A stretch of 64,000 bases of DNA from an uncultured Clostridium sp. GTDB taxonomy: Bacteria > Bacillota > Clostridia > TANB77 > CAG-508. The stretch covers positions 2,089 to 66,088 of the forward strand of contig CABQAZ010000006.1 in assembly GCA_902462295.1 (NCBI GenBank). The letters run 5' to 3'. The translations under genes and the position numbers were made by a program. Shown here piece after piece: positions 1 through 64,000 of this stretch (position 1 is the stretch's first letter; each line of letters begins with the position of its first letter). The notes beneath the pieces are model-generated. The model had not been told where the DNA came from and searched no databases. It saw only the letters and a list, made by a program, of their open reading frames with translations.

Positions 1-1204
1 TTAAACTTAGTTCTTTTTTGTTTTTTCCTTGTGCATCTGTTTCATATATCTTTATTGTTTCTGCTTTAATTGTTCTTCCTATTTGTATTTTCACATCATC
101 CAATTTTGAATTTGATTTTTTAGTTCTAATATAAGGTGAGGTACATAACATATATTCGTGAGTATTCTCATCATCTGGATAATATTCAGTTCCAAGTGTA
201 CTATCACTTACTTTACATATTGTACATTGGCCATTTTGAACATTATGTTTTTCTTCCCATACTTTTCCACATGTGTTGCAGTATTTTTCATGCCAAGCAT
301 TTCCATAATGATATGAAGTATCCTTATGTTTACACTCATATCCACATACTTTACATTTTCCGGTTACTGTATATTGATAATTGTCATTATCATTATCATA
401 TCCTCCAAATATGTGATATTCTTTTCCTAATGTTTTTCCACAATCTTTACATATTTTTGTATGTTGTGTTGCTGTTGTTTTATATTTTACATTCTCGTGT
501 GTACATGGGATTTCTGTTACATTTGTATCATCTTTTACTTCTACATCTGCTGGTAACTTAAAGGCTACATTTTTGGCTGTATATGCTCCATTTTTATCTT
601 TTACTTTTATTCTTATTCTATAATATTCATCATTCTTCAAGCTCAACTTTCCTTTACTTATTTTTACATCTGCTAGTTTATTACTTGAATACACACTTTT
701 ACTATTATTTGTATCTATTACTTCTATTGATTTTATTTCTTGTCCTGTTGATTTCATTGATATTTCTACATTATTACCTGAATATTGTATACCTGTTATA
801 TTTGGCGCATTATTTAAAACATAATATTTTCCATCTTTATTTGTTACACTTACTACTTTTCTTGTTTTTTCCATATTATTTGCTCTAGCTATTATTGTTA
901 TTACTTGTGTTTTATTCTTTTTTGGTAACGCTCTCTTTGGAATCTCATACACCATCTGTGTATAATAATTTCCACTCATTTTTGAACTATTTGCTATAAA
1001 CTTTGTACTTAAGATATCATTATTATCCATCGTACTTTTTTCTTTATTATAAATCCTTACAGCATTTAATTGAGACGTTGCTGGTGCCTTTATTGTTATT
1101 TTTATTGCTTCTAGCTTTTTATTTGATGGTTTCGCTATTGTTATTGATGGTGAATTTGCCAATTCTGTAAATCCATCTGTTGCTGCATGGCTTACATTTG
1201 TCAT
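1..1204 (-). CDS. Cys-rich secreted/surface protein, body of a phase-variable gene (continues beyond window start; lacks a functional 5' end in this orientation)
   Basis: Own translation of the reverse strand gives an open frame from 1204 to position 1 (MTNVSHAATDGFTELANSPSITIAKPSNKK...ICKDCGK...CKVCGY...CNTCGK...CTICKV). In-frame stop at 1271-1273. Absent from the ORF track because it runs off the edge. Plus-strand ORFs 136-888 are its shadows. Confidence 0.8.
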   Translation of the reverse strand, partial: MTNVSHAATDGFTELANSPSITIAKPSNKKLEAIKITIKAPATSQLNAVRIYNKEKSTMDNNDILSTKFIANSSKMSGNYYTQMVYEIPKRALPKKNKTQVITIIARANNMEKTRKVVSVTNKDGKYYVLNNAPNITGIQYSGNNVEISMKSTGQEIKSIEVIDTNNSKSVYSSNKLADVKISKGKLSLKNDEYYRIRIKVKDKNGAYTAKNVAFKLPADVEVKDDTNVTEIPCTHENVKYKTTATQHTKICKDCGKTLGKEYHIFGGYDNDNDNYQYTVTGKCKVCGYECKHKDTSYHYGNAWHEKYCNTCGKVWEEKHNVQNGQCTICKVSDSTLGTEYYPDDENTHEYMLCTSPYIRTKKSNSKLDDVKIQIGRTIKAETIKIYETDAQGKNKKELSL

Positions 1205-1220
1205 TGCGCAAATTGTAAAT
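1196..1220. repeat. Left 25-bp inverted repeat of the invertible switch
   Basis: ATTTGTCATTGCGCAAATTGTAAAT is the exact reverse complement of 1620-1644. Confidence 0.95.
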
Positions 1221-1459
1221 TTTCTGTCAAAATCAAAAGGCTTTTTTGTTTTAAAATAAAAAAATTTCTTCTACTAATAATATAAATATCTTATTATAGT
1301 ACATCAATTTCATTATTTATTATTACTACAACTGTAATGGTTTGAGTAAATTATCATTTTAAAGATGTTTATAATTGTAAATAATAAGTTTATTTGTATA
1401 AAATAATTTAGAGTTATCTGAAAGTAATTAAGGTGAAACCATAAAAAATATACATAAAA

Positions 1460-1488
1460 TTGACAATTTTGCATACTTGTGGTATAAT
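1460..1488 (+). promoter_or_regulatory. Sigma-A-type promoter inside the invertible segment
   Basis: TTGACA (1460-1465), 17-bp spacer ending in TGG (extended -10), TATAAT (1483-1488). Confidence 0.8.
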
Positions 1489-1566
1489 AAGAGGTGTAAG
1501 AAAAATTTAACAAATTCTTACTATAATTCAATTAACGCATTACAGAAGAGAAAGGGGAGATTTTAT

Positions 1567-1656
1567 ATGAGTAATAAAACTTTAAATTCATTAATAAAAA
1601 TCTTATTATTTTGCACAATATTTACAATTTGCGCAATGACAAATTTTATATTGTAA
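1567..1656 (+). CDS. Detached leader ORF: start codon plus signal-peptide codons, terminated after 29 aa in this orientation
   Basis: RBS AAAGGGGAG 8 nt upstream. Encodes MSNKTLNSLIKILLFCTIFTICAMTN then FIL*. The last 8 sense codons before FIL lie in the right IR. Confidence 0.7.
   Translation: MSNKTLNSLIKILLFCTIFTICAMTNFIL
1620..1644. repeat. Right 25-bp inverted repeat of the invertible switch
   Basis: ATTTACAATTTGCGCAATGACAAAT. Confidence 0.95.
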
Positions 1657-1911
1657 AATACAAATGCTTTCTTTTTGGAATTTATAATAAAATAACAGAA
1701 TTAATTGAACAATAACAAGATATAATTTTGTTAGTTCTTTTTTTTATTTAATAAATTTAGATTATATAACAATATTTGAAACTTATATATGAAAATCTAT
1801 AATAAAAGTCTTGAATATTAACATAATATATGATATACTATTCACGTAACAATTAACAGTTTTGCTTTATAATAAAAGTAAAAGCGCATTCAAATAATAG
1901 GAGGAAACTAT

Positions 1912-2373
1912 ATGATAACAACAAATGAAATTCGGAGTGCAAAGCTGAAGGATTTATTCTGTGCAACAATTCAAAAAGAATTGACATGGGAAGAAGCAGA
2001 AAAGTATCCATTTACGGTGGAAGAATTTCCAGAATGCAGTACAGCAAGTGAGCTGTTGAGAATAGCTGTGGAATTAACCATTGAAGAGCTGGGCGGAGAA
2101 GTTTCAGAAATGGCTGTGAGAGATATAGAAGAAGAAGTTAAAAAAGAAATCTTATCAGATTTGATAGAAACACAAGATACAATTCTATTAAAGAAAGACG
2201 GCCAATATTATGATTTGGCATACATGGAAATACTGGATCCAAGATACAAAATCATAAGAATTGAGCCACTTTATAAATATGGAACTGAAAAAGATTTTTC
2301 ACTTGAAGAGGGAGAGTTTTCTGTGGAAAAAGGAGTTTTTGAAAAATATTTGAATGAAAATAATGAGGAGTAA
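1912..2373 (+). CDS. Hypothetical acidic protein (153 aa)
   Basis: ORF with AGGAGG RBS and its own TTGAAT-17-TATACT promoter. No family recognised. Confidence 0.6.
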   Translation: MITTNEIRSAKLKDLFCATIQKELTWEEAEKYPFTVEEFPECSTASELLRIAVELTIEELGGEVSEMAVRDIEEEVKKEILSDLIETQDTILLKKDGQYYDLAYMEILDPRYKIIRIEPLYKYGTEKDFSLEEGEFSVEKGVFEKYLNENNEE

Positions 2374-2604
2374 GTAATAAACTCCCAAAAAGAACAGGGA
2401 TGGTGTTCAGTAAAATGGAACCATCTTTGTTTTTTATAAAAAAATAATTAAAAACATTATTTAGTAAGAATAAAAATAAAAAAATCATGTAAAAGTATTG
2501 TAAAAAATAAAAAAGTTGATATAATAATATATAGTTAAAGAAAATTTTACCAGTTTTGGTAAAATTTTAATAATTTAAGGGAAGACCCAATAGGAGGAAT
2601 TTAT

Positions 2605-3750
2605 ATGTTAAAAAAAGTGGCAATACTAGCAAATGGAGGAGACGTATCAGGATTTAATGCAGTTATAAGAGCTATAATAAAAACTGCAGAACATAATAAT
2701 ATAGAATGTTATGGATTTATAGACGGATACAATGGATTACTAAAAAATAATTATGTAAGACTAAGTACAGCAAATGACCAAAGTGCATCAGGAATATTAC
2801 CAAAAGGTGGTTCAATAATAGGTTCATCAACAAATGCAAATGTATTCAACTATAAAGTAGTAGGAGAAAATGGAGAAATTGAATATAAAGATTTATCAGA
2901 TGTATGTGTAGAAAATATAAAAAAAGACGGATTTGATTGTATATTTACATTAGGAGGAGATGGAACGCAAAAATCAGCAAGAGATTTTTCAACAAAAGGT
3001 GTAAATGTAATAGGTGTTCCAAAAACAATAGATAACGATGTTGCATGTACAGATATAACATTTGGATATAATACAGCAGTATCAGTTGCAGCAGAAGCAT
3101 TAGATAGATTACACACAACAGGGGAGACACATCACAGAATAATGGTATTAGAAGTTATGGGAAGATATGCAGGATGGATAGCACTAGAATCTGCAATAGC
3201 AGGAGGAGCAGATGTTGCATTAATTCCAGAAATACCATATGATATAAATAAAGCAGTTGATAAAATAAATGAAAGAAGAGCAAAAGGAAAAGAATTCAGT
3301 ATAGTTGTAGTAGCAGAAGGTGCTGCACCAAAAGGCGGAGAAATAACAGTTGAGGGAACAAGAAATAATGGTGCAGGAGTTGATAATAATAAACTTGGAG
3401 GAGTTGGTCAAGTAGTAGCAAAACAACTTGAAAAATTAACAGGTTTAGAAGCAAGAAATACAACACTTGGATATATGCAAAGAGGTGGAACTCCAACTGC
3501 ATTTGATAGAGTATTATCAACAAAATATGGAGCTAAAGCTATGGAACTTGCATTAAATGGTCAATTTGGTGTATTGGCAGTATTAAAAAATGGAAAACTT
3601 GATAGTGTTTCATTAGAAGATGTTGTTGGAAGAAACACAAAAATTGGTGCTGTTTCTGGAAATACAGCAGAAAGTAATTTAAGAAAAGTTACAATGGATG
3701 ATGATTTAGTAAAAACAGCTAGAGATATTGGACTTTGTTTAGGTGACTAA
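2605..3750 (+). CDS. pfkA: ATP-dependent 6-phosphofructokinase (long form)
   Basis: NGGDVSGFNAVIR, TLGGDGT, PKTIDND and MQRGG motifs. GGDG rather than GGDD suggests ATP dependence. Confidence 0.85.
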   Translation: MLKKVAILANGGDVSGFNAVIRAIIKTAEHNNIECYGFIDGYNGLLKNNYVRLSTANDQSASGILPKGGSIIGSSTNANVFNYKVVGENGEIEYKDLSDVCVENIKKDGFDCIFTLGGDGTQKSARDFSTKGVNVIGVPKTIDNDVACTDITFGYNTAVSVAAEALDRLHTTGETHHRIMVLEVMGRYAGWIALESAIAGGADVALIPEIPYDINKAVDKINERRAKGKEFSIVVVAEGAAPKGGEITVEGTRNNGAGVDNNKLGGVGQVVAKQLEKLTGLEARNTTLGYMQRGGTPTAFDRVLSTKYGAKAMELALNGQFGVLAVLKNGKLDSVSLEDVVGRNTKIGAVSGNTAESNLRKVTMDDDLVKTARDIGLCLGD

Positions 3751-3792
3751 TCATTATATTGTAAAATTCACATAAAATTCACAATAAATCCA

Positions 3793-3837
3793 TTGACAAA
3801 AGTGACACTGTGTCATTATAATTATGACATAGTGTTA
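3793..3837 (+). promoter_or_regulatory. Promoter with two TetR-type palindromic operators
   Basis: TTGACA at 3793. TGACACTGTGTCA (3803-3815) and the related TGACATAGTGTTA (3825-3837) overlap the -10 and start region. Confidence 0.6.
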
Positions 3838-3862
3838 TTTTATGTCGAAAGGGAGTGATTAA

Positions 3863-4483
3863 ATGCCAAAAGAAACATTTTTAAAACTTTCAAAAGAAAA
3901 ACAGCAAAAGGTAATAAACTCTGCAAAAAAAGAATTTGCAAGAGTACCAATAGAAAATGTTTCAATAAAAAATATTGTAGAAGAAGCAGATATTGCAAGA
4001 GGAAGTTTTTATCAATACTTTGAAAGTAAAGAAGATTTACTTATATATATATTAAAAGAGAACTCTGAAAAATTGAATACAAAATTAAAAAATGAAGTTA
4101 GCAAAACAAAAGGAGACATATTTAAATTATATATATTTTTATATGACTCAATGTTAGAAGAATTTATGGATAATTCAGACCAGGAATTATTTAAACAAAT
4201 ATTTATTAATCTAAAATCTTCAGATGAAAATATTTTTGATTTAGTAAAGACCACTAAACCACAAAAGATTATAGATTATTATGAGCAGATTGATAAAACA
4301 AATTTAAAAATAGAAAGTCATGAAGATTTAGTTATAATTTGTGACATGTTAAATGTAATTACAAGAAGAGCAGTAATAAAAAATTTTAAAAATAAATCAA
4401 AAGAAGAATGTAGAAAAATGTTTTTAAAAGAAATAGAATATTTAAAACATGGAATAGAAAAAAAGGAGGAAAAAAATGCTTAA
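3863..4483 (+). CDS. TetR/AcrR family transcriptional regulator
   Basis: N-terminal HTH signature (SIKNIVEEADIARGSFYQYFESKEDL). Overlaps the start of the ABC exporter genes. Confidence 0.85.
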   Translation: MPKETFLKLSKEKQQKVINSAKKEFARVPIENVSIKNIVEEADIARGSFYQYFESKEDLLIYILKENSEKLNTKLKNEVSKTKGDIFKLYIFLYDSMLEEFMDNSDQELFKQIFINLKSSDENIFDLVKTTKPQKIIDYYEQIDKTNLKIESHEDLVIICDMLNVITRRAVIKNFKNKSKEECRKMFLKEIEYLKHGIEKKEEKNA

Positions 4484-6680
4484 AATATTAAAAAACTTAA
4501 AACAATCATGGATGTCAGTACTTATAATTGTAGCCTTACTATGTGTGCAGGCAGCTGTAGACTTGGAATTACCTAATTATACTTCAAAAATAGTAAACAC
4601 AGGTATACAAGCAGGTGGAATTGAATATGCCGTACCAGAAACAATAAGTCAAAAAGATATGGACGCAATATTATTATTTTCAAATGATGATGACAAAATA
4701 TTAGAAAATTATACAACTGATAATTCAGATGGAAATTATGTTATTAAAGATTTAAAGGAAAATGAAAAAGAAGAACTTGAACAAATAATGACAAAGCCAA
4801 TTATTATATCAAGAACAGTACAAAAAGATGAAATGGCAAATCAAATAAAAGAGCAAATATTAGCAAATGTACCAGATGAGCAAAAAGAAGTGATTAAAAA
4901 TATGTCTATTATTGATATATTAAAAACAATGCCAGAAGAACAATTAAATCAAATGCTTAGCGAATCTACAAAACAAATTGATGAAATGCAAGATTCAATC
5001 AAAAGCCAAGCAGGAGTTGCATATGTAAAAGAAATTTATAAAGATGCAGGTGTAGATACTGATAAATTGCAAATGAATTATATAATGACTGCAGGATTTA
5101 AAATGTTAGTATTAGCAGCAATAAGTATGGCATCAGGTATTACAATAATGATGTTATCATCAAGAGTTGGAGCTAGAATGGCAAAAACATTAAGAGAGAA
5201 AATATTTAATAAAGTATTAAAATTTTCAACTAAAGAATTAAGAGAATTTTCAACAGCTTCTTTAATTACTCGTAGTACAAATGATGTGCAACAAATTCAA
5301 CAATTACTTGCAATGTTATTTAGAACAGTAGTATATGCTCCAATAATAGGAATAGGTGGAGTAATAAAAGTAATACATCAAAGTAATACATCGATGGCAT
5401 GGATAATAGGAGTTGCTGTAATTACAATATTAATTATTGTAGCTATACTATTCGCAGTAGCGATGCCAAAATTCAAAAAATTACAGGATTTAATAGATAA
5501 ATTAAATGGTGTAGCAAGAGAAATATTAACAGGAAAATCTGTAATAAGAGCATTTAACACAGAAGAAAAAGAAGAAAAAAGGTTTGATAATGCAAATACA
5601 GATTTAACAAAAGCAAATATATTTGTAAATAGAACAATGTCAATAATGATGCCTATGTTAATGCTTATAATGAATGGAGTTTCAATCTTAATTATATGGG
5701 TTGGAGGACACAACATAGACCAAGGTATAATGCAAGTTGGAGATATGTTAGCATTTATTCAATATGCAATGCAAATAGTAATGAGTTTCTTAATGATTTC
5801 TATGATTTCTATAATGCTTCCAAGAGCTTCTGTATCAGCTAATAGAATTACAGAAATATTAGAAACAGAACCAAGTATTAAAGACAAAGAAACAACCAAG
5901 AAATTAGATTCAAGCAAAAAAGGATTAGTAGAATTTAAAAATGTGTCTTTCAGATATCCTGACGCAGACACAGAAATACTAGAAGACATTAATTTTACAG
6001 CAGAACCTGGAAAAACAACTGCAATAATAGGAAGTACAGGAAGTGGAAAATCAACAGTAATTAATTTGATTCCTAGGTTTTATGATGTAAAAGGAGGAGA
6101 AGTCCTAGTAGATGGTGTAAATGTAAAAGACTTATCTCAAAAAGAATTAAGAGATGTTATTGGATTTGTACCACAAAAAGGAGTATTATTCTCAGGAACA
6201 ATCGAAAGTAATATAAAATACTCAGATGAAAATATGTCAGATGAAAGAATGATAGAAGCAGCAGAAATTGCACAAGCAACAGAATTTATTGATGGAAAAG
6301 ATAATAAATATAAATCAGAAATTGCACAAGGTGGAAGCAATGTTTCAGGAGGACAAAAACAAAGATTATCAATAGCAAGAGCAGTAGCCAAAGACCCAGA
6401 AATATTTGTGTTTGATGATAGTTTTTCTGCATTAGACTTTAAAACAGATGCAACATTGAGAGAAGCACTAGCAAAAAGAACAAATAATAAAACAAATATA
6501 ATTGTAGCACAAAGAATTAGTACTATTTTAAATGCAGATAAAATAATTGTTTTAGATGACGGAAAAATAGTAGGTCAAGGAACACACGAAGAATTACTTG
6601 AAAATAATGAAACATACAGAGAAATTGCATTATCACAATTATCTGAAGAAGAATTAAATAAAAAGGAAGGAGGAAAATAA
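4476..6680 (+). CDS. ABC exporter, fused permease/ATPase subunit A (large extracytoplasmic insert)
   Basis: Six-TM region plus Walker A GSTGSGKST, signature LSGGQKQR variant (VSGGQKQRLS) and Walker B FVFDD. Confidence 0.9.
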   Translation: MLKILKNLKQSWMSVLIIVALLCVQAAVDLELPNYTSKIVNTGIQAGGIEYAVPETISQKDMDAILLFSNDDDKILENYTTDNSDGNYVIKDLKENEKEELEQIMTKPIIISRTVQKDEMANQIKEQILANVPDEQKEVIKNMSIIDILKTMPEEQLNQMLSESTKQIDEMQDSIKSQAGVAYVKEIYKDAGVDTDKLQMNYIMTAGFKMLVLAAISMASGITIMMLSSRVGARMAKTLREKIFNKVLKFSTKELREFSTASLITRSTNDVQQIQQLLAMLFRTVVYAPIIGIGGVIKVIHQSNTSMAWIIGVAVITILIIVAILFAVAMPKFKKLQDLIDKLNGVAREILTGKSVIRAFNTEEKEEKRFDNANTDLTKANIFVNRTMSIMMPMLMLIMNGVSILIIWVGGHNIDQGIMQVGDMLAFIQYAMQIVMSFLMISMISIMLPRASVSANRITEILETEPSIKDKETTKKLDSSKKGLVEFKNVSFRYPDADTEILEDINFTAEPGKTTAIIGSTGSGKSTVINLIPRFYDVKGGEVLVDGVNVKDLSQKELRDVIGFVPQKGVLFSGTIESNIKYSDENMSDERMIEAAEIAQATEFIDGKDNKYKSEIAQGGSNVSGGQKQRLSIARAVAKDPEIFVFDDSFSALDFKTDATLREALAKRTNNKTNIIVAQRISTILNADKIIVLDDGKIVGQGTHEELLENNETYREIALSQLSEEELNKKEGGK

Positions 6681-6681
6681 T

Positions 6682-8517
6682 ATGCCAGGACCAATGGGAC
6701 CAAGACCAGGCCATACAACAGAAAAGGCCAAAGATTTTAAAGGAACAACAAAAAAATTAATAAAAAATTATTTGTCAAAATATAAAATTGGATTAATAAT
6801 AGTATTTATATTTGCTGTTGGAAGTACTATATTTTCTATAATAGGACCAAAAATATTAGGAAATGCAACAACAGAAATATTTAATGGATTAGTAAATAAA
6901 ATATCAGGAAATGGTGGAATAGACTTTGGAAAAGTTGGAACAATTCTACTAACTTTATTAGGATTATATGTAATAAGTGCATTGTTTTCTTTCATCCAAA
7001 GTTTTGCGATGACACAAATTGCACAAAATTTAACATATAAGCTAAGAAAAGATTTAGCACATAAAATAAATTCACTTCCAATGAACTATTTTGATAAAAA
7101 GACAAATGGAGAAGTATTGTCAATAATAACAAATGATATAGATACATTAGGAATGAATTTAAATCAAAGTGTTACACAAATAATAACATCAGTATGTACA
7201 TTAATTGGAATATTAATAATGATGCTTTCAATTAGTTGGCAAATGACATTAATTTCATTAATAGTTATGCCAATAGGAGCATTTCTTGTAAAAATAATAG
7301 TAGGAAAATCACAAAAATACTTTAAAAAGCAACAAGATTACTTAGGACATGTAAATGGTCAAGTAGAAGAAGTATTTTCTGGATTAACAATAGTAAAAGC
7401 ATTTAATGGAGAAGAAGATGCACAAAAAGAATTTGAAAAAGCAAATTCAGAATTATATAGTTCAGCTTGGAAATCACAATTTTTGTCAGGATTAATGCAT
7501 CCAATAATGAATTTTATATCAAATATTGGATATGTAGGTGTAGCAATAGCAGGAGGGTATCTAGCTATAAATGGAAATATTACAGTAGGAGATATACAAA
7601 GTTTTATACAATATAATAAACAGTTTACACAACCAATAAACCAAATTGCACAAGTATCAAGTATGTTACAAGCAATGGTTGCTGCAACTGAAAGAATATT
7701 CGAATTCTTAGAAGAAGATGAAGAAGTTGAAACATATGTAGAAGGAACAACAACAGAAGGTTTAAAAGGAAATGTAAAATTCGAACATGTAAAATTTGGT
7801 TATAATCCAGAAAATACTGTAATAAAAGATTTTAATGCAGATGTACATGAAGGACAAAAAATTGCAATTGTAGGACCAACAGGAGCAGGAAAATCAACAA
7901 TGGTAAAACTTCTTATGAGATTTTATGATGTAACAGATGGTGAAATATTACTTGATGGACATAACATCAAAGATTTCAAAAGAGGCGAATTACGTCAAAT
8001 GTTTGGAATGGTATTGCAAGATACATGGCTATTTGACGGAACTGTAAAAGATAATATTAAATATGGAAGAGAAGATGCAACAGATGATGAAGTTATTCAA
8101 TCTGCAAAAGCTGCTAGAGTACATCATTTTATAAAAACATTACCTAATGGATATAATTCGGTATTAGGAGATGAAACAAGTGGAGTTTCAGCCGGTCAAA
8201 AGCAATTGCTTACAATAGCAAGAGTAATTTTAGCAGACCCTAAGATATTAATTTTAGATGAAGCAACATCAAGTATTGATACAAGAACTGAAATAGAAAT
8301 TCAAAAAGCTATGGATAATTTAATGAAAGGTAGAACATCTTTTATTATTGCACATAGATTATCAACAATTAAAAATGCTGATTTAATATTAGTTATGGAC
8401 CATGGTGATATTGTTGAACAAGGAACACATGAGCAACTTCTTGAAAAAGGAGAAGATGGATTTTATTATAAATTATATAATAGTCAATTCCAAGATTGTA
8501 TTGATGAAGTTGAATAA
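6682..8517 (+). CDS. ABC exporter, fused permease/ATPase subunit B
   Basis: GPTGAGKST, VSAGQKQLL and LILDEATS motifs. Starts immediately after subunit A, so a heterodimer partner. Confidence 0.9.
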   Translation: MPGPMGPRPGHTTEKAKDFKGTTKKLIKNYLSKYKIGLIIVFIFAVGSTIFSIIGPKILGNATTEIFNGLVNKISGNGGIDFGKVGTILLTLLGLYVISALFSFIQSFAMTQIAQNLTYKLRKDLAHKINSLPMNYFDKKTNGEVLSIITNDIDTLGMNLNQSVTQIITSVCTLIGILIMMLSISWQMTLISLIVMPIGAFLVKIIVGKSQKYFKKQQDYLGHVNGQVEEVFSGLTIVKAFNGEEDAQKEFEKANSELYSSAWKSQFLSGLMHPIMNFISNIGYVGVAIAGGYLAINGNITVGDIQSFIQYNKQFTQPINQIAQVSSMLQAMVAATERIFEFLEEDEEVETYVEGTTTEGLKGNVKFEHVKFGYNPENTVIKDFNADVHEGQKIAIVGPTGAGKSTMVKLLMRFYDVTDGEILLDGHNIKDFKRGELRQMFGMVLQDTWLFDGTVKDNIKYGREDATDDEVIQSAKAARVHHFIKTLPNGYNSVLGDETSGVSAGQKQLLTIARVILADPKILILDEATSSIDTRTEIEIQKAMDNLMKGRTSFIIAHRLSTIKNADLILVMDHGDIVEQGTHEQLLEKGEDGFYYKLYNSQFQDCIDEVE

Positions 8518-8559
8518 ATCACTGTTTTATAGTATAATTATATTTAAGAGGTGATGAGT

Positions 8560-9435
8560 ATGAAAATAATACAGAACATATCACAATACTTAGGAGAGAA
8601 AACAGGATTTAATAGTGAATATATAAAACTTATTATATTAACGATATTAATATTTGTATTTTTTAAAATATTAAAAATCATTGTAAAATTTATATATTCA
8701 AGGGCAGATGTAAGTGACAAGAAAAAATATGTTAGGAACAGAGTAATGAAAGTAACATTAACTTCTATTTCATTTATTATTGTGTTCTTACTATGGGGAC
8801 GTAAAATATCTGGATTTGTCACGATAATAAGCTTTTTATCTGCAGGAATAACTATTTCTGTAAAGGAAATAATATTTGACTTTTTTGCTGGTTTATATAT
8901 AAATATAAAGAAACCATTTGAATTAGAAGATAGAATTGAAATAGATGGAATTAAGGGTGACATTGTTAGTATAAGGTCTCTTGGATTTGAAATGCTAGAA
9001 GTGGGAGATAGAGTAAATGCTGAACAGAGTACAGGAAGAATAATTCATATACCAAATTACCTTATATTTACAAAACCTTTGAAGAATTATACAAAAGCGT
9101 TTAAATATATATGGGATGAAGTGATTGTAAAAGTTCCATTAGATGCTGATATTGAAAAAACAAAGACGATTTTATATGATATTATTGAGAATAATGAAAT
9201 TTTGAAAAATATTCCTAGAAAGATGGAGGACGCTGTTGCTGATGTGATTTTGGAATATAGAATTTATTATAATCATTTAGATCCAATAATATATACAAAA
9301 ATTGTTGATTCACATGTTGAACTTTATTTAAGATATATTGTACATCCTAAAAAGGCTAGAAATGTACAAGATGATATATATCTAAAGGTTCTAGAAGAAT
9401 ATAGAAATGGAAATATCGAGTTGTATAAGGTATAA
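8560..9435 (+). CDS. Mechanosensitive ion channel (MscS family)
   Basis: Three N-terminal TM segments plus the MscS beta-domain pattern (IEIDGIKGDIVSIRSLGFEMLE). ATG 8560 fits RBS AAGAGG best; track start is 8551. Confidence 0.75.
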   Translation: MKIIQNISQYLGEKTGFNSEYIKLIILTILIFVFFKILKIIVKFIYSRADVSDKKKYVRNRVMKVTLTSISFIIVFLLWGRKISGFVTIISFLSAGITISVKEIIFDFFAGLYINIKKPFELEDRIEIDGIKGDIVSIRSLGFEMLEVGDRVNAEQSTGRIIHIPNYLIFTKPLKNYTKAFKYIWDEVIVKVPLDADIEKTKTILYDIIENNEILKNIPRKMEDAVADVILEYRIYYNHLDPIIYTKIVDSHVELYLRYIVHPKKARNVQDDIYLKVLEEYRNGNIELYKV

Positions 9436-9441
9436 AGTATC

Positions 9442-9479
9442 GAAATAGCTTAATTATTGAAAAATAATTGAGCTATTTC
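9442..9479 (+). terminator. Hairpin terminator after the MscS gene
   Basis: 17-bp stem GAAATAGCTTAATTATT / AATAATTGAGCTATTTC with one mismatch. Confidence 0.6.
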
Positions 9480-9631
9480 TTATATAGGTGAAAAGTCTCT
9501 TAAAAATAATTTTGTCTGTAAGATTGATAATTATCTATTTTTATGATACAAAATATTTGTGATGTTGATGATGTAACATACAATGGAGAGAAAAACTATA
9601 TATAAAGTAAGAAACGGGGGAGTTAAATTTT

Positions 9632-10348
9632 ATGAAAGAAAATAAAGGAGAAAATTTAATATGGGTTATATTTGCAATTATAGGAGCGGTGTTTACTGTA
9701 ATTGGATTAGTTGTATCTGGAAATGTTTTTAATTATAAAAATAAAGTAGAAACAACAGGAATTATTACAGAGATAACATCATATAGGGATGATTATAATG
9801 AAGATAATAATAGAAGTCACGAAGTATATGTTTCCTATACTGTTGATGGGAAAAAGTATGAATCAAAGTTAAATAGTTATTCTTTTACTTTTTATGAGGG
9901 AAAAGAAATTAACATATATTATGATAAAAATGACCCAAGTAAAATTGGAAACAAATCGTTAAATTTATTGGTATTAATGTTTCCGATTTTGGGAATGATT
10001 TTTTTGATAGTAGGAGTAAGAGGAATATTAGTAAAAGCCAAAAAGAGTAAAGATGAAAAGAACTTAAAAGAAAATGGAGAATTGATATATGCTGATTATG
10101 TTGAAACTGTTTTAAATACTTTATATGCAGTAAACGGAAAAAATCCTTATAATATTATTTGCGAATGGAATAATCCATTAGATAGTAAGAAATATATATT
10201 TAAAAGTAATAATATTTGGATAAATCCGAAAAGTATTATAGAAGAAAGAAATATAAAACAATTCCCTGTATATATTAATAGAGATAATATAGAAAAATAT
10301 GTTATTGATATAGATGTTTTAACAGAAAATATAATTGATTTAAGATAA
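9632..10348 (+). CDS. Membrane protein, DUF3592-like
   Basis: TM, beta-rich segment, TM, second beta-rich segment. Family call from memory of the architecture only. Confidence 0.5.
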   Translation: MKENKGENLIWVIFAIIGAVFTVIGLVVSGNVFNYKNKVETTGIITEITSYRDDYNEDNNRSHEVYVSYTVDGKKYESKLNSYSFTFYEGKEINIYYDKNDPSKIGNKSLNLLVLMFPILGMIFLIVGVRGILVKAKKSKDEKNLKENGELIYADYVETVLNTLYAVNGKNPYNIICEWNNPLDSKKYIFKSNNIWINPKSIIEERNIKQFPVYINRDNIEKYVIDIDVLTENIIDLR

Positions 10349-10482
10349 AAGAACAGAAATTATATTATAGAAATATGTTAAAAAATTATTATAGTATGAA
10401 CAAAATAAATATATAAAATGAACAGGCACTTTTATTTTTCTTATACATATAATTTTAGTATGAGAAAAATGGAGGTGCTTTT

Positions 10483-10860
10483 ATGTTTTCTGCACTTTGT
10501 ATTAGTGGATTCATAAATTTTTTACAAACAGCAGTATTTACAGTTGGATATATTTCAGGAGTACAGCTTTTTCCAGAACCATTGAGTGCTGAAGAAGAAC
10601 GTATATATCTTGAAAAATTAAGCACAGGTGATGAAGAAGCTCGAAATATACTTATAGAAAAAAATTTAAGATTAGTTGCTCATGTTTGTAAAAAATACAG
10701 TAATTCAAATGTAGACCAAGATGATTTAATATCTATTGGTACGATTGGACTTATTAAAGGCATTAATAGTTTTAGACCAGAAAAGGGTGCAAGACTTTCT
10801 ACATATGTTTCCAGATGTATTGATAATTTAATATTAACGTTACGGAAATATAAAAAATAA
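10483..10860 (+). CDS. sigK: Pro-sigma-K, 5' segment (spoIVCB-like); authentic coding ends at about 10827
   Basis: Pro-sequence plus regions 1.2 and 2 (FPEPLSAEEERIYL, EARNILIEKNLRLVAHVCKKY, DLISIGTIGLIKGINSF, STYVSRCIDN), then 11 unrelated codons and a stop. Confidence 0.9.
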   Translation: MFSALCISGFINFLQTAVFTVGYISGVQLFPEPLSAEEERIYLEKLSTGDEEARNILIEKNLRLVAHVCKKYSNSNVDQDDLISIGTIGLIKGINSFRPEKGARLSTYVSRCIDNLILTLRKYKK

Positions 10861-10862
10861 AC

Positions 10863-10891
10863 TTGACAAATACCCCCTGGGGGTGTAGAAT
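10863..10891 (+). promoter_or_regulatory. Promoter with CsoR-type operator
   Basis: TTGACA, 17 bp, TAGAAT. The spacer holds the GC-rich dyad ATACCCCCTGGGGGTGT typical of CsoR boxes. Confidence 0.7.
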
Positions 10892-10912
10892 AATAAATGT
10901 GGAGGTGAAAGA

Positions 10913-11215
10913 ATGGAATGTGAAAAGTGCAAAGGATGTAAGAAAACAACACATCGTTCAGAAGAAGAGAAGAAAAAAATAATAAAAAGATTAAACATTA
11001 TAGAGGGACAAGTAAGAGGAATAAAGCAAATGATAGAAGATGACAGATATTGTAGTGATGTATTAACACAAATGTCTGCAATAAATAAAGCACTAGAAAG
11101 TGTAGAAAATTCTATTTTAGAAAGTCACATTTCAAGTTGTGTTGTTCGAGAAATAAAAGACGGAAATACGGAAATAATACAAGAAGTAATGGAGTTAATT
11201 AGGAGATTACGATAA
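10913..11215 (+). CDS. csoR: Copper-sensing repressor CsoR family
   Basis: IEGQVRGIKQMIEDDRYCSDVLTQMSAINKAL with the conserved Cys and His positions. Confidence 0.85.
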   Translation: MECEKCKGCKKTTHRSEEEKKKIIKRLNIIEGQVRGIKQMIEDDRYCSDVLTQMSAINKALESVENSILESHISSCVVREIKDGNTEIIQEVMELIRRLR

Positions 11216-12125
11216 TGAATAAAATTTATATTAAAATTGAGGGAATGGTCTGTAATCATTGCTATGAAACAGTAACACAAATAATAAAAAAAGATTTCAA
11301 AGACCAGTATTATATAATTTAGGAAGATTAGTATCATATACAATTTTAGGAGGAATAATAGGTGGAATTGGAAAAATATTTAGTGTTAACTATTATATTC
11401 AAAGTGTAATAATATTAATTTCAGCAATCTTAATGATATGTATGAGTTTATCTATGTTAGGAATTATTACAATTAATAGCAAGATAAAAAGTTGCAAGAT
11501 GTTTAGAAGAGTAAAAATTAAAAATTCATTTATTATAGGAATATTAAATGGACTTATGCCATGTGGACCATTACAAGCAATGCAAATATATGCATTAAGT
11601 ACTGCTTCAATTTTTTATGGTGCAGTATCAATGTTTTTGTTTTGTCTTGGCACAATTCCACTAATGTTGTTTTTTGGAAGCTTTGTTAATTTTACAAAAG
11701 GAAAAACAAGAGTTGTTATAAACAAAATTGCATCAATTTTAATACTTATTCTTTCTATAGCAATGTTAAACAGAGCTCTGATTGGATTTGGAATAAATGT
11801 GGGAAGTATGTTAGCAGATAAATCAGAAACAAAATATATAAAAGCAGAAATAATAGATGATTATCAATATGTTGAGTTTGATTTAAATTATGATAGTTTT
11901 CAAGATATAATAGTAAAAAAAGGAATTCCTGTTAAAATGATAGTAAATGTTGATAAAAAATATTTAACAGGATGTAATAACGAAATCGTTATAAAAGAAT
12001 TTGGAATTGACCAAAAACTTCAAGTTGGTAAAAATGAAATAGAATTTCTTCCAACAAAAGATGGTGAATTTTTATATAGTTGTTGGATGAATATGATTTC
12101 TAATAATATTAAAGTAATAAATTAA
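11215..12125 (+). pseudogene. HMA-domain / TauE-SafE(DsbD_2)-like membrane protein with cupredoxin-like tail, internally deleted
   Basis: MNKIYIKIEGMVCNHCYETV (HMA start) hits a stop after 35 codons. The membrane part resumes in another frame (RLVSYTILGGIIGGIG...). Confidence 0.65.
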
Positions 12126-12140
12126 AAAAGGAGAATAGTT

Positions 12141-12347
12141 ATGAAAGAAATTAAATTAAAAATAGAGGGAATGCATTGTACAGGATGTTCAAATAGATTA
12201 GAAAAGGTACTAAATAATACTGATGGTATAGAAAAAGCTACAGTTAGTTTTGAAGAAAAACAAGCAGTAATAGAATATGATGAAAGTCAAATAGATATTG
12301 CTAAAATAAAAGAAACTATAAGTGATGCGGGTTTTAAAGGAGAATAA
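12141..12347 (+). CDS. copZ: Copper chaperone CopZ
   Basis: 68 aa HMA domain with GMHCTGCS. Confidence 0.9.
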   Translation: MKEIKLKIEGMHCTGCSNRLEKVLNNTDGIEKATVSFEEKQAVIEYDESQIDIAKIKETISDAGFKGE

Positions 12348-12349
12348 GT

Positions 12350-14545
12350 ATGAAAAAAGTATTATTGAAAATTGATGGAATGACATGTAGTGCATGTTCA
12401 TCAGGGCTAGAAAAGTTTTTAAATAAGCAAGATGGAATAGAAAATGCATCAGTCAATTTAATTATGAATAATGCAAGTATCGAATATGATGATTCAAAAT
12501 TAACTTTAGAACAAGTAGAAAAATTTATAGATAAAGCAGGATTTACAAGTTTAGGAATAGATAATTTAGAAAAAGAAGAAAAGAAAAAATCAAATGAAAA
12601 ATACAGATTAATAGGAATTTCAGTTATCTCAATATTGATATTATATATATCAATGTCACATATGGTTGGATTACCAGTGATTCCATTTTTAAATATGATG
12701 ACACATCCTATAAAATATGCAGTTTCATTATTAATATTAACAATGATAGTATTGTGGATGGGAAGAGACATTTTAAAAAATGGATATAAAAATCTTATTC
12801 ATAAAACGCCAAATATGGACACATTAGTAATGATAGGTGTTATGGCAAGTTATATATATAGTGTATATGGAACAATAAGAATTTGTAATGGAAATGCAAT
12901 GTATGTAGAAAATTTGTATTATGAATCATCAGCAATAGTAATATTTTTTATAAAAATAGGTAAATATGTAGAAAGCAAAAATAAAGACAAAACAAAAGAA
13001 GCTTTACAACAGCTAATGAGTATAACGCCAAATCATGCAATTATAATAAGAGATGGAAAAGAAGAAACAGTAACACTTGATGAAATTCAAAAAGGAGATA
13101 CTGTTATTTGTAAACCAGGAGAAAAAATTGCAGTAGATGGAGAAGTTGTAGAGGGGACAACTCATATTAATGAATCATTTATAACAGGAGAAAGTGTTCC
13201 AGTAAAAAGAGAGAAAGGCTCAAAAGTAATTGCAGGAAGTATAAATTATGAGGGAACTATAAAATACAAAGCAGAAAAAATAGGTAAAGAATCAACAGTA
13301 TCAGAAATTGTTAGACTTGTTGTAGAAGCAACAAATACAAAAGCACCTATAGCAAAGGTTGCAGATACAATAAGTGGATATTTTGTACCAACAATTATAG
13401 TAATAGCAATAATAGCATTTTTAGTATGGTTTTTAATAACTAAAAATATAGCAATAGCAATAAATATATTTGTAACAATACTAGTAGTAGCATGTCCTTG
13501 CAGTTTAGGATTAGCTACACCACTTGCAATAGTAATAGCTTCAGGAAATGCAAGTAAGAAAGGAATATTAGTAAAAACTAGTGAAGCATTAGAAAATGTA
13601 CATAAAGTAAAAACAATTTGTTTTGATAAAACAGGGACTTTAACAAAAGGTGAACTAACAATTTCTAAAATATATAATTATAGTAGTTTAAATGAAAATG
13701 AAATTATAAAATTAGTTGCAAGTATAGAAAATAAGTCAGAACATCCAATAGCAAGAGCAATTATAAATGAAGCAAAGAATAGAAAAATAGAATTAGAAGA
13801 AATATTAGAATTTAAGGCAATTCCAGGATATGGAGTGAGTGCAACTATAAACGAAAAAAAATATTTAATAGGTAACAAAAAGCTAATGTTAGAAAACAAT
13901 ATTACAATGTTACAAGAGCAAAATGAATTAGAATTAGTTTCTGATGGAAATAGTATCTTGTTTATTGCAGAAAATCAGAATTTAATTGCATTAATAGGAG
14001 TAAAAGATGTATTAAAAAAAGAAAGTAAAGATATAGTTAAAAAGTTACAAGAAAGAAATATTGAAGTTGTAATGTTAACAGGTGATAATGAAAAAACTGC
14101 AAATGCGATTGCAGAGCAAATTGGAGTAAATAAAGTAATTGCAAATGTATTACCAAAACAAAAGGCAGAAGAAATAAAAAAATTAAAAGAAAAAGGCCTT
14201 GTTATGATGTGTGGAGATGGAATAAATGATAGTGTAAGTCTTGTTACTGCTGATATTGGAGTATCAGTTTCTAGTGGTACAGATATTGCAATGGATAGTA
14301 GTAATGTTGTATTGATGAATGATAATTTAGAAAAAATAGAAGATTTACTATCTATAAGTCAAAAGACAATTAGAAATATTAAACAAAATTTATTTTGGGC
14401 ATTTTTCTACAATATTTGCATGATACCAATCGCTTGTGGTGTTTTAGAGCCACTAGGTGTTGTTATGAATCCAATGATTGCTGCTTTTGCTATGACAATT
14501 AGTAGTTTAACTGTTATTCTTAATGCTCTTAGATTGAAACGATAG
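12350..14545 (+). CDS. copA: Copper-translocating P1B-type ATPase
   Basis: GMTCSACS, TGESVPV, CPC (ACPCSLGLATP), DKTGTLT and GDGINDS motifs. Confidence 0.95.
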   Translation: MKKVLLKIDGMTCSACSSGLEKFLNKQDGIENASVNLIMNNASIEYDDSKLTLEQVEKFIDKAGFTSLGIDNLEKEEKKKSNEKYRLIGISVISILILYISMSHMVGLPVIPFLNMMTHPIKYAVSLLILTMIVLWMGRDILKNGYKNLIHKTPNMDTLVMIGVMASYIYSVYGTIRICNGNAMYVENLYYESSAIVIFFIKIGKYVESKNKDKTKEALQQLMSITPNHAIIIRDGKEETVTLDEIQKGDTVICKPGEKIAVDGEVVEGTTHINESFITGESVPVKREKGSKVIAGSINYEGTIKYKAEKIGKESTVSEIVRLVVEATNTKAPIAKVADTISGYFVPTIIVIAIIAFLVWFLITKNIAIAINIFVTILVVACPCSLGLATPLAIVIASGNASKKGILVKTSEALENVHKVKTICFDKTGTLTKGELTISKIYNYSSLNENEIIKLVASIENKSEHPIARAIINEAKNRKIELEEILEFKAIPGYGVSATINEKKYLIGNKKLMLENNITMLQEQNELELVSDGNSILFIAENQNLIALIGVKDVLKKESKDIVKKLQERNIEVVMLTGDNEKTANAIAEQIGVNKVIANVLPKQKAEEIKKLKEKGLVMMCGDGINDSVSLVTADIGVSVSSGTDIAMDSSNVVLMNDNLEKIEDLLSISQKTIRNIKQNLFWAFFYNICMIPIACGVLEPLGVVMNPMIAAFAMTISSLTVILNALRLKR

Positions 14546-14559
14546 GAGGAAATTAATTG

Positions 14560-15102
14560 ATGAAAAATAAAAATATAATAATGATAATTGCAAGTATATT
14601 AATAATAATTGCTATTATAGCGATTATAGTTAGTGGAAAAAACAAAAAAGCAACTTCTACTAACCAAACAAATTCTAATACTAATAAAAGTACAACTGAA
14701 CAGGTTAAAAAAACAAGTGAAACGGTAAAATTAACTGCTGATGATAATGGTGATGTAGTAGTAGATACAACTAATATAGGAAATACGGCTACATTTTATA
14801 ATTATGATTATAATGGAACAACAATAAAATTATTTGCGGTAAAAGCATCTGACGGAACAATAAGGATGGCATTTAATACATGTCAAGTATGCAATCCATC
14901 TCCAATGGCATATTTTAAACAAAGTGGGAAAAATTTTATATGCCAAAACTGTAAAAATTCTTTTGCAACAGATAGTATAGGAAAAGAGAGAGGAGGATGT
15001 AATCCAATTCCTATTACAACAGATGAAAGAATTGATGAAGAAAATACAATAACAATAAAAAAAGATTTTATAGAAAGTCATGCTGAGAATTTCGAGAGTT
15101 AA
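14560..15102 (+). CDS. Membrane-anchored Cys-rich protein (possibly DUF2318-like metal-binding)
   Basis: N-terminal TM plus NTCQVCNPSP...ICQNCKNSF...GGCNP. Family assignment is tentative. Confidence 0.5.
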   Translation: MKNKNIIMIIASILIIIAIIAIIVSGKNKKATSTNQTNSNTNKSTTEQVKKTSETVKLTADDNGDVVVDTTNIGNTATFYNYDYNGTTIKLFAVKASDGTIRMAFNTCQVCNPSPMAYFKQSGKNFICQNCKNSFATDSIGKERGGCNPIPITTDERIDEENTITIKKDFIESHAENFES

Positions 15103-15117
15103 AAGGTGGAATAAAAA

Positions 15118-15471
15118 ATGAATGAAAAATATATTTATTTAGACTATGCTTCAAATACACCAGTAGATAAAGAGGTTTTAGACACATTTAATGAAACAAC
15201 ATTTAGATTGTACTCAGGCTGTTGGTAAAGTGTATTAGGGACAAAGGCAACAGAATTTAAAAATAAGCTAGAAGAATATGGAATATGTGTATCTATAAAA
15301 TCTGCATGTACAGTAACAATAACACCATCAAGAATTGTATTATCAATGACACATGATAGAAAAAGGTCATTAGCATCATGGAGAATAAGCTTGAGTCATT
15401 TGGTGACAGAAGAAGAGATAAATGAATTTTTAGAGATATTTGATAAACTAGTTAGGGAGGAACAAAACTAA
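15118..15471 (+). pseudogene. Cysteine desulfurase (NifS/IscS-type) remnant with large internal deletion
   Basis: N-terminus MNEKYIYLDYASNTPVDKEVLDTFNE is joined out of frame to a C-terminal tail (EYGICVSIKSACT...ISLSHLVTEEEINEF). Confidence 0.7.
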
Positions 15472-15473
15472 AA

Positions 15474-15615
15474 TATGAAATTCAAGAAATTCTAATGCAT
15501 TTTATGGGTCCTTTCCACTATCGTGAACTCTTACCATAAAATTACATAGAATTTCTAAAATTTCTCCATGCACATTCATTATTTCATTCAAAACTTATAT
15601 TTAAAGACTTCTTGA
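15474..15615 (-). repeat. MITE-like repeat, truncated copy (left arm of a 142-bp inverted pair)
   Basis: 138 of 142 nt match the reverse complement of 18529-18670. Confidence 0.9.
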
Positions 15616-15748
15616 TGTTAATATATTAAAATCTTAATCATGTACCATTTTTATACAAAATTTGCATTTTACATAAAAAAGTGATACAATATATAACATA
15701 GAAAATTTTTTGAAACCAAAAGTATTAAGAATGACAGGAGGTAGAAAG

Positions 15749-16654
15749 ATGGATTACTATACAAGAGATGAATATTGGAAAAACAGAATAATACGGGAAT
15801 CAGATTATAAACTATATTTTTTTGATTTAAGAGGTATTTATACTTGTGCAACAGTATATGAAGTAAAAGACATGAGATTGGAAGGATTAAGTTTTTTTGG
15901 AGAACATTATTATGGTATTAACATAAGAATATATCCTCAATATGTGCAGGGGGCTATACTTGCTTTAGAAGTTGGAGATGATGTAAAAAAGTTTATAGAA
16001 TATATTGAAATGATAAAACTTTTTTATAAGGAGAATCCTATAGGAATATTTAATACCATTTATCTGATAAAAGACCAAAAATATTATTTTTTTAATAGTA
16101 ATGGTATATATTCTTGTTTGGATGAAAAGAATGTGTTAAAATCTGGAATAAGAGTAAAAGTATATACACAACATTATGATTATAAGTGTAGGGCTTTAAG
16201 TCTTAATGTGTTTGGAAAATTTTCAGGAAAAGAGTATGAACTAGATTTATTGAGAAAAGCTTTTGACAAATTGAAAATTGGTGATAAACTAGAAAAAGTA
16301 GATGAGTACTATAATGAAGCACTTAAAGAAAAGTCAAAGTTTCTTATTTCTGTAGAAAGATTTGTTACACGAATTGAAAGTCCAGATTTTGTACGTCTTC
16401 CAGAAAATTCTAAAGAAACAACATTTGATTATATTCATGTTGATGTTAATATTGTAACACAGTGGGACTCTGATAAGATAGAATTTATCAAGAGAAATTT
16501 ACAAGGAATCACTAAAATGGTTTTTAAAAGCATTGAAAACAATAGAAGATTTAAGAAATATGGAGTACCAATCAATTTCTTAAGCTTGTCTAAAGTTACA
16601 GTAAGGAGTGACTTAAATAGTTTACATTACGTATTTGAATTAAAAGAAAAGTAA
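15749..16654 (+). CDS. Hypothetical protein with internal YFF(D/N)xxGIY(T/S)C duplication
   Basis: ORF with AGGAGG RBS before ATG 15749 (track start 15710). No family recognised. Confidence 0.6.
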   Translation: MDYYTRDEYWKNRIIRESDYKLYFFDLRGIYTCATVYEVKDMRLEGLSFFGEHYYGINIRIYPQYVQGAILALEVGDDVKKFIEYIEMIKLFYKENPIGIFNTIYLIKDQKYYFFNSNGIYSCLDEKNVLKSGIRVKVYTQHYDYKCRALSLNVFGKFSGKEYELDLLRKAFDKLKIGDKLEKVDEYYNEALKEKSKFLISVERFVTRIESPDFVRLPENSKETTFDYIHVDVNIVTQWDSDKIEFIKRNLQGITKMVFKSIENNRRFKKYGVPINFLSLSKVTVRSDLNSLHYVFELKEK

Positions 16655-16657
16655 TCC

Positions 16658-16696
16658 AATGAATGGAGTCTAAAATAGGCTCCATTCATTTTTTCT
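16658..16696 (+). terminator. Rho-independent terminator
   Basis: AATGAATGGAG, 11-nt loop, CTCCATTCATT, then TTTTT. Confidence 0.85.
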
Positions 16697-16730
16697 GTTT
16701 CACAATATCTTAAAATTATAATAAAAACTA

Positions 16731-16788
16731 TTGACAAAAAATATACCTTGTAATACAATGTAAACAACAGCATAGTATTACAAGGTAT
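16731..16788 (+). promoter_or_regulatory. Promoter plus 14-bp perfect inverted repeat (likely PadR operator)
   Basis: TTGACA, 17 bp, TACAAT. ATACCTTGTAATAC (16743-16756) pairs with GTATTACAAGGTAT (16775-16788). Confidence 0.65.
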
Positions 16789-16804
16789 AAAAGGGAGGTA
16801 AGTT

Positions 16805-17143
16805 ATGAAAATTAACAAAGAATTACTAAAAGGTAGTACTGAATTAATAGTATTAAGTGTGTTAGAAAATGAAAACATGTATGGATATCAGATGATAAAA
16901 AAATTAAAAGAAAAATCTGAAGATATATTTGAATTTCAAGAAGGAACATTATACCCAATATTACATAAATTGGAAGAAAAAGGATGGATTATATCTTATT
17001 GGGATGAAATAGGAGGAAAAAAGAGAAAATATTATTCAATAACTAAAGATGGAAAAAAGAAATTGAAAGATAAAAAGGAAGAATGGCAAATATTTAGTTC
17101 GAGCATGAATAAAATAATTGGAGGTGTTTTATTTGAAAGCTAA
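16805..17143 (+). CDS. PadR family transcriptional regulator
   Basis: LKGSTELIVLSVLENENMYGYQMIKKL...GTLYPILHKLEEKGWI...RKYYSITKDGKK. Confidence 0.9.
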   Translation: MKINKELLKGSTELIVLSVLENENMYGYQMIKKLKEKSEDIFEFQEGTLYPILHKLEEKGWIISYWDEIGGKKRKYYSITKDGKKKLKDKKEEWQIFSSSMNKIIGGVLFES

Positions 17144-18509
17144 AGATTTTTTAGAAAATGTATGTAGTAATATAAAATATAAACCTGCAAGCAAACAAAT
17201 TTCAGAAGAACTAAGAACACATATAGAAGAAGCACAGGTGGAAATTATCGGTAAAGGATATTCTGAAGAAGAAGCAGAAGAGATTGCAGTTAAAAAGATG
17301 GGAAATGCAAAAGAAATAGGGAAAAAATTAAATAAGATTCATAGACCAAAGTTGGATTTAGGGATTTTAATTACTGCTATTGTTTTTAGCATATTAGATG
17401 GATGGCCAAGTATATTTTTGGGAATTGATATGTTATGGAATAAACTATATTTAGGAATCAATAATTTTATGACTGCTAAAATGATATATATAATATCTAT
17501 TTCTACAATGATATTGGCAATATGTTTATATTTTTTTGATTATAGAAAAATTTATAAGTATTCAAAAATAATATATATGTTAGCAACTATACTTAATATA
17601 GTCAGCTGTATTAGAGGTGAGAGGTATAATGGAAATATAATATGGGGATTAGAGCCTTTTACCAATGTATCAGCAACAGTTTTTTCAGTGCCACTTTATG
17701 TTATTGCTTTTTCAGGATTAGTACAAGATTATATACAAGACAAAAAGGATAATTATTTTAAATTGATTTTATTAAGTATTTTGTCAGTGATACTATCTCT
17801 AATAATAAATTTTGTTTCAGGTTTTGTACTAGCAATAGTATATATGATGATAAGTATAGTATTATTAGCAAAAAAATCTAAATACAAAAGAATTATTAGT
17901 GTGTATAGTTGTTCTATAATTGGTGTATTTTTATTAACAACAATTATATGTGTTATTCCTACCAAAATAATAAATAAACAGGAAAAATTAGAATCATCAT
18001 ATTGGTTAGGAATAGATACAATGCAAAAAGAAAAAATAGAGATAACAAGACAAGAGGTTATTCAAAATTCAAAATTATTTGGTAGTGCAGAAATAGAATT
18101 CAATCCTGAAAATATTTATGCTTTTTCAAAATGCATATTTTTAAGTGTATTATCAAAATATGGATGGGTTACTAGCATAAGTTTTGCAATAATAATAATT
18201 GGATTTGAAATTAAAATATTAATAGATGCAATAAACATAAAAGATAATTATGGGAAAACTATTATGTTGGGAATATCAATATTATATTTAACTCAAACAT
18301 TAGGAAACATAGCTATGAATTTTGGGTTTGGTGTTATTGCAGAATTTAGCTTACCATTTATTAGAGGAGGAATGACAGAAAATCTTATGAATATTATTTG
18401 TTTGTCATTAATGTTGTCGATTTATAGAAGAAAAGATATAAATTTTGAAGAGCCACAAAAGTCAAAAGTATTAGCAAAAATTGAAGATTATTTCTTTGAA
18501 AAGTGTTAA
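17133..18509 (+). CDS. Polytopic membrane protein: PadR-associated N-terminal domain plus divergent FtsW/RodA (SEDS)-like C-terminus
   Basis: Multiple TM segments and a tail LPFIRGGMTENLMNIICLSLMLSIY resembling the SEDS PF(I/V)SYGGSS motif. The start is ambiguous (17118 ATG or 17133 TTG). Confidence 0.55.
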   Translation: MKAKDFLENVCSNIKYKPASKQISEELRTHIEEAQVEIIGKGYSEEEAEEIAVKKMGNAKEIGKKLNKIHRPKLDLGILITAIVFSILDGWPSIFLGIDMLWNKLYLGINNFMTAKMIYIISISTMILAICLYFFDYRKIYKYSKIIYMLATILNIVSCIRGERYNGNIIWGLEPFTNVSATVFSVPLYVIAFSGLVQDYIQDKKDNYFKLILLSILSVILSLIINFVSGFVLAIVYMMISIVLLAKKSKYKRIISVYSCSIIGVFLLTTIICVIPTKIINKQEKLESSYWLGIDTMQKEKIEITRQEVIQNSKLFGSAEIEFNPENIYAFSKCIFLSVLSKYGWVTSISFAIIIIGFEIKILIDAINIKDNYGKTIMLGISILYLTQTLGNIAMNFGFGVIAEFSLPFIRGGMTENLMNIICLSLMLSIYRRKDINFEEPQKSKVLAKIEDYFFEKC

Positions 18510-18529
18510 TATTAGATTATTATTAGTAT

Positions 18530-18716
18530 CAAGAAGCCTTAAAATATAAGTTTTGAATGAAATAACGAATGTGCATGGAGAAATTTTAGAAATTCTATGT
18601 AATTTTATGGTAAGAGTTCACGATAGTGGAAAGGACCCATAAAATGCATTAGAATTTCTTAAATTTCATAATAAACTGAGGAATGGAATGAAAAACTTAT
18701 ATTTTAAGGCTTCTTG
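18530..18716 (+). repeat. MITE-like element, full copy (187 bp) with 25-bp terminal inverted repeats
   Basis: CAAGAAGCCTTAAAATATAAGTTTT (18530-18554) pairs with AAAACTTATATTTTAAGGCTTCTTG (18692-18716). No ORF. Confidence 0.8.
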
Positions 18717-18842
18717 TAAGTATAATAAGTAAAATGTACTATTTTATTTATTTCTATCTTGCAATTTTTGGTAAAAATTTTTTTATTAATGTAATAGTAA
18801 AAAGTACAATTAGTTAAGCATACATTGTACAGAGGTGAAAAT

Positions 18843-19007
18843 ATGTTATTAAAAATTAAAGAAACCGAAAATAAAGAAGAATTTGAAAATAAAGTAGCAC
18901 ATTTAAAAGCAATACTAATTCAAGAATATATAAATCAATTAGAAGTAAATGCAAAAACAAAAAATGAAATAAAAAAAGAAGTAATAAAAAAACTGCAAAT
19001 GACTTGA
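18843..19007 (+). CDS. Small Lys/Glu-rich protein (54 aa) immediately upstream of the recombinase
   Basis: GAGGTG RBS 5 nt before ATG 18843. No family recognised. Confidence 0.45.
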   Translation: MLLKIKETENKEEFENKVAHLKAILIQEYINQLEVNAKTKNEIKKEVIKKLQMT

Positions 19008-19052
19008 AATATATATTATTAATATTATATTAAACAAAAGGAGTTTATGCAG

Positions 19053-20708
19053 ATGAAAGTGATAGCAATTTATTCAAGAAAATCAAAGTCAACAGATAGA
19101 GGAGAATCTATTATAACACAAATGAAACTTTGTGAAGAGTATATAAAGAAAAACTATTTTGACGAAGAAATTAAAATTATATATTATAATGAGGGAGAGG
19201 GGAAATCTGGAGCAGACTCTCAAAGAATAAAATTTAATAAATTAATGAGAGATGCTAAAGAGAAAAAGTATAATGTTTTAATATGTTATAGATTGGACAG
19301 AGTTGCAAGAAATGTTTCAGATTTTTCAGATTTAATAGATGAATTAACATCATATAACATTAGTTTTATTTCAGTAAAAGAACAATTTGATACAACAACG
19401 CCTATGGGTCGTGCAATGATGTATATTGCAAGTGTATTTGCACAATTAGAAAGAGAAATAGGAGCAGAAAGAATAAAAGATAATCTTACTGAACTTGCTA
19501 AATCTGGAAGATGGCTTGGAGGAACTACACCAACAGGATATAAATCTATAGGATTTGAGACAATACAAATAAAAGAAATAAATGAAAATAATGAAATTGA
19601 AAAAAAGAGAAAAAAAGCATATAAACTTGAGAAACAAAAAGAAGAAGTTGATTTAATTGAATTGTTATTTAGAAAAATTGAAGATTTAAAGTCATTAACA
19701 GCGGTAGAGACATATCTGATTAATAATAATATACTTACTAAAAACGGAAAAAGATATACTAGATTTACGCTTTCTAATATTTATAGAAATATAGTGTATG
19801 CAAAAAATGATATAGAAATGTACCAATACTTAAAAGAGAAAAACATTGAAGTTTATGCTGTAGAACAAGATTTTAATGGCAAACAGGGAATGATTGCCTA
19901 TAATAAAACAAAACAGCAAAAACATAAGTCTGTAATTAAGAATGAAATGGATGAATGGATAATATCTGTAGGTAAACATGAGGGATACATTGATGGAAAG
20001 AGATGGATTAATATTCAAAACATATTAGATAGAAATCAAAATAAAAGATATAGAAGACCTAGAAAAAATAAAGCATTACTATCAGGTATATTAAAATGTG
20101 AATGTAATGGGTATATGAGACCAAAAATTAGTTCTGGTAGGACTGACCAATATGGAAATGATAGATTTTTTTATATGTGTGAAATAAAAGAGTTAAGCAG
20201 ATTACATAAATGTGATATAAAAAATATTGATGGAAATGAATTAGATAGAGAATTGCTAATGCAAATGAAACAATGGTATGCACCAAATTTTAAAATAGTA
20301 AAAGAGTTAAAAGGAATAGTAAACAATAAATGTGAGCAAACTGAAAATGAAATAGAAATTGATAGATTGAGCAAATTATATAAAAAAAATGAAAAAAATT
20401 TAATAAATTTGATAGATAGAATAAAATATATAGATATTAGTTTAATAGATGATATAAATAAAGAAATTAAAAGTTTAAAAGAGGAAAATAAGCAAATAAA
20501 TGAAAGTATAAATGAATTAATGAAAAATTATAATAATTATAATTTGGAAATACCTGAAGATAAAATTTCAGAATTAGCTATTCAAGTAATAGAAAAATCA
20601 TTTAAAGCATTTTATGGATTGGATATTTTAGAGCAAAGAAAAATTTTAAGAATGTTCATATCAAAAGCTGTATGGAATGGAGAATATGTTCAAATAGATT
20701 TTTTTTAG
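19053..20708 (+). CDS. Large serine recombinase (SpoIVCA-like)
   Basis: VIAIYSRKSKSTDRGESIITQ (catalytic Ser region), YRLDRVARN, resolvase core, then recombinase and zinc-ribbon (CECNG...C) plus coiled-coil tail. Track start 19047. Confidence 0.9.
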   Translation: MKVIAIYSRKSKSTDRGESIITQMKLCEEYIKKNYFDEEIKIIYYNEGEGKSGADSQRIKFNKLMRDAKEKKYNVLICYRLDRVARNVSDFSDLIDELTSYNISFISVKEQFDTTTPMGRAMMYIASVFAQLEREIGAERIKDNLTELAKSGRWLGGTTPTGYKSIGFETIQIKEINENNEIEKKRKKAYKLEKQKEEVDLIELLFRKIEDLKSLTAVETYLINNNILTKNGKRYTRFTLSNIYRNIVYAKNDIEMYQYLKEKNIEVYAVEQDFNGKQGMIAYNKTKQQKHKSVIKNEMDEWIISVGKHEGYIDGKRWINIQNILDRNQNKRYRRPRKNKALLSGILKCECNGYMRPKISSGRTDQYGNDRFFYMCEIKELSRLHKCDIKNIDGNELDRELLMQMKQWYAPNFKIVKELKGIVNNKCEQTENEIEIDRLSKLYKKNEKNLINLIDRIKYIDISLIDDINKEIKSLKEENKQINESINELMKNYNNYNLEIPEDKISELAIQVIEKSFKAFYGLDILEQRKILRMFISKAVWNGEYVQIDFF

Positions 20709-20711
20709 AAA

Positions 20712-21098
20712 TTGTGTTTCCACAATGTATGTATAGACAATGAGATTTTAATGCATTTTAGATCTACAAAGAAATTGAACAACGAGGTTTATTTAAATGA
20801 GCCAATAGGAAAAGACAAAGATGATAATGTGGTTACATTACAAGAGGTACTTGAAAATGAAGAACGTAGTGTTGAGGAATCTGTTGATTTAAAAATGAAA
20901 GTGAAACTATTATATGAAAAGATGAAAAGTGTATTAAAAGATAGAGAACGTACTATTTTAGAATTGCGTTTCGGACTTGATGGACATAAACCTAAAACTC
21001 AAATTGAAATAGCAAAAGAAATGGGGATTTCCCGTTCTTATGTTTCTAGAATTGAAACAAAAGCTATAGGAAAATTAGCAAAAGAAATTAAAGAATAA
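20712..21098 (+). CDS. sigK: Sigma-K, 3' segment (spoIIIC-like); authentic coding from about 20730
   Basis: CIDNEILMHFRSTKK...LELRFGLDG...TQIEIAKEMGISRSYVSRIETKAIGKL (regions 3 and 4). Confidence 0.9.
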   Translation: MCFHNVCIDNEILMHFRSTKKLNNEVYLNEPIGKDKDDNVVTLQEVLENEERSVEESVDLKMKVKLLYEKMKSVLKDRERTILELRFGLDGHKPKTQIEIAKEMGISRSYVSRIETKAIGKLAKEIKE

Positions 21099-21119
21099 AA
21101 AATTTTATTTATTTTAACT

Positions 21120-21151
21120 CCTATTTATCAACTATAAATAGGGCTTTTTTT
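21120..21151 (+). terminator. Rho-independent terminator after sigK
   Basis: CCTATTTA, loop, TAAATAGG, then GCTTTTTTT. Confidence 0.7.
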
Positions 21152-21276
21152 AAATTAGAAAACATAGTCGGTATATTGACAAGATATTTTTTATATGATA
21201 ATCTAGTATCGAAAACCAGATAGAGCCAAAATGATTTTCAAACATGAATATTAAGGCTCAAAGAAAGGAAAACAAA

Positions 21277-23010
21277 ATGAAAAGAGAAAGATATTTTGAA
21301 GCAATAGAATTTAAAGATATCAAAGGAATAATTTATAATTCTGCAAAACAATATGCAAAAAATACAGCATTTATATTAAAACATAAAAAAGACAAAGAAG
21401 TAACATACGAGAATATAACATATAAAAAATTATTACAAGACATTAATGCATTTGGAACAAAATTATTTAAAATGGGATTTCAAAACAAAAGAATAGCAAT
21501 AGTAGGAAGAAACAGATATGAATGGGTAATAACACATTTAGCTAATGTGTTAGGTGGAATAGTATCAGTTCCACTAGACAAGGAATTGCAAGTAGATGAA
21601 TTAGAAAGTTGTTTAGAAAGAAGCAAAGCAGATGTTGTAGTATTTGATGAAAAATATATAGAAAATATAGAAGAAATAAAAAGAAGAGGAAATACTAATT
21701 TACAACAATACATTTGTATGTCTGAAAAAGAGGGATATGAAAACTTTTGGAACTTAAAAGAACAGGGAGAAGAACTATTAAAACAAGGAGAAAAAGAGTA
21801 CACAAAAGTAAAAATAGATGAAGATAAAATGGCAATATTATTATTCACATCAGGAACAACATCAAAATCAAAAGCAGTAATGTTATCACAACACAATGTT
21901 GCCTCAAATGTATATGCAATGTTATTAGTAGAAAACTTTTTACCAACAGATGTTAACTTAGCGTTTTTACCATTTCATCATATATTTGGTTCAACAGAAA
22001 TGATAGTAATGTTAGCATCAGGTCTTGCAACAGCATTTCCTGATGGGCTAAGATATGTAGCTCAAAACTTAAGAGAATACAAAGTATCACTATTTGTTGG
22101 AGTTCCACTACTTGTAGAAGCAATATATAGAAATATAGAAAAAGAAGTTGAAAAACAAGGGAAAACAAAGACAATAAATTTCGCCAAAAAAGTAAGTAAT
22201 GCATTATTAAAATGTCATATAGATGTAAGAAAGAAAATGTTCAAACCTGTATTAGATGCACTTGGAGGAAACATGAGATTTATAGTATCAGGTGGAGCTC
22301 CATTAGATAAAAAAGTTGCACAAGGATTTAACGATTTAGGAATTGAACTTGTTCAAGGATATGGATTAACAGAAACAGCACCTGTAATATCTGCAGAAAA
22401 TGCATATAAAAAGAGAAGTGGTTCGATTGGATTTCCAATGGACAATGTAGAACTAGAAATAGTAGATAAAGATGAAAACGGAATAGGAGAACTTCGCGTA
22501 AAAGGTCCAAATGTAATGCTTGGATACTATGAAAATGAAGAGGAAACAAATAGAGTAATAAGAGATGGATGGTTTTATACAGGAGATTTAGGATATATTG
22601 ATAAAGATGGATTTATCTTTTTAACAGGGAGACAAAAAGATATGATTGTTTTAAAAAATGGTAAAAAAGTTTTTCCAGAGGAACTTGAAACATTAATCAA
22701 TAGACTTGATTTGGTTGAAGAATGTATAGTTTATGGAATGCCTGATGAAAAAGATAAAAATGATTTGAAATTGTCTGTTAAAATAGTATATAATAAAGAT
22801 GTTGTAAAGGAAAAATATCCAAATGCTACAGAAGATGAATTGAAAAAAATTATTTGGGAGAAAATAAAAGAAATAAATAAGACTTTTCCTCCTTATAAAT
22901 ATATAAAAAATATGATTTTAACTGATAAAGAGCTTATAAAAACTACAACAAAGAAAGTTAAAAGACATGAAGAAATTAAAAGAATATTAGGAGAAAATAA
23001 ACAAAATTAG
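21277..23010 (+). CDS. Long-chain acyl-CoA ligase (AMP-binding family)
   Basis: LFTSGTTSKSKAVMLS (AMP motif), GYGLTETAP, YTGDLGYIDKDGF, KNGKKV. Confidence 0.85.
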   Translation: MKRERYFEAIEFKDIKGIIYNSAKQYAKNTAFILKHKKDKEVTYENITYKKLLQDINAFGTKLFKMGFQNKRIAIVGRNRYEWVITHLANVLGGIVSVPLDKELQVDELESCLERSKADVVVFDEKYIENIEEIKRRGNTNLQQYICMSEKEGYENFWNLKEQGEELLKQGEKEYTKVKIDEDKMAILLFTSGTTSKSKAVMLSQHNVASNVYAMLLVENFLPTDVNLAFLPFHHIFGSTEMIVMLASGLATAFPDGLRYVAQNLREYKVSLFVGVPLLVEAIYRNIEKEVEKQGKTKTINFAKKVSNALLKCHIDVRKKMFKPVLDALGGNMRFIVSGGAPLDKKVAQGFNDLGIELVQGYGLTETAPVISAENAYKKRSGSIGFPMDNVELEIVDKDENGIGELRVKGPNVMLGYYENEEETNRVIRDGWFYTGDLGYIDKDGFIFLTGRQKDMIVLKNGKKVFPEELETLINRLDLVEECIVYGMPDEKDKNDLKLSVKIVYNKDVVKEKYPNATEDELKKIIWEKIKEINKTFPPYKYIKNMILTDKELIKTTTKKVKRHEEIKRILGENKQN

Positions 23011-23049
23011 CACTCTACTATTGACAGTGCTAAAATGACGTGATATAAT
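23007..23049 (+). promoter_or_regulatory. CIRCE (HrcA operator) overlapping the clpB promoter
   Basis: TTAGCACTC-N9-CAGTGCTAA (23007-23033). TTGACA (23021), 17 bp, TGaTATAAT (23044-23049). Confidence 0.8.
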
Positions 23050-23128
23050 ATTAAATGTAATAAGAAAAAGGGGCACATTCTATACTAAAAGATTGTGCTC
23101 TTAAGCTATGAAAAAGGAGGTAGATATT

Positions 23129-25723
23129 ATGAATATTCAAAAATTTACTCAAAAATCATTAGAAGCAATACAGAATGCACAAACATTAGCAATAGAAAAT
23201 CAAAATGCACAAGTAGAACAAGAACATTTATTATTAGCATTATTAGAACAAGAAAATAGTTTAATAAAAGAACTAATCAAAAAAATAGGGGACGAAGAAA
23301 GTATTGAAAATGAAATTAGAAATAAGATAGAGAATAAGCCCAAAATGACAGGAGGAGCAAGACCAAGTGATGGAATTTATGTTGCACAAGATGTTGACAA
23401 AGTTTTGGCTGATTCAGAATCGATTGCGAAAAAAATGAAAGATGAATATGTTTCTGTTGAGCATATAATGCTTGCAATTTTTAATAATGCAAATAGCAAT
23501 ATAAAAGAAATTTTTAGAAGATATAGTATTTCAAAAAATGAATTTTTAAAGGCTTTATCAGCTGTTAGAGGAAATACAAGAGTAACATCTGATAATCCAG
23601 AAGACACTTATGATGTATTAAAAAAATATGGGCAAGATTTGACTCAAATGGCTAGAGAACAAAAATTAGACCCAGTAATAGGAAGAGATACAGAAATAAG
23701 AAATGTTATTCGTATATTATCAAGAAAGACTAAGAATAATCCATGTCTAATCGGTGAACCTGGTGTAGGTAAAACAGCAATAGCAGAGGGACTTGCATTA
23801 AGAATAGTTAGAGGAGATGTACCAGAGGGTTTAAAAGAATGTACAATATTTTCACTTGATATGGGGTTACTTGTAGCAGGTGCAAAATATAGAGGAGAGT
23901 TTGAGGAAAGACTTAAAGCTGTTTTACAAGAAGTAAAGAAAAGTGAGGGTAGAATCATTTTATTTATAGATGAGATTCATACAATAGTTGGTGCAGGAAA
24001 AACAGATGGAGCAATGGATGCAGGTAATTTATTAAAACCAATGTTAGCTAGAGGAGAATTACATTGTATTGGTGCAACAACATTAAATGAATATAGACAA
24101 TATATAGAAAAAGACCAAGCACTTGAAAGACGTTTTCAACCAGTAATGGTAGATGAACCATCAGTAGAAGATACAATATCAATTTTAAGAGGTTTAAAAG
24201 AAAGGTATGAAGTATATCATGGTGTTAAGATTGCAGATAATGCTTTAATTTCGGCTGCAACATTATCACATAGATATATATCAGATAGATTTTTGCCAGA
24301 TAAAGCAATAGATTTAATTGATGAAGCTTGTGCTATGATAAAAACAGAAATGGAGTCAATGCCAACAGAATTAGATGAAGTTTCAAGAAAAATAATGCAA
24401 TTAGAAATAGAAGAAACTGCATTAAGCAAAGAAAAAGATGAAATTTCTAAACAGCGTTTGGCAGATATTCAAAAAGAAAAATCTGAATTAAAGACTAAAT
24501 TCGATGGAATGAAAGCTAAATGGGAAAATGAAAAAACAGCAATAGGAAAAGTACAAAAATTACGAGAAGAAATTGAACAAACAAATGCACAGATAGAACA
24601 AGCAGAAAGAAATTACGATTTAAATAAAGTTGCAGAATTAAGATATGGAAAATTACCAGAATTACAAAAAGAATTACAACATGAAGAAGAAATATCAGAA
24701 AAAAGCAAAGAAGATGGACTATTAAGAAATAAAGTAACAGAAGAAGAAATTACAAAAATCATTTCAAGATGGACAGGAATACCTGTTACAAAATTAATGG
24801 AGGGTGAAAGAGAAAAAATATTAAATCTTGATAAAATACTTCATAAAAGAGTAATTGGCCAAGACGAAGCAGTTGAAAAAGTTTCAGAAGCAATAATGCG
24901 TTCAAGAGCTGGGATAGGAGACCCACGTAGACCAATCGGTTCATTCATGTTCTTAGGTCCAACAGGTGTTGGAAAAACTGAACTTGCAAAATCACTAGCT
25001 GATGCATTATTTGATGATGAGCACAATATGGTAAGAATTGATATGTCTGAATATATGGAAAAATATTCTGTTTCAAGATTAATTGGTGCACCTCCAGGAT
25101 ATGTAGGATATGAAGAGGGTGGACAATTAACAGAAGCAGTTAGAAGAAAACCATATTCAGTAGTTTTATTTGATGAAATTGAAAAGGCACATCCAGATGT
25201 ATTTAACATTTTATTACAAGTACTAGATGATGGACGTATAACAGATTCACAAGGAAGAACAGTTGATTTTAAAAATACAATAATAATATTAACTTCAAAT
25301 TTGGGTTCTGATTATATATTAGAGGGAATTCAAGAAAATGGTGAAATTTCAGAAGAAGCAAAACAAAAAGTATCAGAATTATTAAAAAGAAGTTTTAGAC
25401 CTGAATTTTTAAATCGTTTAGATGAAATAGTATTTTACAAACCTCTTATGAAAAATGAAATTTCAAAGATATTGGAACTTCTTATTAAAGACTTGGAAAA
25501 AAGACTTGAAGATAAGCATATCAAGTTAGAATTAACTCAATCTGCTAAAGATTATTTGATTAATAATGGATATGATGAGGTTTACGGTGCAAGACCATTA
25601 AAGAGATTTGTACAGAAAAAACTTGAGACTTTAATTGCTAAAAAGATTTTGACACAAGAAATTTTACCTAATAGTACAGTTGTGGTTGATTTCAATGATG
25701 ATGAATTATATATACAAAAATAA
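23129..25723 (+). CDS. clpB: Chaperone disaggregase ClpB
   Basis: Two AAA modules (GEPGVGKTA and GPTGVGKTE), a long coiled-coil middle domain and a Clp N-domain. ATG 23129 follows AAGGAGG. Confidence 0.95.
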
Positions 25724-25758
25724 CATTATAATTAAACTTAACTAAAATGGAGGAAACT

Positions 25759-26520
25759 ATGAGCAAAAGAAAAAATAATAAAAAGCAAAATATATGGCAA
25801 ATAATTGCATCAATAATAATGTTAACATGTATTATTATAACGGGGTATATGACCCAGAATGAGGGGACAACAAATCAAAATGATAATACAGAAAGTATAA
25901 CACAAACGGGGACATTTGAATTATCTACAATTCCAGAATATACAACAAGTCCTTATGTGGAAATAAATAATAATATTCCATATTTTACTGATAAAGACTA
26001 TACTACGAAAAGTTTTGAAAAATACAGTGAATGGGATGATTTAGGCAGAAGTGGTGTAGCTTTTGCAAATGTGTGCAAAGAAACTATGCCTAAAGATGGA
26101 GAAGAACGTGGTGAAATAGGAAGTATAAAAAATCTTTCTGGATGGGTACAAAAAAGATATGATAATTTAATTAAAGACAAGTATTTGTATAATCGTTGTC
26201 ATTTGATAGGTTGGCAACTTTCAGCAGAAAATGCAAATAAACAAAATTTAATAACTGGAACACGATATTTAAATACAGAGGGAATGTTACCATTTGAAAA
26301 CGAGGTAGCCGAATATATTGATGGTAATGAAAAAAATCATGTTTTATATAGAGTGACACCTATTTATGAAGATGAAAATCTTCTTGCAAGTGGAGTGGAA
26401 ATGGAAGCTTGGTCAGTAGAAGATAATGGAAAAGGAATTTGCTTTAATGTTTATTGTTATAATGTACAACCAGGAATAATAATTGATTATTCAACTGGAG
26501 AAAGTCAGGCACAAAAATAA
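25759..26520 (+). CDS. Membrane-anchored DNA/RNA non-specific endonuclease (NucA/EndA-like)
   Basis: N-terminal TM plus YNRCHLIGWQLSAENANKQNLITGTRYLN active-site region. Confidence 0.75.
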   Translation: MSKRKNNKKQNIWQIIASIIMLTCIIITGYMTQNEGTTNQNDNTESITQTGTFELSTIPEYTTSPYVEINNNIPYFTDKDYTTKSFEKYSEWDDLGRSGVAFANVCKETMPKDGEERGEIGSIKNLSGWVQKRYDNLIKDKYLYNRCHLIGWQLSAENANKQNLITGTRYLNTEGMLPFENEVAEYIDGNEKNHVLYRVTPIYEDENLLASGVEMEAWSVEDNGKGICFNVYCYNVQPGIIIDYSTGESQAQK

Positions 26521-26543
26521 AATATAAAGGAGAGAAAAACTTA

Positions 26544-27227
26544 TTGAACTTAGATTTTGTTAACAATTTATTTAATAATTTAAAAGAAAACAAAACAACA
26601 AAAGATTTTATTAATGAACTATCAGATTATCTTGAGAATAATAAAACAAATATTGAATGGAATAATTTATTGGAAGATGATTTAATTATTAATGATAATA
26701 AAATAATTGCAAAATACAAAGATAAAATGCTAAAAGAAAGAGCTAGTATATTACAAAATTATGCTGAAAATACAAAAGAAGATGGAGAAATGTATTATGT
26801 TTATAATGTGAGTCAAAATGATAACAATTCTTATAATATTAGTAAAACAGATAAGAGTCATAAAGTTATTACAATAGCAATAGATAGTTTACCCCAAGGA
26901 GTTCGATTAGGTAGTGTTTTACGAGAGCAAGGAGATAAATTTGTTTTGGATGAAAAAGCAACACGAATTGTAGGAGAAAAAATAAACGATATGATAGAGA
27001 AACAGATAAAAGAACAGAATAAATTTCTTGATAGTAAAAGAATTGATGGACATATTTATGAGGTTGAAGAAAAAAGTAATGGTAGGATATGGTTATATGA
27101 TTCTAATAATATTATAGATGGAGGAATTGAAGGGTTTGAAGAGATAGAGTTTCCTAAAGATTTATATGAAGTGGCTAAAAAGGGAGATAAGTTTTTATAT
27201 AAAAATAGATGCTATCAGAAAATATAA
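26544..27227 (+). CDS. Hypothetical protein (TTG start)
   Basis: ORF 23 nt downstream of the nuclease gene with RBS AAAGGAGAG. No family recognised. Confidence 0.5.
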   Translation: MNLDFVNNLFNNLKENKTTKDFINELSDYLENNKTNIEWNNLLEDDLIINDNKIIAKYKDKMLKERASILQNYAENTKEDGEMYYVYNVSQNDNNSYNISKTDKSHKVITIAIDSLPQGVRLGSVLREQGDKFVLDEKATRIVGEKINDMIEKQIKEQNKFLDSKRIDGHIYEVEEKSNGRIWLYDSNNIIDGGIEGFEEIEFPKDLYEVAKKGDKFLYKNRCYQKI

Positions 27228-27237
27228 TATGAATAAA

Positions 27238-27276
27238 AACACTCAATAGTGTAAAATGACTATTGAGTGTTTTTGT
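27238..27276. terminator. Bidirectional terminator
   Basis: AACACTCAATAGT, loop, ACTATTGAGTGTT between convergent genes. Confidence 0.8.
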
Positions 27277-27280
27277 CTAT

Positions 27281-27898
27281 TTATAGAACAGCACCTAAAA
27301 CCAATATACCTAAATTATCTTCATAAATTTTTTTGAATTGTGTCATAGGTAGTGGATTAGTGCCTAAGCCAACTTCAATAGTATATCCAGGTCTGTTATA
27401 ATTTTGAATAAACCAGTCTTTATATCCGGCAAAGCTTGAATTATAAGGTGTAGGTTCAAGAGAATATCCACTTACATTAGCAAATTGTCTTCCAATAAAT
27501 AAAGAATTTGGCGGATTGTAGTTTTGAGACTGCAAATAAATCACTTCGCCTTGTGAATGATATGCTAAAATTAGTCTAAAATTGTGTTGAAGTGTAAAAT
27601 TATAAACAGCTAAAGCTTCAGGTTCAGTAAGTGGACCATATCCAACAAAGTCACGTGGTGCGGGTGTTGTGAAGCCTTGCTCATATTTTATTTCACGTGC
27701 TTTTTCCCATTCTGCAGGAAATTGAAGATTTAAGTCTACACCACGAATATTGGCTTTCCAACCATCTGGAAAAGGAATTGTTGCAAATCCATAAGCTATT
27801 TTTTCTGCCTGTTTATAAGATGGAGATGATTTTGGGAGTGCACCTGTGACTAAATCTACCCCGGTTGGATTAATTTTCATAGGAGTAAAAGCTAGCAA
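27281..27898 (-). CDS. M14 peptidase (gamma-D-glutamyl-L-diamino acid endopeptidase I type), 3' segment; authentic coding from about 27862
   Basis: NPTGVDLVTGALP...DFVGYGPLTEPEA...AYHSQGEVIY...FAGYKDWFIQ...GYTIEVG. Carboxypeptidase-A-fold C-terminal half with no N-terminal half. Confidence 0.8.
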   Translation of the reverse strand: MLAFTPMKINPTGVDLVTGALPKSSPSYKQAEKIAYGFATIPFPDGWKANIRGVDLNLQFPAEWEKAREIKYEQGFTTPAPRDFVGYGPLTEPEALAVYNFTLQHNFRLILAYHSQGEVIYLQSQNYNPPNSLFIGRQFANVSGYSLEPTPYNSSFAGYKDWFIQNYNRPGYTIEVGLGTNPLPMTQFKKIYEDNLGILVLGAVL

Positions 27899-28033
27899 TC
27901 ATCTGTGAATAAAAAATCTAAATATAAAAACACATTTGAATACAATGATATTTAATAAATTTCTGAAAAGATAAGTAAGTAATTGACTAAATCAAATAAT
28001 TATGTTACAATAAATGTATAGGAGGTACATAAA

Positions 28034-29335
28034 ATGGAACGAAAAATGTCGAAAAAATTGCTAGAATGGAAAAATGATACAGAAAAGACACCATTAATTT
28101 TATATGGAGCTAGACAAGTAGGAAAGACCTATACTATATTATCATTTGGAAAAGAGAACTATAAGAATGTAGCATATATAAATTTTGAGGATAATAGTGA
28201 GATATCAAAAATTTTTGAACAAGATTTAGAAGTAGAAAGAATTATAAAAGAATTAAGTGTAAAGTTAGGAATAACCATATTAGAAGAAGATACATTAATA
28301 TTTTTTGATGAGATACAAGCTTGTGAAAGAGCTTTAACATCATTAAAATATTTTGCAGAAAGTAAGACAAAATATCATGTTGTAGCAGCAGGTTCATTAC
28401 TAGGGATTGCAATTAATAGACAAAAATATTCTTTTCCAGTTGGAAAAGTAAAAATGCTTACATTATATCCATTAGATTTTGAAGAATTTTTGTGGGCATT
28501 AGACAAAAAAGATTTGGCAGATATGATAAGACAAGCTTTTTCTGAGGATAAAGAATTTTCATTACATAGTTTAGCAAATCAGTATTATAGATTATATTTG
28601 GCAATTGGTGGAATGCCTAGAGCAATTTTAGAATACAAAGAAAAACAAGATATGGATTTTGTAACAGCAATTTTGAAAGATATTAATAATTCATATATAG
28701 CAGATATGGCTAAATATGCAAGTTCCACAGAAACAACAAAAATTATGGCAGTATATAATATTATTTCAGCACAATTAGCTAAAGAAAATAAAAAATTTCA
28801 ATATAAATTAATAAAATCAAGTGCAAGAGCTTATGAATATGAAACAGCAATTAATTGGTTAAATGCTTCAGGAATCATAAATCAATGTACAAAAATCAAA
28901 GAAGGAAAATTGCCACTTTCAGCATTTATAGAGCCAGAAAGTTTTAAAATCTATATGAGTGATGTGGGATTATTGTGTAATAAATTTGGAATACCTACTA
29001 ATATTGTAATTGTGGAAAATGATAACATGAATGATTTTAAAGGAGCTTTGGCTGAAAATTATGTATGCAATAGTTTAGTTCAATGTGGATTAAAACCATA
29101 TTACTGGGAATCTAATGGAAAAGCAGAAGTGGATTTTGTAGTGCAAGATAAAGAGGGAAATATTATTCCGATTGAAGTTAAATCAAGTATACATACAAGG
29201 TCAAAAAGTCTAAATGTTTTTAAAAGTTTATATAAAATTCCTTATTCTATTAGGATATCAACTAAAAATTTTGGATTTGAAAATGATATAAAATGTATTC
29301 CTTTGTATAGTGTATTTTGTTTAGATAAGTTATAA
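28034..29335 (+). CDS. AAA-type ATPase with DUF4143-like C-terminal domain
   Basis: Walker A GARQVGKT, Walker B IFFDEIQ. Overall arrangement of the COG1373-type ATPases. Confidence 0.7.
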   Translation: MERKMSKKLLEWKNDTEKTPLILYGARQVGKTYTILSFGKENYKNVAYINFEDNSEISKIFEQDLEVERIIKELSVKLGITILEEDTLIFFDEIQACERALTSLKYFAESKTKYHVVAAGSLLGIAINRQKYSFPVGKVKMLTLYPLDFEEFLWALDKKDLADMIRQAFSEDKEFSLHSLANQYYRLYLAIGGMPRAILEYKEKQDMDFVTAILKDINNSYIADMAKYASSTETTKIMAVYNIISAQLAKENKKFQYKLIKSSARAYEYETAINWLNASGIINQCTKIKEGKLPLSAFIEPESFKIYMSDVGLLCNKFGIPTNIVIVENDNMNDFKGALAENYVCNSLVQCGLKPYYWESNGKAEVDFVVQDKEGNIIPIEVKSSIHTRSKSLNVFKSLYKIPYSIRISTKNFGFENDIKCIPLYSVFCLDKL

Positions 29336-29618
29336 GTGTTTTGATGAAGCGGATATAAAAAGTGTCCACTTCGGATAGGCTCAAAGTGTCCGTTTGAAAG
29401 CTTTTGTGAAGTGTTTCAAGCGGACATTTTGACTATATAAAAAATCCTTATATTTCAATGAAAATTAAGAAATAGGGTGTGTCGTGTTTAAAGGGTAAGA
29501 TACAGGGGCAAGGTTAAAGTTGGAAAATAGGATGTATCTTGTAAAAGATGGAAAGAAGTAGATGGAGGATAGAATAAAGGGCGAAATTAGAATTAGGATA
29601 AAATATAAATTTTCTTAA

Positions 29619-30669
29619 TATAGGTTTACAATAGATATGTCACACTAAAGAATAGAAAAAGGAAATACCAATATGATATAATGTTTTTACCACAAAACTA
29701 ATATCGAAAGAAGGTATTTCCTATGAATAGTATAACACAAGATATAATATTTAAGCAATCAGTTGTAGAATATTCATTAAAACATGGAGTGACAGAAGCA
29801 GCAAAAAGATATAAACAGCATAGAAAAACAATATACAGATGGAGAGAAAAGTATGACGGAAGCAGAAAATCATAAGTAAATAAATCAAGAAGACCCCATT
29901 CACATCCAAATCAACATACCCAGGAAGAAATAAAAATGATAAAGAAATATAAGGCACAAAATCCAGATGTTGGGTTAGTGGTATTGTGGGTAAAATTGAT
30001 GAAAAACGGATATACAAGGCAAATAACGAGTTTGTATAGGGTGATGCAAAGGCTAGGAATATATAAAAAGACACCAAGTAAGATGTGAAATATGTGCCAA
30101 AGAAGTGTATGTCAAAAGAATTAAAAGAGCTATAAGAAAAATATTATCAATATACAGCAATAGATGAGTATACAAGGCAAAGAGTATTATGGGCGAGCAA
30201 AGAACATAGTACATATGCATTAACACAATTTATAGAAATAATAATAAAGAAATTTAAATATAAAATAGAATGTATACAAACAGATAATGGATTTGAATTT
30301 ACAAATAGATTGAATTCAAAAAAAGCCAAAGAGAAGACGATGTTTGAAAAGAAGCTGGAAGAGCTAGGAATAGAACATAAACTAATAAAGCCAAGAACAC
30401 CAAGACACAATGGAAAAGTTGAAAGAAGTCATAGAAAAGACCAAGAAAGATTTTATTACAAGAGAATATTTGTAAGTTTTGAAGATTTTAAAGAAAAATT
30501 AAGGCATTGGTCAAGAGAGTACAATAACTTTCCAATGAAACCATTAGGATGGAAAAGTCCAAATGAGAAATATGAGGAATTTCAAGCATTGTAGAGCCAA
30601 CATATCATATTTGGTATATGAAACACTAGATTTATCAATAAAGTGTGACATATGTTTGACAAACCTACA
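29619..30669 (+). mobile_element. Decayed IS (IS481-family-like, rve-type transposase)
   Basis: About 26-bp imperfect terminal IRs (TATAGGTTTACAATAGATATGTCACAC and GTGTGACATATGTTTGACAAACCTACA), flanked by a 25-bp direct repeat. Confidence 0.7.
29724..30594 (+). pseudogene. Transposase pseudogene (premature stop, internal deletion/frameshift)
   Basis: The HTH part MNSITQDIIFKQSVVEYSLKHGVTEAAKRY...DGSRKS ends in a stop. The DDE part (DVKYVP...YQYTAIDEYTR...IQTDNGFEF...PRTPRHNGKVERSH) is in other frames. Confidence 0.75.
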
Positions 30670-30760
30670 TAGGATAAAATATAAATTTTCTTAAAAACTA
30701 GAAAAAATAAGAATAATATGGTACAATTTTATTATAAAAAGATTTTTATAGGAGGATAAA

Positions 30761-31180
30761 ATGAATTCTAAAGCATATACAGAAGTTAATTTTATCATAA
30801 ATGAAATGAGTAATGAATTGTCAAATAAAATTCCAAAAGAGATAAAAGAAATGATTAAAGAAAAAATGGATGAAACATATGAATTTTACATAGATGATGA
30901 AGAATGGGAAGAAAAGGAATTGTTAGAAGATACTGAAAAAATTTTATCAGTTTTATATACAGATTATATAGCAAATGAAGAAGAAAAAAAGGTAATTTTA
31001 AATAAAGAAAAGATTATTATGCAAAAAAAATACGAGAACACAATTCAAACAAAGAATTTATGCGATGTATTTCCAAATAAAAAATATTTTAATGAAGAAA
31101 AAGAAATAGTGAAAGTTGAATATAAGAAAACATGGTATCAAAAAATAATTGAATATATAAGGCTAAAGATTAAGATATAA
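30761..31180 (+). CDS. Hypothetical acidic protein (139 aa)
   Basis: ORF with AGGAGG RBS. No family recognised. Confidence 0.55.
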   Translation: MNSKAYTEVNFIINEMSNELSNKIPKEIKEMIKEKMDETYEFYIDDEEWEEKELLEDTEKILSVLYTDYIANEEEKKVILNKEKIIMQKKYENTIQTKNLCDVFPNKKYFNEEKEIVKVEYKKTWYQKIIEYIRLKIKI

Positions 31181-31233
31181 AACAACTAAAAGTGTAAGTG
31201 AAATTTATATAATAATTAATATTGGGAGGAAAA

Positions 31234-33966
31234 ATGTCAGTTAATTTAAAATATAAACATCAGCAAAAAACGTATCAACTTATGTGGCAAGAATTAGAAA
31301 AATATGGAATGGCAGCATTTTCATATCCAACAGGATGTGGAAAATCATTTCCGCCACTTAAGTATATAGAAGATTATTTAAATCATCAGCAGAAAGGAAA
31401 TACATTAATTGTTGTTCCATATAATATTATTGCTGATCAATTTAAAGATTATATAAAACAATATGTGGATAATGGAAATAAAAGATTAAAAAATAAAAAT
31501 ATTATGGTAATTACATATTCAAAACTTGCTTTATGGATGAAATATGCAAAAAATTATGAAGTCGATATAGCAATTTTTGATGAAGCTCAAATGCTTGGTG
31601 CAGAAACTTATGAACCCGCATTTGAAAAATTAAGAGAACAGTATTCAGAAGCAAAATTGATAGCAATGACTGCAACACCAGAAAGAATGGATAACAGAAA
31701 TATGTTATATGAAAAATTTGGAGAACATGTAGTATATGAAATGAGTTTAACCGAGGCATTGAGTGGTTCTAAAGAGGGGGAAGTCATTTTAAAAGCACCC
31801 AAATATGTCAGAGTAATATCTCAATTAAAACCACTTCTTTCAATATATGAAGAAAAAATTGCTAAATATAATAACCCTAATAGAAAACCAATCCTATCGG
31901 AAAAATATCAAAGATTAGCTAATATTGTAAGCAATGCTCCTGGTATGGAAGATGTCTTAGCCCAAGCAATTACTAAGAAAAATGGAAAATTTATTGTTTA
32001 TTGTAAAAATAGAGAAGATATGTTCAAAAAAATGAAAGATGCAAAAGCAATATTTGGAAAAGTAAATGATAATATAAAAATGGATTATTTGTTATCTATT
32101 GATTCTAATGGAACAGGAAAAACAACCCCACAGAACTTAAAATCATTAAGAGAATTTGAAGAAAGTGAATACAATGATACCCTTCAACTACTATTTTGTG
32201 TAGATATGCTTAACTTAGGAAAACACATTGATGGTGAAAAGCTTGATGGAGAAGTATTTTTTAGAGAAACTTATTCATCTCAAGTATATAAACAGCAAAT
32301 GGGGAGAATTATGGTTCCAGAAGATAAAGGAGAACAAAAAATAATAATAGATGCTGTAAATAACTGGCTTAGACAGGTAGATGCTTTTGATGAACTAGTT
32401 CAAGCTATTGGTATTGGAAATGGAAAAAATCCAGAAAATAACTATGATTTATTTAAATTAACAGCTGAAGAAATTGAGTTTCTAGATTTGTTAAGAGAAA
32501 TTGGTGAAGAACTAAGATATAACTGCTTTGGTACATATGAACAAATAATTGAATGGTTAGAAACTCATGATGGTAAAATGCCACAAGCTAGACTTAGAAA
32601 AAACGGCAGATATATTAACGGTGAGGAACTTGAAGAAAATGAACTTGAAGAAAGAAAATTATATGGTAGATGGCTTAACTGCCCTGAAAAGAAAATGCTT
32701 GATAAATATATAGGAATAGACATTAAAGATATACCAGAAGAATGGCAAGAAAAAATACAAAAATTAAGAAGTTTTGGGTTAGGACTAAAGAAAAAAGGGG
32801 TATATGAGAGATTAATAGAATGGTTAGATATGCATAATGGAAAAATGCCTAAAGCATCAGCTACATTTAGAGATGAAAACGGAGATTATATTAGAGCTGA
32901 AAATCTTTTGCCAGAGCAAAAAGAAGAAAAAAATTTATATAATGATTGGACTAAAAGCGATGAAATCAAAATGCTAAAAAAATATATTGGTGTTTCTCTT
33001 GAAGAAATACCAGAAAGCGAAGAATGTAAAGAAATAATAAAGATACTTAGATCTTATGGACTAGGAATTTCTTTGCATGAAGAGTATATTGACTTTTTAA
33101 AAAGATACGGAAGAGAACCACGCCAAGGAATAAGAAGAAATGGAAAAACACTTGGAAAAAATGAAACAACAGATGAGCAGAAAAAAGAAAAAAGTTTATA
33201 TTATAGATGGAATAAATCAGAAGAAAAAAAGATTTCAGATGAATATTCTGGAATGCCATTAGATGAGGTCCCAGAAAATTGGAGAAAAAAAATTGAAGAA
33301 CTCCGTATATTTAACGTAGGTAATAAAGATATAAGACCTTTGTTTGAAAAAATGGTTGAATGGCTTGAAATTCATAATGGAAGAACTCCTTTTGGGTATA
33401 ACGGTATTCCGGTTTCAGAATTAAATGAAGAATTGTTAGCAGAAAGAACACTATTTAATGAATGGATTAATAGTGATTTGAAAAAAACAACTTGGAAATA
33501 TATTAGCCGTGATTTATCAGAAGTACCTGAAGAATGGAGAGAACAAGTTGGAAAAATGAGAGAATTAGGAGTTGGGCTAGATATTTTTGATGAAATGCTT
33601 ATATGGTTTAATGAAGGTCATAAAGGAAAATTGCCTTTAGCTAGATTTTGTAAAGATGGACATGTTATTAGCTCCACTCAAATGACAGAAGAACAAAAGA
33701 AAGAATCTAGTTTTTCTCAAAGGTGGAGAATAAGTCCATTAAAAAAAGCCTTAGATACCTATGCCGATAAAACTATTGATGAAATTCCAATAGAATGGAG
33801 AAATCAAATATCAACATTAAGAAAAAATGGAATATTTGGTAAAACGAAACAGGAAAGAATTACAGAAAGATTAAAAAAATCAGTAGCAAGAAATGTAGAA
33901 TATAATTCAAATGTAAGAGAGGAGATTGGGAAAAGTATTAGAAAGGAGAAGGAAAAATTAGTATAG
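31234..33966 (+). CDS. SF2 helicase (DEAQ box) with five tandem helicase-associated (HA)-like repeats
   Basis: PTGCGKS, FDEAQMLG, MTATPER, QQMGRIM. The C-terminal half is about 85-aa repeats (EWLxxHxGxxP...LYxxW...IPEEW...LRxxGxG). Confidence 0.8.
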   Translation: MSVNLKYKHQQKTYQLMWQELEKYGMAAFSYPTGCGKSFPPLKYIEDYLNHQQKGNTLIVVPYNIIADQFKDYIKQYVDNGNKRLKNKNIMVITYSKLALWMKYAKNYEVDIAIFDEAQMLGAETYEPAFEKLREQYSEAKLIAMTATPERMDNRNMLYEKFGEHVVYEMSLTEALSGSKEGEVILKAPKYVRVISQLKPLLSIYEEKIAKYNNPNRKPILSEKYQRLANIVSNAPGMEDVLAQAITKKNGKFIVYCKNREDMFKKMKDAKAIFGKVNDNIKMDYLLSIDSNGTGKTTPQNLKSLREFEESEYNDTLQLLFCVDMLNLGKHIDGEKLDGEVFFRETYSSQVYKQQMGRIMVPEDKGEQKIIIDAVNNWLRQVDAFDELVQAIGIGNGKNPENNYDLFKLTAEEIEFLDLLREIGEELRYNCFGTYEQIIEWLETHDGKMPQARLRKNGRYINGEELEENELEERKLYGRWLNCPEKKMLDKYIGIDIKDIPEEWQEKIQKLRSFGLGLKKKGVYERLIEWLDMHNGKMPKASATFRDENGDYIRAENLLPEQKEEKNLYNDWTKSDEIKMLKKYIGVSLEEIPESEECKEIIKILRSYGLGISLHEEYIDFLKRYGREPRQGIRRNGKTLGKNETTDEQKKEKSLYYRWNKSEEKKISDEYSGMPLDEVPENWRKKIEELRIFNVGNKDIRPLFEKMVEWLEIHNGRTPFGYNGIPVSELNEELLAERTLFNEWINSDLKKTTWKYISRDLSEVPEEWREQVGKMRELGVGLDIFDEMLIWFNEGHKGKLPLARFCKDGHVISSTQMTEEQKKESSFSQRWRISPLKKALDTYADKTIDEIPIEWRNQISTLRKNGIFGKTKQERITERLKKSVARNVEYNSNVREEIGKSIRKEKEKLV
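32535..33846 (+). repeat. Five tandem coding repeats of about 255 bp (protein-level HA-like modules)
   Basis: Repeat starts: YEQIIEWLETHDGKMP, YERLIEWLDMHNGKMP, EEYIDFLKRYGREP, FEKMVEWLEIHNGRTP, FDEMLIWFNEGHKGKLP. Confidence 0.75.
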
Positions 33967-34451
33967 GCTAAAAATATCCGTTTTAAGGCTTTTTATGAAT
34001 ATTGGAAGCGGACATTTTAACTATATGGAAAATACTTATTAGTATTTTTTGAGAAGTTTGATAAAAATTAAATTTTTTTTATACACAGGGGAGGACAAAA
34101 TCGATTTTTATGAGCAAATAAGTGAAGGAGTTAAAACTCTTTCACTTATTTTAGTATTTTTCAAAAAAATAATCATAAAATTAAATAAAAAAGGAAATAA
34201 AACAAATGGCAAAACAAGAACAATTGCAATTTTTTTGCATATTCAAAGAAGAAAAAGTCGATTTTCAAACATTATTAGAAAAGGTATTTATAGAATTTAT
34301 CCAAGAAAAAGAAAATAAGAAGAAATCTTCTAAATCTTGAAATACAAGAAAGTTTCAAGAATATAGTTAAATTTTTTTTGAACTTTGTAAAATAAGAAAG
34401 AAATGATATAATATTCTTTAGCAGATGATTGCTAAAGAATAGGAGGCGAAA

Positions 34452-36074
34452 ATGATCTTTAGCAATTACAATAATCAAACATTTAAAGTAGCAATATATA
34501 TACGACTTTCACGAGAAGATGGAGACAAACAAGAAAGTGAAAGTATTGGAAATCAAAGGGACATCATAATGAGATACATTAAAGAAAATCATTTGCAATT
34601 CATAGACGAATATGTAGATGATGGAATATCTGGGACAACATTCGAAAGACCTGGTTTTCAAAGAATGATATCTGACATTGAGCAACAAAGGATTAACATG
34701 GTTATAACAAAAGACTTATCAAGGCTTGGAAGAGAGTATATACAGACAGGTCAATACATTGAAAAATATTTTCCAGAACACAATATAAGATATGTTGCTA
34801 TAAATGATGGGATTGATACATTTAGCAATACATCATGTAATGATATAACACCATTTAAATCTATTTTAAATGATATGTATGCAAAAGATATTTCAAAAAA
34901 AGTCAGAAGTGTTATAAAAGAAAAACAAATAAAAGGCGAATATATGTGTACAGTTGCACCATATGGATATAAAAAAGATAAAGTTCAAAAAAATCATTTA
35001 GTAATTGATGAAAATACAAGCTATATAGTAAAAGATATTTTTAACATGTATTTAAATGGAAATAGTGTTTATTCAATAAGAGATAATCTAAATAAAAGAA
35101 AAATTCAATCTCCAAGTGGATATGCAAAGAAACAAATTGAAATAAAAAAGTGGAACAGTGTAACAATTTTAAACATATTATCAAACAAGGCTTATATTGG
35201 AACAACAGTAGCCAATAAAAGAACTAATTTATCTTACAAATCTAAAAAAAGAATTAAGGTACCAATAGAAGAACATATCATAACAGAAAACACTCATGAA
35301 CCTATAATAGAAAAAGAAGATTTTGAAAAAGTACAATTTTTATTAGCAAAAAAAAGCATAAATAAAAAAAATAGGCATGAATACTTATTTAGAGGATTAA
35401 TTAAGTGCAAAACATGTCACAGCAATCTTGAAGTTGGTGCAAAACTAACAAAAAAAGGTAAAGAAATTAAAAATCCAATTCCATACATAACTTGTAGAAA
35501 TTCAAAAAAAGGAATTTGCCAACCACAACATTTAAATTACTATAAATTTGAAAAAGAAACATTAGAATATTTAAAAAAATTTTTAACTTTATATACAGAT
35601 AAAGACGAATTAAAGGAAATTTATAAGGAATATAAAAATAATAAAGATATTAATATTGCAAAGTACAAAAAAGAAATAAAGTTAATAGAAAGTAAGATAA
35701 GTAACATTTCAAGCCAAATTGATAACATATATTTTGACAAAATCAACCATGTTATATCACAGGAGGATTATTTTAGATATACAAATAAAATTATAAATGA
35801 AAGAGATTCTTTGATAAATCAAAAAAATGAAATAAACAAACTTATAAATAGTATAAAAGAAAAACAAGGTAAATATTCAGAAAAGGAATTAAATGAAACA
35901 GTTAAAGAATTTTTAAATAATCCATCCAAAAAAACAATATATAGATTAATAGATTATATTGAAATAGATGAAAATAAAAAAATATATATTCATTTTGCAT
36001 TTAGTAAATTAAGTTGTATAAGTGATTGGATAGATGAAACAATTGAATTAAAAGAGTTACTAAATCAGGAGTAA
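34452..36074 (+). CDS. Large serine recombinase
   Basis: VAIYIRLSREDGDKQESESIGNQ (catalytic Ser), TKDLSRLGREY, recombinase domain, Cys-rich zinc ribbon (CKTCHS...C) and coiled-coil tail. Confidence 0.9.
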   Translation: MIFSNYNNQTFKVAIYIRLSREDGDKQESESIGNQRDIIMRYIKENHLQFIDEYVDDGISGTTFERPGFQRMISDIEQQRINMVITKDLSRLGREYIQTGQYIEKYFPEHNIRYVAINDGIDTFSNTSCNDITPFKSILNDMYAKDISKKVRSVIKEKQIKGEYMCTVAPYGYKKDKVQKNHLVIDENTSYIVKDIFNMYLNGNSVYSIRDNLNKRKIQSPSGYAKKQIEIKKWNSVTILNILSNKAYIGTTVANKRTNLSYKSKKRIKVPIEEHIITENTHEPIIEKEDFEKVQFLLAKKSINKKNRHEYLFRGLIKCKTCHSNLEVGAKLTKKGKEIKNPIPYITCRNSKKGICQPQHLNYYKFEKETLEYLKKFLTLYTDKDELKEIYKEYKNNKDINIAKYKKEIKLIESKISNISSQIDNIYFDKINHVISQEDYFRYTNKIINERDSLINQKNEINKLINSIKEKQGKYSEKELNETVKEFLNNPSKKTIYRLIDYIEIDENKKIYIHFAFSKLSCISDWIDETIELKELLNQE

Positions 36075-36097
36075 AAATAACTGTGAAAATTAAGTCA

Positions 36098-36447
36098 ACC
36101 CCATCAGGATTAACCAGAGGAACAATATAAATAGAAACAGAATCAAATAAACGTCTAGCAGAAAAATTCCAAATAGTTAAATTATTCTGTATTGCATTAC
36201 AGTATTCATATAAAAATTCTAAAAGAACAATAGAAGTTATCCACTCATTTGCATGGTAACTTGCAGAATAAAAAACTTCTTTTTGTCCACGTCCAACTCT
36301 AACATAAGGAATATCTTTACCCATAATACTCTTTCCAATAGAACCTGTTTGAATAAATGGATAAGACTGTTTTAAGATATTCAAATTTTCATACAATAAA
36401 TTAGAACTAAAAACAAAATCGTCCATAAAAACCTCTTTTTCCGGCAT
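36098..36447 (-). CDS. M14 peptidase, 5' segment (the ORF as it stands reads on into the element to 36001)
   Basis: GKSIMGKDIPYVRVG...SASYHANEWITS (HxxE zinc motif)...IVPLVNPDGVDL, then unrelated residues. Confidence 0.8.
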
Positions 36448-36569
36448 ATTTTAAATAAATGCCATAAATTTCTTGCAATATTATATGACAAAATAAAAAA
36501 TATGTGATATAAATATAATAGGTTCAAAAACTTTTATAAATTAAAAATTGTAAAAAGTAGGAGAAAGAT

Positions 36570-37406
36570 ATGGATAAAAAACAAAGAGGTCAGAAAGGAA
36601 GACATAGTTCAAATACATATAGGACTGTTGTAAAAAGAGAAAATAGAAAAATAAAAAAAAGAAAATTAAATAAAAAGAAAGTTGCGATATTAATTATTTT
36701 AATAATAATGATAGGAATATTAATAACAAAGACCAAAAAGAAAAACAAAATAACAGAAACATCAGTAGAACAGAATTCAGAAATAACAAGTGAAACAAGT
36801 ACAAATGAAGAAAATCAAGAACAAAATCCAATAGAAGAAAAAGAAATAAATGATTGGAGATTAACACTTGCAAATTATGAAAATCTTTTACCAGAAAATT
36901 TTGAAGTAAAAGTAGAAAGCATAGATGGAACTCGACAATTTGATGCAAGAGCAATAGGAGAATTGAAAGACATGATGAATGCAATGAGAAATGATGGAAT
37001 AAGTAATATATGGGTACAATCAGCATATAGAAGTGTAGCAAGACAAAAAGAATTATATGATAATAGTGTACAAAAATACTTACAACAAGGAAAAACTAAA
37101 GAAGAAGCAGAAGAATTAACAAATGACTATATAAACAAACCAGGTTCAAGTGACCATAATTTAGGATTAGCTGTAGATTTTAATTATGTAGATAATAAAT
37201 TTGAAAAACTTGATGGATTTAAATGGCTTAAAGAAAATGCAGAAAACTATGGATTTATTTTAAGATATCCGAAAGATAAAGAAGATATAACAAAAATATC
37301 TTATGAATCATGGCATTGGAGATATGTAGGAGTAGAACATGCAAAAAAAATGAATGAACTTAACATGTGTTTAGAAGAGTATGTGGAATATTTAAAGAAA
37401 CAATAA
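36570..37406 (+). CDS. D-alanyl-D-alanine carboxypeptidase, VanY/M15B family, membrane-anchored
   Basis: SAYRSVARQKELY, GSSDHNLGLAVDF and ESWHWRYVG motifs. Confidence 0.85.
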   Translation: MDKKQRGQKGRHSSNTYRTVVKRENRKIKKRKLNKKKVAILIILIIMIGILITKTKKKNKITETSVEQNSEITSETSTNEENQEQNPIEEKEINDWRLTLANYENLLPENFEVKVESIDGTRQFDARAIGELKDMMNAMRNDGISNIWVQSAYRSVARQKELYDNSVQKYLQQGKTKEEAEELTNDYINKPGSSDHNLGLAVDFNYVDNKFEKLDGFKWLKENAENYGFILRYPKDKEDITKISYESWHWRYVGVEHAKKMNELNMCLEEYVEYLKKQ

Positions 37407-37459
37407 ATTATAATAAATAAAGAAACATTAATTCAGCAAAAAAGAAAGGGAAAAATAAA

Positions 37460-38038
37460 ATGAAGAAAATTTATATTGTATTAACACATACAGGAACAGC
37501 ATTATCAACAATAATAAAATATTATACTAAAGATGAATTTTCACATATTTCAATAGCATTAGATGAAGATTTAAAAGAAATGTATAGCTTTGGTAGATTA
37601 AATCCGTACAATCCCTTTTGGGGTGGTTTTGTACATGAAAATATAAAATATGGGACGTTTAGAAGATTTAAAAATACTAGAACAGAAATATATTCTTTAT
37701 TAATTGAGAATGAACAATATAACAGAATAAGAAAAGTAATTAATTATTTTAAAGAGAACAAAGAAAAATATAGATTTAATATAATTGGACTATTTTGTGT
37801 TAGTTTAAAAAAGCAAATAAAAAGAAAAAACACATTTTATTGTGCAGAATTTGTACAACATGTAATGAAATCATCTGGAATTTTAGTTAAAGATTTACCG
37901 CGTGTAATCAAACCAGAAGATTTTAAAAGAATTGAAAGATTAGAATTAGAATATCAAGGATTATTAAAAAAATATAAAAAAAGAGAAAATCCTAAATTAA
38001 AAGAAATGTTGCAAGAGAAAAAGATAAGTTATATATAA
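37460..38038 (+). CDS. Putative permuted papain-like (YiiX/NlpC-type) hydrolase
   Basis: His-containing N-terminal segment (DEFSHISIAL) precedes FYCAEFVQHV. Tentative call. Confidence 0.4.
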   Translation: MKKIYIVLTHTGTALSTIIKYYTKDEFSHISIALDEDLKEMYSFGRLNPYNPFWGGFVHENIKYGTFRRFKNTRTEIYSLLIENEQYNRIRKVINYFKENKEKYRFNIIGLFCVSLKKQIKRKNTFYCAEFVQHVMKSSGILVKDLPRVIKPEDFKRIERLELEYQGLLKKYKKRENPKLKEMLQEKKISYI

Positions 38039-38168
38039 AAGATAAAAAGTTCCCCCTTTTTTGAGAAAAGGGGGAATAAACATTATTAAGAAAAATTTAA
38101 TATTTTCTCTATTTTTTCTTAATAAAGATTTGCTATAATATAAAAAATAAAGAAAGGAAAAAATAAAA

Positions 38169-38870
38169 ATGTACAATATATTAGTGGTAGATGATGATAA
38201 AGAAATTGTAAAGGCAATCGAAATATATTTAGGAAAAGAAAACTATAAAATAATAAAAGCATATGATGGAGAACAAGCTTTAGAAAAAATTAACAGCAAT
38301 GATATACAATTAATAATATTAGATATAATGATGCCCAAAAAAGATGGAATAGAGACACTTGAGGAGATTAGAAAAAATAAAAATATACCAGTAATAATGT
38401 TATCTGCAAAATCTGAAGATATAGATAAAATAAACGGTTTAAATATAGGTGCGGATGATTATGTAACTAAACCATTCAATCCTGTGGAATTAATAGCAAG
38501 AGTTAACGCATTAATAAGAAGATATACTAAATTTGGAGGTGAAGTAAAAGAAAACGCTTCTAATAAAAGTATTATAAAAACAGGAGAGTTAATAATAAAT
38601 GATGAATTAAAGAAAGTAATTAGTGAGGGAAAAGAAGTTAAATTAACGCCAACAGAATATAACATATTAAAGTTTTTAACAAAAAACAAAGGAAAAGTTT
38701 TTTCAATAGAAGAAATATATACAAATGTATGGGACGAGGAATGCTTTTCTGCAGAAAATGTAATTGCTGTACATATTAGGCATATAAGAGAAAAAATTGA
38801 GATAAATCCAAAGGAACCCAAATATTTAAAAGTAATATGGGGAATAGGGTATAAAGTAGAATCTCTATAA
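38169..38870 (+). CDS. OmpR-family response regulator
   Basis: Receiver (DDDKEI...LDIMMPKKDG...SAK) plus winged-helix output (LTPTEYNILKFL...IWGIGYK). Confidence 0.9.
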   Translation: MYNILVVDDDKEIVKAIEIYLGKENYKIIKAYDGEQALEKINSNDIQLIILDIMMPKKDGIETLEEIRKNKNIPVIMLSAKSEDIDKINGLNIGADDYVTKPFNPVELIARVNALIRRYTKFGGEVKENASNKSIIKTGELIINDELKKVISEGKEVKLTPTEYNILKFLTKNKGKVFSIEEIYTNVWDEECFSAENVIAVHIRHIREKIEINPKEPKYLKVIWGIGYKVESL

Positions 38871-38875
38871 AGTTC

Positions 38876-38990
38876 CCCTGAAATACCCGGTCCCAGAGGT
38901 GCAAAACAAAAAAGGTACCGAAAATACCCGGTCCCAAAGGTGCAAAATAAAAAAAGGTACCTAAAATACCCGGTCCCAAAGGTGCAAAAT
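38876..38990 (+). repeat. Three tandem 41-42-bp GC-rich repeats filling the RR-HK spacer
   Basis: Core AAATACCCGGTCCCA(G/A)AGGTGCAAAA at 38881, 38922 and 38964, each followed by an A-run and GGTACC. Confidence 0.9.
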
Positions 38991-39009
38991 TAAAAAGGAG
39001 GTCTCTAAA

Positions 39010-41103
39010 TTGAAATCTAATAAAATTTTAAAAGCAATAAGTTATGTAGCATTATCAATATCAATAGTAACATTAATATTATCAATTATATGCATAGGAA
39101 TAAAAAATTCAGAATATTTAAATGAAGAAAAGTATTTAGAATCTGAGAGATTTGCATTTGATTATATAATGTCATTAAGAGATATAGCGGACAAGTTAAT
39201 ACATGATAATAGTTTATATAATAGTACAAAAGATGGAGATATTAGTATATATCATATATATAATTATGATTTAAATTGGAATAATTTGAAAATTATGAAT
39301 TTTTTGATTATTTATAAAAATAAAGCCATAACCAATGTTGAACTAAATACAATTAATGAAATAAAACAACATATTAATTCGGGAGATTCGAAAGATTCAG
39401 AAAAAGGGTATAAAAATGTCAATATTTTAGATGGAAAAATTCAAACAGATACGGAAAGTATAAGAAAATATGGAGAAAAATATTTAAGTAATTTTTTGAT
39501 TACATATTATACAACAGATACGAACAAAACAGACACAGTACTTACTGATGGTAGATATATAGAGTATATTTCAACAGATATAAATGATTTTGAAATATAT
39601 AGTTCATATACTGAAGAATTGTATATGAATTCTTCAAGACAAATGGCATTAAAGTTTGTAGATATTATGAAACCTATTTATAATAATGCTTATGTAATAT
39701 TTCCTGTTAGTTCAATATTAACAATATTATTGGTTATATATTTAGTGATAGTAATTGGATATGATGATAATGAAAATATAATAAAGATGAATAGTTTTGA
39801 CTATATCCCTATAGAAGTAATAAGCTTTTTTGCAATTCTTATTAGTTGCGTGCCATTTATAATGCTTGAAGTTGTAGAGAATGATTATAATGCAATAATT
39901 TCAATAGCAGTAACTGCATATTTTGTAATATATGTTTGTAGTACAATAACTATGACTACAATAATAAAAAGAATAAAAGCTAAAAAAGTGTTAAAGACAT
40001 CTATATCAGGAAAAATAATCCTTTTATGGTTAAAAGTTTGCAAAAAGTTGCTAAATAAAGTAAAAGATATATGGAGAACTATTACATATTCTGCCAGTAT
40101 AACGTCAAAAGTTATAATTTCTGCTAGTATAATAATTTTTATATGGATTGTAATTTTATTATTATTTGGTGAAAATAATATGTTTCCTTTATTAATAGTT
40201 GCACTTATAGGTTTTATAATATATAAAATTATAAAAATATTGAAAGAATGCTCACAAATAGAAAATAAATTAAAGGAAATATATGATGGAAATAATAAAA
40301 ATCAATTAAATATAAATGAATTTACTATGCCATTTAAAAAAGCAGTTACATATTTAAATGATATTTCAAATGGATTTGAAAATGCTGTTCAAGAAAGAAT
40401 GAAAAGTGAAAAGATGAAAGCAGAGTTAATAACAAATGTTTCCCATGATATAAAAACGCCATTGACATCTATTATCAATTATGTTAATTTACTAAAACAA
40501 GAAAACATACAAAATAAACAAGCTGAAGAATATATAGAAATATTAGATAATAAATCACAAAGGTTGAAAAAATTAACCGAAGATTTAGTAGAAGCATCTA
40601 AAATATCTACAGGAAATATATCTTTAAAATTGGAAAAAATTAATGTGGTGGAGCTTATAAAACAAGCAACAGGTGAATTTGGAGATAAGTTTCAAAAGAA
40701 AGGATTAGAAATAATAATAAATTCAGAAGAAAATGATATTTGTATTATGGCAGATAGTAGATATATGTATAGAATTATAGATAATTTATACAGTAATATA
40801 TCAAAATATGCATTAGAAAATTCAAGAGTGTATGTTGATATAAAAAAATTGCCCCTAAAATACCCGGTCCCAGAGGTGCAAAATATTATTATAGAAATTA
40901 AAAATATATCAAAGGAAAAACTTAATATCTCTGCAGAAGAACTAATGCAAAGGTTTGTTAGAGGAGATAAATCTAGAACAACTGAGGGAAGCGGACTAGG
41001 AATTTCTATTGCACAAAATTTAACAGAATTGCAAAATGGAAAGTTTGAGTTAAAACTTGATGGAGATTTATTTAAAGTTAAAATGATTTTTGAGAAGATT
41101 TAG
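39010..41103 (+). CDS. Sensor histidine kinase (large N-terminal sensor, multiple TM)
   Basis: H-box ELITNVSHDIKTPLTSI, N-box IDNLYSNISKYA, G-box GSGLGISIA. TTG start after AAAAGGAGG. Confidence 0.85.
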   Translation: MKSNKILKAISYVALSISIVTLILSIICIGIKNSEYLNEEKYLESERFAFDYIMSLRDIADKLIHDNSLYNSTKDGDISIYHIYNYDLNWNNLKIMNFLIIYKNKAITNVELNTINEIKQHINSGDSKDSEKGYKNVNILDGKIQTDTESIRKYGEKYLSNFLITYYTTDTNKTDTVLTDGRYIEYISTDINDFEIYSSYTEELYMNSSRQMALKFVDIMKPIYNNAYVIFPVSSILTILLVIYLVIVIGYDDNENIIKMNSFDYIPIEVISFFAILISCVPFIMLEVVENDYNAIISIAVTAYFVIYVCSTITMTTIIKRIKAKKVLKTSISGKIILLWLKVCKKLLNKVKDIWRTITYSASITSKVIISASIIIFIWIVILLLFGENNMFPLLIVALIGFIIYKIIKILKECSQIENKLKEIYDGNNKNQLNINEFTMPFKKAVTYLNDISNGFENAVQERMKSEKMKAELITNVSHDIKTPLTSIINYVNLLKQENIQNKQAEEYIEILDNKSQRLKKLTEDLVEASKISTGNISLKLEKINVVELIKQATGEFGDKFQKKGLEIIINSEENDICIMADSRYMYRIIDNLYSNISKYALENSRVYVDIKKLPLKYPVPEVQNIIIEIKNISKEKLNISAEELMQRFVRGDKSRTTEGSGLGISIAQNLTELQNGKFELKLDGDLFKVKMIFEKI
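40853..40884 (+). repeat. Fourth copy of the GC-rich repeat, in frame inside the kinase ATP-binding domain
   Basis: CCCCTAAAATACCCGGTCCCAGAGGTGCAAAAT encodes PLKYPVPEVQN between the N-box and the IIIEIKNIS strand. Confidence 0.85.
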
Positions 41104-41119
41104 TAAAGAGGAACAAAAT

Positions 41120-41759
41120 ATGAGGAAAAATTTAAAAATTTTAATAATAATAGTAACTTTTATAATAATAGGTGTTATAATAATAGGAGTTTTTATAAAT
41201 AATAATAATAAAATTATTGTGTGTATAGATGCTCGGACATGGTGGAACAGATGTTGGAGCGTCTAATGATAATAGATATGAAAAAGATGATACTTTGAAA
41301 GTTGCAAATATTGTACGTAAATATCTTGAGTCAAAAAACATAAAGGTTGTTATGACTAGAGATAATGATAAAACACTTACATTGCATGAGAGATGTAAAA
41401 TTGCAAATAAGAAAAAGGCTGATGCATTTGTTTCTATACATAGAAATAGTGCTGATACAGGAAGTGGAGTTGAATCATGGATTAATAGCAGACAAAGTCA
41501 AGATGATATAAATTTAGCAACGAATATTATGAATTACATATGTAAAACTAAAATTCAAAATAATAGAGGAATTAAATATGGAACAATAAAAGGGGAAGAT
41601 ACAGATTATTATGTTTTAAATAATACTAAGATGCCAAGTTGTTTAATAGAGTTAGGGTTTATTTCAGATGAGAAAGATAATGAATTGTTCGATGAAAATA
41701 TAGAAGATTATTCTAAAGCGATTGCAGATGGTATTATAGAAACTATAAATAATAGATAA
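41120..41759 (+). pseudogene. N-acetylmuramoyl-L-alanine amidase (Amidase_3) with +1 frameshift after the membrane anchor
   Basis: MRKNLKILIIIVTFIIIGVIIIGVFINNNNKIIVCIDA in one frame and GHGGTDVGAS... in the next. There is an extra C near 41232-41234. Confidence 0.7.
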
Positions 41760-41774
41760 AGAAAGGATTATGAA

Positions 41775-42497
41775 ATGAACAATAAAAATAAAAAAATAAA
41801 AATAGTAAAAATCGTTGTATTTATAATAACTATACTTCTCATGATAGGAATGACAATATATTTGTTTCCTTTAATGAAAAATTTATCTACTTATGAGGGA
41901 CAAATAGAATTTAAAGAAAAAGTGAATAACTCTGGAATATATGGATTTTTATCATTGCTTGGATTACAATTTGCACAAATATTTTTAGTTGTATTACCTG
42001 GTGAACCCCTAGAAATACTAGCTGGAATGTGTTATGGAGCAATAGGAGGTGCTTTGTTTATATTATTTTCTGTTGCACTAACAACGGCTATAATTTTCTG
42101 GATAACTAGAAAAGTTGGAAAAGAACTATTATATGATTCATTTGGAAAAGAAAAAATAGATAAAATTGAAAAAAGTAAAGTTTTTCAAAATCCTCAAAAT
42201 CTGGAATTTATATTTGCTATTTGTTTTGCGGTTGTTGGAACACCAAAAGATTTACTTACTTATATAGGTGCATTATTTCCAATAAAACCATCACGATTTA
42301 TTATTATTGCTACACTATGTAGATTTCCATCTATTGTATCATCAACTATAGTTGGACAATATTTCTCTAAAGGAAATTGGAAAGTAAGTATAATTGTATA
42401 TTTAATAACTTTTATTTTAACATTTTTAATTATTGCTTTAGTTAAATTTTTTGATAAGGAAAAAATTGCGGAAAAAGCATTGAAAGAATTGAAATAA
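41775..42497 (+). CDS. TVP38/TMEM64 (DedA-related) family membrane protein
   Basis: Polytopic, with LPGEPLEILAGMCYG signature-like segment. Confidence 0.7.
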   Translation: MNNKNKKIKIVKIVVFIITILLMIGMTIYLFPLMKNLSTYEGQIEFKEKVNNSGIYGFLSLLGLQFAQIFLVVLPGEPLEILAGMCYGAIGGALFILFSVALTTAIIFWITRKVGKELLYDSFGKEKIDKIEKSKVFQNPQNLEFIFAICFAVVGTPKDLLTYIGALFPIKPSRFIIIATLCRFPSIVSSTIVGQYFSKGNWKVSIIVYLITFILTFLIIALVKFFDKEKIAEKALKELK

Positions 42498-42629
42498 AGT
42501 GTTGACTAAGGAGGAAAATGTGTGATAAAATTATAAAAGTATAAGTAAAAACTTATTTTATATATAGTAACCTTCATGTTTTCACCAAAGGTGTTATCAT
42601 AGATTAAAAAATTTTAGGAGGAATTATTT

Positions 42630-42977
42630 ATGGCAGTAGATAATCTGAGTATTATACTTTTATTTCCAACATTTACTATTATGATTTTATTATTAATGTA
42701 TTACGATATTCGGATGGAATATATGACTCATATGATATTTATATATTATAAAAAAGAGTTTAAATATTTAGAAAAACTAAGAGAAGAATTATATAAATTG
42801 TATTTTGGTGGAGAAAAATCGAAAATAGAAAAGCTAGACAAAGAAAAAGAAATAGAAAGATTAGCTAATAAAATAATAAAATCAGGAGATTTGTATTTAA
42901 AGAAAAAATGGTTTGACCAAGAAAAAGAAAAAGAAATAAAAGAAATAGTAGAATATACAAAAGAGATATTATTATAA
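42630..42977 (+). CDS. Hypothetical small membrane protein
   Basis: One N-terminal TM, then a Lys/Glu-rich tail. Hairpin terminator at about 42990-43014. Confidence 0.45.
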   Translation: MAVDNLSIILLFPTFTIMILLLMYYDIRMEYMTHMIFIYYKKEFKYLEKLREELYKLYFGGEKSKIEKLDKEKEIERLANKIIKSGDLYLKKKWFDQEKEKEIKEIVEYTKEILL

Positions 42978-43110
42978 TAATTAAAGAAAAAGGGACTAAG
43001 CAAGTCCTTTTTTCTGCTTTATTACTAAAAATATCAAAAATAATTGCCAAAAAAAAGAGAATATGGTATAATATGATAGTATTTAAGCGAATTTGAAAGG
43101 AGTTGTACCA

Positions 43111-44331
43111 ATGACATTAGTAGAAGATTTAAAATGGAGAGGACTAATAAAAGATATATCAAGTCCAGAATTGGAAGAAAAATTAAACAAAGGTGGTTTA
43201 AAGTTTTATATAGGAACAGACCCAACAGCAGACAGCTTACATGTAGGACATTTATCAAGTTTTTTAATTTCTAAAAGATTAAAAGAAGCAGGTCATCATC
43301 CAATTCTTTTAGTAGGTGGAGGAACAGGAATGATAGGAGACCCAAGACCTACAACAGAAAGAGCTATGATAAGCAAAGAACAAGTTAAACACAATTTTGA
43401 AAGCTTAAAAGCTCAAGTAGAAAAAATATTTGGATTTGAAGTAGTAAACAATAATGATTGGTATCAAGATATAAATGTAATAGATTTTTTAAGAGATTAC
43501 GGAAAATATTTTAATGTTAATTATATGTTAGATAAAGACATTATAAGAAGAAGACTAGATACAGGAATTACATATACAGAATTTTCATATATGATATTAC
43601 AAGCACTAGATTTTAAACATTTACATGAATTCAAAGGAGTAGATTTACAATGTGCAGGTTCAGACCAATGGGGAAACATTACAGCAGGAATAGACTTAAT
43701 AAGAAGGTCAACAGGTGATGAAGTATATGGATTTACAATGCCATTAGTAACAGACTCACAAGGAAAGAAATTTGGAAAAAGTGAAGGAAATGCCTTATGG
43801 CTTGATAAAACTAAAACCTCAAGTTATAAACTATATCAATTTTTTGTAAATGTAGAAGATAGTATGGTAATAGATTATTTAAAAATATATACATTTTTAT
43901 CAAAAGAAGAAATTGAAGAATATGAAAAGAAGAACAATGAACATCCTGAATTAAGAGAAGCACATAAAGCTTTGGCAAGAGAAATAATAACATTTTTACA
44001 TGGAAAAGAAGAATATGAAAGAGCAGAAAAATTGGCACAAAATTTATTTAACAATGAATTTAAAAATCTAACAAAACAAGACATTACAGATTTATTTGAT
44101 GAACAAGATATCAAAGAAGTAGAAAGCAATATGGGATTAGTTGATATGTTAGTAAAAGTTGGAACTGCTTCTAGCAAAAGAGAAGCAAGAGAATTTATAC
44201 AAAGTGGAGCTATTTCGATAAATGGAGAAAAAGTTACAGATGTAACAACAATAATAGACGATATGTTTATAGATAATACATATATAATTATAAAAAGAGG
44301 TAAGAAAAATTACTATGTAGGTAGAAAATAA
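43111..44331 (+). CDS. tyrS: Tyrosine--tRNA ligase
   Basis: HVGHL (HIGH), KFGKS (KMSKS) and a C-terminal S4-like domain. TTGCCA-17-TGgTATAAT promoter at 43044-43072. Confidence 0.95.
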   Translation: MTLVEDLKWRGLIKDISSPELEEKLNKGGLKFYIGTDPTADSLHVGHLSSFLISKRLKEAGHHPILLVGGGTGMIGDPRPTTERAMISKEQVKHNFESLKAQVEKIFGFEVVNNNDWYQDINVIDFLRDYGKYFNVNYMLDKDIIRRRLDTGITYTEFSYMILQALDFKHLHEFKGVDLQCAGSDQWGNITAGIDLIRRSTGDEVYGFTMPLVTDSQGKKFGKSEGNALWLDKTKTSSYKLYQFFVNVEDSMVIDYLKIYTFLSKEEIEEYEKKNNEHPELREAHKALAREIITFLHGKEEYERAEKLAQNLFNNEFKNLTKQDITDLFDEQDIKEVESNMGLVDMLVKVGTASSKREAREFIQSGAISINGEKVTDVTTIIDDMFIDNTYIIIKRGKKNYYVGRK

Positions 44332-44344
44332 AATATATATAAAT

Positions 44345-44470
44345 AAAAGGAGTGTGAGGAAAATGAGTGAGGAACCGCAAGAAAATCCAAAGCTGAAAAT
44401 GGATAAAAACTTGATATATCAAAAAATAATGCAAGGTTCTGTGCTCATTTTTTGATACGTTATTTTTTAA
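44345..44470 (+). promoter_or_regulatory. Candidate structured leader of mgtE (weak M-box resemblance)
   Basis: AGTGAGGAACC, TCCAAAGCTGAAAATGGA and TAATGCAAG loosely match conserved M-box segments, followed by GTGCTCATTTTTT. Shorter than a canonical M-box. Confidence 0.3.
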
Positions 44471-44502
44471 TCCATTTCTAAAAATAAATAAGGGGGAAAG
44501 AA

Positions 44503-45840
44503 ATGGAAATAGAAGAAATAAAAGAATTAGTAGAAAATAAGAAATTCACACAATTAAAAAACAAGCTAAAAGAAATGAATAGTGCTGATATTTCAGAAAT
44601 ATTAGATGAACTAGAAGATAAAGAAAGTGTAATAATAGTATTTAGATTACTTGCAAAAGAAAAAGCAGGTGAAACATTTTCTCATATGGAATCAGATATG
44701 AGAGAAAAACTAATACAAGATTTAACAGATACAGAGTTAAAAAACGTATTAGATGAATTATTTATGGATGATACAGTAGACTTAATAGAAGAAATGCCAT
44801 CAAATGTTGTTCCTAAAATCTTAAAAGCAATTTCACATGATGACAGAAAAATTATAAATGAATTACTAAAATATCCAGACGATAGTGCTGGAAGTATAAT
44901 GACAACAGAATTTATAGACTTAAAAGAAAATATGACAGTTGAAGAAGCTTTAAAAAGAATAAGAAAAATTGCAGTAGATTCAGAAACAATATATACATGT
45001 TATGTTTTAGACGAAAAAAGAATATTAAAAGGAATTATAAATATAAAAGATATATTGTTAGGAGAAAGAGAAGTAAAAATAGGAACATTAATGGAAACTA
45101 ATATAATATCTGTAAATACTTTAGAAGACCAAGAGGATGTAGCAAAAAAATTTGATAAATATGATTTCTATGCATTGCCTGTAGTAGATTATGAAAATAG
45201 ATTAGTAGGAATTATAACAGTTGATGACGCTATTAATGTTATACAAGATGAAGTATCAGAAGATTTTGAAAAAATGGCAGCCATAACACCTACAGAAGAG
45301 GGATATTTTCAAACATCAGTATTTAAACATGCAAAAAGTAGGATATTATGGTTATTAATATTAATGTTATCATCAGCACTTACGGGTAATATATTAACTA
45401 AATATGAGGATGCATTTGCTGTAGTGCCAATATTAGTTTCATTTATCCCTATGATAATGGGAACTGGAGGAAATTGTGGTTCACAAAGTTCAACACTTAT
45501 AATTCGTGGACTTGCCACAGACGAAATAAAATTAAAAGATGTATTCAGAGTACTTTGGAAAGAAATTAGAGTTGCAATAGTTGTTGGAATTGCTTTAGCT
45601 ATTGTAAATACAATAAGAATAATGATTCAATATCACAATATACAACTTGCAATCGTTCTTGGAATAACTTTAATTGCTACAGTTGTTGTTTCTAAAGTAA
45701 TAGGCTGTACATTACCTTTACTTGCTAAAAGATTAAAATTAGACCCTGCAATTATGGCAGCACCATTAATTACAACAGTTGTTGATGTGTGTTCAATATT
45801 AGTGTATTTTCAAGTTGCAACACATATTATGGGACTTTAA
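44503..45840 (+). CDS. mgtE: Magnesium transporter MgtE (copy 1)
   Basis: N-domain, tandem CBS and TM domain (GGNCGSQSSTLIIRGLAT). Confidence 0.9.
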   Translation: MEIEEIKELVENKKFTQLKNKLKEMNSADISEILDELEDKESVIIVFRLLAKEKAGETFSHMESDMREKLIQDLTDTELKNVLDELFMDDTVDLIEEMPSNVVPKILKAISHDDRKIINELLKYPDDSAGSIMTTEFIDLKENMTVEEALKRIRKIAVDSETIYTCYVLDEKRILKGIINIKDILLGEREVKIGTLMETNIISVNTLEDQEDVAKKFDKYDFYALPVVDYENRLVGIITVDDAINVIQDEVSEDFEKMAAITPTEEGYFQTSVFKHAKSRILWLLILMLSSALTGNILTKYEDAFAVVPILVSFIPMIMGTGGNCGSQSSTLIIRGLATDEIKLKDVFRVLWKEIRVAIVVGIALAIVNTIRIMIQYHNIQLAIVLGITLIATVVVSKVIGCTLPLLAKRLKLDPAIMAAPLITTVVDVCSILVYFQVATHIMGL

Positions 45841-45862
45841 AATGATTGGAGGGTGATAAAAA

Positions 45863-47197
45863 ATGAATATAGAAGAAATAAGAGAATTAATAGAAAATAA
45901 ACAATTTACAAAATTAAAAAAAGAAATTAAAGAAATGAAAAGTGCAGATGTCTCAATGATATTGGATGAGCTTGATAAAGAACAGGCAGTTATTGTATTT
46001 AGATTACTATCAAAAGAAAAAGCAGGAATGGCATTCTCATATATGGAAACAGACATGAGAGAAAAGTTAATAAAAGATTTAACAGATACAGAATTAAAAA
46101 ATGTATTAGATGAATTATTTATGGATGATACGGTAGATTTAATAGAAGAAATGCCATCAAATGTGGTAACTAGAATTTTAAGAAATGTAGATAAAAATGA
46201 TAGAAAAATAATAAATGAATTATTAAAATATCCAGATGATAGTGCTGGAAGTATAATGACAACAGAATTTATAGATTTAAAAGAAAATATGACAATAGAA
46301 CAAGCTTTAGATAGAATACGTAAAATAGGAACAGATTCAGAAACAATATATACATGTTATGTTTTAAATCAAAATAGAAAATTACAAGGAATTATAAGTA
46401 TAAAAGAACTATTATTAGCTAAGGAAGATAGTTTGATTTCTGATAATATGGAAACTAATATAATATCTGTAAATACTTTAGAAGATAAAGAAGAAGTAGC
46501 AAAGAAATTTGATAAATATGATTTATATGCTTTGCCTGTGGTTGATAAAGAAAATAGATTAGTTGGAATAGTAACAGTTGATGATGCTATAAATGTATTA
46601 CAAGATGAAGCAGAAGAGGATTTCGAGAAAATGGCAGCCATGGCACCAACAGAAGAAAGTTATTTTGAAACATCAGTGTTTAAACATGCAAAAAATAGGA
46701 TTGTATGGTTATTAGTATTAATGCTATCATCAGCAATAACGGGAACAATTATAACAAATTATGAAAATGCATTTGCAACAGTACCATTGTTAGTAGCATT
46801 TATACCAATGTTAATGGACACTGGTGGTAACTGTGGCTCACAGAGTTCAACATTAATAATAAGAGGTCTCGCGACTGATGAACTTGAAGTAAAAGATGTG
46901 TTTAAAATTTTATGGAAAGAAGTAAGAATAGCCGTCTTAGTAGGATTATCATTAACACTTATTAATGGACTTAGAATTTTTGCACAGTATAAAAATTTAC
47001 AACTTGCATGTACAGTTGGATTAAGTATAACTGTTACTGTTATATTATCTAAATCGATTGGTTGTTTATTACCTTTACTTGCTAAAAAACTAAAATTAGA
47101 CCCAGCAATTATGGCTGCACCTTTGATTACTACTATTGTTGATATTCTTTCTGTATTGGTATATTTTAATATTGCTACAGCAATTATGGGGATTTAA
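45863..47197 (+). CDS. mgtE: Magnesium transporter MgtE (copy 2, tandem paralogue)
   Basis: Collinear with copy 1 and shares long identical stretches (LTDTELKNVLDELFMDDTVDLIEEMPSNVV). Confidence 0.9.
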   Translation: MNIEEIRELIENKQFTKLKKEIKEMKSADVSMILDELDKEQAVIVFRLLSKEKAGMAFSYMETDMREKLIKDLTDTELKNVLDELFMDDTVDLIEEMPSNVVTRILRNVDKNDRKIINELLKYPDDSAGSIMTTEFIDLKENMTIEQALDRIRKIGTDSETIYTCYVLNQNRKLQGIISIKELLLAKEDSLISDNMETNIISVNTLEDKEEVAKKFDKYDLYALPVVDKENRLVGIVTVDDAINVLQDEAEEDFEKMAAMAPTEESYFETSVFKHAKNRIVWLLVLMLSSAITGTIITNYENAFATVPLLVAFIPMLMDTGGNCGSQSSTLIIRGLATDELEVKDVFKILWKEVRIAVLVGLSLTLINGLRIFAQYKNLQLACTVGLSITVTVILSKSIGCLLPLLAKKLKLDPAIMAAPLITTIVDILSVLVYFNIATAIMGI

Positions 47198-47452
47198 AGT
47201 TACAAAATATTATAAGTTTTGAAAAAATTAACATAAATGTATTGACAAAAATTTGATATTTTAGTACAATAAAAAATATATTTAAGAGTATATCTAAGAA
47301 ATAAATAAATTTTGAGCGATATAGGATAACCAAAAAGCATAGACGGTTATTTACACGATGTATAGATTTTAAAAGTCTTGCAAAGGAGTCTTAATAAGAG
47401 ATTTCTTTGTGAGGCTTTTTTATATAAAATGAAATGAAATGAGGTGAAAACA

Positions 47453-48016
47453 ATGCCAAAGTTTATGATGATAGTTGGACCACAAGCAGTAGGAAAAATG
47501 ACTGTTGGACAAGAATTATCGGAAATAACAAATTTTAAATTATTACATAATCATATGACAATAGAATTATTAACTAAAATATTTGATTATAGTAAAGAGT
47601 CTTATACAAAACTTAATTTAGATTTTAGAACACAAATATTTGAAGAATTTTCAAAAAGTAATGAATATGGAATAATTTTTACTTGTTGCTTTGATTTTGA
47701 TGTTAAAGAAGAATGGGAAATAATTGAAAAATGGAGAAATATTTTTAAAGAAAAAGGTGGAGAATGTTATTTTGTTGAATTAGAAACGACTTTAGAAGAA
47801 AGATTACGAAGGAATAAAACAAATAATAGGTTAAGCCATAAACCATCAAAAAGAGATTTGGAGTGGAGCGAAAATGATATTATAGAATCTATGGAAAAAC
47901 ATAGACTAAATTCTTATCCTAATGAAATACAATTTGAAAATTATTATAGAATTGATAATACTAATATATCAGCAGAAGAAACTGCAAAATTAATAAAAGA
48001 AAAATTTGATTTATAG
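47453..48016 (+). CDS. P-loop kinase-like protein
   Basis: Walker A GPQAVGKMT. Small nucleotide/small-molecule kinase size. ATG 47453 follows GAGGTG. Confidence 0.55.
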   Translation: MPKFMMIVGPQAVGKMTVGQELSEITNFKLLHNHMTIELLTKIFDYSKESYTKLNLDFRTQIFEEFSKSNEYGIIFTCCFDFDVKEEWEIIEKWRNIFKEKGGECYFVELETTLEERLRRNKTNNRLSHKPSKRDLEWSENDIIESMEKHRLNSYPNEIQFENYYRIDNTNISAEETAKLIKEKFDL

Positions 48017-48032
48017 AAAGAAGGAATTATAT

Positions 48033-48605
48033 ATGAAATATTGCAAAAAATTAATAGGAGATAGAATATATTTATCTCCAAAAGGCTCATCTGAAGAAGA
48101 AATAGAAAAATTTACAGAATGGATGAATGATTTTCAAGTAACAGATTATACAGGAAGAACTAGCCAAATAATAACATACACTGGTGAAAAAGAATATCTT
48201 GAAAATGCAGAAAAGAATAAAAATAATAGAACATTTAATATAGTTAATTTAGAAGATGAAAAATTAATAGGTACAGTTGGATTAGAAAATATTAATTGGG
48301 TTAAAAGAAGTGCTGTATTGGGTATTTTTATAGGAGACAAAGATTTTAGAAGTAATGGATATGGAACAGAGTCTATAAGACTTTTATTAGAATATGGTTT
48401 TAGATATTTAAATTTACATAGTATAAGATTAGATTTATTATCAATTAATGAAAGAGCTCATAAATGTTATCTAAAATGTGGTTTTAAGGATACTGGAGCA
48501 AGTCGTGAAGAAATATTTTTAAATGGTAAGTATTATGATAAACTACATATGGATATACTTGAAAGTGAATTTGATGGGGATTATATTAGGAATAAAAATA
48601 TATAA
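48033..48605 (+). CDS. GNAT family N-acetyltransferase (RimJ/RimL-like)
   Basis: RSNGYGTESIRLLLEYGF (acetyl-CoA motif A) and KCGFKDTG. Confidence 0.8.
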   Translation: MKYCKKLIGDRIYLSPKGSSEEEIEKFTEWMNDFQVTDYTGRTSQIITYTGEKEYLENAEKNKNNRTFNIVNLEDEKLIGTVGLENINWVKRSAVLGIFIGDKDFRSNGYGTESIRLLLEYGFRYLNLHSIRLDLLSINERAHKCYLKCGFKDTGASREEIFLNGKYYDKLHMDILESEFDGDYIRNKNI

Positions 48606-48651
48606 TTAAAAGTGAAATTCAGAAATGTAAATATAAAAAATTTGTGAAAAA

Positions 48652-48694
48652 CTAGCACTCTCTTATTGACATTGCTAAAATATAGATATATAAT
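48652..48694 (+). promoter_or_regulatory. CIRCE-like operator overlapping the htpG promoter
   Basis: CTAGCACTC-N9-CATTGCTAA (48652-48678). TTGACA (48666), 17 bp, TATAAT (48689). Same geometry as at clpB. Confidence 0.7.
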
Positions 48695-48723
48695 AAGCAA
48701 TAGAAAAGGAGAGTGTATTTATT

Positions 48724-50610
48724 ATGGAAACAAAACAGTTTAAAGCAGAGTCAAAAAGACTACTAGATTTAATGATAAATTCAATATATACAAATAAGGA
48801 GATTTTTTTAAGAGAGCTTATTTCAAATGCAAGTGATGCGATAGACAAACTAGCATATCGTTCACTAACAGACAAAAATTTAAATGTAGACACATCAAAA
48901 TTAGAAATCAAAATAAAAGTTGACAAGGAAAATCGTCAAATAATAATAAAAGACAATGGATGTGGAATGACAGAACAAGAACTTGAAAACAATTTAGGAA
49001 CAATTGCTCAAAGTGGATCTTTAGCATTTAAAGAAGCTAATGAGAAAAAAGAAGATATTGATATAATAGGGCAATTTGGAGTAGGATTTTATTCTGCATT
49101 TATGGTAAGTGACAAAGTAACAGTTGAAAGCAAATCAGTTGATGAAGAACAAGCACATAAATGGGAATCAACAGGAGCAGAAGGCTATACAATAGAGCCA
49201 TGTGACAAACAAGATGTAGGGACAACAATAACATTACACATAAAAGAAGACAATGAAGATGAAAAATATAGCGAATTCTTAGATCAATATAAAATTCAAG
49301 AATTAATTAAAAGATATTCAGACTATATAAGACATCCAATAAAAATGGACATTGAGCATAAACATAAAAAAGAAGGAACAGAAGATGAATATGAAACACA
49401 TATAGAAATAGAAACTGTAAATAGTATGATTCCTATTTGGAAAAAAGAAAAAAGCAAGGTAACAAAGGAAGAATACAATAGTTTTTATACAGAAAAATTT
49501 AATGATTTTATGCCACCATTAAAAGTAATTCATTCATCAGTAGAAGGTCAATTCACATATAATGCATTATTATATATACCATCACATTTACCATATGATT
49601 ACTATTCACAAGAATATGAAAAAGGACTTCAATTATATTCAAATGGAGTACTTATAATGAATAAATGTAGTGAATTATTACCAGATTATTTTGGATTTGT
49701 AAAAGGATTAGTTGACAGTCCAGACTTATCTCTAAATATTTCAAGAGAAATGTTACAACATGACAGACAACTAAGAATTATAGCAAAAAATCTTGAAAAT
49801 AAGATAAAGTCAGAATTACAGAATATGTTAAAAAATGATAGAGAAGAATACGAAAAATTCTTCAATACATTTGGAATGCAATTAAAATATGGAACATATA
49901 ACAATTATGGTATGGACAAAGATAAATTAAAAGATTTATTAATGTTCTATTCTTCAACAGAAAAGAAACTTGTAACATTAGGTGAATATGTTTCAAGAAT
50001 GAAAGAGGGACAAGATACTATTTACTATGCTTCTGGTGAATCAGTAGATAAAATTGATATGCTACCACAGGTAGAGGGTATAAAAGATAAAGAATATGAA
50101 ATATTGTATTTAACTGAAAATGTTGATGAGTTTGTAATGCAAGTATTACAAGAATATGAGGGAAAGAAATTTGCTAATGTATGTGCAGATAATATAGATT
50201 TAGAATCTAAAGAAGAAAAAGAAGAACTAGAAAAAGTCAATGAAGAAAATAAATCTATGTTTGAAGTTATGAAAGAAGCTATAAATTCAGAAGTTCAAAA
50301 TATAAGATTTACACACAAATTAAAGAATCATCCAGTTTGTTTAACAAGTGAGGGAGCAGTTTCTATAGGTATGGAAAAGACATTAAATGCAATGCCTAAT
50401 AATAATGAAAATATTAAAGCACAAACTATCTTAGAGATTAATGAAAATCATCCTATTGTAAATAAACTAAAAGATTTGTATGAGAATAATAAAGATGGAC
50501 TAAAAGATTATACAAAGGTTTTATATTCTCAAGCAAGATTAATTGAGGGATTACCTATTGAAAACCCTACAGAAATTAGTAACTTAATTTGTAATTTAAT
50601 ATCAAAATAA
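48724..50610 (+). CDS. htpG: Chaperone HtpG (Hsp90)
   Basis: [21 protein letters not shown] and [13 protein letters not shown]. Confidence 0.95.
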
Positions 50611-50618
50611 AAATAAGT

Positions 50619-50662
50619 AAATCTGTCAAAATAAGTGATTTCTATTGACAGATTTTATTTTT
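50619..50662 (+). terminator. Rho-independent terminator after htpG
   Basis: AAATCTGTCA, loop, TGACAGATTT, then a T-run. Confidence 0.8.
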
Positions 50663-50686
50663 TCTCATAAAATTTAAAATAAGATA

Positions 50687-50717
50687 TTGACTCTTCCCTT
50701 AAGGTTAGGTGTATATT
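50687..50717 (+). promoter_or_regulatory. MerR-type promoter (19-bp spacer with dyad)
   Basis: TTGACT, 19 bp containing CCTTAAGG, then TATATT. Confidence 0.55.
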
Positions 50718-50735
50718 AAATTTAGGAGGAAAAGA

Positions 50736-52625
50736 ATGTTAAAAATAGGAGAATTTGCAAAATTATTTAATGTAACAATAAAAACAATAAGATTTTATGA
50801 AGAGAAAAAGTTATTGAAGCCATGTTATATTGATAAATATTCTGGATACAGATATTATAACGAAGAAAACATTAAGCAAATGAATGAAATATTATATTTA
50901 AAAAAATTAGGTTTTTCTTTAGACGAAATAAAAAAATATGATGAAAAACTAGTTAAAACTAAAATTGAAGAATATCAAGAAAAAATTATTCAATATACTT
51001 CTAATATTAATATTCTTAAAGACATAGATAGTACAAACAAAAAGGGAGAGGAGGTTAAAAAGACTAAGAAAAAGTTTAAATTTAATGGTTATTATAAAAA
51101 AGATTATAGAATAATAGGGTTTTGGAAAACAATAGCTTTATTAAAGAAGAATCAGAAGTTTAAATATAGAAACATAGAAATAAAACATGATTTTGAACTC
51201 GAAAGAATTACTATAAATCCTGTAGAGAATGAAGTGATTGCATATATTAATAAAAAAAGTATAATAACTAAATATACTAAAAATTATATTCTAAATATCA
51301 TAGGAAATGATATTGCAAATTATTATGAATATAAAAAAATAAATGGAAAAAAATATCTATTTCTAGAATGGAAAAATGGATATTATTATGTATTAGAAAA
51401 AATAGGAGGAATTAATTTAATGGAAGAAATGTTTGAAAACAAAGAAAGAATGTACAATATTTTAACTAAAGATGGTAAAGGTCTAACTTTAGGAAAAGAC
51501 ATTATATTGCCAGAAAATAAAAGAGGAAATGTAAATGCATTAATTGTAGGAGGGAGTGGTTCTGGAAAAACAGCCTCATATACAATAACAAATATATTAA
51601 AAATGTTAGGTTCGTATATTATAGTAGATCCTCTAGGAGAAATATATGATAAAACTAATAAATATTTAAAAAATAATGGATATAAAATAAAAGTATTGAA
51701 TTATGAAAATAGGGATATAAAAAATAAAATTGATGAAGAAGATAAATATCAATATAATCCCCTAAACTATATAAAATCTGATACAGATATAGAAAATTTA
51801 GCAAACATCTTAATAGAAGATGATGGTGGTGATGAATTTTGGAATGAAGCATCAAAAAGTTTAATGAAAGCTGTAATTTATTATGTTATAGAAAAAGAAG
51901 AGAAAAAAGATTTATTAACATGTTTTAAATTATTAGGATTACCACAACAAACATTATTTGCTAAATTTGACATATTTGAAGAAAATTCAAAGGCATATAA
52001 ATATTATACAATTTTAAAAACATTTCCAGATAAAACATATCAAAGTATAGTTTCAACAGCAATATTAAAATTATCTTTTGTAATAAATGGAATAAGAGAA
52101 GAAGCTAAAGAAAATGATAATTTTAATTTTGAAGAATTGAAAGATGGAAAAGTAGCAGTATTTTTAATGTTAAATGAAAATCATAATGAAGACATTAAAT
52201 TTAACAATATTTTTATAAGTCAATTTTTAACAACATATAAAGTTGGAGATGTAGGGCAAGAATATATATATATTATGTTAGATGAAGTTGGAAGATTGGG
52301 TAAGATTTATGATTTGGCAAGAAATATGGAATTAGCAAGATGTAGAAAATTATCGATTAGTTTTATTACAAATAATATGGAAAACATAAAAGATATCTAT
52401 GGAAAAGGATATTATAATATAATGAATTCAATAGATACACAAATGCTATTAGGAACAAATATAAAATCAGATATTATGTATTTTAGTGAATTATTAAGTA
52501 TAGATCCAGATTTTATTAAAGATGAATTGAAAATTGATGAACTTTTAATATATGAAAGAGGTCTAAAGCCAATACTTGCTAAAAAATGTTATTTTTTTGA
52601 TAGTGAAGAATGGAAGAATATATAA
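50736..52625 (+). CDS. MerR-HTH fused to a T4 coupling protein (TraG/VirD4/TraD)-like P-loop ATPase, no TM segments
   Basis: N-terminus LKIGEFAKLFNVTIKTIRFYEEKKLL...YRYY. C-terminal half VGGSGSGKTAS...IVDPLGE...YIMLDEVGRLG...LLGTN. Confidence 0.7.
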   Translation: MLKIGEFAKLFNVTIKTIRFYEEKKLLKPCYIDKYSGYRYYNEENIKQMNEILYLKKLGFSLDEIKKYDEKLVKTKIEEYQEKIIQYTSNINILKDIDSTNKKGEEVKKTKKKFKFNGYYKKDYRIIGFWKTIALLKKNQKFKYRNIEIKHDFELERITINPVENEVIAYINKKSIITKYTKNYILNIIGNDIANYYEYKKINGKKYLFLEWKNGYYYVLEKIGGINLMEEMFENKERMYNILTKDGKGLTLGKDIILPENKRGNVNALIVGGSGSGKTASYTITNILKMLGSYIIVDPLGEIYDKTNKYLKNNGYKIKVLNYENRDIKNKIDEEDKYQYNPLNYIKSDTDIENLANILIEDDGGDEFWNEASKSLMKAVIYYVIEKEEKKDLLTCFKLLGLPQQTLFAKFDIFEENSKAYKYYTILKTFPDKTYQSIVSTAILKLSFVINGIREEAKENDNFNFEELKDGKVAVFLMLNENHNEDIKFNNIFISQFLTTYKVGDVGQEYIYIMLDEVGRLGKIYDLARNMELARCRKLSISFITNNMENIKDIYGKGYYNIMNSIDTQMLLGTNIKSDIMYFSELLSIDPDFIKDELKIDELLIYERGLKPILAKKCYFFDSEEWKNI

Positions 52626-52630
52626 ATTTA

Positions 52631-52662
52631 AAGAATATGTCATATGTGGCATATTCTTTTTT
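52631..52662 (+). terminator. Rho-independent terminator
   Basis: AAGAATATG, loop, CATATTCTT, then TTTT. Confidence 0.8.
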
Positions 52663-52726
52663 GCAGATTAAGAAAAATGACAAAGATATTTTTTTTGCAT
52701 AAAATATACAAATGGAGGTATTAATT

Positions 52727-53473
52727 ATGAAGAGTATATTGGAAGTAAAAGATATTTGCAAAACATATCAAGCACAAAATGGTGAAATAGAGGCATTAAA
52801 AAATATAAGTTTTGATGTAAAAGAAGGAGAATATATAAGTATAATAGGACCAAGTGGATGTGGGAAATCAACACTATTGTCTATAATTTCAGGTCTTGAA
52901 AGCAAAAGTTCAGGAGAAATTTACATAGATGGAAAGATTGGATATATGTTACAAAAAGATAATCTTCTGGAATGGAGGACAATATATAAAAATGTATTGC
53001 TTGGTTTGGAAATCCAAAAAGAAAACACATTAGAAAATAGAAAATATGTGGAGAGTTTATTGAAAAAATATGGATTATATGAATTTAAAGATAAGTATCC
53101 AACTCAGCTTTCTGGTGGTATGAGACAAAGAGTTGCTTTAATTAGAACTCTTGCTATTCGTCCTAAGATTTTATTGTTAGATGAGGCTTTTTCTGCTTTG
53201 GATTATCAAACAAGATTAATGGTTACTGAGGATATTTTTAAAATTTTAAAGGCTGAAAATATTACTGCATTAATGGTGACTCATGATATATCAGAAGCAA
53301 TAAGTATGTCAGACAGAGTAATAGTATTAACAGAAAGACCAGCAACAGTAAAATGTATACACAATATAAATTTTGAGATGAAAAATAGAACACCACTAAA
53401 TTGTAGAGAAAATCCTAAATTTAGTAAATATTTTAATTTAATGTGGAAAGAACTTGGAGAAAAAAATATATAA
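52727..53473 (+). CDS. ABC importer ATPase (NitT/TauT family)
   Basis: GPSGCGKST, LSGGMRQRVALIRTL and LLLDEAFSALD. Confidence 0.9.
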   Translation: MKSILEVKDICKTYQAQNGEIEALKNISFDVKEGEYISIIGPSGCGKSTLLSIISGLESKSSGEIYIDGKIGYMLQKDNLLEWRTIYKNVLLGLEIQKENTLENRKYVESLLKKYGLYEFKDKYPTQLSGGMRQRVALIRTLAIRPKILLLDEAFSALDYQTRLMVTEDIFKILKAENITALMVTHDISEAISMSDRVIVLTERPATVKCIHNINFEMKNRTPLNCRENPKFSKYFNLMWKELGEKNI

Positions 53474-53475
53474 AA

Positions 53476-53503
53476 AGCCTCTGGAAATACCAGAGACTTT
53501 TTG
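53476..53503. terminator. Bidirectional hairpin between convergent genes
   Basis: AGCCTCTGG, loop, CCAGAGACT, flanked by A- and T-runs. Confidence 0.65.
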
Positions 53504-53515
53504 CATTAGAGAGCA

Positions 53516-54919
53516 TTAAATTCTGTCAAAAAGAATAGAAACATTTTTTAAAGCAGTAAATGGTTCAATATGGATATATTCCCAATTACAGCCTGTTTTA
53601 CCGAAAAAGTTAAATACTTTCTGAGATGAATCAGGGATAAATGGCTCATACAAATTTGCGATGTTGATAATTAGCTCAAGACATGTAAGTGTAACATTAT
53701 TGAAATCATCAATATTTTCTTTGACTGAAACCCAAGGTTTGTGAGTATCATAATATTTGTTTGCATATTGTACCAATTCACTGATTTTTGATATAGCAGG
53801 TTTTATTCTGCCCTGTTCAATTAATTCACTAACCACATCATAAGTTTTTGAAACATATAATTTAACATTTTCGTCAATAGTTCCATTTGGAATTACACCA
53901 TTAAACTTTTTGACTAAAAAGGCTAAGTTGCGGTTAACAAAATTTCCATATTCACCGACTAATTTTTTATTATGGAGTTGAATCAACATTTCATAACTAA
54001 AATTAGAATCTTTTTGTTCAGGGGCTTGAGAGAGCATATAATATCTGATAGTATCTGAACTGTATTTTTCAATAAGTTCTTTGGCTGTTACGCCATTTCC
54101 TTGGCTTTTGGAGATTTTTTCATCATTTACATTAAGATATTCACTAGAAATCATGTAATCTGGTAAATGATAATCTTCTTTCAAAGAAAGTAATAATGCC
54201 GGATAGATAATTGTATGGAATGGAATATTGTCTTTACCATGAATAAAATAAGATTTTACGTTATTGTTTTTGTAAAAATTTCTCCAATTTAAATCATGTT
54301 GTTTACAATAATATTTCCCTGCTGAGATATATCCGAGTACTGCATCAATCCAGACATAAATTTTTTTGTCATCATATCCTTTAAATGGAACATCAATTCC
54401 CCATTCAAGTTGACGTGTAATGGCACGGTCACGTAATCCGGCTTTTAAATATTTTTTCGATTCATTAATTGCATTAAAACGCCAGGAATCTTCATGTGCG
54501 GAAATAAAAGTTTTAATTTCATTTTGAAAAGAACTAAGTTTCCAATAAAGATGTCCGTCTTTTCTGTAAAGGTAACCATTGTCAAGAAGTTTTCTGATGC
54601 AAGTTCTTACAAAACTTTTGTGATATGTATTACATGTTAAAGTGTAATTATCATAAGAAAAGTTTAGTTTGTCAAAACAGTAACAGAATTCTTCATGATA
54701 CCGATGAACGATATCTAAAGCTTTGCAGTGTTCTTTACGAGCTCTAATTGTGATAGGTGTACCATGTGAATCTGTACCAGAAACATATAATACATTGTCT
54801 CCATTTTTTCGATAGTATCTTGCAATAACATCTCCTGGAAGAAGTGCAGCAATGTGCCCTACATGTAGATGACCATTAGCATATGGCCAAGCACCTCCTA
54901 TAAAAATATTCTGCTTCAT
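53516..54919 (-). CDS. Methionyl-tRNA synthetase-like class I enzyme lacking the CP zinc-knuckle insertion (467 aa)
   Basis: WPYANGHLHVGH (HIGH), KISKS (KMSKS), YVWIDAVLGY and an anticodon-domain helix bundle. GYLYRKD runs directly into GHLYWKLSSF where MetRS normally has about 60 aa. Confidence 0.75.
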   Translation of the reverse strand: MKQNIFIGGAWPYANGHLHVGHIAALLPGDVIARYYRKNGDNVLYVSGTDSHGTPITIRARKEHCKALDIVHRYHEEFCYCFDKLNFSYDNYTLTCNTYHKSFVRTCIRKLLDNGYLYRKDGHLYWKLSSFQNEIKTFISAHEDSWRFNAINESKKYLKAGLRDRAITRQLEWGIDVPFKGYDDKKIYVWIDAVLGYISAGKYYCKQHDLNWRNFYKNNNVKSYFIHGKDNIPFHTIIYPALLLSLKEDYHLPDYMISSEYLNVNDEKISKSQGNGVTAKELIEKYSSDTIRYYMLSQAPEQKDSNFSYEMLIQLHNKKLVGEYGNFVNRNLAFLVKKFNGVIPNGTIDENVKLYVSKTYDVVSELIEQGRIKPAISKISELVQYANKYYDTHKPWVSVKENIDDFNNVTLTCLELIINIANLYEPFIPDSSQKVFNFFGKTGCNWEYIHIEPFTALKNVSILFDRI

Positions 54920-55139
54920 TGTTTTTGCCTCCTTTTAACATGTTGTGTAACTATCAAAAGTATATAGAGATAGTTACTATAAATTAATAGTAACAATATA
55001 AAAACATTTGACAGTATTATACGAAAAATGGAAATATAAGTCAACAAAAATAGAAAAATTTGGTAAATTTTTAAAACAATTTATAATAAATATTGAAATT
55101 TTTAGTATATTGTAATATAGTAAAAAACGAGGTGTCACG

Positions 55140-55640
55140 ATGGAAAAAAGAGATTTATATAATAAATATAAGGAAAATACGCAATATACAATATTAAAAG
55201 AACAAGAAACGCCAGAAAATTATTATACATTGGTTGTAACAGTTCTTATACAAAATTCTAAAGATGAAATATTAATCCAGAAAAGAAGCAAAGAAAAAGG
55301 TGGAGAATATGGTTTAACTTCAGGTCATCCAAAATCAGGAGAGACTAGCTTAAGTGGAATGATAACTGAAATTAAAGAAGAATTAGGTGTTGAAGCATAT
55401 CCACATGAATTAAAATTAATGTATTCAGAAAGAGATGATATAAATAAATGCTTTTATGATTTATATTACTTAAAAAAAGACTATAAAAAAGAAAAAATGC
55501 TGTTACAGAAAGAAGAAGTAGATAAAGTTTATTGGTTGCCAGAAGAGAAAATAAATGAATTATGCAAAAATGGAGAGTTTAAAGAAAGCCATATAGAGGC
55601 ATTTAAAATTTTAATGAAAAAAATTAATGGAAAATATTGA
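55140..55640 (+). CDS. NUDIX hydrolase
   Basis: Nudix box GHPKSGETSLSGMITEIKEELGV. Confidence 0.8.
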   Translation: MEKRDLYNKYKENTQYTILKEQETPENYYTLVVTVLIQNSKDEILIQKRSKEKGGEYGLTSGHPKSGETSLSGMITEIKEELGVEAYPHELKLMYSERDDINKCFYDLYYLKKDYKKEKMLLQKEEVDKVYWLPEEKINELCKNGEFKESHIEAFKILMKKINGKY

Positions 55641-55699
55641 CAAATATAAATTGTAGGTATAAAATGGTAAAAACTGGAATAAAAGGAGGGCGAACAAAT

Positions 55700-56686
55700 A
55701 TGCCTATGGTTGCTCAATGGGATATAAATGATGATTGTAATCTTAATTGTAAACATTGCAGAGTTTTAGAAAAAAATACAAAAGAAAAAGAGTTAACATT
55801 AGAACAAGCAAAAAGTTTATTATCCCAGTTATATTACTGTGGTACAACCAAATTAAATCTTTCAGGAGGAGAACCATTTTTAAGAAAAGACTTATTTGAA
55901 ATATTAGATTATGCCACAAAATTTGAAGATATAGTAATAACAACAAATTGTACATTGATAAATGAAAAAACAGCAAAAAAATTAGCTCAATATCCAAATG
56001 TAAGATTATCAATAAGTATAGATGGAATGCAAGAAATTCATGATAAATTCAGAGGAAGAAAAGGAACATTTCAAAAAGTAGTTGATACACTACCTATATT
56101 AAAAGAAAATGGAGTCAAATTTTCAATAAGGTATACACTTACAAAAGAAACGATAAAAGACGCAAAAGAAGTATTGAGATTAGCAAGTAAAAATGGAGCA
56201 GATGAATTTAATACAAGAAGAGTTATATTAACAGGTAATGCAAGTGAAGATTTAATGATATCTAATGACGAATATAAAAAAATAATCAAAGATTTGATAC
56301 AAGAATGTAAAAAATTAAACATAAAATTCAGAACAGGAGATCCATTACTAATTCCAATATTTCCAGAAGTATTTGGAATTGATTTAAAAGAAGCAAGTCA
56401 ATATTATGCAGGATGTGAAGCTGGAGATGAGATTATATATATTGATTTTAAAGGAAATGTAGGCGCATGTTCATATATTCCTATGTTTGCAGATAATATC
56501 AAAGATAAAGCATTAGATGAAATTTTAAAAAATAACAAATTATTTGTCACACTAAAAGAGTATAAAGAAAGCTTAAAAGGAAAATGTAAAGAGTGTACAT
56601 ATAAAATGATATGTGGAGGATGTAGAGCTACAGCATTATCGCTAAAAAAATCATTGCTAGAAGAGGACCCTTTATGTTTGTTATAG
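55700..56686 (+). CDS. Radical SAM enzyme with C-terminal SPASM-type Cys cluster
   Basis: CNLNCKHC (CxxxCxxC) at residues 13-20, GGEP, and C-terminal GCEAG...GACSY...CKECTYKMICGGCRA. ATG 55700 follows AAGGAGG. Confidence 0.85.
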   Translation: MPMVAQWDINDDCNLNCKHCRVLEKNTKEKELTLEQAKSLLSQLYYCGTTKLNLSGGEPFLRKDLFEILDYATKFEDIVITTNCTLINEKTAKKLAQYPNVRLSISIDGMQEIHDKFRGRKGTFQKVVDTLPILKENGVKFSIRYTLTKETIKDAKEVLRLASKNGADEFNTRRVILTGNASEDLMISNDEYKKIIKDLIQECKKLNIKFRTGDPLLIPIFPEVFGIDLKEASQYYAGCEAGDEIIYIDFKGNVGACSYIPMFADNIKDKALDEILKNNKLFVTLKEYKESLKGKCKECTYKMICGGCRATALSLKKSLLEEDPLCLL

Positions 56687-56754
56687 TTATTAACATTGCA
56701 ATTTTTGCAATACATATAAATTTAATAGGTTAATTACCTAGAAAGGAGTTCAAA

Positions 56755-56862
56755 ATGAAAAAAGAAGTAATGAAAACAGAGGTAAAAAACAAACCAGTAA
56801 ATGAAGTGAAAAATGAAACAAATAATAAAAAGAAAATACTTACATGTAGAATGTGCGGATAA
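56755..56862 (+). CDS. 35-aa Lys/Asn-rich peptide ending in ILTCRMCG (candidate RiPP precursor; not in the ORF track)
   Basis: AAAGGAG RBS 7 nt before the ATG. Encodes MKKEVMKTEVKNKPVNEVKNETNNKKKILTCRMCG*. A strong terminator follows directly. Confidence 0.6.
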   Translation: MKKEVMKTEVKNKPVNEVKNETNNKKKILTCRMCG

Positions 56863-56872
56863 GATAATTTTA

Positions 56873-56906
56873 AAAGGTGACAATTTTGATTATGTCACCT
56901 TTTTAT
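56873..56906 (+). terminator. Rho-independent terminator after the small peptide ORF
   Basis: AAAGGTGACA, loop, TGTCACCTTT, then TTATT. Confidence 0.85.
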
Positions 56907-56919
56907 TAATATAGAGAGG

Positions 56920-57255
56920 ATGATAGAAGTGAGTATATTTCCAAAAAAGGTAGTAAAAGGTAAAGACATGTTTACAACATTTCATATGAAAATTTGTAAT
57001 AATTCAAATGAAGATGTTAGTGGGCAGATTAGATATAAAGTAGTTATGCCAAATGGGAAAATAGACGAATTTAATTTAAATAGAACAGAGGAAATAAAAG
57101 CAGAGTCTGAGTTAAATAAATATGATAAATATTATATAAAAGATAATTTTCCAATAGGAAGATATTTTGTAGATGGTACATTTTGGTGGGACGGTATGAA
57201 TATATTATCAGAAACAAATAAAAATGATTTTTTTGATGTGGTAGAAAGGGAGTAA
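56920..57255 (+). CDS. Hypothetical protein (111 aa)
   Basis: ORF. No family recognised. Confidence 0.5.
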   Translation: MIEVSIFPKKVVKGKDMFTTFHMKICNNSNEDVSGQIRYKVVMPNGKIDEFNLNRTEEIKAESELNKYDKYYIKDNFPIGRYFVDGTFWWDGMNILSETNKNDFFDVVERE

Positions 57256-57256
57256 T

Positions 57257-57979
57257 ATGAGAAAAATAGATGGATTAAAATTTTTACAAAAAAATTTTCC
57301 TAATTTAACAGTTGATTGTTTATTTGTAGATAAAGTTGAAAATTTGGATGAAAAACAATTGGAAAAAAGCAAATTATGGAGAGTGCGAGGTGGACGTACA
57401 ATAGGCTCGGAATTAAATTTGCCACAAGGTACTTTTTCAGATAAAAAAGAATTGAAAAAATTTATGAAAGAACAGAAACAAAAAGATAAAAATATGGAGT
57501 TTGTAATTCATAGAGTATCACCAGAGTATTTTTCCGCACCTTTTGTAGGAACTTTAGCTGTATATAATAAAGGTGATAGACCAGGAATAAAGATTGAATT
57601 ACAAGAAGTTACTAAAGAATTAGTTGATTCAATCGATAAAGGAAAAAGACCAAGAGATTGGGAAGCGAGCCTAATACTTGATTATGAATTTTTAAGTAAA
57701 GCTCCAAAAGTTTTAAAAAAATCTCCTAATTTGAATATGGATTTCTTGAAATATCCTATAGTTGTTATCCATGAGATTGGTGAGCAAATTTTTGAATTAT
57801 ATGAAAATAATGGACAAGAAGCGGAGACTTATACAAGATTTAATATTTATGATTTAGGACAAGTTGTTTTAGATGACCATAGAAGTAAAGAATCCTTTAT
57901 GGAAAAATATAAGTTTACGCCATCTCCTATAACTAATTCTAAATCGTGTAAAAACACTAAAAAAGAGATTGAACGATGA
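57257..57979 (+). CDS. Hypothetical protein (240 aa)
   Basis: ORF abutting the previous one (its ATG begins 1 nt after the stop). No family recognised. Confidence 0.55.
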   Translation: MRKIDGLKFLQKNFPNLTVDCLFVDKVENLDEKQLEKSKLWRVRGGRTIGSELNLPQGTFSDKKELKKFMKEQKQKDKNMEFVIHRVSPEYFSAPFVGTLAVYNKGDRPGIKIELQEVTKELVDSIDKGKRPRDWEASLILDYEFLSKAPKVLKKSPNLNMDFLKYPIVVIHEIGEQIFELYENNGQEAETYTRFNIYDLGQVVLDDHRSKESFMEKYKFTPSPITNSKSCKNTKKEIER

Positions 57980-58029
57980 TTTTTACAGAGAGGGTACAAT
58001 GTATCCTCTTGATTTTTTCTAAGACATTT

Positions 58030-58106
58030 AATTATCACATCAATATTGAATTTTACATAAAATATACAAGAAATACAAATGTAAAATTGAAAGTGATGTG
58101 ATAATT
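58030..58106 (+). promoter_or_regulatory. Long imperfect hairpin ending 1 nt before the permease start codon
   Basis: AATTATCACATC (58030-58041) pairs with GATGTGATAATT (58095-58106). Inner arms TTGAATTTTACA and TGTAAAATTGAA extend it. Confidence 0.5.
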
Positions 58107-58107
58107 T

Positions 58108-58905
58108 ATGAATAAGAAAGAAACAATTTCTAATGAAAGAAAAAAATATTTAAAAAAGATAAAAATAAGAAAAATTGAAATATTAATGACACAAGTTTTT
58201 ATAATTATAGTATTTATATTATTGTGGGAAATGCTTGCAAGAAAAGGAATAATAGATAGTTTTATAGCTAGTCAACCATCTAGAATAGTAAAGACATTTA
58301 TGAATTTATCTTCAAATAATTTATTGGAACATTTAAAAATAACATGTGAAGAAACATTAATAGGATTTGGATTAGGAAGCATTGCTGGAGTTATAATTGC
58401 AATAATATTATGGTGGTCACCGTTTATTTCTAAAGTATCTGAACCTTTTTTAGTTGTTTTAAATAGTTTACCTAAAATTGCACTTGGTCCAGTAATTATA
58501 ATTTGGGTTGGTGCTGGAATGCCTGCAATAATTGTGATGGCATTGGCAATCTCATTAATAGTTACAATACTTGATATATTAAATGGATTTTTACATACAG
58601 ATAAAGAAAAAATAAAAATGGTAAGAACATTTAATGCAAGTAAAATTCAAGTATTAACCAAAATCGTAATTCCATCAAATATATCAACTTTTTTTAATAC
58701 ATTAAAAGTTAATATAGGACTTTCATTAGTAGGAGTAATATCTGGAGAGTTTTTAGTATCTAAAGGAGGATTAGGTTATCTAATAGTTTATGGAGGGCAA
58801 GTATTTCAATTAGATTTAGTTATGACTAGTGTTATTATTCTTGCTATTGTTGCAGCTCTTATGTATGAAACTATAGTTATATTAGAAAAGAAAATAGTAA
58901 AGTAA
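58108..58905 (+). CDS. ABC importer permease (NitT/TauT family)
   Basis: Six-TM BPD-transport pattern with an EAA-like loop (NASKIQVLTKIVIPS). Confidence 0.85.
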   Translation: MNKKETISNERKKYLKKIKIRKIEILMTQVFIIIVFILLWEMLARKGIIDSFIASQPSRIVKTFMNLSSNNLLEHLKITCEETLIGFGLGSIAGVIIAIILWWSPFISKVSEPFLVVLNSLPKIALGPVIIIWVGAGMPAIIVMALAISLIVTILDILNGFLHTDKEKIKMVRTFNASKIQVLTKIVIPSNISTFFNTLKVNIGLSLVGVISGEFLVSKGGLGYLIVYGGQVFQLDLVMTSVIILAIVAALMYETIVILEKKIVK

Positions 58906-58997
58906 AAGAGACACATTGTTGTCTCTTTATAAGTATTATTTATAAAAGTAACCTTTTAATAAATGTTTTCATAAAATAGACTAAAAGGAGGGAAAAT

Positions 58998-60020
58998 ATG
59001 AAAAAGATTGTAATTAGTATTTTAGTAGTTGTACTTATAGCTGTTATAATATTGGGAATATATTGTTTGACAAATAAAAATAAAGAAGAAAATGTTGGAT
59101 TGAAAACTATACAATTAAATGAAGTAACTCGTTCTGTGTTTTATGCACCACAATATGTAGCAATTTCAAATGGTTTCTTTGAGCAAGAAGGATTAAAATT
59201 GGACATTACAACAGGGCAAGGGGCAGACAAAGTTATGACTGCAATATTATCAGGTCAAAGTGATATAGGACTATGTGGACCAGAAGCAGCAATATATGTG
59301 TATAATGAAGGAAAAGAAGATTATGTTGAAGTATTTGCACAATTAACCAAAAAGGATGGTTCTTTTTTAGTAAGTAAAACACAAAATGATAATTTTTCAT
59401 GGCAGGATTTAAAAGGAAAAACTGTGATACCAGGAAGAAAAGGTGGGGTACCATATATGACATTGGAATATGTTTTAAAACAAAATGGGTTAAATCCACA
59501 AACAGACTTAATTTTAGATGATAGTATAAAATTTGACTTAATGGCAGGTGCTTTTTCAGGAGGAAATGCAGAATATGTAACATTATTTGAGCCTACAGCT
59601 TCAATGACACAAGATGCAGGAAAAGGTTATATTGTAGCTTCTGTTGGCGAATCTGCAGGAGAAGTACCGTATACTGCTTATTGTGCAAAGAAAAGTTATA
59701 TTAAAAATAATTCTGATATTATTGAAAAATTTACTAAAGCAACATATATGGGTGAACAATGGGTTAAAGAACATACTGCTAAAGAAATTGCAGAGAAAAT
59801 ACAAGAATTTTTTCCAGATACAACAATAGAGTCATTGGAAAATTCTGTTCAGAAATATAAAGACATAGATGCATGGAATGATAATCCGATTTTAAAAGAG
59901 TCAGCATTTAATAAATTACAAGAAATTATGTCAGAAGCGGGAGAACTTACTACAAAAGCACCATATGATAAAATTGTAAATAATTCATTTGCAGAAAAAG
60001 TTTCTAAAAGTGAGTCCTAA
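58998..60020 (+). CDS. ABC importer substrate-binding protein (NMT1/THI5-like)
   Basis: Signal anchor plus the SsuA/NMT1-type fold pattern (YAPQYVAISNGFFEQEGL). Confidence 0.75.
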   Translation: MKKIVISILVVVLIAVIILGIYCLTNKNKEENVGLKTIQLNEVTRSVFYAPQYVAISNGFFEQEGLKLDITTGQGADKVMTAILSGQSDIGLCGPEAAIYVYNEGKEDYVEVFAQLTKKDGSFLVSKTQNDNFSWQDLKGKTVIPGRKGGVPYMTLEYVLKQNGLNPQTDLILDDSIKFDLMAGAFSGGNAEYVTLFEPTASMTQDAGKGYIVASVGESAGEVPYTAYCAKKSYIKNNSDIIEKFTKATYMGEQWVKEHTAKEIAEKIQEFFPDTTIESLENSVQKYKDIDAWNDNPILKESAFNKLQEIMSEAGELTTKAPYDKIVNNSFAEKVSKSES

Positions 60021-60048
60021 TTTTAGGACTCTTATTACATATTAATGG

Positions 60049-60125
60049 TTTAAAATATAAGCTTTTTATTACATTCCTCAGCTTATTACAAAATTTAAGA
60101 AATTCTAGTAACGACTCTTCAAGAT
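60049..60125 (-). repeat. Internally deleted third copy of the MITE-like element
   Basis: TTAAAATATAAGCTTTTTATTACATTCCTCAGCTTATTACAAAATTTAAGAAATTCTA resembles the reverse complement of 18650-18710. Confidence 0.6.
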
Positions 60126-60203
60126 ATTTGACTATATTTCTTTACTTATCGTTTTTAAAATGATATAATAGTGCTATCAAATTATTAAAAGAAGAGGTAT
60201 AAG

Positions 60204-61514
60204 ATGAAAGAGATAGAACTAAGAAATGTAAAAGGATGTGCAGATTATTCACCAAGAGAACAATATATTAGAAATTATATATCAGACACACTAAAAAGAG
60301 TATTTGAAAAATATGGATTCAAACCATTACAAACACCAATATTATGTTATTATGATTTATTAGCTTTAAAATACGATGAAGAAAACGATATATTAAAAGA
60401 GGTATATAAAGTAACAGACCAAGGAAATAGAAACTTAGCATTAAGATATGACTTAACAGTACCATTTGCAAAATACATAGCTATAAATCAAAATACAAAA
60501 TTACCATTTAAAAGATATGAAATAGGAGAAGTATTTAGAAATGGACCTGTAAAACTAGGAAGAGATAGAGAGTTTATTCAATGTGATGTAGATAGTGTAG
60601 GAATAGAGGGACAATTAGTAGAAGCTGAATTTGTTGCTTTATATGTAGAAGCATATAAAGAATTAGGAATTGATATTATAATAAAATATAATAACAGAAA
60701 ATTCTTGTCAGGAATAATTATTGAAGCAGGTATTCCTGAAGAGCTAATAACAGAAACAATAACTATAATAGATAAGTTTGAAAAACTATCAAAACAAGAA
60801 CTAGAAAAAGAGTTTCAGAAAATTGGATTAAACAGTAAGCAAATGGAAAAACTATTTATATATTTAAATATGGATGCAAATCAACTTATAAATATTGAGG
60901 ATAAAAATGATGTATTGTCAGATGGAATAAAAGAACTTAATACATTAAAAAAATATATAGAAAAACTTGACTTGTTAAATTATGTTCAATTTTCACCATC
61001 ACTTGCAAGAGGTCAAGAATACTACACAGGAACTGTTTTTGAAGTATATGTCAAAGATGGAAGTATTACCTCAAGCATTGGAGGAGGAGGACGTTATGAT
61101 AAAATGATAACAGACTTCATAAAAAATGGTACAACATATCCAGCAGTAGGAGTTAGTTTTGGATTAAATGTCATTTATGAAATTTTAAGAAATAGAGAGG
61201 AATTTGCAGAAAAAGCATTAACAGATATTTATATTATTCCTATGGGGACAGAAATAGAATGTCTAAAAATAGCACAAGTATTAAGAAATGGTGGATACAA
61301 AGTTGAAGTTGAGATGAAAAATAGAAAAATGAAAAAAGCTTTAGAATATGCTAATACAGAACATATTCCATATGTGTTTATACTTGGCGAAGATGAGCTT
61401 GCAAATAATAGTATAGCATTAAAAAATATGAATGAAAAGACTCAAGTACAAATTCCTATTAATAATATTGTAGAAGAATTTAATAAAATACGAATGAAAA
61501 ACATTAATCAGTAA
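60204..61514 (+). CDS. hisS: Histidine--tRNA ligase
   Basis: Class II motifs (ALRYDLTVPFAKY, FRNGPVKLGRDREFIQCDVD, GGGGRYD) and an anticodon-binding domain. Confidence 0.8.
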   Translation: MKEIELRNVKGCADYSPREQYIRNYISDTLKRVFEKYGFKPLQTPILCYYDLLALKYDEENDILKEVYKVTDQGNRNLALRYDLTVPFAKYIAINQNTKLPFKRYEIGEVFRNGPVKLGRDREFIQCDVDSVGIEGQLVEAEFVALYVEAYKELGIDIIIKYNNRKFLSGIIIEAGIPEELITETITIIDKFEKLSKQELEKEFQKIGLNSKQMEKLFIYLNMDANQLINIEDKNDVLSDGIKELNTLKKYIEKLDLLNYVQFSPSLARGQEYYTGTVFEVYVKDGSITSSIGGGGRYDKMITDFIKNGTTYPAVGVSFGLNVIYEILRNREEFAEKALTDIYIIPMGTEIECLKIAQVLRNGGYKVEVEMKNRKMKKALEYANTEHIPYVFILGEDELANNSIALKNMNEKTQVQIPINNIVEEFNKIRMKNINQ

Positions 61515-61647
61515 CAATAAATTTTATATATTATTAAAAAAATGTAGACAATAAAAAGAGTATATGATACAATAACATCTAGTATTAAAAACTAGATGTT
61601 ATTTTTGAAATATTAATACATTTTGTTTGGGTTTAAGGAGGTATTTT

Positions 61648-62322
61648 ATGAAAAGAACAAAATTAGCAGATAGAATTTTACCAACATATACAAAAGGTGA
61701 AGAAATCTTTAATATGGTATCACACATTGTTGGGGGCGTTGCAGGAATTGTAACAATAGTATTGTGTAGTGTTTTGGGAGCAATCAGACATAATCCATAT
61801 GGGATTGTAAGTGGGGTGATTTTTGGTGTATCAATGTTATTTTTATATACAATGTCAAGCATATATCATGGGTTAAGTCCAAAACTAAAATCAAAAAAGG
61901 TTTTTCAAGTTTTAGATCATTGTGCTATTTTTGTATTAATTGCGGGTTCATATACACCATTTGCATTGTGTACATTAAGAGAATATAATACAGCATTAGG
62001 TTGGACTATATTTGGAATAATATGGGGATTTGCAATATTAGGTATTACATTAAATTCTATTGATTTAAAAAAATATAAAATATTTTCAATGATATGCTAT
62101 TTGGTAATGGGATGGTGTATTATAATAAAAGCAAATTTGTTACCCAATTTATTAGGTATGTCTGGATTTTTAATGTTATTATTTGGAGGTATTATATATA
62201 CAATAGGAGCAATTCTTTATGGCGTTGGAAAAAAATATAAATATATGCATTCTGTTTTTCATTTGTGTGTATTTTTAGGAAATATATTGCATGTTTTATG
62301 TATTTTTATATATGTTATATAA
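61648..62322 (+). CDS. Hemolysin III / PAQR family membrane protein
   Basis: Seven TM segments, with HxxG, SSIYH, LDHCAIF and HxFH motifs. Confidence 0.85.
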   Translation: MKRTKLADRILPTYTKGEEIFNMVSHIVGGVAGIVTIVLCSVLGAIRHNPYGIVSGVIFGVSMLFLYTMSSIYHGLSPKLKSKKVFQVLDHCAIFVLIAGSYTPFALCTLREYNTALGWTIFGIIWGFAILGITLNSIDLKKYKIFSMICYLVMGWCIIIKANLLPNLLGMSGFLMLLFGGIIYTIGAILYGVGKKYKYMHSVFHLCVFLGNILHVLCIFIYVI

Positions 62323-62327
62323 AAAAT

Positions 62328-62357
62328 AAGGCACTACCATTATGGTAATGCCTTTTG
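62328..62357. terminator. Bidirectional terminator
   Basis: AAGGCACTACCA, loop, TGGTAATGCCTT. Confidence 0.75.
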
Positions 62358-62382
62358 TTGACTTTTGCACTAAATTCAGCTG

Positions 62383-62919
62383 TTATAATACATTAATTGA
62401 TAATTTCAGCTCATTCGAAATTGTTTCTATGAACTGAAAATTTGTAGGCTTTCCTTTTGAATCAGATATTGCGTATCCAAATAACTTGTGTTGTTTTTCA
62501 GTGCTTCCATTTGTCCATGAAGACTCGATCGCATGTCTGATACTCCGTTCTACCCGACTTGGTGTTGAACCAAATTGTTTTGCAATCATCGGATATAATA
62601 CTTTTGTTACGCTTGTTACTTCTGGATTTTTGTACTTGTAACAAATTGCTGAAATAAGGTATTTATATCCGCCCAAGTGCTGTGGGACTCCAAGTTCCTT
62701 CAGACATTTAACAACAGCTTCTTCAACTGTAAGTGCTTCCTCCTGTTCAACTGTTTCCTCAAAACAGCGTTTAATGTTTCTGCTTGCATCCTTGAAATTT
62801 AACATTTTTTCATAGGACACATCTTGACCATTTGCGATTTCTTCAATAATCCGCTCGACTGTATCTACATATGCAAGAAAACAGTCATTTGTTTTGATTC
62901 TTTTGTTTCGACTCATCAT
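62383..62919 (-). CDS. Receiver-less Spo0A C-terminal (DNA-binding) domain protein
   Basis: GVPQHLGGYKYLISAICY...VTKVLYPMIAKQFGSTPSRVERSIRHAIESSW...LFGY...KPTNFQFI aligns with the Spo0A effector domain. The N-terminal 75 aa are unrelated to a receiver. Confidence 0.8.
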   Translation of the reverse strand: MMSRNKRIKTNDCFLAYVDTVERIIEEIANGQDVSYEKMLNFKDASRNIKRCFEETVEQEEALTVEEAVVKCLKELGVPQHLGGYKYLISAICYKYKNPEVTSVTKVLYPMIAKQFGSTPSRVERSIRHAIESSWTNGSTEKQHKLFGYAISDSKGKPTNFQFIETISNELKLSINVL

Positions 62920-63133
62920 ACGTCAACCTCCTAAATACTGTAAATTTTTACTGCTTTTTTATTATAGCACAAAATATTTTCGAATGTCAATAATTACCAA
63001 TACAAAAATTGTAAAAAATGGCAAATAAAGTAATTAAAAGTTACGCAAAATAATTTAAATCAGGCAAAAACTTCGACAAAATTCTCTCAAAAATCATATT
63101 ATATATAAATATTATGAAAGGAGGATTTGAAAT

Positions 63134-63712
63134 GTGAATTTAGAAAAGAAAAGAATAGGATTTGTAATGACAGGCTCATTTTGTACTTTTAGAAAGACAA
63201 TAGATGAGCTAAAAAAAATTGTTAAGATGAATACTGAAATTGTTCCAATAATGTCAGAGAACAGTTATACAATGGATACTAAATTTGGAAAATCAGAAGA
63301 TTTTATAAATGAAATCGAAAACATAACTGGAACTAAAGTTTTACACACAATTCAAGAAGTAGAACCATTAGGACCAAAGGATATGTTAGATATATTAGTG
63401 GTAGCACCAGCAACAGGTAATACCATAGCAAAACTTGCAAATGATATAATAGATGGACCTGCAACTATGGCAGTGAAATCTCATTTGAGAAGAGAAAAAC
63501 CTGTAGTTATTGCAATATCAACTAATAATGGACTTTCGGGTGCAGGGGAAAACATAGGAAGATTACTTAATAGAAAACATTATTATTTTGTTCCATTTAA
63601 ACAAGATAATCCAATTACTAAACCTCGTTCTATTGTATTTGATACATCTTATTTGATTAAAACTATAGAATATGCTTTAGATGGAGAACAGATTCAACCA
63701 ATTTTGTTATGA
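63134..63712 (+). CDS. dpaB: Dipicolinate synthase subunit B
   Basis: KRIGFVMTGSFCT...EPLGPK...VAPATGNTIAKLANDI...FVPFKQDNP...QIQPILL is collinear with SpoVFB. GTG start after AAGGAGG. Confidence 0.85.
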   Translation: MNLEKKRIGFVMTGSFCTFRKTIDELKKIVKMNTEIVPIMSENSYTMDTKFGKSEDFINEIENITGTKVLHTIQEVEPLGPKDMLDILVVAPATGNTIAKLANDIIDGPATMAVKSHLRREKPVVIAISTNNGLSGAGENIGRLLNRKHYYFVPFKQDNPITKPRSIVFDTSYLIKTIEYALDGEQIQPILL

Positions 63713-63724
63713 ATATGATAATTT

Positions 63725-63756
63725 AGCAAGTGACCAAAAGTATCACTTGCTTTTCT
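63725..63756. terminator. Bidirectional terminator
   Basis: AGCAAGTGA, loop, TCACTTGCT. Confidence 0.8.
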
Positions 63757-63760
63757 AATT

Positions 63761-64000
63761 TTATTTTTGTTTTCTATATTTAAATAGACATTTTTTCTTT
63801 ATAAATTTACTAAATTCTTCGGCAGTACCAATTTCAAAACATTTTTTATTAACAAGCATTGCATAATCAGGTGTTAAATATAAATAAAAATAGTCTTTAG
63901 TTTCAAAAATCTTGTATAATTTAAAATAGTAAATAGGTTTTTTATCTATTAAAAAATATAAATCGTAAAATGAAAATACAAATCCTGTTTCTTTGAATTT
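63761..64000 (-). CDS. 3' end of an unidentified gene (start beyond the window)
   Basis: The reverse strand is open from the window edge to the stop at 63761-63763 (...DYAMLVNKKCFEIGTAEEFSKFIKKKCLFKYRKQK*). Confidence 0.5.
   Translation of the reverse strand, partial: KFKETGFVFSFYDLYFLIDKKPIYYFKLYKIFETKDYFYLYLTPDYAMLVNKKCFEIGTAEEFSKFIKKKCLFKYRKQK

Follow-up and report, generated by a model that had tools for sequence, protein, structure and literature searches.

The stretch of DNA analysed here (the window) is 64,000 nucleotides long and comes from an uncultured human-gut Clostridium. Close to its left end, a perfect 25-bp inverted repeat encloses 399 bp, forming an element of 449 bp that carries a predicted promoter, a ribosome-binding site and the beginning of a coding sequence, and that adjoins a long minus-strand reading frame, the body gene (Table 1). 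The repeated 25-mer, ATTTGTCATTGCGCAAATTGTAAAT, lies on the plus strand in the left copy and on the minus strand in the right copy, with no mismatches between them. The perfect repeat reported in an earlier note on this DNA was thus borne out, and none is expected by chance, with no matches in 100 dinucleotide-preserving shuffles. The repeat extends inward imperfectly, to 36 nt at 89% (1196-1231 and 1609-1644). No further copies of the 25-mer were found in the 64-kb window at up to 3 mismatches, also when a shortened core was used.

Table 1. Features of the switch locus, with functions as predicted.
Feature	Position	Strand	Description
Headless body gene	1-1195	-	Predicted mature part of a secreted protein (..VSHA/ATDGFTELANSPSITIAKPS..); exits the window at its left edge
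Putative proximal recombination site (left repeat arm)	1196-1220		In frame, at the 5' end of the body gene; minus strand encodes FTICAMTN
Inner cassette segment	1221-1619		399 bp; directed away from the body gene in the window
Predicted sigma-70/SigA-type promoter	1460-1488	+	TTGACA (1460-1465), 17 nt, TGgTATAAT
Ribosome-binding site	1554-1559	+	GGGGAG, 7 nt ahead of the ATG (1567)
Predicted signal-peptide exon	1567-1644	+	26 codons, MSNKTLNSLIKILLFCTIFTICAMTN; last 8 codons (FTICAMTN) within the distal repeat
Putative distal recombination site (right repeat arm)	1620-1644		3' end of the signal-peptide exon
"Parking" flank	1645-1656	+	Exon continues into FIL and a stop codon; product is a 29-aa peptide
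Spacer and 153-aa ORF (1912-2373)	1657-2373	+	Faced by the parked promoter; pfk next at 2605-3750

The promoter matches the consensus at 12 of 12 positions, has an extended -10 element (TG) and is the top-scoring site in 1000-2700, a score that reflects the consensus match only; transcription from it would be expected to begin near 1495. The predicted signal peptide has K4 and K11 in its n-region, followed by a 14-residue hydrophobic core, and appears as a helix at residues 3-22 in an AlphaFold model. Once fused to the body, its c-region would read NVSHA/A, in which S28 and A30 (positions -3 and -1) are invariant across 14 homologues. The promoter, the ribosome-binding site, the ATG and the FIL ending had all been described in the earlier note, and each was found again on rereading the sequence. 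A lipoprotein signal was rejected, as there is no lipobox ahead of either Cys. Coupling to a riboswitch, as at flgB of C. difficile, was likewise unsupported, because no Rfam family was matched in 900-2700 and the 5' UTR fold was no better than that of shuffled sequence (z = -0.2).

As it stands in the window, the ORF that begins on the cassette (1567-1656) encodes MSNKTLNSLIKILLFCTIFTICAMTNFIL and ends in the parking flank, which has no resemblance to any body gene; the corresponding flank in a second lineage reads FFILNTIIVAN before its stop codon. The left repeat copy lies in the same codon phase as the minus-strand ORF, as the earlier note had observed, its FTICAMTN leading in frame into VSHAATDGF.... 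The body frame is open from 1270 to the window edge, with an in-frame stop at 1273-1271 and 398 open codons beyond the site, and in this orientation the gene is without promoter, ribosome-binding site or start codon. When 1196-1644 was inverted in silico, the promoter, the ribosome-binding site and the ATG (1273, minus strand) preceded MSNKTLNSLIKILLFCTIFTICAMTNVSHAATDGF..., an ORF uninterrupted over all 424 codons available. Comparison with other assemblies, described below, strongly supports the view that the window represents an OFF state, and that repeats placed inside the coding sequence would let recombination move the promoter and the signal-peptide exon together. Since the start codon and signal peptide are on the invertible DNA, the promoter, the start codon and the export signal would all be lost at once in the OFF state.

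The 153-aa protein encoded beyond the parking flank gave nothing above threshold in Pfam or NCBIfam. Its ORF has promoter-like sites of its own at 1776-1803 and 1846-1873. No terminator-like sites were found in 1000-2700, including the interval between the cassette and this ORF, so read-through from the predicted parked promoter is possible. In three strains (L019, L020 and L023), the 153-aa ORF and pfk are present and the cassette is absent.

The body protein and its family

A full-length orthologue of the body protein (P0001) has 573 aa and is 89% identical. No Pfam or NCBIfam family scored above threshold for the body protein. The AlphaFold model (pLDDT 74) has tandem beta-sandwich domains at residues 36-240, followed by Cys/His-rich beta-hairpins, and Foldseek returned only generic Ig/FN3 matches. 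Judged from this model, the family most likely comprises secreted Ig/FN3-like proteins with Cys/His-rich modules. The N-terminus of P0006, MSNKTLNSLLKILLCCTIFTICAMTNANVSQA..., is the predicted fusion, and P0005 carries a diverged, apparently fixed version of it. A protein-profile scan of the GTDB species representatives yielded one distant homologue, from "uncultured Clostridium sp. UMGS1576" (L004), whose signal peptide is continuous with the rest of the gene and where the inverted repeat is absent. This suggests that the switch is an add-on to an ordinary secreted-protein gene.

The gene calls for P0001, P0002, P0003 and P0009 start at the ATG within the site, and that for P0004, arranged as in the window, reads through from the back end of the cassette. 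Such mis-starts and upstream read-through make the family look cytoplasmic, and it is then missed as a likely phase-variable surface antigen.

Arrangements of the cassette in other assemblies

More site-bearing loci are present in other assemblies; a degenerate 25-mer pattern had 0 matches in the GTDB species-representative genomes, from which it follows that the source species with this site is not represented in that collection. We collected 35 site instances, some of which are one contig fetched twice. In all 35, homology between junction types begins and ends at the 25-mer, and every breakpoint across the assemblies falls within it. Every instance, whether in switchable or silent paralogues, encodes FTICAMTN in frame with the body. 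The left flanks of the site fall into two classes, one with the signal peptide (..TGCACAAT) and one without it (..TGAC[A/G]G[A/G]AA).

At three loci (L001, L007 and L034), this cassette is joined in frame to a body gene. Relative to the body gene, the L001 cassette is the reverse complement of those in L003 and L009 (95%, versus 64% in the same orientation). The inner segment of the window is 99% identical to that of L007 in the same orientation; it matches the reverse complement of L001 at 80% identity. The predicted promoter is kept in every cassette copy and the ribosome-binding site in L001, L003, L007 and L034; different lineages retain both the promoter and the signal-peptide exon. The fusion product in L007 reads MSNKTLNSLIKILLFCTIFTICAMTNVSHAATNGF..., so that with P0006 there are two existing fusions of the kind that the earlier note had predicted from the flip, with the signal peptide joined in frame to a body. 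Both L007 and L034 have two head-to-head bodies with the cassette between them, joined in frame to one body and separate from the second. The fused partner is a P0006-type body in L001, and probably also in L034, and a P0002-like body in L007, while the cassette is detached from P0001-, P0003- and P0004-type bodies. An assembly chimera was rejected for L007 and L034, because the shared repeat of 25-36 nt is much shorter than the assembler k of 119-141 and the same architecture occurs in two lineages from unrelated samples.

Other copies of the gene are headless, with the site in the same codon phase and no cassette (L005, L006 and L010, all after argS, together with L008 and L011). In L005, L008 and L011, in-frame stops lie 6-11 codons upstream of the site, and there is no start codon or signal peptide. 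One metagenome assembly contains three site-bearing loci (L009-L011), one with the cassette and two silent. The strain of the window is present in the samples ERR636396 (ERZ918890), ERZ27250556 and ERZ27242930, and L018 lies in the MAG GCA_964311415.1. The 5' end of a P0002-type body (138 of 138 nt recovered identical) is fused in L007 and silent in L008, the strains being close relatives.

At the window's own locus, beside the 153-aa ORF and pfk, all of the approximately ten independent assemblies have the OFF junction, and the locally flipped ON junction, with the back end of the cassette against the FIL flank, was seen in none of them. The opposite orientation, which the earlier note had proposed to seek in reads and related genomes, exists in L001 relative to L003 and L009, but was not seen at the locus where it was predicted; local flipping there is presumed. 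Fused and unfused junctions are seen only when different assemblies are compared. The sole hint of heterogeneity within a population is a Logan contig (L014) that begins 5 nt before the distal site. We did not find the reciprocal junction of a long-range inversion: look-ups of 153-aa protein variants gave only OFF or cassette-less loci, one of them (P0023) being the window's own sequence, and when homologues of the L008 AAA_14 protein were sought, thousands of near-identical family members came back, without the exact protein among them.

These arrangements bear on how much the switch controls. It might be a purely local two-state inverton, in which the 399-bp flip governs the adjacent body only and the arrangements in L001, L007, L034 and the silent copies are fixed strain differences. 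The window's perfect, inverted sites, 399 bp apart, have the classical geometry of such an element, the silent loci adjoin housekeeping genes (argS, for example), a setting in which large inversions could carry a cost, and the missing reciprocal junction fits as well. We nevertheless consider a purely local switch unlikely: the cassette-less copies keep both the in-frame site and the inner flank TGAC[A/G]G[A/G]AA, which is hard to explain without recombination, a single body 5' end occurs both fused and silent, and it is the local ON junction that was never observed. The one-gene phase switch proposed in the earlier note therefore held in that the promoter and signal-peptide exon move together, but not as a merely two-state device, since the site heads several paralogues.

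A second alternative is that the repeat and the detached exon are the scar of an old rearrangement and the body a permanently silent pseudogene. The uniform OFF state of the window's locus would fit a relic, as would the lack of a nearby recombinase and the signs of decay in the family, in which P0009 is frameshifted and some strains are without the cassette. However, the repeat is still perfect at 25 of 25 positions and the promoter still at full consensus, the body frame runs uninterrupted for 398 codons or more in the window and over the whole of its orthologue, where a dead AT-rich locus would soon gain stops, and closely related strains have fused junctions with a 99%-identical cassette. 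We therefore regard a relic as improbable.

The 25-bp site and the nature of the exchange

The centre of the site, as read from the sequence, is an 8-bp palindrome, TTGCGCAA, with imperfect inverted arms on either side, a layout resembling that of a recombinase core site. Including the polymorphisms of the second lineage, its consensus is ATTTACAATTTG[C/T]GCAATG[A/G]CAAAT. In that lineage, polymorphisms at positions 13 and 20 travel together with the outer flank, and 2 of the 25 positions are not the same in the two repeat copies, a divergence that might impede exchange. The ON junction of L001 has body-type alleles, placing the crossover in the inner half of the site, ATTTACAATTTG (inner 12 nt).

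The only recombinase genes in the window are two large serine recombinases (19047-20708 and 34452-36074), located 17 and 33 kb from the switch, and no copy of the 25-mer lies beside either one (shortened core, 3 mismatches). The earlier note was thus right that no invertase is adjacent. No recombinase-like genes flank the L003 locus in the 22 kb read.

The lack of a recombinase would be expected if the exchanges were made by general RecA-dependent homologous recombination between the 5' ends of paralogues, with no dedicated enzyme, as in the sap system of Campylobacter fetus. The paralogues do have long, near-identical 5' coding stretches in common, at which contigs break, and two opposed 5' ends make up an inverted repeat of 176 nt (81%) in L002. 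Even so, we consider RecA-dependent exchange very improbable. The exon and the back end of the cassette have only the 25-mer and its imperfect extension in common, a short stretch for RecA to exchange efficiently; all junction classes switch exactly at the 25-mer, with the alleles mapping the crossover to its inner 12 nt; and the palindrome and arms at its centre are recombinase-core-like.

A probable movable expression cassette

The explanation that we consider probable is that the 449-bp element is a movable expression cassette, acted on by a conservative site-specific recombinase encoded elsewhere and serving a family of headless secreted-protein genes. The element would bring a strong promoter, a ribosome-binding site, an ATG and 26 signal-peptide codons, its two inverted copies of the site being the substrate of the recombinase. 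The same site, in the same reading frame, would head each member of the small family of 5'-truncated genes, and a body would be expressed and exported only if recombination brought the signal-peptide exon of the cassette next to it. The window would show the parked state: the exon runs out after three further codons, pointing towards the 153-aa ORF and pfk, and the neighbouring body stays silent. Inversion between the local pair of sites would turn this body ON, recombination with the site at another headless copy would lead to expression of that copy instead, and in some strains the cassette would toggle between two opposed bodies. For L007-type strains, this predicts a reciprocal junction in which an AAA_14-side flank, ..TTGACAGAAA, is followed by the 25-mer and TTTATATTGTAAAATAC.., leading to the 153-aa ORF and pfk.

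Because the site heads several headless paralogues and the cassette lies between opposed bodies in L007 and L034, the locus looks like a family expression site; it is most likely an expression-site switch for a family of secreted Ig/FN3-like proteins. The switching would presumably be ongoing and reversible within a population and would be carried out by a dedicated recombinase. We infer from sequence that the promoter and signal peptide are functional and the products secreted, and the purpose would be phase or antigenic variation of a surface or secreted protein.

More tentatively, the system may be a genome-dispersed "signal-peptide shufflon", in which one promoter and signal-peptide exon is common to headless genes at unlinked loci (pfk, argS and AAA_14). 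A recombinase encoded at an unlinked position, perhaps representing a new type, would bring this about by site-specific inversions over long distances, and the strong promoter at a dedicated parking site would read into the 153-aa ORF and phosphofructokinase. This wider scheme is possible but doubtful. If true, it would couple the choice of surface protein to expression of a neighbouring metabolic operon. The L008 locus is a 3253-bp closed assembly loop comprising the site, the P0002 body and AAA_14; under the same scheme, it could be an excised circle or an amplified unit, made by the same recombinase on directly repeated sites.

Promoter invertons are familiar from E. coli (fimS), C. difficile (cwpV, flgB and cmr, with RecV) and Bacteroides (PSA, with Mpi). 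They switch a surface or secreted product ON and OFF, the repeats lie outside the coding sequence and ON cells make the same protein; in C. difficile, the recombinase may be encoded far off and act on many sites. The Clostridium segment is similar in being short (about 0.3-0.4 kb), bounded by inverted repeats and equipped with a predicted promoter, but differs in that one repeat is in frame within the gene, the start codon and signal peptide are on the invertible DNA, and more than one gene can use the cassette. In the S-layer sap system of C. fetus, the promoter is on an invertible segment between opposed homologous genes, outside the coding sequence, and exchange, which is largely RecA-dependent, takes place through extended conserved 5' regions. 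L007 and L034 have a similar geometry, with a promoter segment between opposed bodies, whereas the distal flank in the window is non-coding and exchange is confined to a 25-bp site in the signal-peptide codons, with the crossover at the inner 12 nt.

The closest analogue, by layout and presumably without homology, is the vsa system of Mycoplasma pulmonis. In that system, as described in two papers that cite Bhugra 1995 and Shen 2000, site-specific inversion links one promoter, with its ribosome-binding site and the 5' coding sequence that contains the export signal, to alternative silent genes that are without promoter and 5' end; the recombination site (vrs) is inside the coding sequence of every family member, and the HvsR tyrosine recombinase is used (PMC2268961, PMC4534519). 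Here, too, one promoter, ribosome-binding site and 5' coding part would be joinable to alternative silent genes that lack a promoter and 5' end (L005, L008 and L011), and every member has the site within its coding region, always in one frame. The part moved is shorter (78 nt of coding sequence, compared to 714 nt in vsa), and the products differ in kind, being SPase-I-type, predicted secreted Ig/FN3-like proteins rather than lipoproteins with tandem repeats. The Clostridium cassette is also a mini-inverton in its own right: it has a site at both ends and can be parked against non-coding DNA, which gives an all-OFF state. Some silent copies, at least, are found at separate loci (argS, pfk and AAA_14). 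While hvsR adjoins the vsa locus, the Clostridium switch is without a recombinase within approximately 17 kb (window) or in the 22 kb read (L003). In Bacteroides, a recombinase may be encoded far off and act on many sites (PMC2268961).

The earlier note had set this architecture apart from promoter-only and terminator-type switches. Gene-altering or partial intergenic inversions, in which the inverted repeats overlap the coding sequence and one upstream gene part has alternative downstream parts, provide a precedent for it, as described by Milman et al. 2023 (PMC9881135) and Chanin et al. (PMC10028968). The Clostridium repeat likewise overlaps the coding sequence, with a single upstream part and alternative downstream parts, as in such inversions and shufflons. 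In the cases catalogued there, the variable part is usually a C-terminal specificity domain and the recombinase is close by (HsdS, tail fibres, PglX and SusC/D), whereas here the whole mature protein would be swapped, the promoter travels with the 5' exon and there is no recombinase nearby. Neither this protein family nor a promoter-plus-signal-peptide cassette is described in the portions of PMC9881135 and PMC10028968 that were available.

The arrangement would thus place the start codon and export signal, beyond the promoter, on movable DNA in a spore-forming gut Firmicute, a logic so far documented mainly for Mycoplasma antigens. The defined 25-bp site provides a handle for hunting the responsible recombinase. 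With the start codon and export signal both movable, a population could turn off a whole secreted or surface protein, or exchange it for a paralogue, in one recombination event, and the Ig/FN3-like, Cys/His-rich family concerned likely faces host immunity or phages in the human gut.

The cassette and its surroundings

The 25-mer ATTTGTCATTGCGCAAATTGTAAAT (the site) and its exact reverse complement form the two ends of a 449-bp cassette carrying a predicted promoter, an RBS, a start codon and 26 signal-peptide codons. The perfect inverted repeat claimed in the earlier note was borne out, with no match in 100 shuffles, and the likeness extends inward over 36 nt at 89%. No third copy was found in the 64-kb window at up to three mismatches, and a separate search of the window found no extra site copies. 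The promoter, RBS, ATG at 1567 and FIL* end were confirmed by reading of the sequence. As it lies here, the cassette is parked (OFF), pointing into a 153-aa ORF and pfk and away from a headless gene for a mature secreted protein (the body). The left repeat is in phase with the body, as the note had it; the body frame has a stop ahead of it (1273-1271), and start codon and RBS are absent in the present orientation. Fusion would yield a predicted signal peptide with two n-region lysines, a hydrophobic core of 14 residues and, ahead of the predicted cleavage point, S-x-A. Fourteen homologues all keep S28 and A30, and the AlphaFold model has a helix at residues 3-22.

Features of the window, and headless body copies lacking a cassette at other loci
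Feature	Location	Strand	Remarks
Left 25-mer	1196-1220
Predicted promoter	TTGACA 1460-1465, 17-nt spacer, TGgTATAAT to 1488	+	12/12 consensus; top promoter-like site in 1000-2700
RBS	1554-1559	+	GGGGAG; sequence reading
OFF-state ORF	ATG at 1567	+	MSNKTLNSLIKILLFCTIFTICAMTN, then FIL*; sequence reading
Right 25-mer	1620-1644
Left repeat as codons		-	FTICAMTN in frame with VSHAATDGFTELANSPS...; frame open to window edge
Non-coding repeat, ~150-220 bp	18527-18743, 15478-15631, 60032-60107		at least three window copies
Large serine recombinase	19047-20708
AAA_14/DUF4143 ATPase	28034-29335		island
DDE transposase remnants	29723-30594		island; several frames
ResIII/DEAD helicase, 914 aa	31222-33966		island; repeated C-terminal modules
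Large serine recombinase	34452-36074		island right end (apparent)
Tandem paralogues, ~445 aa each	44503-45840, 45863-47197		closely similar; MgtE-like magnesium transporters (by-eye reading)
MerR-type HTH + TraG/VirD4-type type IV coupling-protein domain	50709-52625		one 638-aa ORF, HTH N-terminal; unusual fusion
Spo0A C-terminal DNA-binding domain protein, 178 aa	62383-62919	-	little beyond this domain; no receiver domain
Headless copy	L005, L006, L010		after argS
Headless copy	L008		adjoining AAA_14/DUF4143 gene
Headless copy	L011		adjoining DUF1016-like gene (by-eye reading)

Region 27900-36100 looks like an island. Around the 638-aa MerR-type ORF, no further genes for conjugation were noticed. 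The non-coding repeat resembles a small mobile or MITE-type element and is also inserted 5' of the 153-aa ORF in strain L019 (L019:195-424; 77-87% identity).

Fused and unfused junctions in other assemblies

A protein search among 5.8 billion sequences, with the predicted fused sequence as query, found 16 relatives, none annotated, in four N-terminal groups. P0006 begins as predicted for the fusion (MSNKTLNSLLKILLCCTIFTICAMTNANVSQA...), so that the signal-peptide fusion expected on flipping is seen in other DNA. P0001, P0002, P0003 and P0009 were called from an ATG inside the site and start MTN..., while P0004 reads through from the back end of the cassette (..FDGKFTICAMTN..), like the window. 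More distant relatives have ordinary contiguous signal peptides of different sequence.

Contig L003, assembled from a Hadza gut metagenome, shares its gene order with the window over the 153-aa ORF, pfk, tetR and a pair of ABC genes, and its cassette is OFF in the same orientation. In L001, which begins inside the distal repeat, the cassette is fused to a body. Relative to the body, the inner segment of L001 matches that of L003/L009 at 95% identity as the reverse complement, versus 64% in the same orientation. L001 has an intact fused P0006 (730 aa), and an IS256-family transposase comes next after it.

All 35 site instances, some of them the same contig fetched twice, were aligned with their flanks. 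The likeness between junction classes starts and stops at the 25-mer. Left flanks are of two kinds, a signal-peptide type (..TGCACAAT) and a non-signal-peptide type (..TGAC[A/G]G[A/G]AA), and on the right the site adjoins a body gene or else the parking flank. In the second lineage (that of L001 and L034), C13 and G20 are found in the parked site, and T13 and A20 in body sites and the L001 fused junction. Both positions thus stay with the outer flank, which places the crossover in the inner half, ATTTACAATTTG. By direct reading, the centre of the site is a palindrome, TTGCGCAA, with imperfect inverted arms on either side, an arrangement that fits a recombinase core site.

Several bodies at several loci

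The L007 cassette, 99% identical to that of the window, lies between two head-to-head bodies, the left one fused in frame (MSNKTLNSLIKILLFCTIFTICAMTNVSHAATNGF...) and the right one, P0001, detached. L034, of the second lineage, has the same two-body arrangement, and close by it carries the 3' end of one more body gene. Headless copies lacking a cassette (see table) have in-frame stops 6-11 codons 5' of the site, which no start codon precedes. Three of the loci (L009, L010 and L011) come from one assembly, in which only one cassette was seen; one population therefore has no fewer than three loci with the site. One body 5' end, which agrees with that of P0002 at every one of the 138 nt recovered, occurs fused in L007 and as a silent copy in L008.

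The two ends of the L008 contig (L008:1-3372, sample ERZ27250556, MEGAHIT k119) overlap by exactly 119 nt, so that it closes into a 3253-bp loop of site, P0002 body and AAA_14/DUF4143 gene. The loop may reflect a circle excised between two sites in direct repeat, amplification in tandem, or a graph artefact arising from two paralogues that are nearly identical. AAA_14/DUF4143 genes adjoin bodies in L034 as well as L008, and near-identical members of this family number in the thousands in public data. At the argS locus in L002:1-733, from the same sample as the window-like L012, two paralogues stand head to head, their opposed 5' ends making a 176-nt inverted repeat (81%). The first carries a signal peptide of its own (MNRKLELKTS..), and the 5' end of its body is 97% identical to that of the window. 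In the second, P0005, the promoter and signal-peptide exon match the cassette at 85% identity, but the site is degenerate (three mismatches) and has no partner repeat; P0005 resembles a fossil copy fixed in the ON state. P0009, the silent copy at the argS locus (L005:2560-2850), stops early at ..THEWI*, and its Cys/His-rich C-terminus carries on in another frame, so the gene is frameshifted in the L005 strain.

No Pfam or NCBIfam family was found for the body. Its AlphaFold model (pLDDT 74) has at least two beta-sandwich domains (36-240) followed by Cys/His-rich beta-hairpins, and Foldseek gave generic Ig/FN3 matches only (receptors, adhesins, phage tail parts). The family's N-terminal ~240 residues, a two-domain module with signal peptide, are joined to a metallo-beta-lactamase-fold domain and Big_2 in P0014 and to an NlpC/P60 peptidase domain in P0015. 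Such attachment to other modules suggests a shared, reusable module for surface display or binding. For the body protein itself, a reasonable guess is a binding protein that is surface-exposed or secreted.

State of the switch and its likely operation

The locus seen in the window has the parked OFF junction in about ten independent assemblies (window, L003, L009/L029, L012, L013, L015-L018, L028 and L030), and the locally flipped junction was seen in none of them; three strains have no cassette there. The one hint of a mixture, a faint one, is the Logan contig L014, which begins 5 nt before the distal site; coexistence of both continuations would make a de Bruijn graph fork at that point. L015 (L015:1-150), L016 and L017 keep the promoter and signal-peptide exon in the parked position, but the sequence 5' of the -35 bears no relation to the back end that the cassette usually has. 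It includes a long hairpin (AAGAAAGTCCTTT...AAAGGACTTTCTT, then a T run), with no second repeat in the 316 nt available; this cassette may be truncated.

No recombinase gene lies near the switch. The window has only two large serine recombinases, of which that at 34452-36074 looks like an island end, since it adjoins a degraded IS, an AAA_14 gene and a helicase. None was found in the 22 kb of L003 read.

The phase-variable switch proposed earlier was right in essence, given the alternative junctions in other assemblies, but too narrowly drawn and not unprecedented: inversions that alter coding sequence by joining one upstream part to alternative downstream parts are catalogued (PMC9881135, PMC10028968). 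With its repeats inside the coding sequence, the switch is not of the fimS or cwpV type. Compared with expression-site switching in M. pulmonis vsa, the cassette here, a self-contained mini-inverton, has a parking position that is non-coding and moves the signal peptide only; at least some silent copies sit at separate loci, and no recombinase is nearby in the window or the L003 stretch. The protein family also differs, as does the host, an uncultured gut Clostridium that is spore-forming, judging from Spo0A_C and SpoIIIA genes in the window and L003.

The anatomy and the alternative junctions are demonstrated; from them we infer ongoing reversible switching, with its enzyme and phenotype, along the following lines. 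A site-specific recombinase encoded in trans would exchange DNA inside the 25-mer. In the window strain, now OFF, inversion of the 449-bp element would switch the neighbouring body ON. While parked, the strong predicted promoter would yield a 29-aa dead-end peptide, possibly with read-through into the 153-aa ORF and pfk, since no terminator-like site was found downstream. In other strains, exchange with the site at another headless copy would lead to expression of that copy instead, and in L007- or L034-type strains a flip would toggle between two bodies.

Follow-up and report, generated by a model that had tools for sequence, protein, structure and literature searches.

A compact skin-type element with copper-resistance cargo, probably excised from sigK during sporulation, in an uncultured gut Clostridia bacterium

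Precise deletion of the insert restores sigK

Why does a very AT-rich gut Clostridia bacterium, uncultured and recorded only in metagenome assemblies, carry its late sporulation sigma factor gene, sigK, interrupted by a 9.9-kb non-phage insert? In the window, meaning the whole 64,000-nucleotide stretch of DNA that was analyzed, the 9,914-bp segment from 10828 to 20741 is probably a compact, non-phage, skin-type sigK-intervening element that carries copper cargo and is excised by a large serine recombinase (LSR) during sporulation. All genes described below lie on the forward strand.

An open reading frame (ORF) and profile search placed the sigK 5′ fragment, consisting of the pro-sequence and regions 1.2 to 2.4 (115 codons, ending in ...STYVSRCIDN), at 10483 to 10827 and the 3′ fragment, containing regions 3 and 4, at 20742 to 21098, with the duplicated CIDN codons just before it. 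In the integrated state, the 5′ ORF continues into the insert and reaches a stop at 10860. The ORFs and the repeat positions confirm the split reported in an earlier note on this DNA, with 9,914 bp between the repeats. Joining 10827 to 20742 generates an in-frame 702-nt ORF of 233 amino acids (aa), in agreement with the sigK of about 233 aa that the same note expected from exact deletion. Against NCBIfam models, the restored protein scored 305.9 bits for the SigK equivalog TIGR02846, above its cutoff of 298.65, and 312.6 bits for NF004471, whereas it did not reach the SigE cutoffs. Uninterrupted SigK proteins with 84 to 97% identity to it number more than 100 among the matches listed, and nearly all are exactly 233 aa long. 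No second sigK-like gene was found in the 64-kb window. A regex scan upstream of sigK detected a mother-cell-type promoter-like region at 10418 to 10453, in which a SpoIIID-box-like sequence, ATGAACAGGC (10418 to 10427), is followed by AC-N16-CATATAAT (10428 to 10453). The scan used what we take to be the sigK promoter consensus of the B. subtilis literature, and the assignment is a lead, not proof.

Junctions and predicted attachment sites

Both junctions carry a copy of a 12-nt imperfect direct repeat, TGTATTGATAAT at 10816 to 10827 and TGTATAGACAAT at 20730 to 20741, which are alike at 10 of 12 positions and correspond to the TGTAT(T/A)GA(T/C)AAT motif noticed earlier. The geometry of the attachment sites was read directly from the sequence. 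In attL (10806 to 10850), a sigK-side motif, TGTTTCCA (10806 to 10813), is paired with an insert-side motif, CGGAAATA (10843 to 10850), and the crossover is probably at the AA dinucleotide at 10825 to 10826. The insert-side arm of attR (20715 to 20741) contains a second TGTTTCCA (20715 to 20722) followed by the right repeat, with its AA at 20739 to 20740. The attP site reconstructed for the window is a 50-bp positional dyad, TGTTTCCA-N16-AA-N16-CGGAAATA. The TGTTTCCA copy within sigK lies 5 bp nearer the center than in this dyad, an offset that presumably reflects the difference between attB and attP expected from the structural model of serine integrases. An AAT(G) core is common to the clade at the junctions.

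An intact large serine recombinase and a small partner gene

The LSR gene (19047 to 20708; 553 aa) lies directly upstream of the sigK 3′ fragment on the same strand, and its stop codon is 21 nt before the right repeat, close to the 20 bp or so given in the earlier note. The protein is intact, with the full set of Resolvase, Recombinase, and Zn_ribbon_recom domains (Pfam PF00239, PF07508, and PF13408), and it matches the phrog_95 integrase family (3e-87). Among PDB entries, the TP901-1 integrase and further resolvases match its catalytic domain, and the residues of the YxRxS motif, Y9, R11, and S13 (the nucleophilic Ser), are invariant in alignment A1. These features identify it as a large serine recombinase of the serine integrase type. 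A sigma-A-like sequence, TTGAAA-16-TATATT, lies upstream at 19004 to 19031. Thus, the window has three features of a skin-type element, namely, in-frame restoration of sigK by precise deletion, an LSR of its own at the element edge, and a short repeated core at both junctions. The edge position agrees with the arrangement proposed earlier, but the likeness to the layout of B. subtilis skin does not hold, since there the recombinase sits beside the 5′ fragment and faces the other way (PMC10745906, PMC3442830).

Upstream of the LSR gene is a 54-aa ORF (18843 to 19007, or 18819 to 19007 with its −10 motif) that the earlier note had missed. It has a GAGGTG ribosome binding site, and a −10 motif of the sigma-E type, CATACATT (18819 to 18826), lies ahead of it. 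Proteins of this family, 52 to 76 aa long, are encoded at about 55 loci and in all 21 fully sized relatives of the element, including the minimal ones of 2.66 to 2.85 kb, and apart from the LSR gene, these 21 have no other gene in common. Of 51 distinct copies of the small ORF, 31 have a CATAnnnT sequence, often CATACATT, located 15 to 50 nt upstream, compared to 95 of 1,150 background genes (8%). In the window, the −10 motif is perfect, but an ATA −35 element at 15 to 18 nt and a SpoIIID-like box are absent. Because the small protein has no relative in Pfam or the PDB, and no homology to a known recombination directionality factor (RDF) there, a role as RDF is argued from its position and its co-occurrence with the LSR. 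On these grounds, the 52- to 76-aa protein is a likely RDF, and the 54-aa ORF is the leading candidate for a factor that would tie excision to sporulation.

Relatives share the target codon, and the genes are under purifying selection

The association of this LSR clade with sigK extends well beyond the window. Sufficient downstream sequence was available at 73 reference-species loci, and in 55 of them the LSR gene lies beside a sigK broken at the same codon. At 51 of these 73, the sigK 3′ half lies directly downstream of the LSR gene on the same strand and begins at the same residue, and at a further 4 the LSR gene adjoins the sigK 5′ half in the opposite orientation. The 21 fully sized relatives span 2.7 to 10.5 kb. 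The clade also includes integrases of temperate phages, at 36 to 42% identity, and of predicted prophages. Related units of LSR and small protein interrupt yabG and a SleB/CwlJ-type hydrolase gene as well, pointing to selection for targets that are expressed in the mother cell.

Selection was estimated by comparing the window with L004, a relative with 82% LSR identity (dS, 0.4 to 1.0). The dN/dS ratios were 0.05 and 0.03 for the sigK 5′ and 3′ fragments (dS, 0.5 to 1.0), 0.14 for the LSR, and 0.26 for the small ORF; for the copper proteins described below, they were 0.085 (CsoR), 0.24 (CopZ), and 0.07 (CopA). The sigK halves contain no frameshifts and no stops. Such low ratios at this dS mean that sigK, though split, has stayed functional, as have the recombination and copper genes.

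A copper operon begins just inside the left junction

The most prominent cargo is a predicted csoR-copZ-copA operon, and the earlier claim that such a module, with a CsoR operator, lies just inside the left junction is correct. A sigma-A-type promoter, TTGACA-17-TAGAAT (10863 to 10891; hexamers at 10863 to 10868 and 10886 to 10891), starts 36 nt inside the junction and, matching at 11 of 12 positions, is the region's best. Its spacer holds a GC-rich, CsoR-box-like pseudo-palindrome, ATACCCCCTGGGGGTGTA (10870 to 10887). The genes that follow are predicted to encode the Cu(I)-sensing repressor CsoR (10913 to 11215; PF02583, 3.8e-30, and a RicR-like NCBIfam match), with the Cys-x25-His-x4-Cys ligand spacing; the copper chaperone CopZ (12141 to 12347; HMA domain, PF00403, 1.4e-20), with an MxCxxC motif; and the P1B-type Cu(I)-exporting ATPase CopA (12350 to 14545; TIGR01511, 1e-181, and Pfam matches), in whose translation the HMA, CPC, DKTGT, YN, and MxxSS motifs can be read. 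The C-H-C ligands, the operator, the MxCxxC motif, and the P1B-1 motifs together suggest a CsoR-regulated copZA copper efflux operon, judged against what we take to be the consensus for CsoR operators and for Cu(I)/P1B-1 motifs. This operon, presumably repressed by CsoR, is probably the main functional cargo and would confer copper tolerance during growth. Copper cargo was limited to close relatives of the window, those with 82 to 98% LSR identity.

The remaining cargo is a mosaic

Apart from the copper genes, the element carries a changing mosaic of cargo. A disrupted accessory gene (11215 to 12125) consists of a 35-aa HMA fragment (11215 to 11322) and an ORF (11433 to 12125) in which DsbD_2 is reduced to its C-terminal half and a cupredoxin-like domain is also present; the gene is broken in L001 too and deleted further in L004. 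A gene for an FtrD-like, membrane-anchored, Cys-rich protein (14557 to 15102; PF10080, 5.2e-27) is only a remnant in L004. The opposite is seen with a class V aminotransferase gene, of which the window keeps a 3′-end remnant (15228 to 15473; 88.6% nucleotide identity to L004 5705 to 5950) whereas L004 has it intact. Two MITE-like palindromic repeats are present. Copy A (15474 to 15632) is a 150-nt inverted repeat that is 96% complementary to copy B and has terminal 25-mer matches, and copy B (18517 to 18728) has perfect 25-nt terminal inverted repeats (18530 to 18554 and 18692 to 18716); relatives of the repeat occur in L004, in L009, and at 60050 to 60107 of the window. A 314-aa ORF (15710 to 16654), with a terminator-like hairpin downstream (16658 to 16690), had no match in Pfam, NCBIfam, PHROGs, or PADLOC, and L001 and L093 have lost its 5′ part through deletion. 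The PadR-controlled membrane-protein module of the earlier note (16731 to 18509) was recovered as a gene pair, padR (16805 to 17143) and a gene for a 463-aa polytopic membrane protein (17118 to 18509), behind a TTGACA-17-TACAAT promoter (16731 to 16759).

The Pfam content of the element consists of metal, regulator, and membrane functions. The absence of recognizable phage genes, also claimed earlier, was borne out by PHROGs, which matched only the integrase and a few regulator or unknown-function families and did not detect genes for capsids, tails, terminases, or lysis. A defective prophage was rejected, as neither PHROGs nor Pfam showed genes for phage structure, packaging, or lysis or remnants of such genes. 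Similarly, no ORF of 50 aa or more between 10828 and 20741 gave a Pfam or NCBIfam match for a relaxase, oriT, coupling protein, or type IV secretion gene that would indicate an integrative conjugative or mobilizable element.

A model for excision, and its alternatives

We infer that excision occurs and that it is timed to sporulation and confined to one cell, as follows. Vegetative cells and the forespore would keep the element integrated, and the copper operon would be transcribed during growth from a strong vegetative promoter of its own, located just inside attL. Within the mother cell, while sporulation is under way, the 54-aa partner protein would probably be made from the sigma-E-type promoter and switch the LSR from integration to excision. 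Recombination of attL with attR at the common AAT core, probably at the AA dinucleotide, would then release the element as a circle and restore a pro-sigma-K gene encoding 233 aa. Because rearrangement would be limited to the mother-cell chromosome, the element would be inherited through the spore. The same logic has experimental precedents in Skr-SpoIVCA under sigma-E (PMC6957869), CD1234-CD1231 (PMC5025042), and GirX-GirC (PMC5595907).

Alternatively, the element might be a mobile integrative island or satellite for which sigK is a mere conserved attB, with vegetative or stress signals, or else a helper phage or conjugative element, triggering excision and with any sporulation link incidental or absent. 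We consider this unlikely. The phage and prophage integrases in the LSR clade, the sigma-A-like promoter ahead of the LSR gene, an adaptive cargo like that of mobile islands, and copper-bearing versions in two lineages with differing downstream synteny all fit such an island, but Pfam and PHROGs revealed no relaxase, transfer, packaging, or replication genes in the element, the partner gene has a sigma-E-type −10 motif in most relatives, and the other genes split by related units, yabG and the hydrolase gene, are sporulation genes. Moreover, mobility and sporulation excision are not exclusive, as the active phage SP-beta does both (PMC4191935).

Less probable still is that the insertion is dead: the element would be fixed and immobile, and sigK would be a pseudogene, the lineage having lost sporulation or relying on another sigK copy. 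Several cargo genes have decayed, the organism is uncultured, and a metagenome scan for the four att types returned one more attR of the element but neither attP nor a same-strain attB, the excision products, among the matches listed. On the other hand, the sigK halves are highly constrained and carry no frameshift or stop, both the LSR and the small ORF are intact and constrained, and the identical split is kept at 82% and 98% LSR identity and at the same codon in the 55 reference species. Inactivating insertions are not expected to show such constraint and persistence, which argues against this explanation. Finally, a chimera in which the assembler misjoined the insert into sigK, suggested by nothing but the metagenomic origin of the related sequences, can be dismissed because, in assemblies made independently from different samples, identical junctions recur at both ends (L001, L002, L003, and L093, with identity of about 98%, and L004 to L008, with 82% LSR identity).

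Comparison with known sporulation-gene elements

The preferred reading, a skin-type element excised during sporulation, makes this locus a new example of a well-known type and not a new kind of system. The earlier note overstated metal-resistance cargo as the new aspect; novelty is reduced because B. subtilis skin carries ars, a repressor-controlled metal(loid) efflux operon (PMC12607644), where the window has a copper operon, and because non-phage inserts in sporulation genes are known, such as island IV and gin, the latter in gerE (PMC5595907). What is new is an LSR clade tied to one sigK codon in 55 of 73 species, a small protein common to 21 of 21 elements, purifying selection, and copper cargo in close relatives only.

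B. subtilis skin (spoIVCB-skin-spoIIIC) is prophage derived and 42 to 48 kb long, with more than 30 phage-like ORFs, whereas the window element is 9.9 kb and has none. In both species, sigma-K has a pro-sequence. The gene for the 64-aa RDF Skr lies immediately upstream of SpoIVCA under a sigma-E promoter (PMC6957869), and the candidate RDF of the window is likewise upstream of the LSR gene. The clostridial sigK insert skinCd of C. difficile (LSR, CD1231; RDF, CD1234) is, like the window element, modest in size at 14.6 kb, but it is described as prophage-like, its CD1234 (about 12 to 15 kDa including a tag) is larger than 54 aa, and C. difficile sigma-K lacks the pro-sequence found in the window. 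In skinCd, the LSR is constitutive, a sigma-E/SpoIIID-controlled RDF limits excision to the mother cell, and 12-bp motifs recombine (PMC5025042). The skinCd, skinCt, and PhiS63 sites are at a similar sigK location, with the PhiS63 core GTAATGAAAT at nt 427 (PMC3442830), compared to nt 334 to 345 for the window insertion.

Island IV of B. cereus biovar anthracis (sigK nt 195) and gin (gerE), like the window element, are non-prophage and combine an LSR with accessory cargo. Their excision during sporulation has been demonstrated, and the gin RDF is the 42-aa GirX (PMC10745906, PMC5595907). They differ from the window in insertion site or target gene, and the island IV recombinase adjoins the 5′ fragment in the opposite orientation rather than lying upstream of the 3′ fragment. 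Compact skin elements of Firmicutes, in the part of a 15-genome survey considered here (bioRxiv 10.1101/2022.02.25.481979), span 2.6 to 48 kb and 2 to 67 proteins, with the recombinase at the edge, usually immediately upstream of the sigK 3′ fragment, and with highly variable cargo. That part of the survey makes no mention of copper cargo and shows recombinases of compact skin elements mixed with phage integrases in a tree. There, the recombinase is the only gene common to all elements, to which the clade of the window adds the small partner gene.

Removal of the intervening segment restores an in-frame sigK

The sigK gene was divided into a 5′ part (10483 to 10827) and a 3′ part (20742 to 21098) by a segment of 9,914 bp (10828 to 20741). 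The 5′ open reading frame (ORF) opens at 10483, codes for pro-sigma-K residues 1 to 115 as far as ...STYVSRCIDN, and continues into unrelated sequence; the 3′ ORF, which ends at 21098, encodes CIDNEILMHFRSTKK and the rest of the protein to the C terminus. The junction repeats TGTATTGATAAT (10816 to 10827) and TGTATAGACAAT (20730 to 20741) are spaced 9,914 bp apart, and joining position 10827 to 20742 gave a 702-nt ORF of 233 aa. The rejoined protein passed the NCBIfam SigK equivalog TIGR02846 (305.9 bits; cutoff, 298.65) and scored 312.6 bits against NF004471; it did not pass the SigE models. An intact sigK in relatives, a check proposed in the earlier note, was found more than 100 times among the matches listed, as uninterrupted SigK proteins of 84 to 97% identity and almost all of exactly 233 aa; the closest intact sigK gene (locus L009) showed 92% nucleotide identity. 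No further sigK-like sequence was detected by tblastn in the 64-kb window beyond the two halves.

Other explanations of the split were considered. An assembly artefact is dismissed because both junctions recur in independent assemblies: L001, a metagenome-assembled genome (MAG) contig whose recombinase is 98% identical and whose flanking genes are unchanged; the short read-assembly contigs L002 and L003; the gut metagenome contig L093; and L004 to L008, five contigs of a more distant relative. Samples that contain the element include SRR33022392, ERR10101465, and the source of GCA_964311415.1, together with the Hadza gut runs that gave L004 to L008. Nor is sigK likely to be a gene killed by insertion, since both of its halves are strongly constrained. 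Compared with the relative carrying an 82%-identical large serine recombinase (LSR), at a synonymous divergence of 0.4 to 1.0, dN/dS was 0.05 for the 5′ half and 0.03 for the 3′ half; it was 0.14 for the recombinase, 0.26 for a 54-aa ORF upstream of it, and 0.085, 0.24, and 0.07 for csoR, copZ, and copA, respectively. The junctions, the in-frame 233-aa SigK, and the recurrence in independent assemblies bear out the earlier claim that a skin-like element splits sigK at 10828 to 20741. The observation is confirmed and the interpretation supported, and the element is best placed in the skin-type class. Excision restricted to the mother cell would be a further step from this anatomy, and conservation, selection, and analogy point to it.

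In the integrated state, the sigK 5′ ORF extends 11 codons into the element (LILTLRKYKK, stop; 10483 to 10860). No terminator-like site was detected between the 5′ part and the csoR promoter, so that mother-cell transcripts from the sigK promoter would enter the copper operon before excision. A pattern scan upstream of sigK found a SpoIIID-box-like ATGAACAGGC and AC-N16-CATATAAT.

Copper and recombination genes occupy the conserved ends of the element

The window is very AT-rich (26.6% G+C), and at 25.7% the insert cannot be told from its flanks by composition. The region's best promoter match, a sigma-A-type TTGACA-17-TAGAAT (10863 to 10891), lies 36 nt inside the left junction, and its spacer holds the GC-rich pseudo-palindrome ATACCCCCTGGGGGTGTA. 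It is followed by csoR, with the ligand spacing Cys-x25-His-x4-Cys, by a broken gene (11215 to 12125) consisting of a 35-aa HMA fragment and then an ORF with the distal half of DsbD_2 and a cupredoxin-like domain, by copZ with its MxCxxC motif, and by copA (731 aa; CPC, DKTGT, YN, and MxxSS motifs; TIGR01511, 1e-181). Next come a gene for an FtrD-like protein, a 246-nt aminotransferase remnant whose gene is intact in the relative L004, a first copy of a MITE-like palindromic repeat (15474 to 15632), and a 314-aa ORF that has no family match, with a terminator-like hairpin behind it. Then padR and a gene for a 463-aa membrane protein lie downstream of another strong promoter, at 16731. After a second, inverted copy of the repeat (18517 to 18728) lie the 54-aa ORF (18843 to 19007), which has a good ribosome-binding site, and, 40 nt farther on, the gene for the LSR (553 aa; 19047 to 20708), whose stop codon ends 21 nt short of the right repeat.

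As the earlier note had claimed, recognisable phage genes are lacking: only integrase and regulator or unknown-function families were matched in PHROGs, and none of the matches was to a capsid, tail, terminase, portal, or lysis gene. Searches of Pfam and NCBIfam found no relaxase or transfer gene in the insert. A plasmid source of the cargo was rejected, as whole-element megablast against PLSDB gave only a 52-nt copA match, and a defence-system role for the 314- and 463-aa ORFs was rejected, as PADLOC gave no meaningful matches.

Comparison of lineages showed that the ends of the element, with the copper operon at the left junction (attL) and the recombination genes at the right (attR), are conserved and that the middle turns over. 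The genes between copA and the 54-aa ORF differ by deletions, remnants, and replacements. For example, L001 and L093 are without 1,082 bp (window 15144 to 16225), and L004 has instead an aminotransferase, a PP-loop ATPase, a LytTR regulator, and other genes. Between csoR and copZ, both the window and L001 have a pseudogene whose HMA start is cut after 35 codons and which has lost the N-terminal half of DsbD_2; its counterpart in L004 is down to a 122-aa ORF. The genes csoR, copZ, and copA are still under purifying selection.

The MITE-like repeat is about 190 to 210 nt long with 25-nt perfect terminal inverted repeats (CAAGAAGCCTTAAAATATAAGTTTT). Its two copies in the element form a 150-nt inverted repeat (96% complementary) flanking the 314-aa ORF and the PadR module. 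A composite transposon built from them around the PadR module was rejected as the primary explanation because L001 and L093 retain the module with a single copy. The repeat also occurs at window 60050 to 60107, and related copies (87 to 92% identical) are present in other lineages, at L004 6804 to 7019 and L009 37 to 209; these include a copy that precedes an intact sigK. Rfam gave no match to the repeat. A structured RNA at 18.5 to 18.8 kb was likewise rejected: Rfam returned only sub-threshold chance miRNA matches, and the hairpins there are those of the repeat.

Cargo differs across the clade and is free of phage structural genes

No phage structural family (PHROGs) was found among 117 cargo ORFs of 21 sized relatives; non-phage cargo is not unusual in this clade. 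By Pfam, their cargo includes helix-turn-helix regulators, Cyt-b5-domain proteins (10 ORFs), arginase, decarboxylase, spermidine synthase, an ABC transporter, and a chemotaxis receptor. Complete NiFe hydrogenase sets (large subunit, small subunit, and HycI protease) were present in six elements of the Lacrimispora group, and alpha-galactosidase with an AraC regulator was present in four to five elements. The hydrogenase elements (L022, L026, L028, L031, L046, and L079) measure 5.7 to 8.1 kb and also encode a Cyt-b5-domain protein; L022, L028, L031, and L046 add a 430- to 517-aa ORF and a divergent 282- to 300-aa ORF, which are probably the alpha-galactosidase and AraC-regulator matches. Copper genes were confined to the window's lineage (L001 and L093, 98% LSR identity; L004 to L007, 82%). 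A full-text literature search found no paper tying a sigK-intervening element to copper genes or hydrogenase cargo.

The system is of a well-known kind, represented by B. subtilis skin, C. difficile skinCd, C. tetani skin, the functional C. perfringens phage PhiS63, and B. cereus biovar anthracis island IV. One catalogue describes 15 skin elements of 2.6 to 48 kb, without shared cargo and with the recombinase "usually immediately upstream of spoIIIC" (bioRxiv 10.1101/2022.02.25.481979). The ars operon in B. subtilis skin is a direct precedent for resistance cargo (PMC12607644), and island IV (PMC10745906) and gin (PMC5595907) are precedents for non-phage content. The copper cargo, put forward in the earlier note as the new aspect, is therefore new in the detail of CsoR-CopZ-CopA and not in principle. 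The layout had also been likened to that of B. subtilis spoIVCA, which was wrong in detail, because the B. subtilis recombinase sits against the 5′ fragment and faces the opposite way (PMC10745906, PMC3442830). As a clean, compact example of developmentally excised gene-intervening elements, the present one indicates that metal resistance can be carried stably by such elements in uncultured gut Clostridia without their being phage relics.

Attachment sites place the predicted crossover within AAT

The insertion site is at nt 334 to 345 of sigK, in the C-I-D-N codons. It differs from that of PhiS63, whose core GTAATGAAAT lies at nt 427, with skinCd and skinCt inserted at a similar location and skinBs in a different region (PMC3442830), and from that of island IV at nt 195 (PMC10745906). 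Across the clade, the core common to the attL and attR junction sequences is AAT(G); the longer 12-nt repeat of the window's lineage arises because the right end of the insert mimics sigK codons. The predicted junctions are ...TTTCCAGATGTATTGATAAT|GAGATTTTAATGCATTTTAG for the rejoined site (attB) and ...TTTCCACAATGTATGTATAGACAAT|TTAATATTAACGTTACGGAAATA for the circle (attP). The empty site of L009 reads TGTATTGATAATGAA, which is consistent with a crossover within AAT, though the strains differ at wobble positions.

The reconstructed attP of the window, TGTTTCCA-N16-AA-N16-CGGAAATA, is a 50-bp positional dyad. The TGTTTCCA motif also occurs in the sigK 5′ half, 5 bp nearer the AA, an offset between attB and attP half-sites that is presumably expected in the structural model of serine integrases. 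Metagenome contigs were scanned with a degenerate pattern covering all four att types. The matches listed comprised uninterrupted sigma genes from other taxa (at least 106) and one more attR, and none was an attP or other excision product, whether circle or rejoined chromosome.

Related recombinases adjoin the same sigK codon and other genes

Exact look-up of the window recombinase gave no record; the nearest relative, 98% identical, is the same locus in a MAG. Thirty-four homologues were aligned, and a scan of one genome per species with this alignment gave 79 loci (39 to 71% identity) in Lacrimispora, Oscillospiraceae, Ruminococcaceae, Christensenellaceae, Defluviitaleaceae, Marinisporobacter, and MAGs labelled Paenibacillaceae or Bacilli. 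Where enough downstream DNA was available (73 loci), the sigK 3′ half lay within a few hundred base pairs downstream, on the same strand and with the same starting residue, at 51. Four had the opposite orientation and adjoined the sigK 5′ half, three had a compound or tandem arrangement inside sigK, and 15 had no sigK half nearby. In all, the clade adjoins the same sigK codon in 55 reference species. The opposite-orientation loci (L040, L047, L056, and L068) belong to Marinisporobacter, Wukongibacter, and a Tissierellaceae MAG, and resemble B. subtilis in that the recombinase abuts the sigK 5′ half.

The window recombinase is 36 to 42% identical to integrases of temperate Clostridium and Terrisporobacter phages and 32 to 47% identical to predicted-prophage integrases, six of which adjoin sigK fragments. 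This kinship means that the recombination module is of phage type; the compact elements themselves are not phages.

At eight loci, same-clade recombinases (43 to 57% identity) lie directly upstream of N-terminally truncated non-sigK genes: L050 11880 to 12554, L054 6395 to 7102, L030 5348 to 5623, L034 2165 to 2515, L014 3550 to 3933, and the downstream ORFs of L051, L077, and L082. The truncated genes are those for yabG peptidase (whose profile is matched from position 63 to 67 of 280 onward), for a SleB/CwlJ-type cell-wall hydrolase, for an ABC permease, and for a macro-domain protein. Seven of the eight carry a small partner gene related to the 54-aa ORF; no copy was detected at L082. The LSR and small-protein unit thus appears to interrupt a number of different genes, of which at least two belong to sporulation, and the yabG-splitting unit resembles the published yin element.

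A small partner protein is a candidate directionality factor

An iterative profile search from the 54-aa ORF through all ORFs of the fetched loci gathered 60 ORFs (53 distinct proteins of 52 to 76 aa) at about 55 loci. The family was present in 21 of 21 elements with both sigK halves in the fetched DNA (2.66 to 10.5 kb), and three minimal elements hold little else beyond the LSR gene. No relatives were found in Pfam, NCBIfam, PHROGs, PADLOC, or PDB. The position of the gene varies: directly upstream of the LSR gene on the same strand (as in the window), upstream but in divergent orientation, or close to the opposite end, from where it would adjoin the LSR gene across attP once the element is circularised. 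In L020 and L049, two tandem copies lie in one split sigK, which suggests compound elements.

The consensus for the sigma-E −10 element is CATACAnT. Of 51 distinct copies, 31 have CATAnnnT 15 to 50 nt ahead of the start codon, often as exact CATACATT, against a background of 95 of 1,150 other genes at the same loci. The window copy has CATACATT at 18819 to 18826; a pattern scan found there neither a canonically spaced ATA −35 element nor a SpoIIID-like box. A sigma-A-like TTGAAA-16-TATATT (19004 to 19031) before the LSR gene might make its expression constitutive, though in DNA this AT-rich promoter-like matches are not commoner than in shuffled sequence.

The small ORF and LSR mirror three experimentally established pairs. 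Skr (64 aa) is encoded directly upstream of spoIVCA and transcribed from a sigma-E promoter (PMC6957869); CD1234 is sigma-E/SpoIIID dependent and its LSR, CD1231, constitutive (PMC5025042); and GirX (42 aa) works with GirC (PMC5595907). By this analogy, the small protein is a likely candidate for the recombination directionality factor (RDF) of the LSR. We give roughly even chances to a broader proposal: that the 52- to 76-aa family is the cognate RDF, unrecognised until now, of a large and coherent serine-integrase clade hitting mother-cell sporulation genes (yabG, a SleB/CwlJ-type hydrolase, and sigK at CI(D/E)N|E), and that the ~2.7-kb LSR-plus-RDF unit serves gut and environmental Clostridia as a general docking platform that is inherited vertically. 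Its adaptive non-phage cargo, such as copper efflux (the window), NiFe hydrogenase operons (Lacrimispora), alpha-galactosidase with an AraC regulator, and polyamine genes, would be lost from the terminal mother cell alone.

The element itself is of less use than what the comparison yielded: an LSR clade at one sigK codon, a candidate RDF family with a sigma-E-type promoter signature, and a defined attP and attB. They offer a testable LSR/RDF pair, a possible integrase for genome engineering, and an annotation rule, since split sigK genes are routinely miscalled as pseudogenes. Of most interest are the candidate RDF family, with its conservation, and the picture of a minimal LSR-plus-RDF cassette that would carry diverse adaptive genes in Clostridia.

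Other features of the window

A second LSR (540 aa; 34452 to 36074) is about 22% identical to the sigK LSR and is followed, up to 41103, by genes for a VanY-type D-Ala-D-Ala carboxypeptidase, a response regulator, and a histidine kinase. A 76%-identical copy occupies the matching position in L001, and the region may be another integrated element. Beside this recombinase, about 6.7 kb (27743 to 34472) without alignment to L001 encodes an AAA_14/DUF4143 ATPase (28034 to 29335) and a 914-aa ResIII/DEAD helicase-like protein (31222 to 33966), and is a possible strain-specific island.

Follow-up and report, generated by a model that had tools for sequence, protein, structure and literature searches.

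In the stretch of 64,000 nucleotides from an uncultured Clostridium sp. analysed here (the window), the gene of a peptidoglycan M14 zinc peptidase is interrupted between its NPDG and VDL codons (site 1) by an element of non-phage type that carries a large serine recombinase (LSR) at one end. Our favoured reading, which we hold with a little more confidence than doubt, is that the element is excised in the mother cell during sporulation and that this excision rebuilds the gene. An earlier note on this DNA had described the insertion as an 8.2-kb serine-recombinase element splitting the gene, and we measured a length of 8,240 bp. The positions of all features are listed in Table 1.

Table 1. Positions of the split peptidase gene, of the intervening element and of its parts in the window.
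Feature	Position	Strand	Remarks
SigmaK-type promoter-like motif AC-N16-CATATAATA	36479..36505	-	regex match upstream of the peptidase gene
5' part of M14 peptidase CDS	36101..36426	-	zinc motif HANE; start ATG 36426, AAGAGG RBS
3' part of M14 peptidase CDS	27281..27860	-	AYHSQGE second zinc His, TIEVG catalytic Glu; hairpin and T run after
Whole intervening element	27862..36101		8,240 bp between the two crossover dinucleotides
attL	36077..36126	-	host arm, central GG 36102-36101, element arm GGTTGACTTAATTTTC
attR	27837..27886	-	element arm GAAAATTAATCCAACC, central GG 27862-27861, host arm GGTAGATTTAGTCAC
13-mer CAGATGATTGCTA near attR end	27893..27905	-	inverted copy at 34422-34434, LSR leader
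AAA_14/DUF4143 ATPase	28034..29335	+	PADLOC candidate defence system PDC-S01, PDLC04786, E=5e-169
Degenerate IS transposase	29723..30594	+	HTH, middle and rve_3 fragments in separate short ORFs
139-aa acidic protein	30761..31180	+	pI 5.0; no family match
914-aa ResIII/DEAD helicase	31222..33966	+	about five C-terminal repeats, each ~90 aa
Terminator-like hairpin and sigmaE-like motif	34116..34181	+	intrinsic-terminator-like hairpin 34116-34151 and T run, then TAGTATT-N15-CATAAAAT 34152-34181
Small ORF, 44 aa (MAKQEQLQFFCIFKEEKVDF...)	34206..34340	+	candidate recombination directionality factor; HMM homologues beside LSRs
SigmaA-like LSR promoter	34385..34412	+	TTGTAA-16-TATAAT and upstream TG; 10/12 matches, extended -10
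LSR, 540 aa, intact	34452..36074	+	Pfam Resolvase, Recombinase and Zn_ribbon_recom; PHROG integrase

The peptidase gene lies on the minus strand in two parts (36426..36101 and 27860..27281). Its N-terminal half runs up to ..IVPLVNPDGVDL and then continues into element sequence, and its C-terminal half (..GVDLVTGALP..AYHSQGE..) reaches a stop at 27281. Both half-ORFs were found where the earlier note had placed them (36447-36098 and 27862-27281), and its prediction of one in-frame ORF of about 305 aa after excision is borne out by in silico joining at the common GGGGT core, which restores an ORF of 301 aa from ATG 36426 or of 308 aa from the alternative upstream ATG at 36447. The 301-aa product is the more likely one because of the AAGAGG ribosome binding site at its start and because its length equals that of the orthologues. 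The joined protein forms one continuous match to Pfam Peptidase_M14 (3-283 of 286 profile positions, E=2e-32) and aligns without gaps and colinearly with intact 301-aa orthologues, with a best identity of 91%; the junction residues VNPDGVDLVTG are invariant across these. Since the dN values of the two halves to one and the same orthologue are about equal (0.060 and 0.053), both belong to one gene, as had been proposed, and an origin from two paralogues is ruled out.

In an alignment to carboxypeptidase O, the histidine and glutamate of HANE fall on the HxxE zinc ligands. The insertion parts these from the second zinc histidine and the catalytic glutamate, so that neither half should be active alone. 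At the position of the canonical carboxypeptidase motif NRNF the window protein reads NLQFP, which presumably fits an endopeptidase. ENP1 of Bacillus sphaericus and YqgT of B. subtilis are classified in MEROPS M14 as gamma-D-glutamyl-meso-diaminopimelate peptidase I. The window protein resembles both in its M14 fold and HxxE...H zinc site. Close homologues of the window protein likewise carry N-terminal wall-binding domains (PG_binding_1 or LysM), whereas the window protein itself is devoid of such a domain.

The ACCCC cores that the note had recognized at both junctions were located on the plus strand at 27858-27862 and 36098-36102, and their codon phase is identical. The arms of the reconstructed attP form a dyad around the central GG with 14 of 16 matches (17 of 20), and a dyad as good as this is reached by ~1e-5 of random 16-mer pairs drawn from the window. 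The GC content of the element (26.7%) equals that of the window. Because the identical arrangement is present in independent ENA and Logan assemblies, the split is no assembly artefact; the attL junction also occurs at two further loci, L122 and L163.

The LSR gene ends at 36074, which leaves 26-28 nt to the crossover (about 25 bp in the note), and its product was found identical on five contigs; to the LSRs of related elements at the second site described below it is 50-52% identical. The nearby sigK gene is indeed also split in the window, by a separate element with its own LSR (19047-20708), a second case that we count as sporulation context; identity between its LSR and the one studied here is as low as 22%, across the catalytic domain, in line with the clear difference that the note had seen. 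The 44-aa small ORF is independently gene-called in public assemblies, and an HMM search detected homologous ORFs of 45-51 aa directly upstream of the LSR at 23 or more loci, while Pfam, PHROG and PADLOC returned no match. Such an ORF of 44-51 aa is conserved immediately ahead of every LSR and is the candidate for the directionality factor. The sigmaE-like motif lies 25 nt ahead of it and is suggestive only, since the window has 0.18 such sites per kb and strand; the sigmaE scan missed the sigK promoter, its positive control. All promoter calls are consensus matches in DNA of 27% GC. The remaining cargo is as the note had listed it (DUF4143-type ATPase, dead IS, small acidic protein, repeat-rich helicase), and searches with Pfam and PHROG revealed no phage structural genes in the element.

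A sigmaK-type motif was found upstream of 33 of 78 peptidase orthologues versus 13 of 1276 controls (1%), a 40-fold enrichment (p=4e-34). In the anchored profile of the orthologue promoters AC stands at -18/-17, and there is almost no G at the position of the sigmaA TTG. The motif in the window scores also as sigma70-like ATCACA-17-TATAAT and as sigmaE-like. Related loci are neighboured by Coat_F and SpoIIR genes. The sigmaE regulon list includes B. subtilis yqgT (PMC3416734); unlike that of yqgT, the promoter of the window gene is closer in type to sigmaK than to sigmaE. The sporulation link suggested in the note is thus strengthened by the orthologue promoters and by the regulon entry of yqgT, and from its sequence the split peptidase looks like a late-sporulation gene.

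Rebuilding of the gene by excision is probable by analogy with skinCd of Clostridioides difficile, an element in sigK with the LSR CD1231 and the recombination directionality factor (RDF) CD1234 of 72 aa (PMC5025042). In both cases a clostridial mother-cell gene is interrupted by an LSR element whose removal restores the reading frame precisely (here in silico), the LSR is made from a sigmaA-type promoter (here predicted), and a small unrelated-looking protein is expected as directionality factor. The control layout, with a sigmaA-like LSR promoter, a small ORF directly upstream and a sigmaE-like motif before this ORF, is also like that of skinCd (PMC5025042). In contrast to skinCd, the target is the M14 peptidase and not sigK, the candidate RDF is a protein of 44 aa encoded immediately ahead of the LSR gene, the LSRs are related at family level only (the 22% identity above is to the window's own skin LSR), and the element family clearly spreads horizontally between species. 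In the favoured reading, the 8.24-kb element has entered by serine-recombinase attP x attB recombination at site 1. Following the skin model, it would produce the LSR from its own promoter. Expression of the 44-aa ORF, as putative RDF, in the mother cell during sporulation would allow attL x attR recombination, upon which the element would leave as a circle and the peptidase gene would be rebuilt, to be transcribed late, once the neighbouring sigK has itself been rebuilt. In the forespore chromosome the element would stay.

The same gene is hit elsewhere. Most relatives of the element use a second conserved motif, between RGVDL and N (site 2), where they are present on at least 26 other contigs. 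At 21 metagenome loci and in L164-L168, the site-2 LSRs are 49-59% identical, attL and attR are conserved and the attP dyad around GG is almost perfect. The site-2 elements keep an equivalent LSR promoter (TTGCAA-17-TATAGT) and, as the counterpart of the 13-mer, TAGATGATTAC near the attR end and in the LSR leader. In silico excision gives a full ORF in the window and at 11 of 14 site-2 loci, one of the signs that the gene may still be functional. A window-type element occupies site 1 in L122 within different host synteny, its element part being 96% identical to the window versus 85% for the host gene part, which indicates recent mobility of this lineage. The sister lineage L093, syntenic on the C-half side, harbors a site-2 element. 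Across hosts, the elements are 77-99.9% identical and their peptidase genes only 54-75%; the elements being so much more alike than their hosts shows that they move horizontally. As elements and hosts do not co-diverge, it cannot be demonstrated that a gene has stayed split and yet functional over long times.

This pattern would also be expected of an ordinary mobile defence cassette, a reading that we regard as a serious possibility without favouring it. A conserved coding motif of a growth-dispensable gene would here serve as safe landing site and the insertion would be a knockout, tolerated as the cargo pays or the peptidase is non-essential, with excision occurring only now and then, or in response to a signal specific to the element, in the service of transfer and not by a mother-cell program. 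The cargo of the family is of defence type (PDC-S01, AbiE, RM, TIR/ThsB, Abi_2), and a peroxiredoxin gene also hosts LSRs of the same clade with the same small ORF, so the clade is not confined to sporulation genes. The promoter of the site-2 small ORF resembles TTGACA with an operator palindrome, which suggests control by a repressor rather than by a sporulation sigma factor. Among the relatives, frameshifts affect the host halves of L084/L166, L105 and L108/L104, and L126 and L105 have a broken LSR. Excised forms were not seen: among 5.8 billion clusters no protein was >91% identical to the joined product, contigs with this LSR all showed the integrated form with no excised circle or rebuilt gene, and the attP patterns were absent from viral contigs. 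Against a simple knockout stands that dN/dS is 0.06-0.08 for both halves, indicative of strong purifying selection on the gene family, yet alleles with an interruption abound (110 blocks of the collection are indexed for P0226 and 87 for P0232), most with both halves intact. The mother-cell-type promoter of the target, a property of all experimentally studied such targets (PMC10747680), and the sigmaE-like motif at the small ORF also speak for programmed excision.

It is improbable that the insertion is fixed and dead and that the peptidase is an early pseudogene in which stop codons have yet to accumulate. The degenerate IS within the element, the decay among relatives and the substitutions W->L and F->S at two peptidase positions conserved to >=95% (YWQFQNY -> YLQSQNY) would fit such a state, but among 143 conserved columns just 3 are altered in the protein, which is within the range of intact homologues (95th percentile, 6), each of the LSR, small ORF, att arms, promoter, RBS and two gene halves is intact, and the element in L122 attests to recent mobility. 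An assembly chimera or a pairing of different paralogues, considered only for the metagenome-like source of the window, has no observation in its favour and is refuted by the independent assemblies, the colinear and equally diverged halves, the synteny of L093 and an att architecture common to >25 other loci.

The element can be compared with further known systems. The gin element in gerE of Bacillus cereus ATCC 10987, with three recombinase genes and a 9-bp core in Bacilli (PMC5595907), is likewise a non-phage gene-intervening element in a late mother-cell gene, with serine recombinases, defence-type cargo (restriction-modification) and a small accessory factor (GirX; here a candidate), whereas our family has one LSR, a central GG within GGGGT and two alternative sites in one gene. 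SPbeta in spsM with SprA/SprB (PMC4191935, PMC5499854) and yin in yabG of C. botulinum (PMC10747680) share the LSR at the element end that adjoins the 5' portion of the interrupted gene, a nearby gene for a small RDF (here a candidate) and a sigmaK-dependent spore-envelope target (here predicted from the promoter motif); SPbeta illustrates that horizontal mobility and developmental excision can go together in a single element. SPbeta and yin belong to the prophages or prophage-like elements, of 20-134 kb, in contrast to 3.4-10 kb and an absence of phage structural genes here, and yin is known from a single strain, unlike this family on hundreds of contigs. NCBIfam NF041201 (XisF) is the third-best LSR match, at 85 bits versus a cutoff of 375. 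As in the Anabaena fdxN element, LSR excision may rebuild a gene in a terminally differentiated cell; that element acts in cyanobacterial heterocysts with XisH/XisI, and the similarity in sequence is at family level only.

The earlier note knew of no gene-splitting element in this peptidase family, and the literature searched contains no report of one. On the grounds of its sequence, the element is a rare site-1 lineage within a very abundant LSR element family and joins the known class of sporulation-gene-intervening elements, with the peptidase as a newly seen target. The large family of LSR elements that hits this peptidase gene repeatedly in gut Clostridia is, as far as this literature goes, previously undescribed.

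An M14 zinc peptidase gene on the minus strand is divided in the window by an intervening element. The 5′ piece continues past ..IVPLVNPDGVDL for 30 unrelated codons before a stop codon is reached. The motif ACCCC (plus strand) lies at both junctions, 27858-27862 and 36098-36102, in the same codon phase, and joining the pieces at this core yields a single in-frame protein of 308 aa, or of 301 aa when read from the ATG at 36426, which is preceded by an AAGAGG ribosome-binding site and yields a protein as long as the orthologues. A single stretch of the joined protein matches the Pfam family Peptidase_M14 (PF00246) (profile positions 3-283 of 286, E=2e-32, 113 bits at a cutoff of 21.6), and among 5.8 billion protein clusters searched there were thousands of intact homologues, the best of which are 301 aa long and share 91%, 89% and 84% identity over 98% of the query. 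In the alignment with intact orthologues the VNPDGVDLVTG at the junction is invariant, the halves are colinear and both have diverged equally from the best orthologue, so that they belong to one gene and do not represent separate paralogues. The earlier note, which had proposed one split M14 gene with the ACCCC core in equal phase at both ends and a restored reading frame of about 305 aa, was thus right on each point, and its own objection that the halves might match different paralogues fell away. The uninterrupted gene, for which it had suggested checking sister genomes, was found in the 80 closest GTDB species representatives, none of which has the peptidase gene interrupted. Independent ENA and Logan assemblies show the split arrangement at 100% identity, and it is hence not an assembly artefact; samples that carry the element include ERZ27250556 and ERR636396.

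The HxxE zinc ligands are encoded in the 5′ piece, the second zinc-binding histidine and the catalytic glutamate in the 3′ piece, and therefore neither piece alone can be an enzyme. HANE and the histidine of YHSQG align with the zinc ligands of carboxypeptidase O; with a full-domain PF00246 match and both the HxxE and the downstream histidine ligands present, the joined product belongs to the M14 peptidases. NCBIfam contained no match to it, a PDB search returned distant carboxypeptidases and no close relative, the names of its protein clusters were blank, and plasmid annotations read 'M14 family zinc carboxypeptidase' and nothing finer. Wall-binding domains occur in homologues of the protein, which indirectly favours a putative gamma-D-Glu-mDAP endopeptidase of the ENP1/YqgT type. 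The gene lies among other cell-wall enzymes, adjoining a divergently transcribed gene for a VanY-type D-Ala-D-Ala carboxypeptidase and 5 kb from an Amidase_3 gene, with a two-component system between these two.

The element encodes a large serine recombinase (LSR) whose stop codon lies 26-28 nt from the crossover, close to the 25 bp or so of the earlier estimate. It has the domain order of serine integrases, an N-terminal resolvase domain followed by recombinase and zinc-ribbon domains, and its YIRLSRED motif is invariant throughout the LSR clade. The description of an 8.2-kb serine-recombinase element carrying a DUF4143 ATPase, a dead IS, an acidic protein and a repeat-rich helicase was borne out in full, and neither phage structural genes nor, in scans of the element, Rfam RNAs or tandem repeats were found. 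On the sense strand of the gene, attL reads ..GGTTAATCCTGAT-GG-GGTTGACTTAATTTTC.. and attR reads ..GAAAATTAATCCAACC-GG-GGTAGATTTAGTCAC.., with GGGGT as the shared core. The reconstructed attP has the arms GAAAATTAATCCAACC and GAAAATTAAGTCAACC and a dyad about the central GG of 14/16 positions (17/20 when extended), a 14/16 match being reached at a frequency of about 1e-5 among random 16-mer pairs from the window; the reconstructed attB is far less symmetric (10/20). The predicted junctions are ATTGTTCCTCTGGTTAATCCTGATGGGGTAGATTTAGTCACAGGTGCACT for attB and ACTCCTATGAAAATTAATCCAACCGGGGTTGACTTAATTTTCACAGTTAT for attP. With an attP that forms an imperfect inverted repeat about a central dinucleotide and an attB unlike it, the sites have, as judged from their sequences, the standard anatomy of serine-integrase sites. 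We further observed a 13-mer with two oppositely oriented copies in the element, and its equivalent TAGATGATTAC at both corresponding places of related elements that occupy a second site in the same gene; the pair could be an operator or a duplicated promoter or leader.

Features of the split peptidase gene, its element and the sigK element in the window
Feature	Coordinates	Strand	Description
Peptidase 5′ piece	ORF start 36447/36426	minus	zinc motif YHANEW, up to ..IVPLVNPDGVDL
Peptidase 3′ piece	ORF end 27281	minus	M14 sequence from ..NPTGVDLVTGALP.. on; AYHSQGE and TIEVG
sigmaK-type motif of peptidase gene	36505..36479
Intervening element	27862..36101		8,240 bp between the peptidase halves
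LSR	34452-36074	+	540 aa; Resolvase PF00239, Recombinase PF07508, zinc ribbon PF13408, all above cutoff
LSR promoter, sigmaA-like	34385-34412		TTGTAA-16-TATAAT, upstream TG
Small ORF	34206-34340		44 aa, MAKQEQLQFFCIFKEEKVDFQTLLEKVFIEFIQEKENKKKSSKS
Terminator-like hairpin before small ORF	34116-34151
13-mer CAGATGATTGCTA, first copy	27893-27905		about 30 nt inside attR end
13-mer, second copy (inverted)	34422-34434		LSR 5′ leader, within hairpin (CTTTAGCA..TGCTAAAG) directly before RBS
Cargo: ResIII/DEAD helicase			914 aa, about five C-terminal repeats of about 90 aa
Cargo: acidic protein			139 aa
Cargo: dead IS transposase			three fragments
Cargo: AAA_14/DUF4143 ATPase			PADLOC candidate defence gene PDC-S01, E=5e-169
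VanY-type carboxypeptidase	36570-37406
Amidase_3	41229-41759
sigK pieces	10483-10860 and 20712-21098
sigK-element LSR	19047-20708
sigK cargo: CsoR-type repressor	10913-11215
sigK cargo: P-type ATPase	12350-14545		with HMA domain
sigK cargo, further			DsbD-like membrane protein, FtrD-like protein, PadR regulator

Papers from 2017-2023 describe elements that intervene in the sporulation genes sigK, spsM, spoVFB, spoVR, gerE and yabG, and the known rebuilt genes come almost all from cultured Bacilli, plus a few Clostridium species. A full-text search of the literature yielded no intervening element in a peptidase, yqgT, M14 or zinc carboxypeptidase gene, in agreement with the earlier note, which knew of none in this peptidase family. 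The closest analogues are skinCd, in which the LSR is transcribed from a sigmaA promoter and a small recombination directionality factor (RDF) is under sigmaE/SpoIIID control (PMC5025042), gin, which is non-phage and has restriction-modification cargo, and SPbeta, which is both mobile and developmentally excised. One coding sequence is interrupted and restored in frame, and the element brings its own recombinase and attL and attR sites with a short core; structurally, the window element is thus a member of the sporulation-gene-intervening class, with mother-cell excision being predicted here from sequence. On balance we lean towards the reading that it is such an element and that a peptidase gene expressed late in the mother cell would be rebuilt by the LSR with the help of a 44-aa protein.

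AC-N16/17-CATAnnnTA is the B. subtilis sigmaK consensus. It occurs within 150 nt upstream of 33 of 78 orthologues of the peptidase gene, as compared to 13 of 1,276 other ORFs at the same loci (p=4e-34), and also precedes the window gene. When a profile was anchored on CATAnnnTA alone (39 of 72 non-redundant upstream sequences), A at -18 (0.54) and C at -17 (0.69) emerged, and G reached 0.03 at the position expected for the G of a sigmaA TTGACA. While this enrichment is strong, it would be weak proof of the acting sigma factor in AT-rich DNA (26.6% GC in the window) of an uncultured lineage. At related loci the peptidase gene stands beside Coat_F or near SpoIIR. A further putative link of the family to sporulation is through yqgT, which is sigmaE-regulated in B. 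subtilis according to the literature, and whose product is filed under Peptidase_M14 and is similar to B. sphaericus EP1 (PMC10653849).

Directly upstream of the LSR every element carries a small ORF (at least 23 loci), which encodes 44 aa in the window and 45-51 aa in the elements at the second site and shares the pattern C-I-F-x-E-E ... F-x-[DE]-[YF]-[IL]. It was independently predicted by public gene callers and matched no family in Pfam, PHROG or PADLOC. In size and position it resembles sprB-sprA and CD1234/CD1231, and we regard its product as a candidate directionality factor. The sigmaA-like LSR promoter reads TTGCAA-17-TATAGT in the second-site elements. Following the hairpin before the small ORF of the window, TAGTATT-N15-CATAAAAT fits the B. 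subtilis sigmaE consensus at 13/15 positions, the host being of an uncultured lineage; given a density of 0.18 sigmaE-like sites per kb per strand, the chance of a hit in the 55-nt gap is about 1%. In the second-site elements the promoter of the small ORF consists of TTGACA, a perfect palindrome ACACTT-N5-AAGTGT and CATA, which could be either a repressible sigmaA promoter or a sigmaE-like ATA-N16-CATA. It lies about 55 nt before the start codon and is conserved (L103 at about 9600-9750 and some 20 other loci). The palindrome looks like a repressor operator, and the HTH_36 protein at the opposite end of the element is a candidate for the repressor. In three of these elements (L082, L084 and L096, about 9600-9750) promoter and small ORF are separated by an inserted segment of about 110 nt that contains a GC-rich hairpin and looks like a miniature inserted repeat. 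A search for strict sigmaK motifs ahead of the small ORFs gave none. The sigK promoter, included as positive control, was missed by the sigmaE scan, which renders all sigma-factor calls soft.

A metagenome scan with the window LSR returned 80 loci. Wherever LSRs of about 49-59% identity had enough flanking DNA (21 contigs), they interrupted an M14 peptidase gene, the break falling after the codons for ..KANI(R/N)G and before those for VDLNLQFP. This second site (RG|VDLN, site 2) corresponds to about residue 156 of the query, compared to about 116 for the window type (NPDG|VDL, site 1). Its junctions, attL ..GGTTGGAAAGCAAATnTnAAT-GG-TGTGGATTTAAAAAACTACCAACCA and attR GTGGTTGGAAGTTTTTAAAGTCCACA-GG-TGTGGATTTAAATTTACAATTTCC, are conserved across all 21 contigs, and its predicted attP, containing ..AAGTCCACAGGTGTGGATTTAAAAAACT.., forms a near-perfect dyad about GG (21/24, counted by eye on the consensus sequence). 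G-V-D-L is encoded at either site, and the sites fall within NPDG and GxDxN, the two most conserved M14 motifs. Site 1 is occupied only in the window (L162) and at the loci L163 and L122. L122 shares 96% identity with the window in the LSR part and 85% in the adjoining host gene, and its upstream neighbour is a dCMP deaminase gene, as at the intact locus L001, where the window has VanY instead. A sister lineage of the window organism (L093; shared ClpB, endonuclease and DUF3006 genes at 85-92% DNA identity) has a peptidase 91% identical to that of the window, yet carries a site-2 element with an AbiEi/AbiEii toxin-antitoxin pair, a MazG-like protein and a methyltransferase. This 5-kb element spans 6660-11630 of the orthologous gene's locus, with flanks that are syntenic at 85-92% on the ClpB side. 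In a profile search the LSR clade comprised more than 7,600 proteins at E<=1e-100; two single LSR sequences, P0226 and P0232, were indexed in 110 and 87 blocks of an assembly collection, and the copies inspected again lay within an M14 gene. The phage collection contained no LSR relatives above 43% identity.

The main rival to a developmentally excised element is a plain mobile defence cassette for which the peptidase gene, silent during growth, is merely the landing site; we consider this account less likely, and several observations bear on it. The family elements measure 3.4-10.1 kb and carry variable defence-type cargo (AbiEi/AbiEii, a MazG-like protein, a methyltransferase, Eco47II restriction-modification, TIR/ThsB-like proteins, Abi_2), with an HTH_36 protein at the attR end conserved as a feature common to the site-2 elements. 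Among themselves the site-2 LSRs share 77-99% identity, their host peptidases only 54-70%. L164 and L166 share an element at about 100% identity that ends sharply at the att sites; the peptidase DNA of the two hosts is 73-80% identical, and their flanks show no relationship. Such near-identical elements in diverged hosts indicate movement between species. The shared element (3200-11690) is 8.5 kb long and occupies site 2, and its cargo is an Eco47II-type restriction-modification system together with TIR/ThsB-like proteins. That the C half of the gene travels with the element, as a 9-kb blastn alignment of the two loci had hinted, was rejected because the gene part is 73-80% identical and the identity of about 100% is confined to the region inside the att sites. 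Likewise, long vertical inheritance gained no support, as LSR and host-gene divergence are uncorrelated (Spearman 0.13). LSRs 51% identical to that of the window, with a homologous 51-aa upstream ORF, are inserted in a peroxiredoxin-like gene, and the wider clade is hence not restricted to sporulation genes. At one such locus (L101, 9800-11906; also L099 and L100) the gene is truncated after ..LSIDSNPSH.

Whether the split gene can still function was assessed from its coding capacity. In silico excision at the central GG restored a full-length ORF for the window and for 11 of the 14 site-2 loci with both halves. The dN/dS of the window gene against L093 or L001 is 0.06-0.08 and similar in both halves; since the elements are recent arrivals, this low value mostly predates insertion and cannot prove rebuilding. 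The window peptidase deviates at 3 of 143 columns conserved in at least 95% of 120 intact homologues, the 95th percentile of the homologues themselves being 6; this test is informative for the window and L093 only, its reach being limited by a reference set biased to close relatives of the window. Two deviations, W to L and F to S at residues 225-227 (YLQSQNY for YWQFQNY, 27530-27550, minus strand), are unique to the window peptidase among these homologues and could reflect early relaxed constraint or a quirk of the lineage. Elsewhere, peptidase halves are frameshifted (L084/L166, in which the N half is affected, L105, and L108/L104) and LSR genes are broken (L126 and L105), which indicates that in some hosts the insertion is permanent and the gene is decaying. 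The 5.8 billion protein clusters contained no match above 91% identity for the joined protein, attP patterns had no matches in viral contigs, and all contigs with the exact LSR carried the integrated form; as assemblies rarely capture a minority mother-cell form, this absence of the excised form is weak negative evidence.

The window harbours a second split gene, sigK, both pieces of which match SigK models. Joining them by the naive longest core gave an out-of-frame product, the CIDN codons revealing the real core. The LSR of the sigK element shares only 22% identity with that of the peptidase element, over the catalytic domain, and the cargo differs as well; the two elements are therefore independent acquisitions, as the earlier note had concluded from the clearly different recombinases. 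The sigK element (10483-21098, about 9.9 kb) carries metal-resistance-type genes and not phage genes.

Developmental excision and mobility may be combined in one tentative account, which we put forward with some reservation. Very abundant, spreading serine-recombinase cassettes of 3-10 kb with anti-phage defence genes would use a late, sigmaK-dependent spore-wall peptidase gene of gut Clostridia as a developmentally safe harbour, two sub-lineages having specialised on the NPDG|VDL and RG|VDLN motifs of the same gene, and the 44-51-aa protein encoded just upstream of the LSR would trigger excision in the mother cell. In genomes like that of the window, two independent programmed rearrangements, first of sigK and then of the peptidase gene, would be required before the late mother-cell programme is complete, and both elements would persist in the spore.

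The family-level picture, with two sites in one gene, wide horizontal spread and a second element beside a skin element, appears to be undescribed. A peptidoglycan M14 peptidase would be a new target for programmed rebuilding, hit by a family on hundreds of contigs of uncultured gut Clostridia, and two unrelated intervening elements lie within 26 kb of one genome. The two related LSRs, for which attB/attP pairs are defined, and the small protein proposed as a minimal directionality factor may serve as reagents for orthogonal integrase tools. The family would connect intervening elements with defence genes that spread horizontally and, if excision is not developmental, would still illustrate clearly how mobile elements converge on a growth-silent gene.
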